Part shown: positions 1 through 64,000 of the stretch, one piece after another
How positions within the stretch are numbered: position 1 is the stretch's first letter
Layout of the letters: every line of letters begins with the position of its first letter
Assembly (NCBI GenBank): GCA_041690295.1
Contig: JAWLHR010000002.1
Span: 187,416 to 251,415, forward strand
Length of the DNA stretch: 64,000 nucleotides
DNA from: Bdellovibrionales bacterium
GTDB taxonomy: Bacteria > Bdellovibrionota > Bdellovibrionia > Bdellovibrionales > UBA1609
Direction: 5' to 3'
Program-made: the position numbers and the translations under genes
The notes under the pieces: model-generated
Told to the model about the DNA's origin: nothing
The model's database searches: none
What the model saw: the letters and a program-made list of their open reading frames with translations, nothing else

Positions 1-2
1 GT

Positions 3-476
3 CGCTTCCGCGAGGACCTTTATTACCGTTTGAACGTCGTGCCTCTGACGGTCGCGCCTCTCAGACAGCGCAAGGAAGATATTCCGCTTCTGGCGGAGTA
101 TTTCGGCGACCAATTCCTGCGCAATAACGGTTACAAGAGAAAAGTTTTTTCCGAGGACGCCATCGCGCGAATGCAGAATCACAGCTGGCCCGGAAACGTG
201 CGTGAGTTGCGCAACTTTATCGAGCGGGTCTACATCCTCACGCCGGGGGATTACGTGGATGTGCACGACTTGAAATTCGCCGGTCTCACCGAACCCGCCG
301 AGTCCGGCACCGAAGGCGTTATGACCTTCCGAGAAGCCCGGGCGCGGTTTGAGCGGGAGTTTTTGATTCAGAAAATCGAAGAAAATCAGGGTAACATCTC
401 AAAAACGGCGGAGAACATCGGACTGGAGCGCAGTTATCTGCACCGGAAAATCAAATCTTACGGCATCGAGGTTTAA
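3..476 (+). CDS. C-terminal part of a sigma54-dependent (NtrC/NtrX-like) transcriptional activator; 5' end lies outside the window
   Basis: Frame open from the window edge: RFREDLYYRLNV, WPGNVRELRN, C-terminal Fis-type HTH (GNISKTAENIGLERSYLHRKIK). Confidence 0.9.
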   Translation, partial: RFREDLYYRLNVVPLTVAPLRQRKEDIPLLAEYFGDQFLRNNGYKRKVFSEDAIARMQNHSWPGNVRELRNFIERVYILTPGDYVDVHDLKFAGLTEPAESGTEGVMTFREARARFEREFLIQKIEENQGNISKTAENIGLERSYLHRKIKSYGIEV

Positions 477-485
477 GGACATCTC

Positions 486-2213
486 ATGAAATGGTCTTCA
501 GGTTATTTGTTCACACTCAAGGAAGCGCCCGCGGACGCGGAAATTCCCAGTCACATTTTGCTTGTTCGAGGCGGTTACGTCCGTAAGTTGGCGCCCGGTA
601 TTTTCACCTACGGTCCGCTGCTTTTGCGCAGCATTCGAAAGTTTGAGAATATCGTCCGCGAGGAGCTGAATAAGCGCGGCTGCATTGAATTGCTGATGCC
701 CATTGTTCATCCCCGAGAGCTTTGGGAAGAGACGAACCGATGGGCGGAAATGGGCGAAGGCCTGCAGAAGTTCAAAAACCGGAATGGCCATGAATTCTGT
801 CTGGGAGCGACCCATGAAGAGGTCATCACGGATTTCGTCCGGCGTGACGTCAAAAGTTACCGGGACCTTCCGGTGAATCTTTACCAGATTCAAACTAAGT
901 ATCGTGACGAGATTCGCCCCCGATTCGGTCTCTTACGCGGGCGTGAGTTCATCATGAAGGACGCTTACAGCTTCGATATTGATCAAGCCGGGGCCGAGCG
1001 CTCTTACCAACTGATGTTTGAAGCTTACACCGCCATCTTTAAACGCTTGGGCGCGCGTTTTCGCGTGGTCCAGGCCGATAGCGGAAATATCGGCGGCAAT
1101 AAATCCCAAGAGTTTCACATTCTGGCGGATAGCGGTGAGGACCAGTTGCTGGTTTCCGAGGACAGCGACTTCGCCGCCAATATCGAGGTGGCCCCCGCGA
1201 TCGACGCTGAACCCGAGGTGAGTCAAGCGGAAATGGCGCCTCTCGAGGAGTTCGCGACTCCGGGGTTGAAAACGATCGACGATTTATCCAAAGCGTTAAA
1301 GATTCCCGCCCGGCAATTGGTGAAGACCATGTTCTTTTCCGCCAGTGATGATCCGGCTAAAAATCTGAATCCCGTGGCGGTTCTCCTCAGGGGCAGCGAT
1401 GAAGTGAACCCCATCAAGCTCAAAAATCACTTCGGTCTGGCCAATCCGCCCCAGCTTTTGAATGATACGGAAGTGCGCGAGATCACCGGCGCCTCGCCCG
1501 GCAGCTGCGGACCGGTGGGTCTTCGCATTCCTATATTGATGGATAAAGGCGTTGAAGGCCTTCGTAATTTTATTGTTGGGGCGAACAAAGACGATTTCCA
1601 CCTGAAAAACGTCAACCACGGGAGGGATTTCAAAGTCACCACGGTCGGAGATTTTCGCATGGCCCGCGAGGGGGACCTGAGCCCCGACTGCAAAGGAAAG
1701 CTGAAATCCTACAGGGGCATTGAAGTCGGTCACATTTTCTATTTGGGAACCAAGTACTCCCAGAAAATGGAAGCCAACTACCTCAGTCAGGAAGCCGTAT
1801 TGAAGCCCATTGAAATGGGTTGTTATGGAATTGGTATCACCCGCACGGTGCAGGCCGTGATTGAACAAAACCACGACAAAGATGGAATCATTTGGCCGGT
1901 GTCGATCGCGCCTTACACCGTTCACATCGCCTTGCTGGATCCGGACAACGCGGAAGCGCGGGCTTTGGCCGATCAATATTACGATCAGCTGAATGCCAAG
2001 GGCATTGATGTGTTGATGGATGATCGCGCTGAACGGCCTGGCGTGAAATTCAAGGATGCCGATCTGCTGGGAATGCCCTTACGCCTCAACATCGGCGCGC
2101 GCGGTTTGGCCGCCGGTGAAATTGAAATGATCGAAAGAAAAACCAAAACGGTCACAAAAATTCCGCCCAATGCGGTGGTCGAAAAAATCCAAGCCTGGCT
2201 GAGGGAACAATGA
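486..2213 (+). CDS. proS: Proline--tRNA ligase (bacterial type with editing insertion)
   Basis: EIRPRFGLLRGREFIMKDAYSF, GIEVGHIF, MGCYGIG, anticodon-binding domain DDRAERPGVKFKDAD. Confidence 0.97.
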   Translation: MKWSSGYLFTLKEAPADAEIPSHILLVRGGYVRKLAPGIFTYGPLLLRSIRKFENIVREELNKRGCIELLMPIVHPRELWEETNRWAEMGEGLQKFKNRNGHEFCLGATHEEVITDFVRRDVKSYRDLPVNLYQIQTKYRDEIRPRFGLLRGREFIMKDAYSFDIDQAGAERSYQLMFEAYTAIFKRLGARFRVVQADSGNIGGNKSQEFHILADSGEDQLLVSEDSDFAANIEVAPAIDAEPEVSQAEMAPLEEFATPGLKTIDDLSKALKIPARQLVKTMFFSASDDPAKNLNPVAVLLRGSDEVNPIKLKNHFGLANPPQLLNDTEVREITGASPGSCGPVGLRIPILMDKGVEGLRNFIVGANKDDFHLKNVNHGRDFKVTTVGDFRMAREGDLSPDCKGKLKSYRGIEVGHIFYLGTKYSQKMEANYLSQEAVLKPIEMGCYGIGITRTVQAVIEQNHDKDGIIWPVSIAPYTVHIALLDPDNAEARALADQYYDQLNAKGIDVLMDDRAERPGVKFKDADLLGMPLRLNIGARGLAAGEIEMIERKTKTVTKIPPNAVVEKIQAWLREQ

Positions 2214-2923
2214 ACTCACGCGCCCAGCTGTCCAATCCGCTGTTCGTGGCTCTCGATGTTGATGACGCCGAAGCCGCGCTCCATCTGGCGACTCAATGCC
2301 GGGCCTTCGTGGGTGGTTTTAAGGTCGGCCCCCGTCTGGCCATCCGCTACGGGGAAAGCCTGCTTAAAGAGGTCGCCCGCCACGGCAGTTTGTTCGTCGA
2401 TAATAAATACTTCGATATTCCCTCCACCATGGAATCCGCTGTCCGCGCTTCGTTTGAAATGGGCGCGAGTTTTTGTACGGTGCATGCCCATGCCGGCCGC
2501 GAGGCTTTATCGTTACTGGCCAAGGTGGAAGAAGAGCTTTGCCAAAAGCGGCCGTTTCGAATTCTCGCGGTCACCGTGTTGACCAGTTTCAAGCAGGAGA
2601 CCTTGCCGCCGATGCTTCGCCAGCAACCCATTGCCGAACAAGTGCGGACCTTGGCGAAACTGGCCATCGAAAGCGGAATTTCTGGATTGGTTTGCTCACC
2701 CGAGGAAGTCGAGATGCTGCGCCAGCTTTTTCCCGACGCTTATCTGGTCACGCCGGGTGTGCGCTTAAGCCATGAAGATCGTGGCGATCAAATCCGGGTT
2801 TCCGATCCTCTGACGGCGCTCCGCCGAGGGGCATCCGCCCTGGTGGTCGGGCGTCCCATTTACGATTCCCTTGAACCGGCTTTAGCCGCCAAAACCTATT
2901 ATGAAGAAATTCAAAAGCGCTAG
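2210..2923 (+). CDS. pyrF: Orotidine 5'-phosphate decarboxylase
   Basis: VALD, FKVG, DxKxxDIPST motif, VTPGVR, LVVGRPI; ATGA overlap with proS. Confidence 0.95.
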   Translation: MNSRAQLSNPLFVALDVDDAEAALHLATQCRAFVGGFKVGPRLAIRYGESLLKEVARHGSLFVDNKYFDIPSTMESAVRASFEMGASFCTVHAHAGREALSLLAKVEEELCQKRPFRILAVTVLTSFKQETLPPMLRQQPIAEQVRTLAKLAIESGISGLVCSPEEVEMLRQLFPDAYLVTPGVRLSHEDRGDQIRVSDPLTALRRGASALVVGRPIYDSLEPALAAKTYYEEIQKR

Positions 2924-3692
2924 ACGGGGACCTCAGGATCGGCCGTCACGTGGGCCGCAGGTGCCGCGCGGCCGGTGTGTCGTGGGAATTCACGCCGTGA
3001 ACGAAGCTTTGAAGGTTCGCCCGCGCGCCATCGAGGCTGTATGGCTGCGTGAACGTCACACCGATCATCCCGAGCTCAAGCGTCTTGGTGAGCTGGCTCA
3101 GAGGCTCAATGTTAAGGTGGAGATCAAACCGCCCGGCGTTCTGGATAAAATCATCGGTTCAAATCAAGGCATCGTGGCGTTCGTCTCCGAGAGGCCCGAA
3201 ATCGATTGGCCGGCCATCGAAAAAGCCGAGCGCGCCGTGCTTTTGGCTTTGGATGAAGTCGAAGATCCGCACAACCTGGGAGCCGTGCTCAGGACCGCCT
3301 GGCTGCTCAATGCCCAAGGCGTTCTGGTGCCGGAGCATCGAAGCGCCGACCTGTCCCCGGCGGCATCGAAGGTGGCGCAAGGGGCCACCGAGCACGTGCC
3401 GGTGGAAAAAGATCACGCCCTCCCGCAGCGCCTCGAACGGCTCAAAGAGCATGGATTTTGGATCCTCGGACTCGCTCACAACAGTCGGCAAAATTTATTT
3501 ACTCTGGACATTCCCCCAAAGGTGGTTTGGGTGTTGGGCTCGGAATCGGGCGGTTTGCGCAAATCTGTGGCCGCGGTCTGTGATGACCTGATCGCGATCC
3601 CCCAATCCAACCCGGACGCCAGCTATAACGTCTCCGTCGCCGCCGCCATCGCCCTGTCCGAAACCTTCCGCCAGGCCCAGGCGAAGACCTGA
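2901..3692 (+). CDS. rlmB: TrmH/SpoU-family RNA 2'-O-methyltransferase (RlmB-like)
   Basis: GIHAVNEAL substrate-binding domain, DPHNLGAVLRTA, VLGSESGG, SYNVSVAAAI. Confidence 0.85.
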   Translation: MKKFKSARRGPQDRPSRGPQVPRGRCVVGIHAVNEALKVRPRAIEAVWLRERHTDHPELKRLGELAQRLNVKVEIKPPGVLDKIIGSNQGIVAFVSERPEIDWPAIEKAERAVLLALDEVEDPHNLGAVLRTAWLLNAQGVLVPEHRSADLSPAASKVAQGATEHVPVEKDHALPQRLERLKEHGFWILGLAHNSRQNLFTLDIPPKVVWVLGSESGGLRKSVAAVCDDLIAIPQSNPDASYNVSVAAAIALSETFRQAQAKT

Positions 3693-3781
3693 GTCATCGG
3701 TTCGAATTCGGTCGCCGACGCCAAAGTTCCCTCAAGTAATGCGTTTTAATCCCTCAGTTCGAATATATGCGAGTTGAGTGA

Positions 3782-3811
3782 TTGACAGCGCGCTGCACGA
3801 TCACCTATTTT
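3782..3811 (+). promoter_or_regulatory. Putative sigma70 promoter for the tRNA-tuf operon
   Basis: TTGACA-18 nt-TATTTT upstream of the tRNA cluster. Confidence 0.45.
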
Positions 3812-3974
3812 AAACCCTCAACGCAACCGGCTCTGAAAACCATAACCTCTCAATTTTCCGTGGAAATATATTTTGACTGCAATTGTGATGCTTGAGTAGA
3901 AGAGTTGTTTGCAAATCGACTTAGGAGCATTTTTTTGCCTTTTTCCGGCAGAGAAGTGTTTTCTTCGGCGAGAC

Positions 3975-4050
3975 GCTGGCTTAGCTCAATTGGTAGAGCA
4001 GCTGATTTGTAATCAGCAGGTTGCGGGTTCGAGTCCCATAGCCAGCTCCA
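3975..4050 (+). tRNA. tRNA-Thr(TGT)
   Basis: Cloverleaf, acceptor GCTGGCT/AGCCAGC, anticodon loop TTTGTAA, GTTCGA, encoded CCA. Confidence 0.97.
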
Positions 4051-4057
4051 ATGGCAC

Positions 4058-4143
4058 GGAGAGGTGCCCGAGTGGCTAAAGGGGACGGACTGTAAATCCG
4101 TTGGCTTATGCCTACGTAGGTTCGAATCCTACCCTCTCCACCA
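4058..4143 (+). tRNA. tRNA-Tyr(GTA)
   Basis: Anticodon loop CTGTAAA, long variable arm, GTTCGAATC, CCA. Confidence 0.97.
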
Positions 4144-4165
4144 GGTTGTTTGCGAAGGAGCATGA

Positions 4166-4242
4166 GCGGGAGTAGCTCAATTGGCTAGAGTATCAGCCTT
4201 CCAAGCTGAGGGTTGCGGGTTCGAGACCCGTCTCCCGCTCCA
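4166..4242 (+). tRNA. tRNA-Gly(TCC)
   Basis: GCGGGAG/CTCCCGC acceptor stem, anticodon loop CTTCCAA, CCA. Confidence 0.97.
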
Positions 4243-4260
4243 AATTGGGTGTGAAGTGAC

Positions 4261-4335
4261 GCCCATGTGGCTCAGGGGTAGAGCACACCCTTGGTAAGGG
4301 TGAGGTCGTGAGTTCGAGTCTCACCATGGGCTCCA
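4261..4335 (+). tRNA. tRNA-Thr(GGT)
   Basis: GCCCATG/CATGGGC acceptor stem, anticodon loop TTGGTAA, CCA; classic Thr-Tyr-Gly-Thr-tuf arrangement. Confidence 0.97.
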
Positions 4336-4393
4336 GTAATTTGAGTTAGTTTAGTAAAGGTGTTTTTAAAAGCGAATCAGGAGGAGATTCAAA

Positions 4394-5584
4394 ATGGCAA
4401 AAGAGACCTTTAAGCGGGACAAGCCGCACGTCAACATCGGGACCATCGGACACGTGGACCACGGGAAAACCACATTGACCGCGGCCATCACAACTGTCCT
4501 TGCGAAAAAAGGTGGCGCGAGCGCTATGGCTTACGATCAGATCGATAAAGCGCCCGAAGAAAAAGAGCGCGGAATTACGATCTCCACCTCGCACGTGGAA
4601 TATGAAACTGAAAAACGTCACTATGCTCACGTGGATTGCCCCGGTCACGCCGACTACGTGAAAAACATGATCACCGGTGCCGCTCAGATGGACGGCGCGA
4701 TTCTCGTCGTTTCCGCCGCTGACGGTCCGATGCCGCAAACTCGCGAGCACATTCTTCTCGCTCGTCAGGTCGGCGTTCCCGCGATCGTTGTGTTCATGAA
4801 CAAAGTGGACATGGTCGACGACAAAGAACTTCTCGACCTCGTTGAACTTGAAATTCGTGAACTTCTCAGCAAGTACGAATTCCCCGGCGACAGCATTCCC
4901 ATCGTGAAGGGTTCCGCCCTCAAAGCTTTGGAAGGTGACACCGGTGATATCGGCGAAGGCGCCATCATGAAATTGATGGAAGCTTGCGATACTTACATTC
5001 CGGAACCTCAGCGCGCCATCGACAAGCCGTTCTTGATGCCGATCGAAGACGTGTTCTCGATCTCGGGTCGTGGAACCGTGGTCACTGGCCGTATCGAGCG
5101 TGGAACGATCAAAGTCGGTCAAGAGATCGAAATCGTGGGTCTGCGCCCGACGCAAAAAACGACCGTTACCGGTATCGAAATGTTCCGTAAGCTTCTCGAA
5201 GAAGGCCGCGCGGGTGACAACGCCGGCGTGCTCCTCCGCGGAACTAAGAAAGAAGAAGTTGAGCGTGGACAGGTTGTGGCCGCTCCGGGTTCGATTACGC
5301 CGCACAAGAAATTCAAGTGCGAAGCGTACATCCTCACCAAGGAAGAAGGCGGACGTCACACTCCGTTCTTCAACGGCTATCGTCCTCAGTTCTACTTCCG
5401 TACAACTGACGTGACCGGTGTGGTGACGCTCAAGCAAGGCACCGAGATGGTGATGCCGGGCGACCGTGTGGAAATGGATGTGGAATTGATCTCTCCGATC
5501 GCCATGGAAAAAGAGCTCCGCTTCGCGATTCGTGAAGGTGGACGCACCGTGGGAGCCGGAGTGGTTACGGCCATCATCGAGTAA
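4394..5584 (+). CDS. tuf: Elongation factor Tu
   Basis: [39 protein letters not shown]. Confidence 0.99.
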
Positions 5585-5610
5585 TGTTTGAAGTTGTATT
5601 AACCGCTTTT

Positions 5611-5638
5611 AGGGACCCTGTTTTGATGGGGTCCCTTT
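5611..5638 (+). terminator. Hairpin / probable intrinsic terminator after tuf
   Basis: AGGGACCCTG...TGGGGTCCCT followed by a short T run. Confidence 0.55.
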
Positions 5639-5654
5639 GGCGTTTAAGGGCGAT

Positions 5655-5730
5655 AGGGCAGTAGCTCTAATGGTAGAGCGAACGACTCCAAATCGTTAGG
5701 TTGTGGGTTCGAATCCCTCCTGCCCTGCCA
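5655..5730 (+). tRNA. tRNA-Trp(CCA)
   Basis: AGGGCAG/CTGCCCT acceptor stem, anticodon loop CTCCAAA, CCA end, upstream of secE. Confidence 0.96.
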
Positions 5731-5746
5731 AAGTTGAGAGTTGGAA

Positions 5747-6130
5747 ATGGACACTGAGAACAGCAATCAAAGCATAATCAACGCCGCCTTCGTGGCTTGT
5801 GGATTCCTGGCCTATCTGGTCGTCGCCATGCTTTTCGAAACTTTGGCGTCGGCGTTCGGTCCGGTGGCGCGAGTCTACGGCGACCCATCGATCAAGCATG
5901 GTGTTCCCGTGGTGGCGGGTTTCGCGACGTTTTTGGCTTTGATGTTCAACTCGAAAGTAAAGGTGTTCGCCGACGAAGCGATCACAGAGGTCCGTAAAGT
6001 AGTTTGGCCCTCCCGCAAGGACACGACCGCCATGACGATCGTTTGTTGCGTGATGGTGTTGGCGGCGGGAATTTTATTGGGCGGATTTGATTTCATTGCC
6101 AGCCAGTTGATTAAAATTTTCGTCAACTGA
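5747..6130 (+). CDS. secE: Preprotein translocase subunit SecE (long, multi-TM form)
   Basis: [13 protein letters not shown] motif before the last TM; position between trnW and nusG; start may be TTG 5741. Confidence 0.93.
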
Positions 6131-6135
6131 GGAAG

Positions 6136-6726
6136 GTGAACGTGGCTAACGAAACAACGAACAATCCTGAGTCTCAAAAGGCCTCAGGCGGCGACAAAAA
6201 GATGAAATGGTACATCGTCAACACTCAGACGAGCTGTGAAGCGGTCGCCAAGAGATCCATCGAGGAGCGCATTCGTTCGCTCAAGATGGAAGACAAGTTC
6301 GGGCAGATTCTGATCCCGTCGGAAAACGTGGTGGAGCTGGTTAAAGGAAAAAAAGCCACTCGCGCCCGCAAGTTTTTCCCGGGCTATATTTTCGTGCAGA
6401 TGGTGATGGACGATGAAACCTGGCACTTGGTGCGAAACTGCTCCAAGGTCACGGGCTTCGTGGGCGGAAAAACCAAACCGCCTGAAGTTCCAGAAGAAGA
6501 AGTGATGCGAGTCACCCGCCAAATGGAAATGGGCGCTGAGAAAGTGCAGCCGAAAGTGAAATTCTCGGTGGGCGACAGTGTGGTTGTGATCGACGGTCCG
6601 TTCAGCAATTTCAACGGCACCGTGGAAGAGATCAATCAGGAGAAAGGAAAGGTGAAAGTGCTGGTGAGCATTTTCGGCCGTCCGACTCCCGTTGAATTGG
6701 ATTTTGTTCAGGTCGAAAAGGCCTGA
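6136..6726 (+). CDS. nusG: Transcription termination/antitermination factor NusG
   Basis: [17 protein letters not shown] motif [21 protein letters not shown] start (alternative 6142). Confidence 0.98.
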
Positions 6727-6800
6727 TTTGAAAAGTTTGAGCGGAATCAGGATGGGCCTGATTTCGCGAGTTAACCCCTAAGTCAAAGTGGGAAGAAATT

Positions 6801-7223
6801 ATGGCAAGAAAGGTCTCTGGCCTTATCAAGCTTCAGATACCGGCAGGGAAAGCCAATCCGGCTCCGCCCGTTGGACCGGCGCTGGGACAACATGGGGTAA
6901 ACATCATGGAATTCTGTAAACAGTTTAACGCCCGCACACAAAAAGAGGGCGATATGATCATTCCGGTGATCATCACTGTTTACTCGGATCGATCGTTTAC
7001 CTTCATTACCAAGACGCCTCCGGTTTCAGTGTTGCTGAAAAAGGCCGCGAAAATCGAAAGCGGCTCCAAGATGCCGCAAAAAGATAAAGTCGGCAAAGTC
7101 ACCATGGCTCAAGTCACGGACATCGCCAAATTGAAGATGCCGGATTTGAACTGCACGGAGCTTGACGCTGCCATCAGCCAGGTCATCGGCACGTGCAATA
7201 GCATGGGCTTGGAAGTCAAGTAG
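6801..7223 (+). CDS. rplK: 50S ribosomal protein L11
   Basis: [26 protein letters not shown]. Confidence 0.99.
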
Positions 7224-7234
7224 GAGGTCGGAAC

Positions 7235-7930
7235 ATGGGAAAACGATATACAGCGGCCTTCCAAAAGGTTGATCGAAACACTCGTTATAAACTGAATGAC
7301 GGCATCAAACTTGTGGTCGACACCGCCACCGCCAAATTCGACGAGGCCATTGATGTGGCTGTGATCTTGGGCGTGGATCCTAAACAATCGGACCAACAGG
7401 TTCGTGGAGCGGTGAGCCTGCCCCATGGACTCGGTAAACCGGTTCGCGTTGTGGTGTTCGCCAAGGGTCCCAAAGAAGAAGAAGCCAAGAAAGCCGGTGC
7501 GGATTACGTCGGCGCCGATGATTTGGTGGCCAAGATTCAAGGCGGTTGGCTGGATTTTGATAAGGCCATCGCCACGCCGGACATGATGGCGACCGTCAGT
7601 AAAGTGGCCAAGATCCTCGGTCCCCGTGGATTGATGCCGAACCCGAAAGTGGGAACGGTGACCATGAACGTGGCTGACGCCGTGGCGGCGGAGAAAAAAG
7701 GGAAACTCGACTTTCGCGTTGACAAGGCGGGAATCGTTCACGCCGTGATCGGGCGCAAGAGCATGGGTCCTGAAAAGCTCCGTGAAAATTTCGCGGCCTT
7801 CATGTCGGCCCTGCTCAAGGCGAAGCCGGCCACCAGCAAGGGTAATTACCTTCGCGGCGTGACGGTTTCTTCCACCATGGGACCTGGCGTGAAAATGGAT
7901 TTGTCGGAATTGGAGAGCCAACTCTCTTAA
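7235..7930 (+). CDS. rplA: 50S ribosomal protein L1
   Basis: [28 protein letters not shown]. Confidence 0.99.
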
Positions 7931-7976
7931 TTGAATGATTCGAGCGTTCGTTGGCGGGCGCTCATAACGTATCGCG

Positions 7977-8030
7977 ATCAGAGACAGTGGGTGCGTTTAA
8001 TTTAAGCGCTTAATTTCCCACCGAGATCCG
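7977..8030 (+). promoter_or_regulatory. L10 leader (L10-L12 autoregulatory RNA)
   Basis: GAGACAGTGGG...CCCACCGAG core with an internal GCGTTTAA/TTAAGCGC stem directly upstream of rplJ; resembles the L10_leader family. Confidence 0.7.
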
Positions 8031-8063
8031 TTCGCGGTCCAAACTAAGAATAAGGAGGATATC

Positions 8064-8597
8064 TTGCCCATATCGACTCGCGAGCAGAAGCAGCAAGAGA
8101 TCACTTCACTTTCCGAAAAGTTTGGCCGTTCGAAAGCCGCATTCCTCGTCGACTTCAAAGGCATGGACGTGGAAAGCGTAACCAAGCTTCGAAAAACGCT
8201 CAAACCGATTCAGTCGGAAATGAAAGTGGTGCGCAACACACTCGCAATCCGGGCACTCAATGATCATCCGACGGTAAAACCGGTTCTTGAGGACAAGCTG
8301 GTGGGCACCAACGCCGTGGTCTTCGCTTTCGAAGATCCCAGCGCCGTGGCCAAAGCCATCACCAAATTCGGTGATGAGGTCGAAGCTTTCCAATTGAAAT
8401 ACGGTGTGATGGACGGAACCGCACTTGATGCCAAAGGCATCAAAGCGCTGGCCACGTTGCCGTCGAAAGATGAATTGCGGGCCCAATTGCTCGGCGTCTT
8501 AAGTGCTCCGATGACGAAGTTCCTCGGAACCTTGCAGGCCGTACCGGGTGGTTTTGTCCGTGTGTTGAACGCTTATAAAGATACGAAAAACGCTTAA
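8064..8597 (+). CDS. rplJ: 50S ribosomal protein L10
   Basis: KVVRNTL, LATLPSKDELRAQL; TTG start with GGAGG SD. Confidence 0.97.
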   Translation: MPISTREQKQQEITSLSEKFGRSKAAFLVDFKGMDVESVTKLRKTLKPIQSEMKVVRNTLAIRALNDHPTVKPVLEDKLVGTNAVVFAFEDPSAVAKAITKFGDEVEAFQLKYGVMDGTALDAKGIKALATLPSKDELRAQLLGVLSAPMTKFLGTLQAVPGGFVRVLNAYKDTKNA

Positions 8598-8621
8598 TTT
8601 TGTTTATTTTTGGAGGAAAAA

Positions 8622-9011
8622 ATGTCTTTAGATAAGAACCAAGTGATTGATTATTTGTCCAATATGCCGGTGATGGAATTGGCCGGTTTGATCAAGGACC
8701 TCGAAGAAAAATGGGGTGTCAGCGCCGCCGCTCCCGTGGCCGTTGCCGCTATGCCTGGTGCCGCTGGTGCCGGTGCCGGTGCCGCTCCCGCTGAAGAGAA
8801 AACCGCTTTTGACGTCATTCTCGTCGATGGTGGTGCCAACAAGATCAACGTCATTAAAGAAGTTCGCGCTTTGACCGGTCTCGGCTTGAAAGAAGCCAAA
8901 GACCTCGTTGAAGGCGCTCCGAAGCCCGTGAAAGAAGGCGTGAGCAAGGATGAGGCCGCTAAGATCAAAGACGTCCTCACCAAAGCCGGCGCCAAAGTGG
9001 ATGTGAAGTAA
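8622..9011 (+). CDS. rplL: 50S ribosomal protein L7/L12
   Basis: [10 protein letters not shown], Ala/Gly hinge, [12 protein letters not shown]. Confidence 0.99.
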
Positions 9012-9037
9012 CATCCGCGGGCGTATTCCTTAATATA

Positions 9038-9066
9038 TGGCGGGTGCCTCGAGCATCCGCCAGTTT
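9038..9066 (+). terminator. Hairpin / attenuator-terminator between rplL and rpoB
   Basis: TGGCGGGTGC...GCATCCGCCA then GTTT. Confidence 0.5.
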
Positions 9067-9142
9067 AACTGGCTGCCGAGAGCAGCTAAAAAAAGGCCAG
9101 ACGGCCTAATATTGTGATCGAGATCGTAAGTGAGGAGAGAGG

Positions 9143-12100
9143 ATGAAGACAAATCCGGTGACCGCTTCGAACCTGCGCGTGCGCAGGAGTTTTGCCAAAA
9201 CCAAACATTTAATCGACATTCCCAACCTGATTGAGCTGCAGAAGAAGTCGTACGAGGCCTTCCTGCAGAAGGATGTCGACCCTGATCGCCGCGGTGACAC
9301 GGGACTTCAGGGCGTATTCAAGTCCGTGTTCCCCATTTCGGACTTCAATAACACCGCTAGCCTCGAATTCGTCAGCTACACATTAGAACCGGCCAAATAC
9401 GACGTGGACGAGTGCCGCCAGCGCGGTATGACCTTCGCCGCTCCGATCAAAGTGACCCTTCGCTTGATCGTTTTCGACGTCGATGAAGAAACCGAAGCGC
9501 GGAGCATTCGCGATGTGAAAGAGCAGGAAGTCTATCTCGGTGAAATTCCGCTGATGACGTCCAATGGTTCTTTCATCATCAACGGCACCGAACGCGTGGT
9601 GGTTAGCCAATTGCACCGTTCTCCGGGTGTGTTCTTTGACCACGACGGCGGCAAAAACAACGCCAGCGGAAAGCTGATCTACTCCGCCCGCGTGATTCCC
9701 TATCGTGGATCATGGCTGGACTTTGAATTTGACCAAAAAGATTTGATTTATGTCCGCATCGACCGTCGCCGTAAATTCCCGGTGACGATTCTTCTTAAAG
9801 CTCTTGGTTACACCACTGAGCAGTTGCTGCAGCAATTCTATCACCTCGATGTGGTACGCCTCAAAAAAGACGGCAAGGTCACCCGCTCGATCGATATCGA
9901 GCGCATGGCCGGTCAGCGCGCGCTCTCCGATATCGTGGATCCCAAAACCGGCGAAGCCATCGTTAAGGCTGGCCGCCGGATCACTCGCGCCGCTGTGAAA
10001 CGGGTGAAACAGCTGAACTTGACTGAAATTGAAATCAACCCGTCGGACTTGGAAGGCAAAGTGATCGCCAAGCCCGTGATCGATGAGACCACGGGTGAAA
10101 TTATCGCCGACGTGAACTCGGAAGTGACTCCGAGCGTGCTCGATAAGGCCCGTCAGGCGGGAATCACCGAATTGTCGGTGATCTTCTTCGACGGTCTGGC
10201 CGTTGGACCTTATCTCCGTAACACTCTGTTGATCGATAAAGTCTCAACCAAAGAAGAAGCGTTGATTGAAATTTACAAACGTCTTCGTCCGGGTGAGCCG
10301 CCGACCATCGAGGCGGCCACGGGATTCTTCCATCGCCTCTTCTTTGATCCTGAAACCTACGACTTATCGGAAGTGGGTCGGTTGAAGATCAATCATCGCT
10401 TCAACATCCCCTTCGAAGAAACACCGGTTGAACACCGCACTTTGACTGAGCGAGACATTCTCTCGGTGGTCAAAACCCTGATCGACCTTAAGAACGGCCA
10501 AGGTCAGATCGATGACATCGACCACCTTGGTAACCGCCGCGTCCGTTCCGTGGGTGAGTTGCTCGAAAATCAATACCGCATCGGTTTGGTGCGGATGGAG
10601 CGCGCGATCCGCGAGCGAATGAGCTTGCAGGACGTGGAAACAATGATGCCGCATGATTTGGTTAACGCCAAACCGGTGAACGCCGTGGTGAAGGAGTTCT
10701 TCGGCTCCTCCCAGCTGTCACAGTTCATGGATCAGACCAATCCGCTGTCCGAGATCACTCACAAGCGTCGCTTGAGCGCGCTCGGCCCCGGTGGTTTGAC
10801 TCGCGATCGTGCCGGTTTCGAAGTGCGTGACGTGCACCCGACCCACTACGGCCGGATCTGTCCGATTGAAACTCCGGAAGGACCGAACATCGGCTTGATT
10901 GCGTCGCTAGCGACTTTCGCCCGCATTAACCAGTACGGTTTTATCGAAACGCCGTATCGTAAGGTTGAGGGCGGACAGGTTAAAGACGATATCCTCTACC
11001 TCTCGGCTTTGGAGGAAAGCGGTCACTACATCGCCCAGGCCGGTAAGGACGTTGAAGGCAATAAGCTCGTCCAAGACAATATGACCTCACGGTTCAACGG
11101 CGAGTACGAGATCATTGAAAAGGACAAAGTTTCTTTGATGGACGTTTCGCCCTCCCAGTTGGTGTCCATCGCCGCGAGCCTCATTCCGTTCCTCGAGCAC
11201 GACGACGCGAACCGCGCGTTGATGGGCTCGAACATGCAACGTCAGGCCGTGCCGCTGTTGAAATCGCGCGCGCCGTTGATTGGAACCGGCGTTGAACGCT
11301 TGGTGGCCCGTGACTCGGGAACCTCGGTGGTTTGTCAGAACGACGGCGTGGTCGAGGAAGTGGACGCTTCCCGTATCGTGGTTCGCCGTTTCGCCAAAGG
11401 CGGTGAACTGGGCGCCAACGTCGACATTTACAATTTGATTAAATACCAGCGCACGAACCAGAATACCTGCTTCAACCAGAAACCGATCGTGAATGTCGGT
11501 GACCGGGTGAAGAAGGGTGATGTGATCGCCGACGGTCCCTCGACGGAACTTGGGGAATTGGCTCTCGGCCAGAACATCCTGGTCGCGTTCACCCCGTGGA
11601 TGGGCTACAACTTCGAGGACTCGATCCTCATTTCCGAACGCCTGATCCGCGAGGACGTCTACACGTCGGTGCACATCGAAGAGTTCGAATGTGTGGCGCG
11701 TGACACGAAACTTGGAAAAGAAGAGATCACCCGCGATATCGCCAATGTCGGTGAGGAAGCCCTTAAGGATCTCGACAACTCCGGTATCATCCGCATCGGC
11801 GCGGAAGTGAAGCCCGGCGATATTCTCGTCGGTAAAGTGACTCCGAAAGGTGAAACCCAGCTTTCGCCTGAAGAAAAACTTCTCCGCGCGATTTTCGGTG
11901 AGAAAGCCGGCGATGTTCGCGACACTTCGTTGCGGGTTCCGTCGGGTGTCTATGGAACGGTGATCGACGCTCAAGTTTACTCGCGTGAAAGCTCCGATCG
12001 CGATGAGCGTCTGCAATCGATCATCGAGGCCAAGCGCAAAAAGCTCGAGAAGGACTTCGCGGTTGAGCAGAACGTCATTAAGAACAACGCTCTCGATAAA

Positions 12101-13315
12101 CTTAAAGAAATGTTGGTCGGTAAAACCACCACCGGAGTGCTCTTGAGCGAGGACGGATCGGAGAAGCTTCTCTCCAAAGGTCAAACCATCAAAGGTGAAG
12201 ACCTTGAAACGATCCCGTTCGAACTTTTGAGTTACGTGCCTCTGGATTCGGAACTCGAATTCCAAGTGCAACGTGTGGTTGACGGCGCCCGCAATCAGCT
12301 CGACGCCGTGAAGATGGTTTTCAATGAAAAAATCGAACGCCTGACCAAAGGTGATGAACTGCCCCCGGGTGTGATCAAGATGGTGAAGGTTTACATCGCC
12401 ATCAAGCGCAAGCTTCAGGTGGGTGACAAGTTCGCCGGCCGTCACGGGAACAAAGGTGTGATCTCGAAGGTGCTCCCGATCGAAGACATGCCGTACCTCG
12501 CCGACGGAACTCCGGTGGACATGGTGTTGAATCCGCTGGGCGTGCCTTCTCGTATGAACATCGGACAGATTCTCGAGGTTCACTTGGGATGGGCCGCGCA
12601 CGGTCTCGGCAAACAACTGGAAAAACACATTGAGAATTTCAAAGCGGAAGAAGCGCGCAAGGAGCTCAAGGAAATCTTCAGTGAAGATGAAGACATCCAG
12701 AAGCATTTCGACGGCGCCGATGACGAATCATTGAAGAAGATGATTCGCCGGATGAAAGACGGAATTCACCTGGCGACGCCGGTTTTCGACGGTGCCAAGG
12801 AAAGAGACGTCAAAGATCTTCTCCGTCGCGCGAAGCTCCCGCTCTCCGGTCAAACCGTGCTCTTCGACGGACGAACGGGTGAACCCTTCCAGACGCCGGT
12901 GACAGTCGGCATTATGTACATGCTGAAACTGCATCACCTGGTCGAGGAGAAGATTCACGCCCGTTCGATCGGTCCTTACTCCCTCGTTTCGCAACAGCCT
13001 CTGGGTGGTAAAGCTCAGTTCGGTGGTCAGCGTCTGGGAGAGATGGAGGTTTGGGCGATCGAGGCCTACGGTGCGGCGTACTCTCTGCAGGAATTCCTCA
13101 CGGTCAAGTCGGATGACGTGGCCGGAAGGACCCGCATGTACGAAAGCATCGTGAAAGGCGAGAACGTTCTCGAACCGGGACTTCCTGAATCCTTCAACGT
13201 GTTGGTGAAAGAGCTGCAAAGCTTGGCACTGAACGTGGAGCTGATGGAGTCGGATATTTTAACTGAACCCGCAAACCTGCCTGCTGAAGAACAACAGGCC
13301 GGAACGACGATTTAA
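9143..13315 (+). CDS. rpoB: DNA-directed RNA polymerase subunit beta
   Basis: [50 protein letters not shown]. Confidence 0.99.
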
Positions 13316-13327
13316 GCGAGGTGCAAT

Positions 13328-17455
<4,128 letters not shown>

Positions 17456-17456
17456 G

Positions 17457-17498
17457 TTGACGAAAGCACAAGGCTGCCGATAATTTGGCGGCCTTGTG
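17457..17498 (+). promoter_or_regulatory. Putative rpsL promoter overlapped by an inverted repeat
   Basis: TTGACG-16 nt-GATAAT; CACAAGGC...GCCTTGTG hairpin (17467-17498). Confidence 0.4.
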
Positions 17499-17512
17499 AT
17501 TGGAAAGGAACT

Positions 17513-17887
17513 ATGCCGACTATTAATCAATTGATTCGTCGTTCGCGACGTGCATCGAAGGACAAGACTAAATCACCGGCTTTGACCGCTTGCCCTCAAC
17601 GCCGCGGCGTCTGTACTCGCGTTTACACCACCACGCCTAAAAAGCCGAATTCGGCTCTTCGGAAGGTGGCCAAGGTCCGTTTGAGCAATGGATTTGAAGT
17701 GATTTCGTATATTCCCGGAATCGGCCATAACTTGCAGGAGCACAGTGTGGTGTTGATTCGCGGTGGTCGGGTGAAGGATCTTCCTGGTGTTCGTTACCAC
17801 ATCGTTCGTGGCGTTTTGGATACCCAAGGCGTGGCCAATCGTTTTAGCTCGCGCTCGAAATATGGCGCTAAGAAGCCGAAAAAGTAA
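17513..17887 (+). CDS. rpsL: 30S ribosomal protein S12
   Basis: [28 protein letters not shown]. Confidence 0.99.
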
Positions 17888-17903
17888 GAGGAATTAAAGG
17901 TTT

Positions 17904-18377
17904 ATGTCTCGTCGTAAAGCCGCAGAAAAAAGAGAAATTCTTCCCGATCCCGTTTACAACGACGTGATCGTGGCCAAGTTCGTTAACAAGATGATGTGGA
18001 AGGGTAAAAAATCTTTATCGCAAAAGATGCTTTACTCGGCCCTTGATGAGCTGCGGACCAAAGTTTCCGGTGAAGAGCCTCTGACCGTTTTCAAAAAAGC
18101 CATCGAAAACTGCAAGCCCAGCTTGGAAGTGCGGTCCCGCCGGGTTGGCGGTGCCACTTACCAGGTGCCGGTGGATGTTCGCCCCTCGCGCCGATTGGCC
18201 TTGGCCATGGTTTGGTTGATCACCTATGCCCGTGAGCGCGGTGAAAAGACCATGGCGTCCCGTCTGGCCGGTGAATTGGCCGATGCGTACGCCAACCGCG
18301 GGAATGCGATTAAGAAAAAAGAAGACGTTCATCGCATGGCGGAAGCCAATAAGGCCTTCTCCCACTACAACTGGTAA
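17904..18377 (+). CDS. rpsG: 30S ribosomal protein S7
   Basis: [25 protein letters not shown]. Confidence 0.99.
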
Positions 18378-18455
18378 GCCTCGGCCGTCGAGCACGGCCC
18401 CATTGGCGGATTCAGTTATGGCGCCAGCGGTAACAATTGGCTACAGTTGCATCCA

Positions 18456-20540
18456 ATGAGTATAGAAGACCCACAAAAACTGGAAGAACTTCGTTTCACC
18501 CGCAACATCGGCATCATGGCCCACATCGATGCCGGTAAGACCACGACCACGGAACGCATCCTTTACTACACCGGAAAGTCCCACCGCATGGGCGAAGTCC
18601 ATGAGGGAAATACCGCAATGGACTGGATGGAGCAGGAGCAGGAGCGGGGAATCACCATCACGGCCGCGGCCACCACCACCTTCTGGCGCGATCATCGCAT
18701 CAACATCATCGATACTCCGGGACATGTGGATTTCACCATCGAGGTGGAACGCTCGCTGCGAGTCCTCGACGGCGCCATCGCGGTCTTTGACGGTGTCAAC
18801 GGCGTTGAACCGCAATCTGAAACCGTTTGGCGTCAGGCCAATAAATATAAGGTTCCACGAATCTGCTTTATCAACAAAATGGATAGGGTGGGCGCGGATT
18901 TCGACATGAGTGTGGACAGCATCCGCGAGAAGCTCGGAGCCCGGCCCATTCCCGTGCAAATTCCCATCGGCGCCGAAGATAACTTCAAAGGTGTTGTGGA
19001 TTTGATCGAGAACACGGTTCTCACCTGGACGGATGAGATGGGCGAGAAAATCGATCGGTTGCCGATCCCAGAGGATTTGGCGGAGCGCGCGGCCCAACTC
19101 AGGGAGCAAATGATTGAGGCGGCCTGTGAGCAAGACGACGCCTTAATGGAAAAATACCTGGGCGGCGAAGAATTGACCGTCGATGAAATCCGCATGGGTT
19201 TGCGTAAAGGTACGCTGAGCCTCGCTATCACCCCTGTTTACTGTGGAAGCGCGTTCAAAAAGAAAGGCGTGCAGCCGCTCTTGGACGGAGTGGTTCACTT
19301 CTTGCCCAGCCCGCTCGATATTCCTCCGGTTGTGGGGAAAGATCCCAAGAACGAAGAGCGCACGATTGAAGTCCCCACGGACTTCAACGAGCCCACCGCG
19401 GCTTTAGCTTTTAAGATCGCGTCCGACGCCTTCGCCGGTACGCTCACATTCATTCGTGTTTACTCCGGCCAGGTGAAGGCGGGAGAAACTTTGTTGAACC
19501 CGCGCACGAACAAGCGTGAACGCATTCAGCGACTCGTCCGGATGCACGCTAATTCCCGTCAGGAGTTGAGTGTTCTGAAAGCCGGCGATATCGGAGCGGC
19601 GATAGGTCTCAAATTCACGGGCACCGGCGATACCCTTTGTGATGCCAAACGGCCGGTGGTTTTAGAATCCATCACTTTCCCTGAACCGGTGATTTCGGTG
19701 GCCATTGAGGCCAAGTCCTCAGCGGATCAGGACAAAATGATCGCCGGGCTTGAGCGTCTTCAACACGAGGATCCTTCGTGCCGAGTCCGCATTGATCAGG
19801 AAACCGGCCAGATGCTTCTTTCCGGCATGGGTGAACTCCATGTGGAAATTTTAGTGGATCGCTTACTTCGCGAGTACAAGGCCAAGGCCAATGTGGGTAA
19901 ACCTCAGGTCTCCTACCGCGAGGCGATCACCGGCACGGCCACAGGCCATGGCCATTTCGAGCGCGAAGTGGCCGGCGAAAAGCAGTATGCCGAGGTGACC
20001 GTACAAATCGAGCCGCGGCAACAGACCGGGCTCACCTTTGAAAACAAAGCCGGCCAATTGGATCCGGATTTTCTCTCAGCCATTCGGAGCGGCGTGTTGG
20101 AAGCTGGCGACGTGGGTGTTTTGGCTGGTTACCCCTTAATGGGCGTGCACATCACTCTCACCGATTTTAAGACTCGGGACAAAGAAAGTTCCGAGATGGC
20201 CTTTAAAGTGGCGGCCGCGCAGGCCTTCCGTGAGGCGCTGAAAGCCGTGAAATCTCAGCTCCTTGAGCCGATTTTCCGGGTTGAAATTTTCACCCCGGAT
20301 GACTTTATGGGGGCGGTGATCGGCGATTTGAACGCCCGCCGTGGCAAAGTGCACTCAATGGATCCGAAACCCGGTGGTCAAGTCATACATGCCGAGGCCC
20401 CTTTGGCGACGCTTTTCGGTTACGCCACCGATCTCCGCTCCTTGAGCCAGGGGCGCGCCACCTTCAGCATGGAGTTTCAGGAATACGCTCCCGTGCCCCC
20501 CAAGGTGGAGGCCGAAATCCTTAACCGGCTCGGCCGGTAA
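18456..20540 (+). CDS. fusA: Elongation factor G paralogue with divergent domain IV (likely EF-G2/recycling type)
   Basis: [32 protein letters not shown]; domain IV loops read [10 protein letters not shown] and TRDKESS. Confidence 0.93.
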
Positions 20541-20577
20541 GGCGCGGAAACCAGCTAAAATTTCAGCCATTTTCCTT

Positions 20578-20607
20578 TTGACAAGTCCAACGGGGGTCTA
20601 GCATACT
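20578..20607 (+). promoter_or_regulatory. Putative sigma70 promoter of the S10 operon
   Basis: TTGACA-18 nt-CATACT, about 165 nt upstream of rpsJ. Confidence 0.55.
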
Positions 20608-20773
20608 CGCCGACTTACGACTTCCGATTCTTCGGCCTACATGTTCCCAAGTTGATAAAAGGACTACGTTTTATCGAAACTGGGCGCTGATGGTCGGTTA
20701 GAAAAGGGTATCCTTTTGCTCGGACGTCGGCGGTGACAAGGAATTAGAAGAACAAAAAAGCGAGAAAGTCTGT

Positions 20774-21091
20774 ATGCAGAGCCAAAAAATTCGCATTCGA
20801 TTGCGCGCCTTCGATCATAAACTTTTAGATCAATCGACGAAAGAAATCGTCGAAACCGCACGTCGTACCGGCGCGCGCGTGGCCGGACCGATTCCACTTC
20901 CCACTCGAATCAACAGATACACGGTTTTGCGTTCGCCTCACGTTGATAAAAAATCCCGCGAGCAATTCGAAGTGCGTACACACAAGCGTCTGCTCGACAT
21001 TCTCGAGCCCACTCAGCAGACGATCGACCAATTGATGAAGCTCGATCTGTCGGCCGGTGTGGATGTCGAAATCAAGTTATCCGTGGTTTAA
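20774..21091 (+). CDS. rpsJ: 30S ribosomal protein S10
   Basis: [29 protein letters not shown]. Confidence 0.99.
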
Positions 21092-21106
21092 GAAAGCTGA
21101 GGAAAC

Positions 21107-21778
21107 ATGTCTGACACTGAAACCAAAACAGAAACTCAAGCGGCCTCCGGCGATCTGCAATTGAACGGTTTGTTCGCCTTCAAAGTGGGAATGTCGGCGG
21201 TTTACGAAGACGGTGAGCGGATTCCGGTCACCGTTTTGAAATATGAACCGATGGTCGTCAGTCAGGTGAAACAAAAAGAAAAAGACGGTTACGAAGCCGT
21301 GCAAGTGGCTTTTGTTCCGGATCGCGCTTCGCAAACCAATTCCGCCATCAAAGGCCATTTGCAGAAGGCCGGCTTTGAAAACGGCGCGAAGTTCGTTCGG
21401 GAATTCCGTATGACTCCGCCGGAAGGTGTGGCGGTTGGACAAAAAATCGCTCTGAATTCGCTTAAAAAAGGTGATGTCGTGAAAGTCACCGGACTTTCCC
21501 GCGGTCGTGGATTCCAAGGCGCTGTTCGCCGTTGGAACTTTGGCGGCGGTCCGGCTTCGCACGGTTCCGGTTTCCATCGTAAACCGGGTTCCGTCGGTAA
21601 CCGGACTTGGCCGGGTCGGGTTATGCCCGGTAAGCGCATGGCGGGTCAGTGGGGTAATGAAACCACCACGATCCGGAACATCACTGTGGTTGACGTCATT
21701 CCGGAAGAAAACGTGGTTCTGGTTAAAGGAGCCGTGCCCGGTTCCCGCAACAGTTTGGTCCGCTTAACGAAGGTTTAA
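21107..21778 (+). CDS. rplC: 50S ribosomal protein L3
   Basis: GRGFQGAVRRW, PASHGS, PGRVMPGKRMAG. Confidence 0.98.
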   Translation: MSDTETKTETQAASGDLQLNGLFAFKVGMSAVYEDGERIPVTVLKYEPMVVSQVKQKEKDGYEAVQVAFVPDRASQTNSAIKGHLQKAGFENGAKFVREFRMTPPEGVAVGQKIALNSLKKGDVVKVTGLSRGRGFQGAVRRWNFGGGPASHGSGFHRKPGSVGNRTWPGRVMPGKRMAGQWGNETTTIRNITVVDVIPEENVVLVKGAVPGSRNSLVRLTKV

Positions 21779-21781
21779 GAT

Positions 21782-22408
21782 ATGTCCAGCGTAGATGTTT
21801 TAAATTGGGATAAGAAGAAAGTGGGAAGTGTCGAGCTGGAGGATTCCGTTTTCGCCATTCCCGTTAAAGAAGAGATTCTGCAAACGGTTGTTCGTTGGCA
21901 GCTCGCGTGCCGTCGGCAGGGCACCCACAAAGCTAAAACCCGCGGTGAAGTGAGCGGTGGTGGAAAGAAACCGTTCAAACAAAAAGGCACCGGTAACGCC
22001 CGTCAGGGTTCGAGCCGTTCGCCGTTGATGCCCGGTGGTGGTATCACCTTCGGTCCTCAGCCGCGCGATTACAGCTACGTTCTTCCGAAAAAAGTGCGCC
22101 GGTTAGGTCTTCGCACGGCCTTGTCCCGCTTGAACAAAGAAGGACGTTTGTTCGTGATCGACAACATGACGTCCGAAGGAAAAACCAAAGAGCTGGCCAA
22201 GCGCTTGAAAAGCTTCGGCGTGGAAAAAGCGGTTTTGGTTGATGTTAAGCCGGACGACAAATTTTCGCGGGCTTCGCGCAATCTAAAAAGTTTCCGTTAT
22301 TACGGCGTGGAAGGCCTGAACGTCTACGATCTGATGAAATATGATTCTTTGCTTTTGACCAAGGATTCCATCGCCAAGGTCGTCGAACGTTGCGGAGAAG
22401 GGAAGTAA
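21782..22408 (+). CDS. rplD: 50S ribosomal protein L4
   Basis: RGEVSGGGKKPFKQKGTGNARQGS. Confidence 0.98.
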   Translation: MSSVDVLNWDKKKVGSVELEDSVFAIPVKEEILQTVVRWQLACRRQGTHKAKTRGEVSGGGKKPFKQKGTGNARQGSSRSPLMPGGGITFGPQPRDYSYVLPKKVRRLGLRTALSRLNKEGRLFVIDNMTSEGKTKELAKRLKSFGVEKAVLVDVKPDDKFSRASRNLKSFRYYGVEGLNVYDLMKYDSLLLTKDSIAKVVERCGEGK

Positions 22409-22411
22409 ATC

Positions 22412-22690
22412 ATGTACTACGTGATTAAACGGCCGTTGGTGACAGAGAAGAACAGCATTTTGGCGGAAAAGAACGTTTACGTTTTTGAAGTGGATCCGCG
22501 TGCGAACAAACAAGACATCAAAACCGCGGTGGAGAAATTCTTCCGAGTGAAGGTGGCCTCCGTGAATACGGCGATTTGCCGGGGACGGTCCAAGCGGACC
22601 CGCTTCGGCGTGAGCCAGCCGGCGAAGTGGAAGAAGGCGATGGTTCGCCTCCAGGCCGGTGAGAAAATCAAGCTGTTTGAGGGAGCTTAA
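22412..22690 (+). CDS. rplW: 50S ribosomal protein L23
   Basis: [28 protein letters not shown]. Confidence 0.97.
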
Positions 22691-22692
22691 TC

Positions 22693-23529
22693 ATGGGTAT
22701 CAAGACGTTTCGTCCCCGCAGTCCTGGCCGTCGCACGATGACGGGATATGATTTCGCGGAAATCACAAAGAAAAGACCCGAGCGCAGTTTAACGGTTTGG
22801 AGTCATCGAGTCGCTGGTCGTAGCAACACCGGTATGAAGTCCATCCGCTACAAAGGCGGCGGACACAAGCGGCTCTATCGCATTATCGATTTCAAGCGGG
22901 ATAAGTTCGACGTTCCGGCCACCGTGGCGGCGATCGAGTACGATCCCAATCGCACCTGCCGGATCGCGCTCCTTCACTATAGAGACGGTGAAAAGCGTTA
23001 CATCATCGCCCCGATCGGACTGAAAGTCGGTGACACTGTGGTGTCCGGCGACGGCGCCGACATCAAGCCGGGTAACTCTCTTCCGTTGGGATTAATTCCC
23101 GCGGGTACAGTGATCCACAATATTGAAATGCGCCCGGGTAAAGGCGGACAAATCGGCCGCGGCGCCGGTGCTGAAGCCACGCTCGTTGGTAAAGTCGGTA
23201 AGTACTGTCAGGTGAAATTGCCCTCGGGCGAAGTTCGCCAGATTCTTTCTATCTGCCGGGCCACGATCGGTCAGGTGGGCAACACCGATAATGAGAACAT
23301 CAGCTTGGGTAAAGCGGGTCGGTCTCGCTGGCGTGGAATTCGCCCGCACGTTCGAGGCCAAGCCATGAACCCGATCGATCACCCTCTTGGTGGTGGTGAA
23401 GGTGTCGGTAAAGGTCATCACCCGGTGACTCCTTGGGGTCAGCCGAGCAAGGGCTTTAAGACCCGACACAACAAGCGTACGGACAAAATGATCATCAAAC
23501 GCCGGGCGAAGCGTAAACAAAGGAAATAG
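22693..23529 (+). CDS. rplB: 50S ribosomal protein L2
   Basis: [29 protein letters not shown]. Confidence 0.99.
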
Positions 23530-23538
23530 GAGCCAGTT

Positions 23539-23838
23539 GTGGGACGTTCAGTAAAAAAAGGTCCGTTTATCGACCACCACTTGTTGAAGAAAATCGAGCA
23601 CGCGAAGTCCACCGGTGACAAAAAAGTCATCAAGACTTGGTCGCGGCGCTCGACGATTTTGCCCGAAGCGGTGGGATTGACTTTCGCCGTTCACAACGGT
23701 CGCAAGTTCATCCCGGTTTACGTGACGGAAAACATGATTGGCCACAAGTTGGGTGAATTCGCACCCTCGAGAACTTTTAACGGTCACTCGGAAAAGAAAG
23801 CTCAGGCTGGGGCAGCTGCGGCGCCGGCTAAGAAGTAA
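23539..23838 (+). CDS. rpsS: 30S ribosomal protein S19
   Basis: [29 protein letters not shown] start. Confidence 0.98.
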
Positions 23839-23850
23839 AGGATTTAAGTC

Positions 23851-24183
23851 ATGGAAGTGAAAGCCAGTTTAAATTATGCCCGCATCGGAGCCCAGAAGGC
23901 CCGCTTAGTGGCTGATCTGATCCGCGGCAAAGACGTGAACGAGGCGATCCGTTCGTTGACCTTCATGAAAAAGAAGGGCGCAGGCCTCATCAAGAAGCTT
24001 GTCGAGTCCGCCGTGGCCAATGCGGAAAACAAAAAAACGATCGATGTCGATAACCTTTATGTGAAATCAATTTGGGTGGACATGGGGCCGAGCCTTAAGC
24101 GGTATCGCCCGCGCGCCCAGGGACGTGCTTTTATGGTTAAGAAGAAACTCAGTCACATCAACGTCGTTTTGGACGAAAGATAA
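23851..24183 (+). CDS. rplV: 50S ribosomal protein L22
   Basis: KARLVADLIRG, SAVANA, RPRAQGRA. Confidence 0.98.
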   Translation: MEVKASLNYARIGAQKARLVADLIRGKDVNEAIRSLTFMKKKGAGLIKKLVESAVANAENKKTIDVDNLYVKSIWVDMGPSLKRYRPRAQGRAFMVKKKLSHINVVLDER

Positions 24184-24195
24184 GGAAGGAATCAC

Positions 24196-24861
24196 GTGGG
24201 ACAGAAGGTTAATCCAATTGGTTTACGAGTTGGTGTGATTCGGACATGGGATTCGCGCTGGTACGCCAAAGGCAAGCAATATCAGGTGAACTTTCAAGAG
24301 GATCACCGCTTGCGCAAGTTCATCAAAGACAAGCTTAAGCATGCCGGCGTGGCCAAAATCGAAATCGAAAGAGCGGCGAACAAGGTTAAGATCATTATTT
24401 CGACCGCCCGTCCGGGCGTTGTGATCGGCAAAAAGGGCACGGGAATCGATGCTCTTAAAGCCGAGGTTCAAAAGCTCACCACCAACGAAGTTTTCGTGAA
24501 CATCCAGGAAGTTCGTAAACCCGATCTGGATGCCCAATTGGTGGCCGAAAATATCGCATTGCAATTGGAAAAACGGATTTCGTGGCGTCGCGCTTTGAAA
24601 AAGGCTTTGGCGTCGGCCGTGAAAGGCGGCGTTCGTGGAATTAAAATCCGAGTGAGCGGCCGTTTGGACGGTGCCGAGATCGCCCGTTCCGAGTGGTACA
24701 ACGAAAAGAGCATTCCGCTGCACACTCTGCGCGCGGATATCGACTACGGAACGGCCGAAGCGCAGACCACTTATGGAAAGATTGGTTTGAAAGTTTGGAT
24801 CTATCGCGGCGATGTTTATTCCGCTCGCGAGATCGAGGAGGCGGGTCGTGTTAAGTCCTAA
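24196..24861 (+). CDS. rpsC: 30S ribosomal protein S3
   Basis: [45 protein letters not shown]. Confidence 0.99.
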
Positions 24862-25255
24862 GCGAGTTAAATGGCGTCGTCAGCATCGCGGTACCTGGAA
24901 AGGTATGGCGTTTCGCGGAAGCAAACTGGCTTTCGGAGATTATGGTTTGGCGGCGATCGAATCCGGAGTTTTGACCGCTCGCCAATTGGAAGCCGGTCGT
25001 ATCGCGATCAGCCGCTCGGTGAAACGTGGCGGTAAACTTTGGTTGCGCGTTTTCCCCGATCTTCCGTTGACCCGGAAGCCGGCGGAAACTCGTATGGGAT
25101 CCGGTAAAGGAAGCCCGGAATTATGGGTGATGAAGATCCTTCCGGGCCGGATGTTGTTTGAAATGAACGGCGTCACCAAGGAACAGGCTGAGCAGGCATT
25201 CCGCCTGGCGGCTCATAAACTGCCGTTTAAAACCCGCTTTGTGGCACGGGAGTAG
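24848..25255 (+). CDS. rplP: 50S ribosomal protein L16
   Basis: (M)[30 protein letters not shown] start overlapping rpsC. Confidence 0.97.
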
Positions 25256-25257
25256 AC

Positions 25258-25452
25258 ATGAAGTTCGAAGATGTAAAGGAATTGACCAGTACGGAATTGC
25301 GCAAGCGGATTTTGTTGCTTCGTGGGGAGCTGTTCGAGGCCCGGATGAAACACTCTATCGGGCAATTGGGTAACCCCATTGAATTGCGCGACAAGCGCCG
25401 GGATTTGGCGCGCCTCAAAACCGCGTTGCATATGAAACTGGGAACAAAATAG
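25258..25452 (+). CDS. rpmC: 50S ribosomal protein L29
   Basis: ELFEARMK...GQLGNP...RRDLARLKT; position. Confidence 0.95.
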   Translation: MKFEDVKELTSTELRKRILLLRGELFEARMKHSIGQLGNPIELRDKRRDLARLKTALHMKLGTK

Positions 25453-25466
25453 GCAGGGAATGAACA

Positions 25467-25769
25467 ATGGCTAACGAGACCAAAAATCCGACTCCCCGAA
25501 AACGTCGCCTTGAAGTGGTCGGTGAAGTGATCAGTGACAAAATGAACAAAACGATTTCAGTTTTGTATTACCGTCGTGTCCGTCATCCGAAGTACGGAAA
25601 GTACGTGAAGAAAACTTCCGTGTTCAAGGCCCACGACGAAAAGAATGAGGCCAAAAAGGGCGATATCGTGCGGATTCAGATGACTCGTCCGTTGAGCGCG
25701 ACCAAGCGTTGGCGCCTGATGGAAGTCATCGAGCGGGCCGAAAAAGAGCTCGAAGGAGTGCAGATATGA
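25467..25769 (+). CDS. rpsQ: 30S ribosomal protein S17
   Basis: [28 protein letters not shown]. Confidence 0.98.
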
Positions 25770-26134
25770 TTCAGATGCAGTCCCGCTTGCGGGTGGCGGA
25801 TAACTCCGGCGCGCGCGAAGTTCAGTGCTTGAAAGTGCTTGGCGGATCCAAGCGGCGTTATGCCGGGATCGGCGACATCGTTGTCGTTTCGATCAAGGAC
25901 GCCATGCCCAACTCCAAAGTTAAAAAAGGTGATGTGGCGAAAGCTGTGATCGTTCGGACCACGCATAAACTGCGCCGGCCGGACGGAAGCTATATCCGTT
26001 TTGATGATAATTCCGCGGTGCTGATCAATGCGGCTAAAGAACCGATCGGCACTCGTATTTTCGGACCGGTCGCACGGGAATTGCGGGCCAAGCAATTCGT
26101 GAAGATCGTGTCGCTGGCTCCTGAGGTGATTTAA
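25766..26134 (+). CDS. rplN: 50S ribosomal protein L14
   Basis: [35 protein letters not shown]. Confidence 0.99.
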
Positions 26135-26686
26135 ATGGCGATGAAGATCCAACTTCAAGAAAAGTATAAGAAAGAGTTGGTTCCGGCGCTGATGAAAGAG
26201 CTTGGATTGAAAAATCCGATGCAAGTGCCGAACATCAAGAAAATCGTGGTGAATCTTTCCACCGCCGAAGCGGTGAAGAATCCCAAGGTTTTGAACAACG
26301 CCGTTGACGAGCTGACCGCCATCACCGGTCAGAAAGCGGTCATCACGAAAGCGAAGAAGTCCATCTCGAACTTCAAACTTCGTGAAGGGATGCCGATCGG
26401 CGCGATGGTGACATTGAGAAAAGAGCGCATGTGGGCTTTTCTTGAGCGCTTGATCCACATTTCTCTTCCGCGTGTGCGTGACTTCCGTGGTGTTTCGTCC
26501 CGTGGTTTTGACGGCCGTGGAAACTTCAACATGGGACTTAAAGAGCAGATTATTTTCCCGGAGATCGATTACGACAAAGTCGATCTGGTGCGGGGTATGA
26601 ACATCACAATCTGCACGTCGGCCGCGAATGACAATCAGGGACGGGCTTTGCTTGAAGCATTGGGCATGCCCTTCAGAAAGCGATAA
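26135..26686 (+). CDS. rplE: 50S ribosomal protein L5
   Basis: [27 protein letters not shown]; starts immediately after the rplN stop. Confidence 0.99.
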
Positions 26687-26701
26687 GAGGAAGTAGGTCG
26701 T

Positions 26702-27091
26702 ATGGATACTATCGGTGAATTTTTGACGAGAATTCGCAATGCCGGAGCCGCCCGCCATGAGAAGGTGGATATTCCCTCTTCAAATGTGCGCGTTGGCATC
26801 GCCAAGATTCTTTTGGATCAGGGTTACATCCGTTCCTTCAAAGTGGTCCGTGATGGCAAGCAAGGCGTGATGCGGGTTTATTTGAAATACAACGAAAAAG
26901 GCCGCCCGATCATCACGGGTATTCAACGTGTGAGCCGTCCGGGTCGCCGGGTTTATGTGAAATCGGACAAGATCCCTCTCGTTCGCGATGGATTCGGAAT
27001 CTCGATTCTGAGCACCAATCGCGGCGTGGTGGATGGCGAGACCGCTAAGCGCGAGAAGCTCGGCGGTGAACTCATTTGCAGTGTTTGGTAG
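26702..27091 (+). CDS. rpsH: 30S ribosomal protein S8
   Basis: LTRIRNA, SRPGRRVY, ILSTNRG, GGELIC. Confidence 0.98.
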   Translation: MDTIGEFLTRIRNAGAARHEKVDIPSSNVRVGIAKILLDQGYIRSFKVVRDGKQGVMRVYLKYNEKGRPIITGIQRVSRPGRRVYVKSDKIPLVRDGFGISILSTNRGVVDGETAKREKLGGELICSVW

Positions 27092-27098
27092 GTGAAGC

Positions 27099-27641
27099 AT
27101 GTCACGGATAGGAAAATCTCCGGTATTTTTTGACAAGGCCGTTCAGGTCTCGGTCACACCTAAAAACGAAGTGGTCGTTAAGGGCGCGAAACACACCATG
27201 ACCGTTCCCATGCGGCCGGAAATCACCGCGAAAGTTGAGGATGGCAAGGTTATCCTCACTCGCAAAGGAAACGAACCGAGCGTCCGTGCCTATCACGGGC
27301 TGTATCGGTCTTTGATTCAAAACGCGGTGACCGGAGTCTCCAAAGGTTGGACGCGCGAGCTTGAATTGAACGGCGTGGGCTTTCGGGCCGCGGTGAGCGG
27401 CAAAAAACTGGAGCTCACTTTGGGCTTCAGCCACCCGGTGGTCTACATGATTCCCGATGGAATCGAGATCAAGGTGGATAAGCAAACCCGTATTTCGGTG
27501 AGCGGCCCCAGCCGTGAGCAGGTGGGACAAGTGGCGGCCAAAATCCGCAGCTTCCGTCCGCCGGAGCCCTATCTTGGTAAAGGTGTTAAGTACGTTGATG
27601 AAGTGATTCGTCGTAAAGCCGGTAAATCGGCTGCGAAGTAA
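27099..27641 (+). CDS. rplF: 50S ribosomal protein L6
   Basis: MSRIGK, LGFSHP, RPPEPYLGKG. Confidence 0.98.
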   Translation: MSRIGKSPVFFDKAVQVSVTPKNEVVVKGAKHTMTVPMRPEITAKVEDGKVILTRKGNEPSVRAYHGLYRSLIQNAVTGVSKGWTRELELNGVGFRAAVSGKKLELTLGFSHPVVYMIPDGIEIKVDKQTRISVSGPSREQVGQVAAKIRSFRPPEPYLGKGVKYVDEVIRRKAGKSAAK

Positions 27642-27654
27642 GGTCAGGTGAGAC

Positions 27655-28026
27655 GTGATTCGGATTAAATTAAAAAACAAAACATCGTCCAAGGTGACCA
27701 AGAGACTGAAAAACAAGGCGCGCATCCGCAAAAAAGTGGATGGCACCATGGAACGCCCGCGATTGTGCGTGTTCCGTTCGGGACGTCATATTTACGCTCA
27801 GGTGATTGATGACAGCACCGGACGCACGATGGTGGCCTATTCGACTTTGGAAGGCGATTTGAAAAAGAAAAACATCGAAGCCGCCAAACAGGTGGGAGCC
27901 GAAATCGCGAAACGAGCTTTGAGCAAAAATATTAAACAAGTGGTTTTTGATCGCAGCGGCTATGTGTTTCATGGTCGAATCAAGGCCGTCGCTGACGGCG
28001 CCCGCGAAGCGGGATTGAGCTTCTAA
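27655..28026 (+). CDS. rplR: 50S ribosomal protein L18
   Basis: [30 protein letters not shown]. Confidence 0.98.
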
Positions 28027-28033
28027 AGGAGCA

Positions 28034-28507
28034 ATGCAAGTGGACAATATCCAGGGTGAATTGCAGGAAAGAGTGGTGGCCATCAATCGCGTGGCCAAAG
28101 TCGTCAAGGGTGGTCGACGGTTTTCATTTTCCGCTTTGGTTGTCGCGGGGTCAGGCCAAGGTGAAGTGGGTTTCGGCACAGGTAAAGCCGGCGAGGTTCC
28201 CGAAGCTATCGGTAAGGCGGGACGGATCGCGAAGAAATCCATGCGTAAGATGGTTCTCAAAGAGAACCGCACGATTCCCCACCAGGTGATCGGCCGTTTC
28301 GGCGCCGCTAAAGTGATTATGATCCCCGCCTCTCCGGGAACGGGAGTTATCGCGGGCGGTCCCGTGCGAGCCGTCTTGGAAGCCGTGGGGATTAAGGATA
28401 TTTTAACCAAATGCGTGGGCACCACCAATCCCCACAACGCGGTTCGGGCGACAATGGATGGTCTCAGCCAGTTGATCGATCAGCGCCCGACAAAAGCGGC
28501 AGAGTGA
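28034..28507 (+). CDS. rpsE: 30S ribosomal protein S5
   Basis: [22 protein letters not shown]. Confidence 0.98.
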
Positions 28508-28522
28508 ATCTGAGGTAGTGAT

Positions 28523-28708
28523 ATGGCGAAAAGTTTTAGAGTCACATTGAAACGCGGATTGATCGGCACCACGAAAGATCAGCAGGATGCGGCCCGCTGC
28601 TTGGGGCTGCGCCGCCGTCATGACACCAAAGTTGTGGCGGATAATCCGGCCAATCGCGGTCAAATTTTCAAGATCCAGCACTTGGTCGATGTGCAAGTGG
28701 AGAAATAA
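28523..28708 (+). CDS. rpmD: 50S ribosomal protein L30
   Basis: VTLKRGLIG, LGLRR, HLV; position. Confidence 0.95.
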   Translation: MAKSFRVTLKRGLIGTTKDQQDAARCLGLRRRHDTKVVADNPANRGQIFKIQHLVDVQVEK

Positions 28709-28710
28709 TC

Positions 28711-29148
28711 ATGAGCGCTCTGTCTAGCTTAAAAAAATTCCCGGGCTCAACACACAATTCAAAAGCTTTGGGTCGTGGCCGTGGCTCCGGAAAGGGCGGA
28801 ACATCCACTAAAGGCGGCAAAGGGCAGAAGGCGCGCAAAGGCGCACCCATTCGCCGCGGCTTCGAAGGCGGACAAACGCCTTTGATTCGTCGTATGCCGA
28901 AGGTGGGATTTAGTAATCGAGTTTTCGCCAACAGGTACGAAATCCTCAATCTCGAGCAACTTTCCAAATTCACAGGAACCGTGGGGCCGGAAGAGCTGGT
29001 GAAAGCCGGTCTGGTCCCGGCAGATTCGCGGATCAAGGTTCTCGGACGTGGCGAGGCCCCGAAGGGCTTAACCGTGCGGGCTCACAAGTTCAGCGAAAGT
29101 GCGAAAGCCGCGCTTGAAAAGGCCGGAGGAAAAGTAGAGGTCATTTAA
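28711..29148 (+). CDS. rplO: 50S ribosomal protein L15
   Basis: GRGRGSGKG, GFEGGQTPL, KVLGRG. Confidence 0.98.
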   Translation: MSALSSLKKFPGSTHNSKALGRGRGSGKGGTSTKGGKGQKARKGAPIRRGFEGGQTPLIRRMPKVGFSNRVFANRYEILNLEQLSKFTGTVGPEELVKAGLVPADSRIKVLGRGEAPKGLTVRAHKFSESAKAALEKAGGKVEVI

Positions 29149-30470
29149 TGGCAGCACCCGGATTCAGCATCCCAGAGGAACTACGCAAACGGATTTTCTT
29201 CACATTAGGCATTTTGGCGATTTACCGACTGGGCGTGCACGTTCCGGTCCCTGGAGTTGACGCGGCCGTCATGCTCCAGTTCTTCCAGGCGCAATCGGGC
29301 AGTATCTTCGGGTTGTTCAACACCTTTACCGGTGGAGCGCTCGAGCGATTCAGCGTTTTCGCTCTGGGGATTATGCCCTACATCTCGGCGTCCATTATCT
29401 TCCAGCTGCTTCAATCGGCGGTGCCGTACTTGGAGCAACTTAAAAAAGAAGGCGAGCCGGGACGAAAAAAAATCAATCAATACACACGATACGCAACGAT
29501 CGTTTTGGCGATCGTACAAGGCTGGGCCATGGCCTCCTATCTGGCCAATGCCGATCACCAGGGTCAGCCTCTTGTGGTGAATCGTTCCTTCGGCCCGGGA
29601 TTGAGCTTCCACTTAGTCACCGTGCTCACGCTCGTCGCGGGAACTTGCTTTGTGATGTGGCTCGGTGAGCAGATCACTGAACGCGGAATCGGCAATGGAT
29701 CCAGCTTGATCATTTTCACCGGTATCGCCGCGGGACTTCCGAGTGGTGCGATTCAGCTCTGGCAATTGGTGGACTCCGGTGAGATCAACGGTTTGGTGGC
29801 CATGTTGCTTTTGGCGTTCATGGTCGTGGTCATCGGTATCATCGTGTTTTTGGAGGTCGGGCAGCGCCGGATTCCCATTCAATACTCGCAGCGGGCAGCG
29901 ACCCGCGAAGGTATGTCGCAGGCTCAGTCGTCCCATTTGCCGTTGAAAATTAATTTCGCCAACGTGATCCCGCCGATCTTCGCGAGCTCATTGTTGATGT
30001 TTCCGGCGACGATGACTCAGTTCGTGCAGAATCCGACGCTGCAAGCCCTGAGTTCAGCGTTGAATCCGGGGGCGACTCTTTACAACGTGCTTTTCGTCGC
30101 GCTCATCGTCTTCTTCTGCTTCTTCTATACGGAGATCGTGTTTAATCCGAACGAAGTGGCTGATAACCTGAAGAAGTACGGTGGTTTTATTCCAGGCATT
30201 CGGGCGGGAAAGAGCACCGCTGACTATATTAAGAAAGTTTTGGATCGTTTGACCGTTTCTGGTGCGATCTACCTCAGCGTGATTTGCGTGATTCCCACTT
30301 TGTTGATCAATCAGTTCAAAGTGCCGTTTTATTTCGGTGGTACGAGCCTTTTGATTCTTGTGGGTGTGGCTCTGGATACAGCCCAGCAGATCCAATCTCA
30401 TCTTCTGACGGCTCGTTATGAAGGCATGCTTAAGGGCGTTAGGCTCCGCAGCCGGAGGATTCAATATTGA
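29148..30470 (+). CDS. secY: Preprotein translocase subunit SecY
   Basis: [44 protein letters not shown]. Confidence 0.99.
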
Positions 30471-31117
30471 ACCTCATATTTTTTGGACCGCCAGGTGCGG
30501 GAAAAGGGACCCAGTCGCAGCTTTTGATTGAGCGCTTAAAAATGCGCCATCTGAGCACCGGGGACCTTTTTCGCGCGGCCATTAAGAACGAAACTCCGCT
30601 TGGCCGTGAAGCCAAAGGTTATTTGGATGCCGGGAAGCTGGTTCCGGATTCGGTGACCATCGGTCTCGTTGAGGAAGAACTCGGCAAACTGAGCGGCCAG
30701 AGCTTCATTCTGGACGGGTTTCCACGGAACGTGGCCCAGGCGGATGCACTGGAAGAGCTTTTGAAACGCATGAACTTGCGGATCGATAAGGTCGTCTTTT
30801 TGGAAGTTCCTATGGAGCTTCTTTTAGGGCGGCTGACCGGACGGCGGGTATGTAAAAACTGCGGTGCTGTCTACCACGTCGAAAGCAAACCTCCCCGCAA
30901 GGAAGGGGTTTGCGATGTGTGTGGCGGCCCCGTGATTCAGCGGCCGGACGACAAGGCCGAGGTGATTCGTACCCGGCTTGAGGCCTACGAGCAGAGCACG
31001 CGTCCCCTGAAGGACTACTACAAGAACAAGGGGAACTACGTGGAGATTGACGGCGTGGGCACGACTGAAGAGGTTTTTGAAAGGCTGACAAAGGCCTTGC
31101 AAGTCAAGGCTCATTGA
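30467..31117 (+). CDS. adk: Adenylate kinase (Zn-lid type)
   Basis: [15 protein letters not shown], lid CKNC...CDVC; TTG start. Confidence 0.98.
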
Positions 31118-31182
31118 GTTAGCGTCCCGCTTTTGGTCTGAAGAAGTGGGATATTGGGTCCCTGGGATAGACTGGAGTTTAT

Positions 31183-31296
31183 ATGAAAGTCAGAGCTTCC
31201 GTTAAACGCATTTGCAATAAATGTAAGGTCATTCGCCGTCGCGGCGTTCTGCGCGTGATCTGCGAAAATAAAAAACACAAACAGCGACAAGGATAA
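31183..31296 (+). CDS. rpmJ: 50S ribosomal protein L36 (Zn-binding C+ form); below the ORF-track size cut-off
   Basis: Manual translation [43 protein letters not shown]. Confidence 0.97.
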
Positions 31297-31302
31297 TCGA
31301 AG

Positions 31303-31677
31303 ATGGCTCGTATTGCGGGCGTAGACTTGCCCAGAAACAAACGAATCGAAGTGGCTCTTCAATATATCTACGGGATCGGAAAGACCCGGGCTGCGATGAT
31401 CGTGAAGGAAACCGGATTCTCACCGACTCTCCGGACCGACGATCTGACCGACGAAAACATCGCGCAACTTCGCGCGGTGATCGAGCGGAACTTCAAAGTT
31501 GAAGGTGATTTGCGGCGGGAAGTCGGTTTGTCGATCAAGCGCTTAATGGACCTAGGATGTTATCGCGGCCTTCGCCACAAAAAAGGTTTGCCGGTTCGCG
31601 GTCAGAGAACGCGTTCGAACGCGCGTACACGAAAAGGTCCTCGTAAAACAATCGCGAACAAGAAAAAAGCAGTTTAA
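31303..31677 (+). CDS. rpsM: 30S ribosomal protein S13
   Basis: [25 protein letters not shown]. Confidence 0.99.
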
Positions 31678-31690
31678 GGAGTGAGTGGGA

Positions 31691-32098
31691 ATGGCTGACG
31701 CAAAAACCACCGACGATAAGCCCAAGGCATCGAAAAAGAAAATTAAGCGCAATGTTCCGATTGGCCGTTGTTTCATTCAGTCCGGTTTCGGCAATACGAT
31801 TGTGACCTTCACCGACCTCAACGGCAACGCCGTTTGCTGGTCGAGCGCGGGCATGTTGGGTTTCAAGGGAAGCCGTAAAGGAACTCCCTTCGCCGCCCAA
31901 GTCGCCGCCGAAGACGCCGGTAAGAAAGCTCTTGAAGCTGGAATGAAAACAATTGACGTGGTCGTTCGCGGACCGGGCGCGGGTCGTGAACCCGCCATTC
32001 GTGCGTTGGCGTCGCTTGGTTTCCGAGTGACCGCCCTTCGCGATTTGACTCCGGTTCCGCACAACGGATGCCGGCCGCCGAAACGTAGACGCATCTAA
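31691..32098 (+). CDS. rpsK: 30S ribosomal protein S11
   Basis: [36 protein letters not shown]. Confidence 0.99.
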
Positions 32099-32129
32099 TT
32101 TTTTGAACGGGAATTGAACGGGAGTAAGA

Positions 32130-33242
32130 ATGGGACAATTGAACATGCAACCGCATTATTACAAATTTTGGCGCGAACTCATTAAACCGAAAGGTTTTGA
32201 GGTCGAGCGTGAGACTCTCACCTCGCGCTATGGAAAGTTCCACGTTCGCCCGCTCGAGCGCGGATTCGGAGTGACTCTCGGAAACTCTCTGCGCCGGGTG
32301 CTCCTGAGCTCGATGATGGGCTCCGCGGTTTCGGCCGTGAAATTTGAAGGTGTGTTGCACGAGTTCAGCACGATTCCGGACGTTCTCGAAGACGTGACGG
32401 ATATCATTTTGAACTTGAAAGAAGTCCGTTTCCGTCAGCACGATCCCGAAACCAAAACTTTGCGCATTTCCAAAACCGGACCGGGCAAAGTGACGGCCGC
32501 TGACATTCAGTTGATCGACGGCATTGAAGTTTTGAATCCGGATCAGCACATCGCCACTCTCGGCAAAGACGCCCGTTTCGAAGCTGAGCTGATCGTGACT
32601 TTCGGCCGCGGTTACGTGGAAGCCGAAGGCCGCTCCAAAGATCTGCCGGTCGGTTACATCGCCGTGGACTCTTTGCACAGCCCGATTCGCCGGGTGAACT
32701 ATGTGGTGAACGCGGCTCGCGTGGGTCAGCGTACCGACTACGATGCTTTGACTTTGGAAGTTTGGACGGACGGTTCTTTGAAACCGGAAGAGTCCGTGGC
32801 TTTGGGTTCGAAGATCTTGAAAGAGCAACTTCAGATCTTCTTAACCTTCGACGAAAACATGGAGCCAGTGGCGGAAGAAGAAGAAACACGTTCTCCGCAA
32901 TTCAACGAAAACCTGTTCCGCTCTGTGGATGATCTTGAACTTTCGGTTCGTTCAGCGAACTGCTTGAAGAATGCCAATATCCGTTTCATCGGTGAATTGG
33001 TGAGCAAAACCGAAGCGGAAATGCTTAAGACCAAGAACTTTGGACGCAAGTCTTTGAATGAAATCAAAGAAATCCTGTCCAATATGGGATTGTCCTTGGG
33101 CATGAAAGTGGACGGATGGCCGCCTCCGGGATGGGATCCGAACAATCCGGTTAAACCGCAAGCTCCGACTGCCGCGCCTGGTGCCGTTGCACCCGCCGGT
33201 ACGCCGGGCACGGCCGTTCGCGGGAACGGTACACCTCAATAA
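32130..33242 (+). CDS. rpoA: DNA-directed RNA polymerase subunit alpha, with a Pro/Ala-rich C-terminal tail
   Basis: [40 protein letters not shown]; alternative start 32145. Confidence 0.99.
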
Positions 33243-33269
33243 TTTTTTGATCAGGCACGGAGTGGAGCC

Positions 33270-33770
33270 ATGAGACATAGAGCGAAAAGACATAACTTTC
33301 ATAGACGGCCGGGGCCGCGAGTCGCTTTGATTCGGGGGCTTGTCTATTCACTGGTTGAAAACGGCCGAATTAAGACCACTCTGGCGCGCGCTAAAGAAGT
33401 GCGTCGTCATGTGGAGCGGGCGGTGACCCTTGGAAAAGAGGGTTCGCTCCATGCTCGCCGTTTGCTCCTCTCCCGTTATCCCAATGACAATGTGGTTTCG
33501 ATTCTCTGTGGGGATTTGAAAAAGCGCATGGCTAAGCGTCCGGGCGGTTACACTCGCATTATCAAAATCGGCGCTCGGGCCGGCGATCAGGCGGATCTCG
33601 CTTTCTTGGAATTTGTTGATTATGAGCCGGCGAAAGCCTCGGGCGAAGAAACCGTTAAAGGTGATGCGGGAGCTGAACTTCGCGCTCGCCGTAGAGCTGT
33701 GGCCAAGGCCCGCGCCCGCAAACGCGTGAAGCGCCTTCAAGCTGAGTCACGCCGCGAAGCCCGCGCATAA
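33270..33770 (+). CDS. rplQ: 50S ribosomal protein L17 with basic C-terminal extension
   Basis: MRHR, IKTTLARAKE, RPGGYTRIIK. Confidence 0.98.
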   Translation: MRHRAKRHNFHRRPGPRVALIRGLVYSLVENGRIKTTLARAKEVRRHVERAVTLGKEGSLHARRLLLSRYPNDNVVSILCGDLKKRMAKRPGGYTRIIKIGARAGDQADLAFLEFVDYEPAKASGEETVKGDAGAELRARRRAVAKARARKRVKRLQAESRREARA

Positions 33771-33950
33771 TTTGCGCGGCGATCGGACTCGCAATGTTCG
33801 CGCGTGGTTTGTGCCAAAATCGCGCGAAGCTCGCACTCAATTTGTGGGGATAATGGCTCACGAAACTGGCGCTAAATTTTGCGGATCGCCCGCAACTTTC
33901 GCGCCAGAGTTATGCCAAGGTAGTGAAGGCTGTTCGTTAGAGAATTTAAA

Positions 33951-33987
33951 AAATAAAAAGGGACCCTGAAGCGGTCCCTTTTTATTT
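33951..33987. terminator. Bidirectional intrinsic terminator ending the alpha operon
   Basis: AAATAAAAAGGGACC-7 nt loop-GGTCCCTTTTTATTT. Confidence 0.85.
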
Positions 33988-34175
33988 CCCAAAAACCTTA
34001 ACGAAATTTGATGCACATTTACCAGTTACTTTGACGCCCCTTTACTTAGTCAGACTATGTGCAAAAGCGATACAGAAACTGATCGTGAGTGAAGCGAGGC
34101 CATTCACTTAGCCTGCGCCAGAGTGAGGGACGTAATTTCACATCATCTGCACCAATCCAGTGAAGGTCGCGACGC

Positions 34176-35282
34176 CTACACCAGTGCTATGATGCGCTTA
34201 AATACTGATGACATCTCGTACTCGGTGAGGGCCTTCTCACGGGCTTTTTGGCCGAGGGCGTGGCGGCGTTGGGGGTTCGATAAGAGAGTGAGCATGGACT
34301 CGGCCAGCGAGTCACTCGATTGCGGTTGGCAGAGCAGGCCGCAATCTCCGTAACTTAATATTTCCGGCGTTCCTCCCGAATCCGTGCCGATGCAGGGCAG
34401 GCCCGAGGCCATGGCTTCGAGCATGACGTTGGCGAAGTTTTCCTCATAAGAGGGCATGACGAAAACGTCCAATGCGTTCATCACGTCGGGGATGTCCGAG
34501 CGGAAATCGGTCAGGATCACCTGCGATCCGAGATTCAGCTCGGCGATGCGGGTCTTAACTTCGCGGTCGAACTCGGGTTCGCCACCGATGGTGTTGCCAC
34601 CAACCATCACGAACCGGGCTTGGGGATAAGAGCGTAGGACCTGAGCCGCGGCATTGACGAACTCCATCGAACCTTTCAAGCGGTCCAAACGGCCGATCAA
34701 TCCGAAGAGAACGTGCTCGGGGCTTACATTCCATTCGGCGCGGATATCATCGCGGCGATCGCGTGGCGAAAACCGTTTGGTGTCGACCCCGTTGGGAATC
34801 ACCACGAATCGATCAGCGGGAATGGGGAGAAGCCGCTCCAAATAGCTTTTTTGGATCTTGCTAAGAGTGATCATGGAATTCAGGCGCGAATACACCAGGC
34901 GGTGGCCGAAATCTTTTTTGGAGACATCCTTTACGAACATCCGCGCGAAAGCGATCAACTTGGTTTCGGGCAATCCGAAAAGAGCGGGTGTAATGAGCCA
35001 GATGTCGCGCGTGGAATGCATGAACACGGCCCGAGGTTTGATGGTTTCCAAAACTTTGTGGATCCGCCAGGTCGAGCGGGGAGAGAAATAATCGCGGGGG
35101 GTGAAGCTATGATGTGCGAGCCCTTGGGTTTTCAGCGCCTTTTCGATCGGTGAATCAGAGCGGCAAATGGCGGTTGAGTGAAATCCGGCCTCATGGAAAA
35201 GCCGGGTCATCTTGACGGTGGACATTTCCAAACCGCCCCACGCACCTGAGAAACAAATGTTAATAACGGATGGCTGCGCCAT
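34176..35282 (-). CDS. GT4-family glycosyltransferase
   Basis: GGLE, IPNGVD, GRLDRLKG, FVMPSYEENFANVMLEAMASG (EX7E). Confidence 0.92.
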   Translation of the reverse strand: MAQPSVINICFSGAWGGLEMSTVKMTRLFHEAGFHSTAICRSDSPIEKALKTQGLAHHSFTPRDYFSPRSTWRIHKVLETIKPRAVFMHSTRDIWLITPALFGLPETKLIAFARMFVKDVSKKDFGHRLVYSRLNSMITLSKIQKSYLERLLPIPADRFVVIPNGVDTKRFSPRDRRDDIRAEWNVSPEHVLFGLIGRLDRLKGSMEFVNAAAQVLRSYPQARFVMVGGNTIGGEPEFDREVKTRIAELNLGSQVILTDFRSDIPDVMNALDVFVMPSYEENFANVMLEAMASGLPCIGTDSGGTPEILSYGDCGLLCQPQSSDSLAESMLTLLSNPQRRHALGQKAREKALTEYEMSSVFKRIIALV

Positions 35283-35330
35283 TATGGTTAAATGTTTAAA
35301 TCGGTAAGCGCGGTATGTTAAGAGAAATAC

Positions 35331-35975
35331 ATGTGGAGCTTAAAAGGCCTCGGGGTCGTGATTGTCATCGCGGCGATCCTCGCCGTCCCGCTTTATAAAT
35401 ATTGGGAATTTCTAACCCAAGGAATGCGACCTCCCAAATCCACGCTGATCTTGAATGAACTTGAGAAAAACGGCGTGCCTGATTTCACTTTGCCCGATCT
35501 ACAAGATCGCCCGGTCGCTCTCAAGGACTTCAAAGGCAAGGTCACTTTGGTGAATATTTGGGCCACATGGTGCGCGCCATGCATCAAGGAGTTTCCGTCC
35601 CTCAAAGGGTTGGTCGAACATTTTAAGGGCGATCTGGTGGTGTTGGCGATCTCACAGGATAAAGACAAGGAAGATATCATCAGCTTTGTGCGCGCCTTCG
35701 GCGATCTCCCCGAGGGATTCGTCATCGTGTGGGATAAAGATAAATCCATGAATCAGATTTTTCATACCCAAGCGTTACCGGAAACCTACATTCTTTCCAC
35801 CGAACACAAGCTTCTGCGCAAAATCGCGGGCGAAACGATCTGGGACGATAAGATGGCGATCAGTTTCTTCAACACGCTCATCAACGGAACCAACATCAGT
35901 CCCCACGCTCCAATGGGCAGTGAAAATCCCCACGTAAAGACGCCTGAAAAATCCGAAGGCATTAAAACCCACTAA
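35331..35975 (+). CDS. Membrane-anchored TlpA/ResA-family thioredoxin-like protein
   Basis: N-terminal TM, PDFTL, NIWATWCAPC, LPETY. Confidence 0.9.
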   Translation: MWSLKGLGVVIVIAAILAVPLYKYWEFLTQGMRPPKSTLILNELEKNGVPDFTLPDLQDRPVALKDFKGKVTLVNIWATWCAPCIKEFPSLKGLVEHFKGDLVVLAISQDKDKEDIISFVRAFGDLPEGFVIVWDKDKSMNQIFHTQALPETYILSTEHKLLRKIAGETIWDDKMAISFFNTLINGTNISPHAPMGSENPHVKTPEKSEGIKTH

Positions 35976-36036
35976 AGCGTACAAGCCCGATGATTCTTAA
36001 CACCGTACATGCGTGATGAAATCATCGGGCTCATTA

Positions 36037-36888
36037 TCAAGCTTCGTCGGGGCCGACTTCGCGTTGAGCCGGAGCTTCCTTCGGGGCTGGTAAAGGCTTT
36101 TGATCGATTTCCGGAGCCGGCATGCCGAAGCCGTAGGGATTCGTGCTCGGTTTCATCGATTTGCAGGCCACCATTATGGCCACTGTGTCCATGACCCGGC
36201 CCGATCGGACCTCGGCTAAATCGGATGCGATAGAACCGTTAAATCCAAGGTTATACGTGTAATAGCCGAGCTTCAGCTTTTGTGAGCTGAACTTTTTGCT
36301 GAATTCATTGATCACATCGTCATACTTCGAAAGAATGGTGGCGCAAAGTTGCGCTTGGGCCAGATCACGGTCCAAGGAATGGGTCTCATCGAGTCGCGCG
36401 CAGAGGTCGCGATCATAGGTCACGAAGGTGTCGCTCTTTCGGCCTTTGTTTATTTTTACCGTCGTGCGATTGAGCGCAGTTAACGGATTAAACGCTTCCG
36501 AGTTGTAAGTGTAGGTTGTGACGGTGGGAGCTTTATTGAGATCGGATCCTTCGCCGATAATCAGTGAACTGATCTTGTTGCCGGTTTTCACGGTTCGCAT
36601 GGTGGTCGTCGTCACCTTCGGCTGGGGTTTGGTGGGATTGCTGTAATCAATCGCCGTCATTTGAAAGGTCACCAATTCGCCATCCTTAAGGGATTTCCGG
36701 GATTTTTCCGTGCATCCGGGAACGTTCGAGATGAAATCGAGTCGCCCTTGGGAATTCGGGTACACACATCCGGCGACCCCATACATCATGGCTCGGGCTT
36801 GCGGGATGATAAGGTTCGCGGTGAAAAAGAAGATGATTAATTTCACGACGCCTCCGATTTTTTGAGTGGAATAGATAATTGTGCGCAC
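36037..36888 (-). CDS. Hypothetical secreted protein (start uncertain)
   Basis: 283 aa ORF, signal-like segment ending QARA, several Cys, Pro-rich tail; no family recognised. Confidence 0.6.
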   Translation of the reverse strand: MRTIIYSTQKIGGVVKLIIFFFTANLIIPQARAMMYGVAGCVYPNSQGRLDFISNVPGCTEKSRKSLKDGELVTFQMTAIDYSNPTKPQPKVTTTTMRTVKTGNKISSLIIGEGSDLNKAPTVTTYTYNSEAFNPLTALNRTTVKINKGRKSDTFVTYDRDLCARLDETHSLDRDLAQAQLCATILSKYDDVINEFSKKFSSQKLKLGYYTYNLGFNGSIASDLAEVRSGRVMDTVAIMVACKSMKPSTNPYGFGMPAPEIDQKPLPAPKEAPAQREVGPDEA

Positions 36889-36939
36889 GACGGCGCCGTC
36901 GATTCAAGAGAAAGCCGCGTTGCGGTGAATATTCCGCAA

Positions 36940-38868
36940 CTAGCCGCCAAAAATCCCTTTTAAGAGCTTTTTGCCTTCTTGCTCAAGCTTTTTGGTTTGG
37001 CTTTTGCTTTTTGAGCCCTCGATGCTGTTCTTCGCGGATTTAACCGCGTTGTCGGCTTCCGCTTTTTTCTCGTCGAGGTCCTTGGTGAGGCCGCCGATGG
37101 TTTTATCCATCTCGGCTTTCAACTTATCGCGTTCCGAACCGATCCGTTGATCGACGAATTTACGCAGTTGAGCTTTGGCCTCTTCGATTTTCGCCTGAAT
37201 TTGCTTTTGAAAGCCTTTAGCCAGCTCATCACCCAGATTTGAATTGATGCGAATATCGAAACTGGAGAACGAACCGGTGACGTGCGCGTTCAAGGTCACA
37301 TTGGGGATGCCCTTCAGGATGTTATCGATGATCTCGTGCACCATTTTGTTTTTAGCCTGAAGGTCATACTTCAGGTTGTTGAAAGAGTTTTTGATGTCGA
37401 TCCGGAGTTTCTCGTCAGCCAATTCCGCGTTCATCGTGGTGCTGCCCGTGGCCTCGGCCAGCGCCAGTCGCACGTCGGAGCTGTCCGACAATCGGGTGTC
37501 GGTGACCGGAAAACTCGCGATGTTCACCACCATCGTCTCACGAGCTTCTTCCTTGGTGTGATCAATTGTGATTTTGGCATCAAGTCCATGGATCTTCTGG
37601 TCGGGAAAATCACCGGCCAGCGTGATCAAGGTCGGTTTTTGAATGTAAACGGGATCACTGGTGAGATCGGTCATTTGGCCTTTGATATCACCGCTCAACT
37701 CGCTCTTACCAAGCGCGGAACTGATCTCCGCCTTTTTCAACCAGAACAGCGGATATCCCGCGGTGATCGGAAAGCGGTAATTGGTTCCCTCGCCGCGTTT
37801 GCGGGGAACAAGCCTTTCGGCTTTTTGCTCGGCCTTTTCTTCGGCGCTCTTCTTGGGCGGCATATACTCTCTGGCCACTTCCACGTACTTACGAACGCCG
37901 ACCAGCTTGCTTTCGATCAAGCCCATGAAAAGCTGTTGCGAGAATTCCTTGCCGTCCACATTGGGAAGGCCCAACCGGTTTTGCAGGTCGCGGATGTCTT
38001 CATTGATCATATTCTCAAGCTCTTTGAAAGCTTGGGCGTAGCTGTTGGCTTCGCCTTTCACATCCTTGGAGGTTTTCTCAATGAGCTTTACTTTCTGATC
38101 CACCTCTTTGATGATCTTTTCCGCTTCTTTCACGCTGGCCGCGAATTCCGCGGGCTTATTGATATCGAATTTAAGCGCCTTAACCCGAGCTTCGTACTGT
38201 TTGAGTTCCTGCGCTTGCGGCAGCTCCTTGATCCGTTGTTCCCACTTGGCGCTTTTTTCCTTAAGCTCTTGTTCCAGTTGTTTGATCCGAGCGTCGGATT
38301 TCAGTTCACCCTGGATATTTTTGAGCTGTTCCTTGGGATCCACGCCTCCCAGAATCGCGGCAATGTCGCCCAGGAAATTCTTGTTCAGCTTCTTTTGTGT
38401 TTGGCTTAAAACCTGATCCTGCGCTTTTTGTAATAGGCTTGGCCCTTGTGAGGGCGGTGGAGGCGGTACGACGTAACCGGGTTTCGCCCGCTTGGTTAAA
38501 GCCGCGATATCCAAGATTGAAGCTTCGTTGATCAGAACCTTCGCGCGCAAAAGCGCATCCCAAGACATTTGAAACCGGATTTGACCGATTTGGACGAGGT
38601 TTCGCTCCGGTTTATTCTTGTCGGTGACTTGCACATTGTCGATTTCCAGGCGGGCTTTAAGGAAGCTTGTCGAGAGGCGGCCGATATTGACTTCGGCTCC
38701 ATTCACCTGTGTTCCCACGTACTCAAGGGCACGGCGAACATGGCCGTCGAAAAACAAAGTGAAGTACGCCGCCACCAATGCCGTGAGTATCGTTGCGGGT
38801 ATGACCGCTTCCCAGCGGATCGGACCTTTGGATTTCTTCTTTTTGTTCTTATCCGTAGAGGTTGTCAT
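36940..38868 (-). CDS. TIGR03545-family protein (N-terminal anchor, AsmA-like region, coiled coils)
   Basis: IRWEAVIP + TM, VNGAEVNIG, LVPRKRGEG...YPLFWLKK, INSNLGDEL; paired with TIGR03546-like gene; ATG 38868. Confidence 0.75.
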   Translation of the reverse strand: MTTSTDKNKKKKSKGPIRWEAVIPATILTALVAAYFTLFFDGHVRRALEYVGTQVNGAEVNIGRLSTSFLKARLEIDNVQVTDKNKPERNLVQIGQIRFQMSWDALLRAKVLINEASILDIAALTKRAKPGYVVPPPPPSQGPSLLQKAQDQVLSQTQKKLNKNFLGDIAAILGGVDPKEQLKNIQGELKSDARIKQLEQELKEKSAKWEQRIKELPQAQELKQYEARVKALKFDINKPAEFAASVKEAEKIIKEVDQKVKLIEKTSKDVKGEANSYAQAFKELENMINEDIRDLQNRLGLPNVDGKEFSQQLFMGLIESKLVGVRKYVEVAREYMPPKKSAEEKAEQKAERLVPRKRGEGTNYRFPITAGYPLFWLKKAEISSALGKSELSGDIKGQMTDLTSDPVYIQKPTLITLAGDFPDQKIHGLDAKITIDHTKEEARETMVVNIASFPVTDTRLSDSSDVRLALAEATGSTTMNAELADEKLRIDIKNSFNNLKYDLQAKNKMVHEIIDNILKGIPNVTLNAHVTGSFSSFDIRINSNLGDELAKGFQKQIQAKIEEAKAQLRKFVDQRIGSERDKLKAEMDKTIGGLTKDLDEKKAEADNAVKSAKNSIEGSKSKSQTKKLEQEGKKLLKGIFGG

Positions 38869-39373
38869 AGGTGTAATACCATCTGTAAAGAGAGGTTGCC
38901 TGAACTGCTTTCCAAAACTTTGATTCACGAAAACGCGCGACGACAGTGTCCCGGTATTTGGCCACAAGGGCGCGGCTGATCAAAAAGACAACCGGGCTTA
39001 AGGCGATCGTGACCACCGCTGAACCCATGACGATCGAATTATTGAATCGGGTGAGCGGCACTAGCGGCATGTTGTACATGGCCGTGAAAAGGCCTTGCAG
39101 GGACGGCATCTCCAAAACCGCCGAACCCACGGAATGAAAAATCGGATCCAGCAAATATCCCGCGAAGGCGAAGAAAAAGGCCGCGATAAAAGCCGCTCCC
39201 GCTTGGATTCGGAAAAAGAAAATACAGATGAACACGAGAAAGCTTTGCAGACTCAAAAACGGAGTCATGCCGAGAATGAATCCCGCGGCGATTCCGGCGG
39301 CGATCTGGTTTTGGCCGGTTTCCGAATTTAGAAGTTTCAACAAACCGAAAATTTGTTTGAGTAAGAAGGTCAT
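38849..39373 (-). CDS. TIGR03546-family membrane protein
   Basis: LLNSETGQNQIAAG, LDPIFHSVG, TRFNNSIVMGS. Confidence 0.8.
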   Translation of the reverse strand: MTFLLKQIFGLLKLLNSETGQNQIAAGIAAGFILGMTPFLSLQSFLVFICIFFFRIQAGAAFIAAFFFAFAGYLLDPIFHSVGSAVLEMPSLQGLFTAMYNMPLVPLTRFNNSIVMGSAVVTIALSPVVFLISRALVAKYRDTVVARFRESKFWKAVQATSLYRWYYTYDNLYG

Positions 39374-39391
39374 AGATAATCCCTCTTGATT

Positions 39392-40495
39392 TTAAGCTTT
39401 AAGTACCTGTTCGATGACTTGATCTTGAATAGAATCGGTCATGTCCGGATACATCGGCAAGCTGATCACACAGTCCGCCATCTTCCGGCTGACCGAGATA
39501 TCAAGCACGCGTCCGTTTTTCGTGTACGCGGGTTGGTCCGCCATGGTTCGGGGATAATGAATCGCGGTGGGAATTCCCTTGGCCTGCAACCGGCTTTGGA
39601 ATTCATCACGATTCGGCACCTGCAAAGTGTATTGCGCCCAAGCGCTGGTGCGATCGGGAGCCAGGGTCGGCGTGCGCACGCCCTTTCCTTCAAGCTCTTT
39701 GAAGGCTTTATTGTAGCGTTCCGCAAGGCGTGAGCGCTGTTCGAGCTCCCAAGGGAAGCGCTCGAGCTTGGGAATTAAAATCGCGCACTGGAGAGTGTCC
39801 AGACGGCCGTTCACGCCGATGCGAGTATGATAGTAGCGGCTTTTTTGGCCATGAACGCGGATCTCCTTGATGGCTTCCGCCAAAGCATCATCGTTGGTGA
39901 AAATCGCACCGCCGTCGCCATAACAACCGAGTGGCTTGGCCGGGAAAAACGAGGTGACGCCGACTGTGCTCAAATTGCAGCTGCGGCGGCCCTTGTAAGT
40001 GGCGCCAAAGCTCTGTGCGGCGTCTTCGATCACGGCCAAATCGTGCTTCTTCGCGAAGGCGTTGATCTCATCCATGTCGGCCGGTTGGCCGTAAAGCGAG
40101 ACCGGTTGAATGGCCTTGGTTTTCGGGCTTAACGCCGACTCCAGGTGGCGCACGTCCAGATTGTAGGTTCGAGGATCAATATCGACATAAACGGGTGTGG
40201 CGCCCGTGAGCAAAACCACTTCCGCGGTGGCGACAAAGGAAAAAGCCGGGACGATGACTTCGTCGCCGGGGCCGATTCCCAGGGCCATCAGCGTGATCAG
40301 CGCCGCGTCCGTTCCACTGGAAACGGCGATGGCATGTTTGGCGCCCGTGAACGCCGCGAGCTTTTGTTCCAGTTCGCCCACTTCGGGGCCCATGATGAAC
40401 TGGCCGTGTTCGAGGACGTTTTGAATACGCTGCTGGATGGGGTCACGGAGCGCTTGATATTGCGCTTTTAGGTCAATAAATGGGATATTCGGCAT
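39392..40495 (-). CDS. DegT/DnrJ/EryC1/StrS PLP-dependent sugar aminotransferase (WbpE-like)
   Basis: IPFIDLKAQY, SSGTDA, IEDAAQSFGA, SFFPAKPLGCYGDGG. Confidence 0.93.
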   Translation of the reverse strand: MPNIPFIDLKAQYQALRDPIQQRIQNVLEHGQFIMGPEVGELEQKLAAFTGAKHAIAVSSGTDAALITLMALGIGPGDEVIVPAFSFVATAEVVLLTGATPVYVDIDPRTYNLDVRHLESALSPKTKAIQPVSLYGQPADMDEINAFAKKHDLAVIEDAAQSFGATYKGRRSCNLSTVGVTSFFPAKPLGCYGDGGAIFTNDDALAEAIKEIRVHGQKSRYYHTRIGVNGRLDTLQCAILIPKLERFPWELEQRSRLAERYNKAFKELEGKGVRTPTLAPDRTSAWAQYTLQVPNRDEFQSRLQAKGIPTAIHYPRTMADQPAYTKNGRVLDISVSRKMADCVISLPMYPDMTDSIQDQVIEQVLKA

Positions 40496-40547
40496 TTATA
40501 TTGTTGTGCACGAGGTAGGTCCTCGTCGTCAACCGGGGAGTGCTTAG

Positions 40548-41945
40548 ATGATTCCAGTGATCTTGTCCGGCGGAAGCGGAACTCGATTGTGGCCTGTTTC
40601 ACGCGCCTCATACCCCAAGCAGTTTTGTGACTTCTTTGACGGGTCGTTTTTAGATAACACCATTCGCCGGCTTAAGTCCTTGGGCGATATTCACATTTTG
40701 ACCACTAAATCCATGGAGTCTCTGACTCACAGAGCCGTAAAGCGGGAATCGCTGAATCCTGAAGATGTCATTTTTGAACCCATGGGAATGAATACGGCTC
40801 CAGCGATTGCCTTGTTGTGTCAGATTCTTTCGTTACGCGGAAAAGGCGAAGAGATCGTCGGTGTGTTTCCCTCGGACCACTTGGTGGCCGATGAAAAGAA
40901 ATTTTTGGCGGCGGTGAGCCTGGCGCAAAAAGCGGCGGCTGACGGTTATGTGGCCACCCTCGGCATCCAGCCACTGAATCCGGCGACTGGCTATGGCTAT
41001 ATTGAGGTCAGCGATGAAGTGACCGTGCAGGAAGGTGATCTTCGCGCCTTAAAGGTTCGCGGCTTTCGTGAAAAGCCGAACCAGGAAACCGCCCAAGCTT
41101 ATCTGGAATCAGGCCGGCATTTTTGGAACGCCGGAATGTTCGTGTTTCGCGTGAACGACATGATTTCTCATTTCAAAAAGTTCCAGCCGGAAATGTGGTC
41201 CAAGATCGGCGCCATCTCGGCGGACCTCAGCAACCTGAGTTACAATTATTCATTGGTTGATAGTATCAGTCTGGATTACGCCATCATGGAAAAGTTGGAC
41301 CGCCAAGTTTGTGTTCCCTGTGATATCGGGTGGAGCGACGTGGGGTCTTGGGATGAAATGGCGCGGATCGCCGAGGAGTCGGTGGGCCTTTCTTCCAAAT
41401 CACGGGCTGAAGTGTTCAACATACATTCCGAAAACAATTTTGTTTTTTCCGTTCACAACAAAGTCATCGGCCTGATTGACGTTAAAAATCTTCTCGTGGT
41501 GGATACACCCGACGCCTTGATGATTTCGCAGAAAGGTTCGGCGCAAAAAGTAAAAAACCTGGTTGAGCTTTTGCGTGAGGCCGGCCAACCCGAGGCGACC
41601 GAGCATCCGTTTGAAACCCGCCCCTGGGGACGCTTCGAAATTCTGGCCGATGAAAAATCGTTTAAATCGAAAAAAGTGACGGTGGACCCGGGCGGACAAC
41701 TCTCCTACCAGAGTCACCTGCATCGGAGTGAGCATTGGGTGATCATTTCGGGCCAGGGTCAAGTGGTTCTCAATGAAAAGACCATCGACGTTAAGGCCGG
41801 GGAATACATTCATATTCCGGCCGGTGCCAAACACCGCATTCGCAACTCGTCGACCGAACCGCTGGTCTTCGTTGAGGTGCAAACGGGGACTTACTTTGGC
41901 GAGGACGATATCACTCGTTATAAAGATGATTACAATCGCCAGTAG
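40548..41945 (+). CDS. manC: Mannose-1-phosphate guanylyltransferase / mannose-6-phosphate isomerase
   Basis: LSGGSGTRLWPVSR..PKQF, FREKP, WSDVGSW, C-terminal cupin RPWG...HRSEHW, EVQTG. Confidence 0.95.
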   Translation: MIPVILSGGSGTRLWPVSRASYPKQFCDFFDGSFLDNTIRRLKSLGDIHILTTKSMESLTHRAVKRESLNPEDVIFEPMGMNTAPAIALLCQILSLRGKGEEIVGVFPSDHLVADEKKFLAAVSLAQKAAADGYVATLGIQPLNPATGYGYIEVSDEVTVQEGDLRALKVRGFREKPNQETAQAYLESGRHFWNAGMFVFRVNDMISHFKKFQPEMWSKIGAISADLSNLSYNYSLVDSISLDYAIMEKLDRQVCVPCDIGWSDVGSWDEMARIAEESVGLSSKSRAEVFNIHSENNFVFSVHNKVIGLIDVKNLLVVDTPDALMISQKGSAQKVKNLVELLREAGQPEATEHPFETRPWGRFEILADEKSFKSKKVTVDPGGQLSYQSHLHRSEHWVIISGQGQVVLNEKTIDVKAGEYIHIPAGAKHRIRNSSTEPLVFVEVQTGTYFGEDDITRYKDDYNRQ

Positions 41946-41991
41946 TAGGTGGTGCTTGCCTACGGAACCGAAGTCCTCTTAACCTGTAGTT

Positions 41992-42327
41992 ATGTTGGAT
42001 TTGGATCATATCGCGGCTCAGCGGGCGAAACGGTTAAATCAGACACTCGATGCTTGGAAAGAGGCCGTCTGGAGCCCGGAGTTTCAGAAATTTTCGGCCA
42101 GTCTGAGCGATGGGGAAGTGGAACAGGTTTTGTCCTGGTGTCCGTCCGTCGAACATTTAAGGGCGCTGATTGAGTATCTGGAAAAGAACGGGGATTCTTC
42201 GTTAACGCCTTATCCGCGTCTGTTGAGTTTGGCGAAGTCGGACCGATTGACTCCGCAAAAATGGATTGAAACCAAATTACCGATCGGCCTCAAAGCCAAT
42301 GACGTTCCTGCAAAAAAGTCTCGTTGA
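41992..42327 (+). CDS. Hypothetical protein
   Basis: 111 aa ORF filling the gap and overlapping the next start; no family recognised. Confidence 0.55.
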   Translation: MLDLDHIAAQRAKRLNQTLDAWKEAVWSPEFQKFSASLSDGEVEQVLSWCPSVEHLRALIEYLEKNGDSSLTPYPRLLSLAKSDRLTPQKWIETKLPIGLKANDVPAKKSR

Positions 42328-43165
42328 TTTTGTTCAAACACTGGAAAGCTGGAATATCACCAAGCAGACGGTATCGTCTTTGGTGCTCCTGCTGGCGGTT
42401 TTCATATTCCGCTGGATCGTTATTATTACCATCCGTAACTGGAAGGCGCCGTCGGGAGATGAAAAGCGGCGCTGGATTCTCCACATCAAAAATATCAGCT
42501 TCTTTATTCTCGCCGCGGGTCTTTTCGGTATCTGGGCGACGGAACTTCGAGCGTTCGCGATCTCTTTAGTCGCCGTGGCCGCGGCGCTGGCGATCGCGAC
42601 CAAGGAAATGATTCAAAGTTTTCTCGGCGGAATTTACATCTCCAGCGCAAGGCCGTTCCATTTGGGCGACCGCATAGAAGTGAACGGATTTCGCGGTGAA
42701 GTCATCGATCACGACCTTCTTAGCACCACTTTGTTGGAGATTGGGCCAGATAAGGAAATGCACTCGCTCTCCGGCCGACAGCTCATCATTCCCAATTCGC
42801 TTTTTCTAAGCCATCCCGTGCACAATCAATCTTTGCAGCAAGAGTATGTTTTGCAAACCCTTCGGTTCGTTGTCTGGCCGGGAGAAGACTGGACTCAGCT
42901 TGAGCGCTGTCTTTTACAGGCGGCGGAGAAGGAGTGCAGAAGCTACATCGAGCCCGCTGCCCATGCCATGCGCCGATTGGCGCAAAGAGAGGGTTTGGAT
43001 TTACCGAAGGTGGATCCGCGGGTCACCGTACACTATGACGACGACGGAAGGTTAATCGTGTCCCTTCGATTTCCGGCGCCGATGGGCTCCGTCTCGCGGG
43101 TCAATCAGGCCATTCTTCGTTCCGTGGCTACGGAACGAAAAATGGTCCCGCAGGTTCAAGCTTAG
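42299..43165 (+). CDS. Small-conductance mechanosensitive channel (MscS family)
   Basis: 3 [25 protein letters not shown]. Confidence 0.9.
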
Positions 43166-43956
43166 GCTCCGCCGGCCGCCTTGTAGAGCGGCATCACCTT
43201 GGGAATCAAGGATTGAATGCGCCGGATCCGGGTTGTATCCGCCGGGTGAGTGCTTAAAATTTCAGGCGGTTTGCCGCCACCGCTGGCCGAGGCCATCTTT
43301 TTCCACAGGCTAACGGCTTCTTCGGGATTGAATCCCGCGCGCGCCATCAACTCAATGCCAATGTCATCCGCTTCGGCTTCTTGTCCGCGACTGTGAGGCA
43401 GTGTGATCACGATGTTCGTTAACAGACCTAAGGCTCCGGCGTATTTTGGATCCACCGTGCCTGTCGCCACGAGAATCTGCAGTCCGGTCTGTTGTAAGAT
43501 GGCCTCGGACATTCGTTCGCGGCCGTGCTCTCGAAGGGCGTGGGCCATCTCATGTCCCATGATCGCGGCGATCTCACCGTCGGTGAGATTCAACTTTTCG
43601 ATGATCCCGGTGTAGAACATGATCTTTCCGCCGGGCATGCAATAGGCATTGATATCAGGTTGTGTGATGACATTAACTTCCCAAGCCCAGTTCACGGCGT
43701 CTTTGCGAAAAACAGCGGTGTGCGGAATCAAGCGCTTGGAGATCGCCTGCAGACGGCGTAACTGCTCGGGGTTGCGATTCAACGCACCCTTCTTTTTGGC
43801 TTCCGCTTTGGTCTGTTCATAGGCCTGCGCCGAGGCTTGGATAATTTCGGAACTTGGCACCAACATTAGCTGGCGACGACCGGCTTTGACTGTTCCCCGC
43901 TCGGTGGTGCTGGCACAGCCAATGAGAATGAACGGAATAATTAACAGGCGTTTCAT
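43162..43956 (-). CDS. M48-family Zn metallopeptidase lipoprotein
   Basis: Lipobox [27 protein letters not shown]. Confidence 0.93.
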
Positions 43957-44015
43957 GCCCCCGATATTAAATCCGGGGGACGCGAGGGGTCATCAAAAAA
44001 TTCCTTAACCGGAAA

Positions 44016-44519
44016 TTACTTTTTGGGTTTTTTCGCGGGTGTCTTATTCGGTGCGCGTTCCGCCTCTGGATCAGGGTCATTGCCGTACTTTACGAGATTG
44101 CTGATGACATCGTAGCTGGTACGAACGCCCTCAATGTGCGCGCGGGGGAACGTCTTTTGTGATTCAAATTTCTGCAATATTTTTTCAATCGCCGCCCAGT
44201 GCTTCTCGATATCGTCGTAGTTTTCTTCCATCACCTGATGCTGTTGTTCGTAGGGGCTGATTTTTACCATGATCCGGGTGGCCAACTCCAATTCACTTGG
44301 CGTCGGGTTTCGGCCGGAAATGACGCTCTTAACGAAGTCCGAACTTTTATCGATGAGCTTTAACTGGCGATCGATGGTCTTCTGATTGAAGAAATCCGGT
44401 TTAACTTGCTTCATTTCGGCTTCAATAGCCCGGGCTTCACGTACGAAGTCCGTCGTTTGGGCGTAACCCGTGATGCTTGCAACAGCCATGGAAAGGATCA
44501 AAACCTTAAGTAATTTCAC
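44016..44519 (-). CDS. Hypothetical exported protein (candidate amidase partner/immunity protein)
   Basis: GTG start 1 nt after the upstream stop; Sec-type signal ending GYA; helical mature region. Confidence 0.65.
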   Translation of the reverse strand: MKLLKVLILSMAVASITGYAQTTDFVREARAIEAEMKQVKPDFFNQKTIDRQLKLIDKSSDFVKSVISGRNPTPSELELATRIMVKISPYEQQHQVMEENYDDIEKHWAAIEKILQKFESQKTFPRAHIEGVRTSYDVISNLVKYGNDPDPEAERAPNKTPAKKPKK

Positions 44520-44520
44520 T

Positions 44521-45402
44521 TTAAACTCCCTTCAGCTTGTAGGCGACCCGACTATGATATCGTCGCGCATTGCATACAGGTCGAGAAGTGCAAAAATCAC
44601 TGCAATAGAGACGGCCCCGTTTTTTGTCGTGAACAACGATTTCAACGTGGCCATATCCATGTTTTCCACCGCCACAGGTCAAAACTGACCCAACCGGAGC
44701 TTTTTCCATGGGTCCAGTGAACCTTTCAAACATGTGATGGCGGGCGAGGCGGGCGCCTTGGGCCGACCCGTGCCCACGTCCCCAGGGTATTCCCGCTTCT
44801 TCCATGGCCTCACGAACTCCGGTGGCGCACAATCCTTTTGAAACGCTGTCGCCACACATCCAGCGTCCACCTTTAAAGCGGGCGGATTTGCGACATTTCC
44901 CGGCGGCTTTGAGAGAGGCCGCTGTCAAGCGTTGAACCAAGGACTTTCCTCTTGCGGCTTGTGCGTCCATTTCCGCTTTCATTTCCGAGCGGCGTGGGTT
45001 CGCCTCTGGTAAAGGAATTTGGTCGAGCGAGGCGAGGGGATTGAACGTGTTGTTATTACAAGCCTCACAAGTTCCGGCCTCTGTTTCGGCTAAATCCAAG
45101 GCGACGGGAGCGATATCGGACTCGATGACAAATGCACCCTGAGATTCGGGAACGGCAACGACAGGTTTGGTGGTTCTTTTTTTCGAGACTTTTCGAGTGG
45201 CCTTCTTTTTAGTGCCGCGCTTGGCTCGCTTAGTGCGTTTGAAGCGAGACTTTTGTGCCGGCTGGTCAGCGATGACTCGTAAACCGTTCCCGTCTGTCCA
45301 CCTGAATTCGGTGGCTTCCGCTTCCGCCGCTGTTCCAACAATAAAGATGAACAAACCGGCAAAAAGCAGCCAAGTTTTCCATTTGTTGCTGTTCAGTTTC
45401 AT
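44521..45402 (-). CDS. Exported protein with C-terminal CHAP/NlpC-P60-like Cys-His amidase domain
   Basis: Signal peptide ending AEA, Lys/Arg-rich linker, CEAC, then GLCATGVR...PVGSV...YGHVEI...SDF. Confidence 0.65.
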   Translation of the reverse strand: MKLNSNKWKTWLLFAGLFIFIVGTAAEAEATEFRWTDGNGLRVIADQPAQKSRFKRTKRAKRGTKKKATRKVSKKRTTKPVVAVPESQGAFVIESDIAPVALDLAETEAGTCEACNNNTFNPLASLDQIPLPEANPRRSEMKAEMDAQAARGKSLVQRLTAASLKAAGKCRKSARFKGGRWMCGDSVSKGLCATGVREAMEEAGIPWGRGHGSAQGARLARHHMFERFTGPMEKAPVGSVLTCGGGKHGYGHVEIVVHDKKRGRLYCSDFCTSRPVCNARRYHSRVAYKLKGV

Positions 45403-45578
45403 TATCCTGATTCCCTTCACCCTTTGCGTTGCTATCGATTGTAAAAATTGCAATGCGGGGACCCTAAAAATTTATCTAGTAATTTCAAGTAGTTACGTAA
45501 TTGACCTGTTTTATTTTGAGATGAGCTGTCCAGACCCGTTTACAGCTGTCAGGGTGAAAATGACAAAAAAGGGCAGGT

Positions 45579-45806
45579 TTATCGCTTTCCTATGGATTGA
45601 ACGGGGCAGATTTTGAGGGCGCGTTCGCAGGCCTCTCGCTCGCTCGCCGTCCGAGGCTGCCGGCTGAAATAAGCATAGGTCTCGATGGCATGGCTGCTAA
45701 TATTGGCCGGAGCCTCTTTCCAGCAGGCGGCGCACCGGATGCAATTGAGATCGACATAAAACTCACCCGGTACATTTTCCGGGCTAATCAAGTTCGGATC
45801 AGCCAT
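45579..45806 (-). CDS. Single-cluster ferredoxin
   Basis: FYVDLNCIRCAAC...AP...CPVQSI. Confidence 0.88.
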   Translation of the reverse strand: MADPNLISPENVPGEFYVDLNCIRCAACWKEAPANISSHAIETYAYFSRQPRTASEREACERALKICPVQSIGKR

Positions 45807-45811
45807 TCCTC

Positions 45812-46129
45812 TCAGCCCGCGGCGGACAATGGGGACTTACGGCGGCTGGCCCTTCGCTTTTTTTGCGAAGTCAGTTGGCGCAAAAGCCGCGTGCGCGCGT
45901 TGAGCACGACCGTCACTAAATTCGGCCCGCGTTCCTCGCAGATGATGTCACGATGATTGAAGTGAACGAGAATCTTGGCTTCGAACTGATTTTTATTTTC
46001 ACGTTTTAGAAACAGCTTCAGATGGGTCACCTTGGGTGCGAGTTCGAAGATTTTTTTGAGTTTCCGTTCAAGCTGGGCTCGCAGTTCGGGACTGAGTTCA
46101 AAATGTTCGGACATGATCGACAGCGACAT
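45812..46129 (-). CDS. hpf: HPF/RaiA-family ribosome hibernation factor (short form)
   Basis: HFELSPELRAQLERKL, beta-alpha pattern, RLLRQL; strong AAGGAGG SD. Confidence 0.7.
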   Translation of the reverse strand: MSLSIMSEHFELSPELRAQLERKLKKIFELAPKVTHLKLFLKRENKNQFEAKILVHFNHRDIICEERGPNLVTVVLNARTRLLRQLTSQKKRRASRRKSPLSAAG

Positions 46130-46168
46130 CTCTCCTCCTTAATTCCCAAGTTGATACGAAAATAAAAC

Positions 46169-46184
46169 AGCAAGATCCGCGCCG
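46169..46184 (-). promoter_or_regulatory. Putative sigma54 -24/-12 promoter for hpf-ferredoxin
   Basis: Minus strand CGGCGC-GGATC-TTGCT (GG-N10-GC). Confidence 0.5.
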
Positions 46185-46202
46185 CTGAACCCTCGATCGA
46201 AT

Positions 46203-46218
46203 TGGAGTTTTGTTTGCA
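46203..46218 (+). promoter_or_regulatory. Possible sigma54 -24/-12 promoter for the Crp/Fnr gene
   Basis: TGGAGT-TTTGT-TTGCA (GG-N10-GC) 13 nt before ATG 46232. Confidence 0.3.
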
Positions 46219-46231
46219 TAAGTCTCACCAC

Positions 46232-46921
46232 ATGGAACAACGCGATCTGACCAAAGTGGCCAAATTTTCGGCCTTTTTAGGGTTTCCTGTGGATGAAATT
46301 GAAGGTTTATTCGCGGGTGCGACAATACAGAATTTGAAGCACCGCGAATGCGCCTATGTGGCTGGTGATACGGCGCAATCTTTCGCGCTGCTTTTAGAGG
46401 GCGCACTGAAGCTGGTTAAATCGCTCCCTTCAGGCGAAGACGTGATTCTCTCGTTCGTCACTCCCGGCGAATTCGTGGCTCTCTTGCTTATGTCCCGTGA
46501 AATCAGCACCTATCCGGTGTCCGTCATCTCCATGGGAGAGTCCCGGGTTATTAAAATTCCAAAGAGAACCTACGCCGAGGTGTGGACCAAGAATCCCACA
46601 ATGATTCAAAGGGTGAATAATTTGATTTTCGCGCGTGTCGCGGAGCTGCAGCAAAACAAGCTTATGGAAAAGGCCAGCTTACCGCAAAGGATCGCGAGAC
46701 AGCTTGTCTCATTGGTCGAACGATTCGGTAATGGAAATGGGACAAATCTTCCCATGCCGCTGACGCGACAGGAGATTGCGGACGCGGTTGGGGCCAGCGT
46801 CGAATCCGTGATTCGGGTGATGAGCCAATGGTCCCAGCAAGGTGTTCTCCACACCGAAGACCAAAGAATTGAAGTCAATCGCATGGATATTCTCGAGCAA
46901 ATCATGCGAGGCCAAGACTAA
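46232..46921 (+). CDS. Crp/Fnr-family regulator (Dnr/NnrR/HcpR-like, no FNR Cys cluster)
   Basis: cNMP-binding barrel (LLEGALKL, PGEF), HTH LTRQEIADAVGASVESVIR. Confidence 0.9.
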   Translation: MEQRDLTKVAKFSAFLGFPVDEIEGLFAGATIQNLKHRECAYVAGDTAQSFALLLEGALKLVKSLPSGEDVILSFVTPGEFVALLLMSREISTYPVSVISMGESRVIKIPKRTYAEVWTKNPTMIQRVNNLIFARVAELQQNKLMEKASLPQRIARQLVSLVERFGNGNGTNLPMPLTRQEIADAVGASVESVIRVMSQWSQQGVLHTEDQRIEVNRMDILEQIMRGQD

Positions 46922-46923
46922 GC

Positions 46924-48558
46924 ATGAGTGATTGTGATCCGCGTGATATCGCCATCAAGAGCTTCTTTCTTGGTCCGCAAAGTGAAAATCGTGAATGGCT
47001 GCGACGCAAGTGGATCGAGATTCTCGACAATTGGATCACCTGGCGAGCTTCCCGCTTTCCGCAAGACGGTAAGTCCATTCCGCTCAAAGATCGCGAATCA
47101 CCGGCCTTTCAACAGTCCTTGCGGCGCTTGGATGCCGCCGTGAACGAAGTGCTGAAGGACCTAGAAGATGAAACTCCCAAGTTCACGCCCCGCTATATCG
47201 GACACATGGTTTCGGAGATCAGCCTACCGGCCTTGCTCGGGCATGTCTGTGCCTTAATGCATAATCCGAACAACACGTCACGGGAAGTGAGCCGAGTCAC
47301 GTCCCGGTTGGAAGACGAAGCCATCGCCGACCTCGGCGTGATGCTGGGTTTTGGGCCGGAAGCGCGCGGGCACTTCACTTCAGGCGGCACGATGGCCAAT
47401 TTCGAAGCGCTCTGGCGCGCGATTGTTCGAATGGATCGCGAAATCAAAGACCAAACCGGACTGAGTTTTCTCGCACTGGGTCCTTGGACGTTCGGTCGCG
47501 AGTTCGAGCGAATCTCGGGCCAACCCTTCAACGGTCCGGTGGTGCTGGTGCCCAACAACAAACATTTTTCGTGGGTGAAAGCGGTGAGTCTGATGGGACT
47601 GGGCGATGAAGCGTTTTGGCCCGTGGCTTTGGACCACGAAGGCCGGCTTTGTCCGCGCGATCTGCGTGCGAAAATCGAGCAAGCTCAAAAAGAGAACAGG
47701 CCCATTCTCATGGTGGTGTCCGTGGCCGGTACCACGGAAATGGGCGAAGTCGACCCGGTGAACGAGGTTCAGGATCTGCTTGATGAGCAAGGGAAAAACA
47801 AAATCTGGCATCACGTGGATGCCGCGTACGGAGCGTATTACGCGAGCCTTCTTGATGGCGGTGAGTTGGAGTCCCGCTTGTCCAAACCCGTGGCGAAGGC
47901 GTTGCGGGCGATTCGCCGCGCGGATTCGGTGACATTGGATCCACACAAGCTCGGGTATGTCCCTTATGCTTGCGGCGCCTTTATCGCGCGCGATGAGGAA
48001 CATTATCGCACACGTCATTTTTTCGCGGATTATCTACACGATAAAAACCGCAGCCGCTGGGCTTTTACCTTGGAAGGATCCCGGTCCGGCGCCGGCGTCA
48101 CCGCCACGTGGCTGGCGAATCGGGCGTTGGGCTTGAACCCCGGCGGTTACGGACGACTTTTGGCGAAAGGACTTGAAGCGCGTGAGGCCATGGTGGCGGA
48201 GCTTCGGGAAAACGTTCCCGAGTTTCATCCGATCGAGCCGACGGACTTGAACATTCTTTGTTTCAATTTGTCTTACCCCGGCGGCAAACTGAGCGAAGCC
48301 AACGAACTTACGGAACGGGTGTTTCATCAATTTGAATCCAGTCCGAATTTTTCAGTTTCGAAAACCATTCTCAGCCGGCCGGCCTACAAATTGTTGATTG
48401 ATCGATTGGCCGCCGAGCGGTCGCTGGAAATCGATACGGATAAATGGTTCTTGTTGCGTTTGGTGTTGATGAATCCTTTTATCGTCTCAAGAGAATCCAA
48501 CACGAATTTCGTGCGGGAATTTGTCCGCGAACTGAAGAGCTTTCTTAAGTCGAGATGA
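46924..48558 (+). CDS. Group II PLP-dependent decarboxylase (tyrosine-decarboxylase-like)
   Basis: PRYIGHM, GHFTSGGTMANFEALW, HFSWVKA, HVDAAYG, DPHK (PLP Lys). Confidence 0.88.
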   Translation: MSDCDPRDIAIKSFFLGPQSENREWLRRKWIEILDNWITWRASRFPQDGKSIPLKDRESPAFQQSLRRLDAAVNEVLKDLEDETPKFTPRYIGHMVSEISLPALLGHVCALMHNPNNTSREVSRVTSRLEDEAIADLGVMLGFGPEARGHFTSGGTMANFEALWRAIVRMDREIKDQTGLSFLALGPWTFGREFERISGQPFNGPVVLVPNNKHFSWVKAVSLMGLGDEAFWPVALDHEGRLCPRDLRAKIEQAQKENRPILMVVSVAGTTEMGEVDPVNEVQDLLDEQGKNKIWHHVDAAYGAYYASLLDGGELESRLSKPVAKALRAIRRADSVTLDPHKLGYVPYACGAFIARDEEHYRTRHFFADYLHDKNRSRWAFTLEGSRSGAGVTATWLANRALGLNPGGYGRLLAKGLEAREAMVAELRENVPEFHPIEPTDLNILCFNLSYPGGKLSEANELTERVFHQFESSPNFSVSKTILSRPAYKLLIDRLAAERSLEIDTDKWFLLRLVLMNPFIVSRESNTNFVREFVRELKSFLKSR

Positions 48559-49841
48559 GGCCAAATCGCCCGCGCGAACATCAAACCTCCCGTGAGCGCC
48601 GCCAATCCTCCGATCGCCATGAACATGAATCCCCAACTTTGTCCCCAGTTCGTCAGATGATGTTCGGATCCGTAGGTTTTTCGGCCCATGCCGAAACTTC
48701 CGGCGATAAACATCCCGCTCGCGAACAACGTTTGGCCAAGACCATAGGTCCAAACCATCCGGGTCATCCAGCGACTCGTTTGATCGCCGGCCAGGATCTT
48801 AAAAGCCATGGTCATAAAACCCAGCGTCACCGCGCCGATCCCGGCGTGATAATGTCCAGGCACGCGCATATCCGGTCCCCGTATCAAGGCGCCGAAAGTG
48901 AATCCAAGGACCAGCAGGAATGCGCTGAGAACGACCGCGGCCACCTTGTGTGAGGACCAACACCGGCGCCAAAGATCAAACCGGCGGATAAGAAGAAAGA
49001 TCATGATTATAGAGACGGGCGCGATTCCCCATTGCATGAGCCTGGTGAAACCTGTCCGATACTCGTTACTCGTCACCGGATATCGCATGATAACGGCGGC
49101 CGCGAAAATCGGGAGAGAGTACGCGGCGAAAAGGGGAAAGAGTTCGGCCCGAGAAAACAAAGGCCGCCTGGCTTCGCTCGACAAAAGAAGAATCCAAATG
49201 CAAAGCAGAAACGCCACGCTGGCGTGCTGTAAAAGGTGGCCGCCGCCCCACATGCCAAGTTCAAATAGAGATTGAGTCGAAATCAGTTTAATCCGCGAAA
49301 GTTCCATATAGGATTTAGCGAGGGCGATGACCGCCAGGATAAGAAAGCCCGCGCCGATGGCCAATCCGAATCGAATTTGTTCGAATTCGGAAGCGCACGT
49401 CCTCAGCAAACGGGGCGAAAGGCAATTTAAAATGACGCCCATAAAAAAGAGAGCGAGCGCGAGCAAATAACGCCAATGAGTGAGGACGGGAATGTAATTG
49501 GAAAGAACGATTTCAACGTCGCTCCCTGGAAGTACGGTGAACATAAGAAGCACTCCTCCGACGGTGAACCAAAACCCCGCCCGGGCCAGCCAGTTCGACG
49601 GGGAGGTCCGCCGACCGGAATTCGCCGCCAGATGAAGAAGCCCGAGCGGGAGCGCGATGAACCAAACCAGTGTCGCGAGATTCACGTGAAGGACAAGGCA
49701 CCAGCGCACCAGATCCAAGTTCGAAATACTGTCCTTGATCAAAGGCATTTTGGCGACCGTGACGATCAAAGCGAGCGCGCCGCTGATTAAAAGCGAAACG
49801 CTGGCCAAGCGCACCCAATTGCGCGCGAACGGATCCGTCAT
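48384..49841 (-). CDS. Degenerate heme-copper oxidase subunit I-like membrane protein (heme ligands kept, CuB/FeB His-His missing)
   Basis: About 12 TM; LVLHVN, SNYIP, WGGGHLLQ, PGHYH, GMGRK parallel subunit I motifs; last ~57 codons overlap the decarboxylase antisense. Confidence 0.75.
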   Translation of the reverse strand: MTDPFARNWVRLASVSLLISGALALIVTVAKMPLIKDSISNLDLVRWCLVLHVNLATLVWFIALPLGLLHLAANSGRRTSPSNWLARAGFWFTVGGVLLMFTVLPGSDVEIVLSNYIPVLTHWRYLLALALFFMGVILNCLSPRLLRTCASEFEQIRFGLAIGAGFLILAVIALAKSYMELSRIKLISTQSLFELGMWGGGHLLQHASVAFLLCIWILLLSSEARRPLFSRAELFPLFAAYSLPIFAAAVIMRYPVTSNEYRTGFTRLMQWGIAPVSIIMIFLLIRRFDLWRRCWSSHKVAAVVLSAFLLVLGFTFGALIRGPDMRVPGHYHAGIGAVTLGFMTMAFKILAGDQTSRWMTRMVWTYGLGQTLFASGMFIAGSFGMGRKTYGSEHHLTNWGQSWGFMFMAIGGLAALTGGLMFARAIWPHLDLRKLFSSRTNSRTKFVLDSLETIKGFINTKRNKNHLSVSISSDRSAANRSINNL

Positions 49842-51823
49842 CCCCCATCTCCTTTCACTTGGAGTGTTTTTTGATCCGGGGAAAGGTGAACCAAAACGAT
49901 CTTGCCTTCTTCAATACGAATTTCATCGTCCAGCTTCAGCGAGATCGCCGACGTGTTTTCCGCATCCGCGGGCGAGAATTCCAAATGAACCCGGTAATCG
50001 CCAGGTTCAAAAGCCAAGTCGCGATTGAAGTAAATCGGGCGATCGGCGTGAAGGCCACCGGGGCTCACGGTTTGCTCCAAATGGAGCTTCTCGTTGATGA
50101 ACAAGCGCAGGCGGTAACTGAGCATTCTTTGTTCGCATAATTCCGGTGTGCGCATGTGCAACGGCAGTTGATTCAGTTCCGCTTCCGTGCGGGGCCGGCA
50201 GGTCCGTACGGACTGGCCGGAAAGACGAAAGCTGAGCCGGAGAATTCCGTTTTCCGCCTTCTCACCGAAGGGGATCCGGGTCGCGGCCGCGAGGCCCAGC
50301 GCCAAAGCGATGGCGGCAGTGAGGGAAATCAGGCGCGTGCTGGTTTTCCGCGCTTGCTCGGAGAATCGCATGAACCGGATTTGTCCGAGCAACTTGTGCT
50401 CTTCGCCTTCGCCGACGGTCATCAGGTGGATCGCCCGGCGGTTCACCTCGTTCACGATCGTGGGTTCGCGCTGGCCGCCGAGCCGTTCGGTGAGTAAGCG
50501 GTGGCCATCCTTGTTAATGCATCGGCGCTCCGGACAGGCGGCGATCACGACGGACTGGAAGTTTCTGGCGAAATGTTCAAACACGGTCGCGTGCACCCTG
50601 CCGGCGCAAGGAACCGGGTAAAATGCGTAACCAAGATTTCTATTGGCGAAGTCGGCGATCGTCGCCGCCACTCCGGTCTGCGTTTCACAGGCCATGATCA
50701 GCGCCGTTTGTTTCAGATCCTTAGAGCGGGCCCGCAGGGAGGAGATGAACGACCGGGCCGCGGCGAATTGATCTCCGCCCCGGTAACCGGGCAAACCCAT
50801 CGTGAACGGGGCGCAAGAGGCGGAACACAACCCGCAACTCACGCAAAGGTCCGGGTTCACTTTCGCGACAAACTCCGAACCGCCGCCTTTGGTGCGTGGA
50901 ACCATTGCGATCGCTTCATAGGGACAATCTTGAACGCATTGAGTGCAACCGACGCACTTAAGTTCGTCGTTGGACGCTTTCTCCGGACGACTGGCGGGTT
51001 TTAACCAGAAAGGAATCGAAACCATGAATGAAACGGCCGCCACCCAGGCGAGAAAAGTGAAAAGCGGCGCCTTCTGGCCCGCCGGCAACCAGAAACTGAA
51101 AAACCAATCGGTGGGATAGTCGAATGGTATCCGGAGAAGATCGGCCTTTTCACCAAGAGGCGCGGGCCAAAAGGCCGCGACCACAAAGAGAGCACCGGCC
51201 ATTCCGAATATGAGTCGTCTTTCCGGAAACCAACTCGCGTTTTTCATTTTCGCCGTGTGCAGCCAGATGCCGAAGATCATCGCCAGGGGAATCACGATGT
51301 GCAGAAAGAGATTCAAAAAGAAAAACGAAGCGGGAGGAGGTACCGAGCCATCGAACGACCGGCTGATCGGATCGGAAAAAATTCCGATCGCGTCCATGAT
51401 TCGCGCTCCAGTGACGGCGATCGTTTGTCCGTGCTGGTCCCAAACCAGCACGAGTCCGGTCCAGCCGGATATGAACATAAGAACAACGAGAAGCACTCCG
51501 GTGATCCAGGCCAGCGCTCTCGGTCCCCAGTGCTTGCGTTGAATAAACATCCGCAGCACATGAAAGGCGACCGCGATCACCATCGCGTCCGAAGCGTAAC
51601 GATGAAGCCCTCGAATCCAGCGGCCCAGCCAAGGATCTTGTTGAAGGGCGGAAACCGATTCATACGGCGCGCCCAAGCGATAAAAAAAGCAAAGGTAAAG
51701 TCCGGTGATCGTGACGATCGCCAAGAGGGCCACGGCGATCGTGCCGCTACTGTAAAGTGGATTGAAGCGCGATGTGAACAGCCGGTTAAAAAGATTATCG
51801 AGCCGCCGTATGGTTTTTTCCAT
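49838..51823 (-). CDS. Cytochrome b / 2[4Fe-4S] / MvhD(FlpD)-like fusion with C-terminal TM and periplasmic domain
   Basis: Two His pairs 14 apart (HRYAS..FHVL; LHIV..WLH), TDWF Qo-like motif, CVGCTQCVQDCP and CVSCGLCSASC, ACE..PCAGRVH..ACPERRC. Confidence 0.85.
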   Translation of the reverse strand: MEKTIRRLDNLFNRLFTSRFNPLYSSGTIAVALLAIVTITGLYLCFFYRLGAPYESVSALQQDPWLGRWIRGLHRYASDAMVIAVAFHVLRMFIQRKHWGPRALAWITGVLLVVLMFISGWTGLVLVWDQHGQTIAVTGARIMDAIGIFSDPISRSFDGSVPPPASFFFLNLFLHIVIPLAMIFGIWLHTAKMKNASWFPERRLIFGMAGALFVVAAFWPAPLGEKADLLRIPFDYPTDWFFSFWLPAGQKAPLFTFLAWVAAVSFMVSIPFWLKPASRPEKASNDELKCVGCTQCVQDCPYEAIAMVPRTKGGGSEFVAKVNPDLCVSCGLCSASCAPFTMGLPGYRGGDQFAAARSFISSLRARSKDLKQTALIMACETQTGVAATIADFANRNLGYAFYPVPCAGRVHATVFEHFARNFQSVVIAACPERRCINKDGHRLLTERLGGQREPTIVNEVNRRAIHLMTVGEGEEHKLLGQIRFMRFSEQARKTSTRLISLTAAIALALGLAAATRIPFGEKAENGILRLSFRLSGQSVRTCRPRTEAELNQLPLHMRTPELCEQRMLSYRLRLFINEKLHLEQTVSPGGLHADRPIYFNRDLAFEPGDYRVHLEFSPADAENTSAISLKLDDEIRIEEGKIVLVHLSPDQKTLQVKGDGG

Positions 51824-52709
51824 GGGTGATCCGTTCGACGGCTTGGCTCAGCCATTTAGCCGGAGCATTATTAAAGGTGTACGCGATGCGGCCGTCAGCG
51901 GAGATCAGGTAAACGAGAGCGGGATGGATCACATCGCCGGTTTTTTCATCGCGTTCGCGGGGAACATTGAAGTCGGAAAGAACCGAGTTCACGGTTTCGA
52001 CCTTGCCTGACAATACGTGAGCCCCCATGGGAAGATTCCATTTCTCGGCTAAGAAGGGAAGAGAGCTAGGAGTGTCCCGCCAGGGATCAAGCGTGACGAT
52101 CAATAGTCGCACCGGCACGTTCTTGACCGATTTCATCGCCTCCATCGTCTCGCGCACGAGAACCGGGCAGACGGTTTGGCAATGGGCAAAGGCGAAGGTC
52201 AGAATGACGTTCTCACCTTTCAATGTCTGCAACGAAACCGTTTTTCCCGATTGGTCGACCAACTCGAAATCCGGAGCGGGTTTGTTCTGGCGGGGATAGT
52301 TCTCAGGAAAGTCCTCGTTCGTGTGCGTTTGAAAATCAACCTTTCCGGTTTCCACCGCGGCTTTGATTTTTTGTCCCACCCAAACCGCCTCCAGCAAAAC
52401 CACGGCGAACGCCAGGTAAAGAAAATGCCGCCCGCCCGAGGAGGAGAAGGCTCCATGCAGTGTGCGCATCAACTCCCCGGGCCAGGCGACAAGGAAGAAT
52501 AATAGGAACGATAAGGGACCAAGAGTCAAAATCATCCAACCGGCGGCCGACGGCAGGCCGTTTTCCATTGATCCGAAACAGACATTGCGGGCGACGCTTA
52601 GCCATTCGGGTGAGGAGTCGGGCACCGGTAGAAACGCGAGAGCCCACCATAAAAGAGTCGCCAATAGCCAGAGTGAAAGAATGATCTGCGGCGCGCGTTT
52701 CATCTTCAT
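51795..52709 (-). CDS. SCO-family copper chaperone with extended N-terminal membrane domain
   Basis: CQTVCP (CxxxC), DPWRDTP, VIHPA; 3 TM with VCFG before; ATGA overlap with the subunit I stop. Confidence 0.9.
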   Translation of the reverse strand: MKMKRAPQIILSLWLLATLLWWALAFLPVPDSSPEWLSVARNVCFGSMENGLPSAAGWMILTLGPLSFLLFFLVAWPGELMRTLHGAFSSSGGRHFLYLAFAVVLLEAVWVGQKIKAAVETGKVDFQTHTNEDFPENYPRQNKPAPDFELVDQSGKTVSLQTLKGENVILTFAFAHCQTVCPVLVRETMEAMKSVKNVPVRLLIVTLDPWRDTPSSLPFLAEKWNLPMGAHVLSGKVETVNSVLSDFNVPRERDEKTGDVIHPALVYLISADGRIAYTFNNAPAKWLSQAVERITHGKNHTAAR

Positions 52710-54436
52710 CCCACCTTCCACAAGAAGGAAAGGATCTTCCAATTCACGAAGTAGTAAAGAACGAAGCAGGCGAAGAAAATGAACACCAGCACCATCGTGC
52801 CTTGGGCGCCTTTGAGGTGCACTTTGGCCACGTGGGCGCCCTGGTGGATCTGAGCCGGCGGTTTGAGGATGCCTTGCGGGAGACCGCTTAAGCGCTTGGC
52901 GATCGCTTCTTCATTGACCGGTTTGCCGAAAAAGACCGTGGTCACGGCGATCAACACGAAGGAGAGAGCCGCGAAAGCGGCAAGAACGCCACCGATACCC
53001 ATCGTGGTTTGGACAATCCACACGGCCGGATGGAACTCGACCGTGAAAGGCGCATTGGAAAATGAAATGTCCCAATGCCTTCGCGGAACGCCGAAGATCC
53101 CCTGGTAGATCATGGACATGCACATCAAACTGATGCCGAAACCGAAGAGATAGGGTTGAATTTGAGCCAGTTTCCAAAAGGTCACGCGTTTTTGGAAAAT
53201 CAGGGGTAAGACGTAGTAGGTGACGGCCATGAAGGCCAGCGCCGTGCCGCCCACGACGGTGGCGTGAAAATGTCCGGGTAATCGCATGGTATTGTGGGCG
53301 ATGATATTGATTTGTTCGGTTCCGATCGTGACACCGGTGATTCCACCCAGAAATCCGAAGATCACCACAGACAGGGCCAGGCCCGCGAAACCCGGATCAC
53401 CCCAGGGCGCCTTTCTCAACCATTCGAAACGGCCAGACGTGAATCCGCGAAGTCGCTGCCCCATTTCGATGCCCGCGGGAACAGTGAAACCGTGGACCAT
53501 GCTGGCGAGCACCGCCAAGTACATCGCGTAGCTCGTGTTCCACACCTTCCACGCCGGACCGAACCCCGGGTCCACCAACAGGTGGTGCGCGGAGGCCATT
53601 GAGATGAACAGAATGTAAAGGACAAACGCGGCTCGACTGACTTTTTCATTCAGCACAACCCCGCCGACCGTCACCGCGCCGAGGAAATACCAAATCGAAA
53701 CCATGGCGGCGACGTTGATTTGTTGCGAGGAATGCCCAAGCGCCCAGAACAATAAACGGTAAAGTTGAGCGTCAAGTTGAATGAGGTCCATCGACCATAA
53801 CCATGTCGGAATGTAAGTGGCGGCGCCATGAACCAGCGTGATCACGGCAATGATCGCGGCGGTGAGGGCGCCGAACGTCACAAGCGGCATGCTGCCCTTG
53901 TAAGACTTTTCTTTTTTGGCCACCACAAGGGACGCGAAGAAAAGCGCGGTGGCGAGAAGCGCGCCGACGGCGAAGAAAATGATTCCCAGATAATAGTATG
54001 GATCCGCCCGTAACGGAGGATAGGACGTGAAAAGAACGTCGGCCTTCCCCTGTAAGACCATGATGTCGGTTAAAATGGTCCCCACAACCATCAACAAGAA
54101 CGCCAGCCAGCCGAGCTTGGGCGCCGGTTGACGGGCGTTCAAAAGGACCGGTCCCGCGAAATAAAGCACCGCCATTTCAAAAAAGATGATGAAGAAGATC
54201 AGCATGTTCAGCGCGTGAAGTGTCAGAATACGGTAAAACCAATGCGCGGGAAGAAGGTGAATCGACTGCCAGCGGGTCAGCACGAGGCCAACCGCGGCGA
54301 GGGCTCCCACCAGCAAACAGACCACCGCAGCGACAGCGTTGGCCTTGATCAGGTTTTCCGAATCACGGTTAACTTTCAAACCTGTCACGGCACAGGTTCT
54401 GAATCGGCTTGCCAAAGATTGTACGGCCCCACTCAT
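52706..54436 (-). CDS. Heme-copper oxidoreductase subunit I, B-family-derived NO reductase (eNOR-type)
   Basis: All six His ligands (TLHA, GHSSQQ, AHH, GHFH), TSYPPL, GVPRR; helix-VI HPxVY replaced by HSSQQ. Confidence 0.85.
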   Translation of the reverse strand: MSGAVQSLASRFRTCAVTGLKVNRDSENLIKANAVAAVVCLLVGALAAVGLVLTRWQSIHLLPAHWFYRILTLHALNMLIFFIIFFEMAVLYFAGPVLLNARQPAPKLGWLAFLLMVVGTILTDIMVLQGKADVLFTSYPPLRADPYYYLGIIFFAVGALLATALFFASLVVAKKEKSYKGSMPLVTFGALTAAIIAVITLVHGAATYIPTWLWSMDLIQLDAQLYRLLFWALGHSSQQINVAAMVSIWYFLGAVTVGGVVLNEKVSRAAFVLYILFISMASAHHLLVDPGFGPAWKVWNTSYAMYLAVLASMVHGFTVPAGIEMGQRLRGFTSGRFEWLRKAPWGDPGFAGLALSVVIFGFLGGITGVTIGTEQINIIAHNTMRLPGHFHATVVGGTALAFMAVTYYVLPLIFQKRVTFWKLAQIQPYLFGFGISLMCMSMIYQGIFGVPRRHWDISFSNAPFTVEFHPAVWIVQTTMGIGGVLAAFAALSFVLIAVTTVFFGKPVNEEAIAKRLSGLPQGILKPPAQIHQGAHVAKVHLKGAQGTMVLVFIFFACFVLYYFVNWKILSFLWKVG

Positions 54437-54449
54437 GTTCCTTCTCCTT

Positions 54450-55001
54450 CTATTCCGTCACTAAAACTTTGCCGACCATAATGTGATGGCCGATACCGCA
54501 GAACTCATTGCAGATGATGCGAAAATCCCCCGCCGAATTCGGCGTGATTTTCAAAGCGTAGTCGTAACCGGGAATCACTTGAAAATTGAGATTGACCGGG
54601 AAAAGGCTGAAGCCGTGATTGATGTCGATCGCGGACAAATGCAAGGTGTACTGCGCGCCCTTTTTTAATTTGAGCACGGGATACCATTGCCACATTCGCG
54701 CCAGAAGATAAACGTCCGCTCCGGGCGGCGGTTCAACGACGGGAATTCCGGATTCCTCTCCGATTTTATAGTCGGCAACGAAACGTTCGGTGCGCGCCAT
54801 GAAATCGGCGGGCTCAACTTTCGATCGAATTCCCGAGGGATTCTGTCCTCCCCGAATGTGCCAGAGCGGCATCATGGCGAAAAGAATCAAACACCATATG
54901 AAGGCGATGGTGATCCATAGTTTTTCCTGTTTCGGCACATCCTTCCACCAAATCCCCGTCGGGGGAACGATCGAGGAATGCATACTTTCGTGATCGCTCA
55001 T
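54450..55001 (-). CDS. Heme-copper oxidoreductase subunit II with CuA site
   Basis: Single TM, WQWYP, DINHGF, CNEFCGIGHHIM. Confidence 0.93.
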   Translation of the reverse strand: MSDHESMHSSIVPPTGIWWKDVPKQEKLWITIAFIWCLILFAMMPLWHIRGGQNPSGIRSKVEPADFMARTERFVADYKIGEESGIPVVEPPPGADVYLLARMWQWYPVLKLKKGAQYTLHLSAIDINHGFSLFPVNLNFQVIPGYDYALKITPNSAGDFRIICNEFCGIGHHIMVGKVLVTE

Positions 55002-55028
55002 CGCGGAATCCTCCTTGGATCGTCTCGG

Positions 55029-55196
55029 TTAAGGGAGAGGCGCTTTCGGCAGACTGAGGATCTCGAAAATCCCCCACACCGTATAAAAAATCAGCATGGT
55101 GAGAAATCCGACGATCAACCAAAGAAACGGCCGGTCGAAAAGTTTTTGTCCGGCTGGAATATTTTCGGCGTGCGGGTGTCGAGTTTGATCATTCAT
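55029..55196 (-). CDS. Small single-TM subunit (subunit IIa-like)
   Basis: 55 aa, QKLFDRPFLWL-TM-YTVWGIFEI; AGAGGG SD; first gene of the operon. Confidence 0.7.
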   Translation of the reverse strand: MNDQTRHPHAENIPAGQKLFDRPFLWLIVGFLTMLIFYTVWGIFEILSLPKAPLP

Positions 55197-55228
55197 GCGG
55201 TGTGCCCTCTTTTTTTTATTCCGGCTTT

Positions 55229-55244
55229 TGCAAGATCGCTGCCT
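55229..55244 (-). promoter_or_regulatory. Putative sigma54 -24/-12 promoter of the eNOR-type operon
   Basis: Minus strand AGGCAG-CGATC-TTGCA (GG-N10-GC); near copy of the hpf site. Confidence 0.55.
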
Positions 55245-55325
55245 CGATTCCATTTCGAATGAGTTATGGAATTCGAGACATATTGTCCCTTGGCGGAGAC
55301 ATAACGTCTTCGTTGATTAAATGCT

Positions 55326-55341
55326 TATGATTTATATCATA
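55326..55341. promoter_or_regulatory. Crp/Fnr-like palindromic operator between the eNOR operon and nrdJ
   Basis: TATGAT-TTAT-ATCATA; geometry of TTGAT-N4-ATCAA. Confidence 0.6.
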
Positions 55342-55429
55342 TCGCGCACGATTTAAAACTCGACCATGAGCTTCTTGACGGTTGAGTGAGATTCCTGGTC
55401 TCGTTTTCTCATCATCAAGGAGACTCTTC

Positions 55430-58400
55430 ATGCCCACTTTAGAAATCCAAAAAAATTCAGATCGACGAATCCGCGCCAGACGCGGATTGAAAGTCGAACG
55501 CAAGTTCGTGCCCGTGGATGTGTCGCCCTACGATCAAGTCGAGTGGGTGAAGCGTGAGAGTAAGGTGAAAGACGCCGATGGCTCCGATGTTTTCTCAATG
55601 AACGATCTCGAGGCGCCAAAGAGTTGGAGTCAACTGGCCGTGGACATCGCCGCGAGCAAATATCTTCGACGCTCGGGCGTGCCCGGTACGGGTCATGAGA
55701 CTTCCATTCGTCAGCTGGTTTATCGAGTGGCTCACACGATTCGCAAGGCCGGCGTGGACCTTGGATATTTTAAAAGCTCGGAAGACGCGCGGAACTTTGA
55801 AGATGAATTGACTCACATTTTGCTTCAGCAAAAAGGCGCGTTCAACAGTCCGGTTTGGTTCAATTGTGGCTTGCACCACGAATATGGAATCGGCGGCTCA
55901 GGGGGAAGTTTCTTTTGGAACTTCCGCACCGGTCAGATCGAGCGAACCTCGGAAGCCTATAAGAATCCTCAATGTTCGGCCTGTTTCATCCAAAGCGTGG
56001 ATGATGACTTGATGAGTATTTATAATCTCATCAAAAATGAAGCGCGCTTATTCAAGTACGGTTCAGGTTCGGGAACGAATTTCTCAAGATTGCGCAGTCG
56101 GTTCGAGCGTCTTTCGGGCGGCGGATCCAGTTCCGGTGTGATGAGCTTCCTGGAAGTTTTGGATCGCAGCGCGGGCGCCACCAAATCGGGCGGGACCACC
56201 CGGCGGGCCGCCAAGATGGTTTGCCTTGATATGGATCATCCCGAAATCGAGGATTTCATCACGTGGAAAATGCGCGAGGAGAAAAAGGTCAAAGCCCTGG
56301 TGGACGGCGGTTTCAGCCCGGATTTCAATGGTGAGGCCTATCGAACCGTGTCCGGGCAAAACTCCAATAACTCCGTTCGCGTCAGCGATGAATTCATGCG
56401 AGCGGTTGAGAACGATGACGTCTGGCGCACCACCGCGCGAACCACCGGCGAAGTTGTGCAAACGTACAGGGCCCGTGAACTTTGGCGCAAGATCGCCGAG
56501 GCGGCCTGGCACTGCGCGGATCCGGGGCTTCAGTTTCATAGCACCATCAATGCATGGCATACCTGTCCGGAGTCAGGGCCGATTGAAGCCAGCAATCCCT
56601 GCTCGGAGTACATGTTTTTGAATGATTCGGCTTGTAACCTTTCGTCGATCAATCTGACCAAATTTTTGGATGACGAAGGCCGATTCGATGTTGAGAGTTT
56701 CCGTCACTGTGTACGGATACTGATTCTCGCTCAGGACATTCTGGTGGATTTTTCGAGTTATCCCACCGCCGCGATCGCGGCCAATAGCCACGATTTTCGG
56801 CCGCTTGGACTGGGCTACGCGAACCTTGGCACTTTGTTGATGATCAAAGGATTACCTTATGACAGTGAGGCCGGTCGCGAGTGGGCGGGAGCGATCACCG
56901 CGCTCATCAGCGGCGAAGCCTATCGCATGAGCGCGTTGCTTGCGGCGGAAAAAGGTGCGTTCGCCGGATTTGCGAAGAACGCGCAACCGATGTTGCGGGT
57001 GATCGAGCGTCACTTGGAAAAGGCCAATGCGCTTTCCGATCGCTATGTGGACAAAAATTTACGGGCGGAGGCCGGGCGGGCGTGGCTCGAAGCTTTGGCC
57101 TTGGGGCGCCGGCATGGGTTTCGAAACTCTCAAGTGACGGTTCTCGCCCCGACCGGCACGATCGGGTTGCTCATGGACTGCGACACCACCGGCGTCGAAC
57201 CCGATTTCGCATTGGTGAAGTTTAAAAAACTCAGTGGCGGCGGTTATCTGAAAATCGTGAACCAGTCCGTACCTCTTGCGTTGCGTTCACTCGGATATTC
57301 CGATCATGAGATTGATGCGATCGTCACTTATGCCACCGGCACGCAAACGCTGAAGAATGCGCCTCACATCAACGAGCCATCGCTTCTCGATCGCGGTCTG
57401 ACCAAAGCGGATATCCAAGCCATCGAAGCGGCTTTGCCCTCGGCCACGGACCTTAACGCCGCGGTTTCGGCGTGGGTGCTCGGTCAGGAAACTCTGTCAC
57501 GCTTGGGAGTTTCGGGGGAAAAGTCAATCCTTCGAGCCCTGGGATTCACTGCGGAACAAATTGAGGAGGCGTCGGATGTGATTTGCGGTCGCATGACTGT
57601 TGAGGGCGCGCCTTATCTTAAGTCCGAACATTTGCCGGTTTTCGATTGCGCCAGCCGGTGTGGGAGAAAGGGAACACGACACATTTCGCCCATGGGACAT
57701 TTGCGAATGATGGCGGCGGCGCAACCGTTTCTGAGCGGCGCGATTTCAAAGACGGTGAATCTCCCCAATGAGATCGCCGTCGAGGAAATCGAGGATCTGT
57801 ATTTTCAGGCGTGGAAGCTCGGTTTGAAAGCGGTCGCCGTGTACCGCGATGGATGTAAACTGAGCCAGCCTTTGAACAGCGCCAAGAAAGAAAAAGCCGA
57901 AGCGTCAGCGGAGTTGACGCCCGGAAGACGACGAAAGTTACCGTACAAGAGAAACGGCCGAACGATCGAGGCTCGGGTCGGTGGTCATCAGGTCTATGTC
58001 CGTACGGGTGAGTTCGCGGACGGTACGCTGGGTGAAGTTTTCATCGATATGCATAAAGAAGGCGCAACGTTCCGAAGCTTGCTCAATTGCTTCGCGATTT
58101 CGGTTTCGCTTGGACTGCAGTATGGCGTTCCCTTGGAGCAATTTGTTGAAAAGTTCGTATTCACGAGGTTTGAGCCGGCGGGTTTTGTTGATCATCCCCA
58201 TCTCAAACAAGCCACGAGTATTTTGGATTATATATTCCGGCTGTTGGCCTTTGAGTACTTGGGGAAAACGGAATTGGTCCATGTGAAACCGGATTCCGCG
58301 GGCCACCCCACGGAACCGAACGCCACGGCTCTCGCGACCGTCATGAGTGACGCGCCACTATGCAATGAATGCGGCCACGTCACGGTTCGAAATGGAACTT

Positions 58401-58444
58401 GTTACCGGTGCCTAAATTGTGGAAACTCGATGGGATGCTCTTAG
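55430..58444 (+). CDS. nrdJ: Class II (adenosylcobalamin-dependent) ribonucleotide reductase with C-terminal TSCPD/Zn-ribbon region
   Basis: [53 protein letters not shown], terminal CNEC...CLNC; AAGGAG SD. Confidence 0.95.
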
Positions 58445-58452
58445 GAGGGAAA

Positions 58453-59676
58453 ATGAATCGAGCGATTTGGATTTTTTTGGTGTTGGCGGGCGGTCCGGTC
58501 TGGGCTGTCACGGATCGGATTGAAATCGGTGGGTCAGCGCGTGTGCGAGCGGAATTTCGCGATAACGCGGACTTCAATCAAGCCACCAAAGATTACTCCG
58601 ATAATATTGGCTCGCGTCTTCGGATCGACGCCAAATTCAAAGCCAATGAAAAGGCCAGTTTGTTCTTTCAACCCCAGTTCACCAAAATCTGGGGGGAGCC
58701 GGAGTTTGTTCCCACCGGCGCCGGCGCCAACACGGCTATGAACACAAGTGGCGCGACTCATGACACCGGCCTTGATATCCATCAGGGTTTTCTCTCCTAT
58801 TCGACCTCGGAAGAGTTATCGATTCTGCTGGGTCGAAAGGAATTAAATTACGGAGACGAGTTGCTTGTCGGCGGTGTGGGCTGGAGTCATGTTGGGCGAT
58901 CATTTGACCTTGTTCTGGCGGAGTACAAGCATCAGTGGGGACGGATTGATGGATTTTACTCAATGGTGGTGGACCGTAACGTCAGCTCGGCGGCCGCAGG
59001 AGATCGCGATTTCTCCGGTTTGTATTTCGCCAATCGGTTTTCTGATTATTTGAGTCATGCGGATTTTTATGTTTTTCACCTCAACGATAGCGGTGTGAAT
59101 CCCAAAACAAGTACGACCGCCTATGGACTGCGGCTTAAGTCGCCGGTGGAGCGCTTTGATTATCGGGTGGAAGCCACACTTGAGAACGTTAAAGGTGTGG
59201 GCAGTCAGGATGAACATCAATTCGATGTGGAGTTGGGTTACACGTTTCTCGAGGCCGCGAAGCTTCGCTTGGCGGTTGAATATTTTTACGCCACGGCGAA
59301 TTTCGATCAGCTCTTTCCGACGGGACATAAGTGGTTGGGATACGCGGATTTGTTTTCGCGACGGAACATCAAGGGCTACCATGCGCGCCTTTCGGGTCAA
59401 CCCACCGATAGTTTGACGCTGGCCCTGGACTATCATGTCTTTGAACGGCAAGAGACGAGCCAACCGGCATATAAATTCAATGGCACGGCTTACGGAACGA
59501 CGGGCGAATCCTCGGCGATCGCCACCGAGATTGATTTTGTGGTGGCTTATAAAGTGGATGATAATCTGACTCTTGAAGGCGGCGCCGCCCGGGTGCAACC
59601 GGAAGACTATTTAAAAGATAACGGTGGGCCCGATCAGGCCTACTTTTATTACTTGCAAACGACGCTAATGTTTTGA
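58453..59676 (+). CDS. Alginate-export (AlgE)-family outer-membrane beta-barrel
   Basis: Signal peptide, RVRAE, GRKELNYGDELLVG..W..VGRSFD, FPTGHKWLGYAD, terminal Phe. Confidence 0.82.
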   Translation: MNRAIWIFLVLAGGPVWAVTDRIEIGGSARVRAEFRDNADFNQATKDYSDNIGSRLRIDAKFKANEKASLFFQPQFTKIWGEPEFVPTGAGANTAMNTSGATHDTGLDIHQGFLSYSTSEELSILLGRKELNYGDELLVGGVGWSHVGRSFDLVLAEYKHQWGRIDGFYSMVVDRNVSSAAAGDRDFSGLYFANRFSDYLSHADFYVFHLNDSGVNPKTSTTAYGLRLKSPVERFDYRVEATLENVKGVGSQDEHQFDVELGYTFLEAAKLRLAVEYFYATANFDQLFPTGHKWLGYADLFSRRNIKGYHARLSGQPTDSLTLALDYHVFERQETSQPAYKFNGTAYGTTGESSAIATEIDFVVAYKVDDNLTLEGGAARVQPEDYLKDNGGPDQAYFYYLQTTLMF

Positions 59677-59683
59677 TGATGAG

Positions 59684-60835
59684 TTAGTGAACTCGTCCAT
59701 CCACACGTGGTTGCCAAAGGAAGGGGGCGATTCGGGTGCCGATGATCAGGAATCCGAGCGCCCATCCGATGGCCGACAGGAGAATCCACTTCATGTAATA
59801 CTGCGGCCAGACTTGAGTGAGAATCAGTCTGGCGATCGCGCCGAGGAAAATACTTAAAAAGCCGAGGCGATCGCTTGTGGTGAAGCGAATGGTTCGCCCG
59901 GTGTGGCCGTGGGAGATGCGAAGGAGCATGCCCGGGATGATGAGACCCATACAAATAAAAGTGAATACGTGCAGGGACAAAGTGCCCACGCCGGCATAAA
60001 CTCCACCGACCTTCACGGCCTCGAAGAGGAAGTGAAAAATCAATCCCAGATGACCGATGTACATGATCGCGATTCCAAAATTGCTAAGACCCGCGAGCGG
60101 CGACCAGGTCAAATACCGTGCGAACATCAGTGTTCCCGTGGCCCCAAGCAGGAGGGCCGAGGGAAGGCTTGGCAAAAAGCTTGAGAACGCCGATGCCAAG
60201 ACCAAAAATTTAATTGCCGTATCCAACCGGGCGTTTCGCGTGAGGTGCACACTCAGGGCGTTCTTCATGAATTGGGTCGTGGTTCGCTCCAGCATCACGG
60301 CAAAGGCGAGGCGATAAAGGCCAACGCTGAGAGCGACGCCATCGGCGTAGGTTTCTTGAAAAAGGATCATGTTTTTGGCGATCAGAAAAATCGGAAGTCC
60401 GATCATGAAAAAATAATTGTCTTTAAAACTGTCCTGCTTGCGGTAGCGGATCAGGGAGTAAAGGACGTAGTCGGCGCAGGCGAGGATGAAGACGTTGAGC
60501 AAAATCAGCCGGAGCGGTTCGGGAAATCGAGCGGCCTGAAGCACAACAAGCCGTTCTAAAATCCACGCGGCAGTGATCAAGGCCAGCGGAGGTCCGTGGA
60601 TGCCGCGGATTTTGACCCAATTTTTACTGGCGGTGAGTAAAAACCCGCCCAGAACGGCCCAACCGAATCCATAAAGCATTTCGTGCGCGTGCCATTGGGT
60701 GAGCGGGAGTGAGGCCGCCGGCAATTGCAAGCGGCCGGAATAGATCAGACCCCAAGCAATGGGAAATCCAACACCGGAAATCAAAGCGAGTAAAAACAAA
60801 GGACGGAAACCGGCCAGCCATAGAGCAGAGGTCAT
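59684..60835 (-). CDS. nnrS: NnrS-family heme-copper membrane protein
   Basis: GFRPLF, WHAHEMLYGF, GFLLTA..NW, LHVFT, RISHGHTGR. Confidence 0.93.
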   Translation of the reverse strand: MTSALWLAGFRPLFLLALISGVGFPIAWGLIYSGRLQLPAASLPLTQWHAHEMLYGFGWAVLGGFLLTASKNWVKIRGIHGPPLALITAAWILERLVVLQAARFPEPLRLILLNVFILACADYVLYSLIRYRKQDSFKDNYFFMIGLPIFLIAKNMILFQETYADGVALSVGLYRLAFAVMLERTTTQFMKNALSVHLTRNARLDTAIKFLVLASAFSSFLPSLPSALLLGATGTLMFARYLTWSPLAGLSNFGIAIMYIGHLGLIFHFLFEAVKVGGVYAGVGTLSLHVFTFICMGLIIPGMLLRISHGHTGRTIRFTTSDRLGFLSIFLGAIARLILTQVWPQYYMKWILLSAIGWALGFLIIGTRIAPFLWQPRVDGRVH

Positions 60836-60843
60836 TGACCAAT

Positions 60844-61275
60844 CTATTTGACCAAGGCCAGATATTTGGCAAGGCGATCTTTGTTCATGGCGAAATTCTT
60901 CGCCATTTTCTCGGCTTCTTTTTTGGCCGCGTCAAGATTTGTAGGTTTTCCGACTTGAATCACGCCGGCCATGCCCATGGGCAGATGGGGATCGCATTTA
61001 AAAATGTAAACACCTTCTTTGTCCAATTTGACGGTTAATTTCTCATCCATTTTCCCCGTCCAACCTTTCGCACCGGATGGGACCACGGCGGATGTGGAAT
61101 TATGAGTTTTATCGGTCGGCACAAAGGTGACAGTGTCTCCCGGTTGCACTTGTATAAATCCGGGCTCAAAGGTCATCATTCCATCGGCACCGTTGTTTTT
61201 CATTTGAATTTCAACATTCTTCCCATGAGCGGTCAGGCTAAGGAAAATGAATGCAAATAAGGTGATTTGTTTCAT
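60844..61275 (-). CDS. Pseudoazurin (type 1 blue copper protein)
   Basis: Signal peptide, MTFEPGFIQVQPGDTVTF, HNS, KCDPHLPMGM; ATG 61275. Confidence 0.92.
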   Translation of the reverse strand: MKQITLFAFIFLSLTAHGKNVEIQMKNNGADGMMTFEPGFIQVQPGDTVTFVPTDKTHNSTSAVVPSGAKGWTGKMDEKLTVKLDKEGVYIFKCDPHLPMGMAGVIQVGKPTNLDAAKKEAEKMAKNFAMNKDRLAKYLALVK

Positions 61276-61372
61276 AGGGGTATTTCCTTTGTGAAGGGTG
61301 AATTCAGCCCGCAAGCGCATCTCTCGCGGCCTCAGCGGAAATCTATCTGCCATAGCAAAATCGGCCGTGGTT

Positions 61373-61386
61373 ATGACTTACGTCAT
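61373..61386. promoter_or_regulatory. Crp/Fnr-like palindromic operator upstream of pseudoazurin-nnrS
   Basis: ATGAC-TTAC-GTCAT. Confidence 0.55.
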
Positions 61387-61443
61387 GCGAAGCGATCCAG
61401 ATCGAGTGGTCGAACATAAGTTATTCGGTGAATTGTGTGGGGT

Positions 61444-61465
61444 GAACCGTGCCCGGGCACGGTTC
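61444..61465. repeat. Perfect 22-bp GC-rich palindrome (REP-like)
   Basis: GAACCGTGCCCGGGCACGGTTC is its own reverse complement. Confidence 0.8.
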
Positions 61466-61479
61466 CCGAGCAGTATCTT

Positions 61480-62413
61480 GACGTGGAACACGCTTTCATT
61501 TTCCTACAATGACAATGGGGAGATGATTTCGCGAACTAATAGTTCAACCAGCATTACGACTAATTACACTTACGATGTATTTGGCCATATGCTATCCGCC
61601 TCGATATCAGGTGGAATGGATGTGGATTATGTTGTCGATCTGCTGGGGCGACGAGTGATGCGATCGTCCTCGAATACTGAAACTGGGAGATATCTTTATA
61701 ACGGTCAGTATCAGGTTATCGGTGAGATGAATCCGGACAATACCGTAAAGCGTATGTTTGTGTACGGTTCTCGAACTCACGTGCCAGACTATTACACTGA
61801 TGGCACGAATAGTTATCAATTTTTAACGGATCACCGTGGATCAGTACGACTAATCGTCAAGGTTTCTGATGGAAGTGTTCAGCTTCGTCGAGACTACGAT
61901 GAATTTGGGACAATCACTTTTAGCTCAGGATCTTTGGATCAGCCCTTCGGCTTCGCAGGAGGGGTCTATGATAGCGAAACCAACCTTGTGCAATTCGGCG
62001 AACGGGATTATGATGCTGAGACCGGGCGGTGGACGAGTAAGGACCCGATTCTGTTCGCGGGTGGGGATACGAATCTGTATGGGTATGTGTTGTCAGATCC
62101 GATTAATTTTATTGATCCAAGCGGTTTGTACCAGGTTTGCACTAGGCCAGTTCAAGGTTTGCCCATGTTTGATCACTCCTACATCAGGTTTCCAGAAGGT
62201 GATACCATTTCATGGGGACCAGAAAGCGGTTTCTGGGGACCTGGTAGAAATAATCCAAATGATTCAGGTGGAACGTGTGGACCAAACCAGGATTCTACAC
62301 CAGAACAAGACCAGCGCATGAGGGATTGGGCGCGGCAGAACGAAAGAAGGTTCTATGATCCAATTTTCAACAATTGTCATAGCTTCGTTCGAGACACAAT
62401 TAGAAATAGGTAG
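61480..62413 (+). pseudogene. 5'-truncated (orphan) Rhs core plus C-terminal toxin domain; left boundary approximate
   Basis: YD-type repeats, YQFLTDHRGSVR, RDYDAETGRWTSKDPI, DPINFIDPSGL; no N-terminal Rhs body or clear SD. Confidence 0.85.
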
Positions 62414-62420
62414 GTTTTAG

Positions 62421-62732
62421 ATGTCGCTACATTTGATATTAACTTTTCTTTACTGGATCGCAGGGGCTGGGCTTTTGATATGGGCAAATATTGGTTATAT
62501 GCGGTTTGGCCCTGAAGGCGGAATTGGTCCGATTACTTTGCTGAACTTCTTGGCCATGCCCATCGCGTTGCCTTAAAACTATTTACTTACAGTGATCGGC
62601 CCATATGTTTGGCCTGAGAAGGGTTCGCTGATCGCAAGCAATTTCGTTGCATTTGTTGTCCTAGTTGCAGGGTACCTCCAGTGGTTTTATTTGTTTCCTT
62701 GGATCTTTAACAAGATCCGAGGAATGCTCTAG
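62421..62732 (+). pseudogene. Putative membrane immunity protein interrupted by in-frame TAA (62574-62576)
   Basis: Manual translation MSLHLILTF...PIALP*NYLL...GYLQWFYLFPW...; hydrophobic frame continues 51 codons past the stop. Confidence 0.65.
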
Positions 62733-62764
62733 TCTTTTCATCATGGAATCCGTTTTTATGCCAA

Positions 62765-62783
62765 CAGTGCCAAACCAGTGCCA
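62765..62783. repeat. Direct repeat CAGTGCCA x2 (11-bp period), integrase arm-site-like
   Basis: 62765-62772 and 62776-62783, plus partial ATGCCA at 62758. Confidence 0.5.
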
Positions 62784-62912
62784 TAAAAATTCAGAAAATT
62801 CGGAAAATCTGATCAAAAACGGCCATCGGGTCCTTACACTCACACAAAAATCGCTGCAACTTGCAGTCGATGTTTACGATGAAGGACTCAATAAAAATTG
62901 AGGGAGGTATTA

Positions 62913-63305
62913 ATGCATTACGACGATCAACAGTTTTTTAAAGATGTCTATGATGAACTGGCAAACAAAGTGAGGGTCGTTATTGAGTGGGATGGTTACC
63001 AGTCAGGCAATGACGAAGAGAAGAAAAAATATTTCGAGGATCTTGTAGAAACTGAAGGCGTCACGGCAAGCAAGTTCCTTGGCGCTGATCCGTGGACAGG
63101 CAATCAGCCCTTATTGGAAGAGGCAAAAAAACAAATAAAGGATTTGCTTACGGAGCGGACAAAATATGTCGTTGCGAAAATGCCCAAACAGATTTTTGAT
63201 CACTGCAAAAACTCTAAGTACTTTGACCGTCTTTCAAGGCAAATTGAAACGAACAACAAGGAAAAGCTCACCGTGTTGGTTGAAGACCTGTGGTTTCCGT
63301 ATTGA
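62913..63305 (+). CDS. Hypothetical protein
   Basis: GGAGG SD, 130 aa; no family recognised. Confidence 0.6.
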   Translation: MHYDDQQFFKDVYDELANKVRVVIEWDGYQSGNDEEKKKYFEDLVETEGVTASKFLGADPWTGNQPLLEEAKKQIKDLLTERTKYVVAKMPKQIFDHCKNSKYFDRLSRQIETNNKEKLTVLVEDLWFPY

Positions 63306-63907
63306 TGCCGCCATATAGTCGTCGTGTCTCGAATACATTTGAGTGGCCCATGAGCAACTGCAATTCCTGCATGCTGCCGCCGCTAGCCAGAAAGTTGACG
63401 GCGAATGAGTGGCGCAGATCAAGGAGGTTCCATGGGCGCTTGTAGTGGCTCCGCGCTTTAAACTCGTTGATGGCGATGCTGAGTTTCGTGCGTGTGAACG
63501 GTTCACGGTAGTAAGTTTTAAACACGTGGCCAGTTTCTTTGCGCTTCTTTGAAAGGATATCGGCCAACTCTTCTGAGATCGGCAAAAGGCGCCCTTGGCT
63601 TTTCTCTGTACCCATGAAGTGGACCGTGCGTTTGATGCAATCAACTTGGCTCCATTTCAGATCCACGACTTCAGTCACCTTCGCGCCAGTCTCCACGAAT
63701 AGCTTAAGAATCGGATAAAGGTAACCTGGAGAGTATTTCTTCGCAGCGTCGAGCAGTTTTTCAATTTCGTGCGGCGATAGGTGGTTCCGTGTGATAGCAT
63801 CAGGCGGAGTTCTTCTGTAATAAATTTCTCTGAGCGGTGACTCCGAGATGATTTCCTTTTCGATCAAGAACTCGAAGAGTCGGTCCAGTGTGCATTTAAG
63901 GCTGGAG
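63268..63907 (-). pseudogene. N-terminally truncated, catalytically degenerate tyrosine recombinase
   Basis: LKCTLDRLFEFLIEKEII..SPL, ETGAKVTEV (R->K), DLRHSFA (H->D), LMGH, TRRLY. Confidence 0.8.
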
Positions 63908-64000
63908 TGCGGGCGCCGGACTGGATAGTTTAGACGTCTCAGTTTGAAACAATTCGGCAGGATTTCCGATAAGAGAAATAGGAGATTCTGTCATGACAAG
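63908..64000 (+). mobile_element. Probable left end of an insertion sequence (IS3-like), ORF starting at 63993
   Basis: Recombinase similarity stops near 63907; TG...ATAGTTTAGAC terminal-like sequence; AGGAG SD + ATG ACA AG at the window edge. Confidence 0.35.

Follow-up and report, generated by a model that had tools for sequence, protein, structure and literature searches.

A cytochrome b-iron-sulfur fusion protein accompanies eNOR across bacterial genomes and may serve in its assembly or reactivation

We analysed a 64,000-nucleotide stretch of a Bdellovibrionales genome (the window), in which a 661-aa fusion of a Rieske-less cytochrome b with iron-sulfur domains is encoded in one operon with the subunits of an eNOR, a member of one family of nitric-oxide reductases that produce N2O. 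It is very likely that the fusion protein serves eNOR specifically, in one way or another. As to what it does, we tentatively prefer, at somewhat less than even chances, the reading that this di-haem cytochrome b is an outward electron wire that works with the copper chaperone Sco in assembling or reactivating the metal centres of eNOR. This would give a likely job to a clade of cytochromes b whose function has been given as unknown since 2014. eNOR makes the greenhouse gas N2O, and a conserved partner opens its assembly or electron supply to direct tests.

The gene (49838..51823; all genes and protein features described here lie on the minus strand) encodes in order a cytochrome b, a 2[4Fe-4S] ferredoxin, an MvhD-like domain, a transmembrane (TM) helix and a periplasmic beta-sandwich, as judged from the ORF call, Pfam, NCBIfam and an AlphaFold model (pLDDT 93.3 and pTM 0.89 for the whole fusion). 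Pfam matched Cytochrome_B at residues 16–194 (E 2.7e-17), Fer4_7 at 289–337 and FlpD at 378–483 (E 4.2e-6, above the cut-off). A search gave 1328 homologs at E ≤ 0.001 (8000 scored), and no longer fusion of 1158–3305 aa, for example to eNOR subunit I, was found at E ≤ 1e-15 among 7423 candidates, which is weak evidence. Conservation was counted in an alignment of 151 proteins (the window protein and 150 cluster representatives), with gapped rows left out of the count for each column.

The cytochrome b part (residues 16–275, 50999..51778; six predicted TM helices by Pfam, model and alignment) resembled the cytochrome b of bc complexes in structure (Z 22.0, rmsd 3.0, 258 aligned), and is predicted to form a four-helix bundle with two bis-His haems as in bc1 and b6f. 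The predicted haem ligands His74 (51602–51604), His88 (51560–51562), His175 (51299–51301) and His189 (51257–51259) were invariant (143/143, 144/144, 147/147 and 146/146, respectively). Both pairs, His74/His88 and His175/His189, have a spacing of 14, and the fourth helix is one residue shorter than in cytochrome b6, which makes the spacing bc1-like. At the position of the Qo motif PEWY, the alignment placed TDWF (residues 238–241, 51101..51112), of which Asp239 was retained in 138 of 147 rows and the Pro of PEWY was not; the retained acidic residue suggests quinone chemistry. While the fold, the four haem His, their spacing and the acidic Qo residue are thus common to the fusion and bc1/b6f cytochrome b, the fusion differs in having no Rieske or c1 partner in its locus, no PEWY Pro and no CxGG for haem cn, and in carrying the Fe-S arm and the periplasmic domain as extras. 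No His occurs five residues after His189, which we take to be the Qi His position.

The Fe-S arm is predicted to be cytoplasmic. Its two CxxCxxCxxxC motifs (Cys290–300 and Cys327–337, 50810..50974; Pfam and alignment) would bind two [4Fe-4S] clusters, and each of the eight Cys was conserved in 142–144 of 143–145 rows. The MvhD/FlpD-like domain (50363..50704; Pfam and profile search), for which a [2Fe-2S] cluster is predicted, carries Cys379, Cys406 and Cys430, retained in 141/142, 141/142 and 139/141 rows, and Cys435, retained in 116/141, the fourth MvhD Cys being replaced in the other 25 relatives. Against solved chains, the profile of this domain matched MvhD chains alone (six, best E 7e-15) with the four Cys in register. 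Residues 282–483 also matched positions 571–762 of the 777 in the NCBIfam profile HdrA2, an HdrA-MvhD fusion, far under its whole-protein cut-off, and the domain order is that of the HdrA C-terminal ferredoxin and MvhD in HdrA2/QmoB-type fusions, again with the MvhD Cys in register. HdrABC-MvhAGD, however, has an FAD-binding bifurcating HdrA core, whereas the fusion here is without such a core and is tied to a membrane cytochrome. No other FlpD gene was found in the same genome.

A seventh TM helix (residues 497–514, 50282..50335, from the model) leads to the periplasmic beta-sandwich (49850..50260; model and alignment), which has a helical loop closed by Cys542 and Cys563 (CRPR...ELCEQR) with His556-Met557 at its tip, and which is a gene of its own in most relatives. 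The sequence-only reading had noticed the bis-His pairs with their bc1-like spacing, the PEWY-like TDWF, both CxxCxxCxxxC motifs, the four MvhD-like Cys and the final TM helix with the two-Cys domain, all of which were recovered here. A redox role for the two periplasmic Cys was not supported: both Cys were present in 90 relatives, neither in 25 and a single one in 3, and this paired loss, the pattern of a structural disulfide, led us to reject a redox-active dithiol and makes a disulfide the likely assignment. At the loop tip, neither His556 (108/125) nor Met557 (106/123) was invariant, and since no periplasmic metal ligand is invariant, a Cu site cannot be named. Folded alone (pLDDT 94), the domain best matched generic beta-sandwiches (Z 7.8, rmsd 3.6, 98 aligned); Foldseek gave no match at E ≤ 0.001, an Atlas search gave 30 matches without a common Pfam family, and no Rieske match appeared in the structural searches.

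The cytochrome b start is overlapped by 29 bp by the gene for a Sco copper chaperone that carries an additional membrane domain at its N-terminus (51795..52709; Pfam); the start of this gene is likely the ATG at 52709, overlapping the stop of eNOR subunit I; the cytochrome b, Sco and eNOR genes thus overlap as one operon. Subunit I (52706..54436; Pfam and residue criteria) has Gln at the Tyr position (GHSSQQIN), a Tyr at +11 and SxxH, and subunit II (54450..55001; Pfam and NCBIfam) has a CuA motif. Compared by offset with the residues in Dataset S1 of PMC11214002, the pair has the Gln for the active-site Tyr, the K-channel Tyr/Ser/His, the subunit II Glu and the CuA motif, and on these published residues the neighbouring oxidase is an eNOR, with NO reductase activity predicted. 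In the portions of that study available, 547 genomes of GTDB and 2,709 metagenome entries are recorded for eNOR (Table 1); the enzyme was assayed with an artificial donor, and NO reductase activity is shown for Rhodothermus marinus only.

The co-occurrence of the fusion family with eNOR was close to one-to-one. Among 804 genomes of four phyla, the family was present in 68 of the 69 with eNOR (64 of 65 after removal of four seed genomes), and only a distant relative of it was carried by 2 of the 735 without eNOR; Pseudomonadota were represented through one plasmid and metagenome loci, and Bacteroidota, Chloroflexota and Archaea lie outside this genome-level sample. In metagenomes, every one of the 43 eNOR loci that extended 2.3 kb or more downstream had the family as well, and eNOR I and cytochrome b distances were correlated (Spearman 0.91 over 94 loci, in which kin are not independent). 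Sco was found in 111 of 160 related loci. Neither Sco nor cytochrome b was present in the three loci read of a divergent eNOR type (HG[A/T]QQ), and the divergent eNOR of genome G444 keeps an intact CuA motif with both genes absent from its locus, indicating that CuA can be built without them. In genome G806, the cytochrome b and periplasmic gene pair is retained at a distance from the eNOR-Sco locus. Two redox partners named by the sequence-only reading were not supported as fixed ones by tblastn (E ≤ 1e-4): the ferredoxin near 45.6 kb (45579–45806), named as donor, was found in none of the 160 related loci, and pseudoazurin, as acceptor, in one.

The cytoplasmic arm is exchanged for Fer2, FAD and NAD(P)H domains in loci L151 and L163 and wholly missing in G053/P0220 and P0254, and the periplasmic piece stays in all of these. 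The FAD/NAD form amounted to two full-length ORFs in 160 loci, many of them incomplete; the L151 operon has it as a paralogue beside the MvhD form, which is the only form in the present genome. In G589 and G609, a distant relative lies in an operon of cbb3, Rieske and cytochrome b, a respiratory setting with neither Sco nor the periplasmic piece.

Cytochrome_B matched only the fusion gene in the 99.89% complete genome. The two Rieske (PF00355) matches were both flavoprotein fusions on other contigs, and no bc-type Rieske gene was found genome-wide, in agreement with the reading of a cytochrome b without a Rieske partner, although a very divergent one may escape such a search (the Rieske protein of L170 scored 20.4 bits). 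Alternative complex III (ACIII) is encoded, which rules out the fusion as a stand-in for a missing complex III, and pseudoazurin is encoded as well. The genome also has two nirK genes; nothing scored above the cut-off for nosZ, and eNOR was the sole COX1 match of NOR type.

The fusion and its pairing with one eNOR have already been published. Cytochrome b fused to 4Fe-4S and MvhD (FlpD) domains was described as the PDWF-FeS clade (Kao and Hunte 2014, PMC4122944) and as subfamily H (first in Dibrova et al. 2013; Dibrova et al. 2017, PMC5600118), with amb2225, Turpa_2107 and CAP2UW1_1324/1327 as members, and the present protein matches that description. The passages on this clade connect it with neither eNOR nor Sco and do not mention a periplasmic subunit; unlike PDWF-FeS, the present protein has its periplasmic domain fused and TDWF as its motif. 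Compared by eye over a short stretch of 44 residues, amb2225 was identical at 29 positions to a Defluviimonas homolog. Becker et al. (bioRxiv 10.64898/2026.01.22.701106) reported, in the sections available, a Ferrigenium straubiae operon of eNOR I/II, Sco, a 'scaffold' gene and a cytochrome b-[Fe-S] that they called 'rather unusual' and a possible Ferrigenium marker, with a proposed quinol:NAD+ activity. That operon combines eNOR, Sco and cytochrome b-Fe-S as here, but we found the family near-universal with eNOR in four other phyla, which argues against the genes as Ferrigenium markers. No statement of a general, near one-to-one link with eNOR, and no experiment on any family member, was found in the literature searched, which left most subscription papers outside its coverage.

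In the assembly or reactivation reading, a cytoplasmic donor, linked to NAD(P)H or to ferredoxin, would reduce the MvhD [2Fe-2S] cluster, and electrons would travel on by way of both [4Fe-4S] clusters and both b haems to the periplasmic side, where the beta-sandwich may be a cap or docking piece without a cofactor of its own, and where the acceptor could be Cu(II) or oxidised thiols of Sco/CuA, or an over-oxidised eNOR site. The near one-to-one co-occurrence argues for it, as do the pair retained in G806 despite its distance, the frequency of Sco together with the divergent type that lacks both genes, and a cytoplasmic arm that can be exchanged while the periplasmic piece stays. ACIII and pseudoazurin could already feed CuA, which leaves a generic quinol oxidase unneeded, and purified Rhodothermus eNOR gave two bands, subunits I and II (bioRxiv 10.1101/2021.10.15.464467). 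Precedents are transmembrane reductases that use haem to reduce Cu(II)/Fe(III), and CcoG, a cupric reductase with Fe-S clusters (PMC7558416, as far as available). CcoG too is a membrane protein whose two [4Fe-4S] clusters lie in the cytoplasm and whose C-terminal beta-sandwich lies in the periplasm, and its gene, like that of the fusion, stands beside a haem-copper enzyme; this is an analogy only, and CcoG, unlike the fusion, has no cytochrome b domain. The fusion had no Pfam match to the CcoG/FixG or NosR families and none among the best 25 of 43 NCBIfam matches, and a separate CcoG-like gene, judged by eye, adjoins the cbb3 operon of the genome. We take NosR and NosGH to belong with CcoG as maturation-reductase analogues. 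Against the assembly or reactivation reading count the absence of an invariant periplasmic metal ligand, the retained Qo acidic residue, the respiratory operon of the G589/G609 relative, the CuA motif of G444 and the separation of cytochrome b from Sco in G806. The core of the sequence-only reading, a Rieske-less transmembrane wire for the NOR or for its maturation, agrees with all of the evidence, as the partner is an eNOR and the link is near one-to-one, and neither the conserved Fe-S Cys nor the search for a bc-type Rieske gene spoke against it. We infer the direction of flow and the choice between catalysis and maturation.

The same outward wire may instead feed eNOR turnover and so give the cell a route reserved for removing NO quickly, from cytoplasmic NAD(P)H or ferredoxin to a periplasm-side quinone, or to pseudoazurin, cytochrome c or CuA, which we consider doubtful, at roughly one chance in four. 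The same eNOR co-occurrence and the retained Qo Asp speak for it, the gene overlaps imply comparable expression, and F. straubiae cytochrome b proteins were listed in a denitrifying proteome in the available sections of 10.64898/2026.01.22.701106. On the other hand, such a route would skip coupling sites and spend membrane potential, the genome has complex III alternatives, the cytoplasmic arm can be lost, pseudoazurin is nearly absent from the loci, and the purified enzyme had two subunits.

Reverse electron transport, as proposed by Becker et al. (2026), appears unlikely. In a supercomplex with eNOR, the site on the periplasmic side would oxidise quinol; NO reduction would pull one electron and drive the other through the haems and then the Fe-S clusters, to end on NAD+ or ferredoxin. 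The retained Qo Asp, operons that pair the FAD/NAD(P)H paralogue with the MvhD form (L151, and Ferrigenium in the portion of the report available) and the Rieske protein and standard cytochrome b adjoining the G589/G609 relative speak for it. However, the Qo side lacks a Rieske cluster or any comparable one-electron carrier of high potential, since the periplasmic beta-sandwich has no ligand that is invariant; the FAD/NAD form is seldom seen, and some variants have no cytoplasmic arm. Most carriers found belong, by their record titles, to groups of heterotrophs, and moving electrons from the b haem onto NAD+ is strongly uphill. Scarcely different in likelihood, and also improbable, is a wider view of eNOR as half of a hitherto unrecognised respiratory module, in which a periplasmic adaptor would have taken the place of the Rieske protein in this cytochrome b, and NO reduction would be coupled to NAD(H) or ferredoxin; eNOR would be wired directly to cytoplasmic low-potential carriers, some operons using two cytochromes b, one MvhD-armed and one FAD/NAD-armed, and nearly every main-type eNOR would be accompanied by a new complex III derivative.

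Least likely is another accessory role, in haem A synthesis or insertion (as reductant or electron sink), iron delivery to the active site or NosR-like redox sensing for eNOR expression. For it can be cited eNOR's need for modified haem a (PMC11214002, in part), a haem o synthase in some eNOR operons, further ORF clusters that by eye resemble CtaB and CtaA, and a predicted haem-binding COX1-like companion. Against it, these haem genes differ from operon to operon and the cytochrome b does not; the genome's A-type oxidase comes with a CtaA of its own but, within the region listed, without a partner of this kind; and Pfam gave no signalling or DNA-binding domain in the fusion.

A predicted complex between the full-length fusion and Sco scored 0.00 against a mark of 0.32, which speaks neither for nor against an interaction. 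Minor operon companions were taken from clustering the ORFs of 80 loci, where core genes merged with shadow ORFs. The COX1-like protein (48384..49841; Pfam), whose ORF overlaps the cytochrome b stop by 4 bp, keeps three haem His and the helix-VI His/Gln and is missing the His-His metal pair; it is an optional companion, found in 8 of 160 loci. A 55-aa single-TM ORF preceding subunit II (55029..55196) is probably a small subunit, and similar small ORFs were found in loci L083–L085. Upstream of the operon, a sequence scan found the palindrome TATGAT-N4-ATCATA (55326..55341), which resembles an FNR/DNR box.

The 661-residue product of the ORF at 49838–51823 (− strand) of the window comprised Cytochrome_B (residues 16–194), Fer4 (284–338) and FlpD (378–483) Pfam domains, and contained all of the motifs named in it by the sequence-only reading. 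We aligned it with 150 cluster representatives (150 listed of 3731 matches) and counted the rows with a residue at each column: the four haem His were invariant, the eight ferredoxin Cys almost invariant, and three of the MvhD Cys were kept at ∼99% and the fourth in 116/141. Solved MvhD chains were the sole matches of an MvhD-domain profile, with the Cys in register, and the C-terminal region of the HdrA2 model matched the ferredoxin and FlpD stretch in a single block. In the predicted structure (pLDDT 93.3, pTM 0.89), residues 18–523 aligned to cytochrome b of bc complexes (Z 22.0); this homology and the helix count would place the Fe-S domains inside and the last domain outside. The nearest named homologs were from Bdellovibrionota. 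The same cytochrome b, 4Fe-4S and MvhD fusion was named the PDWF-FeS clade by Kao and Hunte 2014 (PMC4122944), and subfamily H of Dibrova et al. 2017 (PMC5600118) comprises large cytochrome b proteins described there as of unestablished function. Our literature search, which reached neither Dibrova 2013 nor several supplements, found neither a general eNOR link nor an experiment on the family.

Judged by its residues, the oxidase-like neighbour of this gene is an eNOR: subunit I carries GHSSQQIN, with Gln at the oxidase Tyr position, and the channel residues that Murali et al. (PMC11214002) list for eNOR in their Dataset S1. The operon runs from a small TM ORF through subunit II, subunit I, Sco and cytochrome b to a COX1-like gene; two of its junctions are ATGA overlaps, and at another the genes overlap by 29 bp. 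At its N-terminus (approximately 52300–52709) the Sco carries a membrane domain that had no Pfam match and whose CFG...GLP motif is conserved in non-proteobacterial-type loci. The COX1-like protein (48384–49841), with counterparts in 8/160 loci and in genomes G053 and G138, retains the haem His together with the His/Gln of helix VI, lacks the His-His pair and is possibly a haem carrier or scaffold. The source genome (99.89% complete) encodes no other cytochrome b and its two Rieske domains are both parts of flavoproteins, which agrees with the earlier claim of a missing Rieske partner. It also has an A-type oxidase, a cbb3 oxidase, alternative complex III and two nirK genes, and no nosZ above the cut-off. 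Each nirK (contigs C12:13510–17456 and C15:36621–39434) has a C-terminal haem c motif and is followed by a Sco-like gene, as judged by eye, and one of the two clusters also has an NnrS-like gene.

The co-occurrence analysis that the sequence-only reading had proposed bore out a partnership. eNOR was found in 5/251 genomes of the same phylum and in 18/151 of the Myxococcales-centred sample, all of which have the family, as do 4/4 eNOR genomes among 201 in the Acidobacteriota-centred sample and 41/42 among 201 in the Gemmatimonadota-centred sample, where 12 further genomes with nothing beyond single-domain matches (E about 1e-36 to 1e-38) were left uncounted. Altogether, the family was present in 68/69 eNOR genomes (64/65 with the four seed genomes left out) versus a distant relative in 2/735 others; these counts include related, hence non-independent, genomes and rest on E-value thresholds that differ slightly between samples. 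Among the best 80 of 317 metagenomic eNOR loci, retrieved with an alphaproteobacterial query first, 47 had the family, including 43/43 with at least 2.3 kb downstream. Conversely, eNOR I was found in 67 of the best 80 of at least 263 confirmed family loci. A contig edge ends most of the other 13, and in five of the six whose genomes were checked eNOR is elsewhere in the assembly; the sixth genome, G809, gave no eNOR-grade match. Genome G806 keeps cytochrome b and the periplasmic gene together, apart from the eNOR-Sco locus. We concluded that the cytochrome b fusion is a real, conserved eNOR partner and a new member of a described clade. The eNOR of G444, the sole eNOR genome without the family, is divergent (HGTQQ, ∼45% identity) and has neither Sco nor cytochrome b within 18 kb, and both were also missing from the plasmid loci of the Thermus and Thermomicrobium eNORs (HGAQQ; L084, L085). 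Since this HG[A/T]QQ type lacks both genes in its locus, the family is tied to the main eNOR type rather than to every eNOR. In the Thermus copy, which adjoins nirS, Lys occupies a haem-ligand position. The 45.6-kb ferredoxin, suggested earlier as a possible donor, did not hold up as a fixed partner: it was found in 0/160 loci.

The periplasmic piece is a gene of its own in most loci (93 separate ORFs versus 14 fused) and forms a predicted β-sandwich for which structure searches gave no clear match. The two Cys of this piece are retained or missing as a pair (90 both, 25 neither, 3 one) and lie on adjacent strands of the model, a pattern suggestive of a structural disulfide. Residues His556 and Met557 are frequent but not invariant. 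While the cytoplasmic arm is ferredoxin plus MvhD in most members, loci L151 and L163 have [2Fe-2S], FAD and NAD(P)H domains instead. In P0220 (genome G053; L166:8759–10138) and P0254 the arm is absent, the cytochrome b running naturally in frame into the last helix and periplasmic domain; the G053 gene is still within an eNOR-Sco operon. The L151 eNOR operon (13699–19346) has both FAD/NAD-fused and MvhD-fused cytochromes b flanking one periplasmic gene, followed by a COX1-like gene, and this layout hints at a heterodimer. It resembles the Ferrigenium eNOR operon, whose two such genes Becker et al. 2026 (10.64898/2026.01.22.701106) termed unusual and proposed to form a quinol:NAD+ oxidoreductase.

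The constant parts would be the haem wire and outer cap, with an exchangeable inner arm, one version of which terminates in a flavin domain that binds NAD(P)H, and electrons may pass outward from NAD(P)H or ferredoxin through the wire. Such flow is downhill by redox potentials and spends membrane potential, as in reductant-export systems. We tentatively favour a role in eNOR assembly or reactivation, because Sco and cytochrome b were present or absent jointly at the loci read and other routes to CuA exist in the cell. Against it, the Qo-position Asp is retained in 138/147 of the family alignment, no Cu site could be named in the protein, and G444 builds a CuA-type subunit with neither gene nearby. 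Also against it, a relative in two Acidobacteriota (G589, L170:1861–10102; G609, L169:1456–10128), without periplasmic piece or Sco, sits in an operon of cbb3-type CcoN, CcoO-cytochrome c, a further cytochrome c, Rieske, a standard long cytochrome b, the fusion of cytochrome b with ferredoxin, and MvhD as a gene of its own. This operon may encode a supercomplex of complexes III and IV that has an Fe-S outlet on the cytoplasmic side; neither genome yielded an eNOR. Catalytic electron supply to eNOR, the strongest rival to assembly or reactivation, is rather doubtful. Reverse electron transport is unlikely, since with neither a Rieske cluster nor a fixed outer ligand there is no evident high-potential acceptor for Qo-site bifurcation. 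A haem, iron or sensing role is the least probable.

The genes flanking the window operon (46202–46921 and 58369–61353), encoding a Crp/Fnr-family regulator, an alginate-export-family porin, NnrS and pseudoazurin, likely form an NO-response island. Within this putative island are also a pyridoxal-dependent decarboxylase (46924–48558) and, judged by eye, a probable ribonucleotide reductase (55382–58444). An RHS-repeat fragment and a phage-integrase gene (61298–63867) lie at the contig end.
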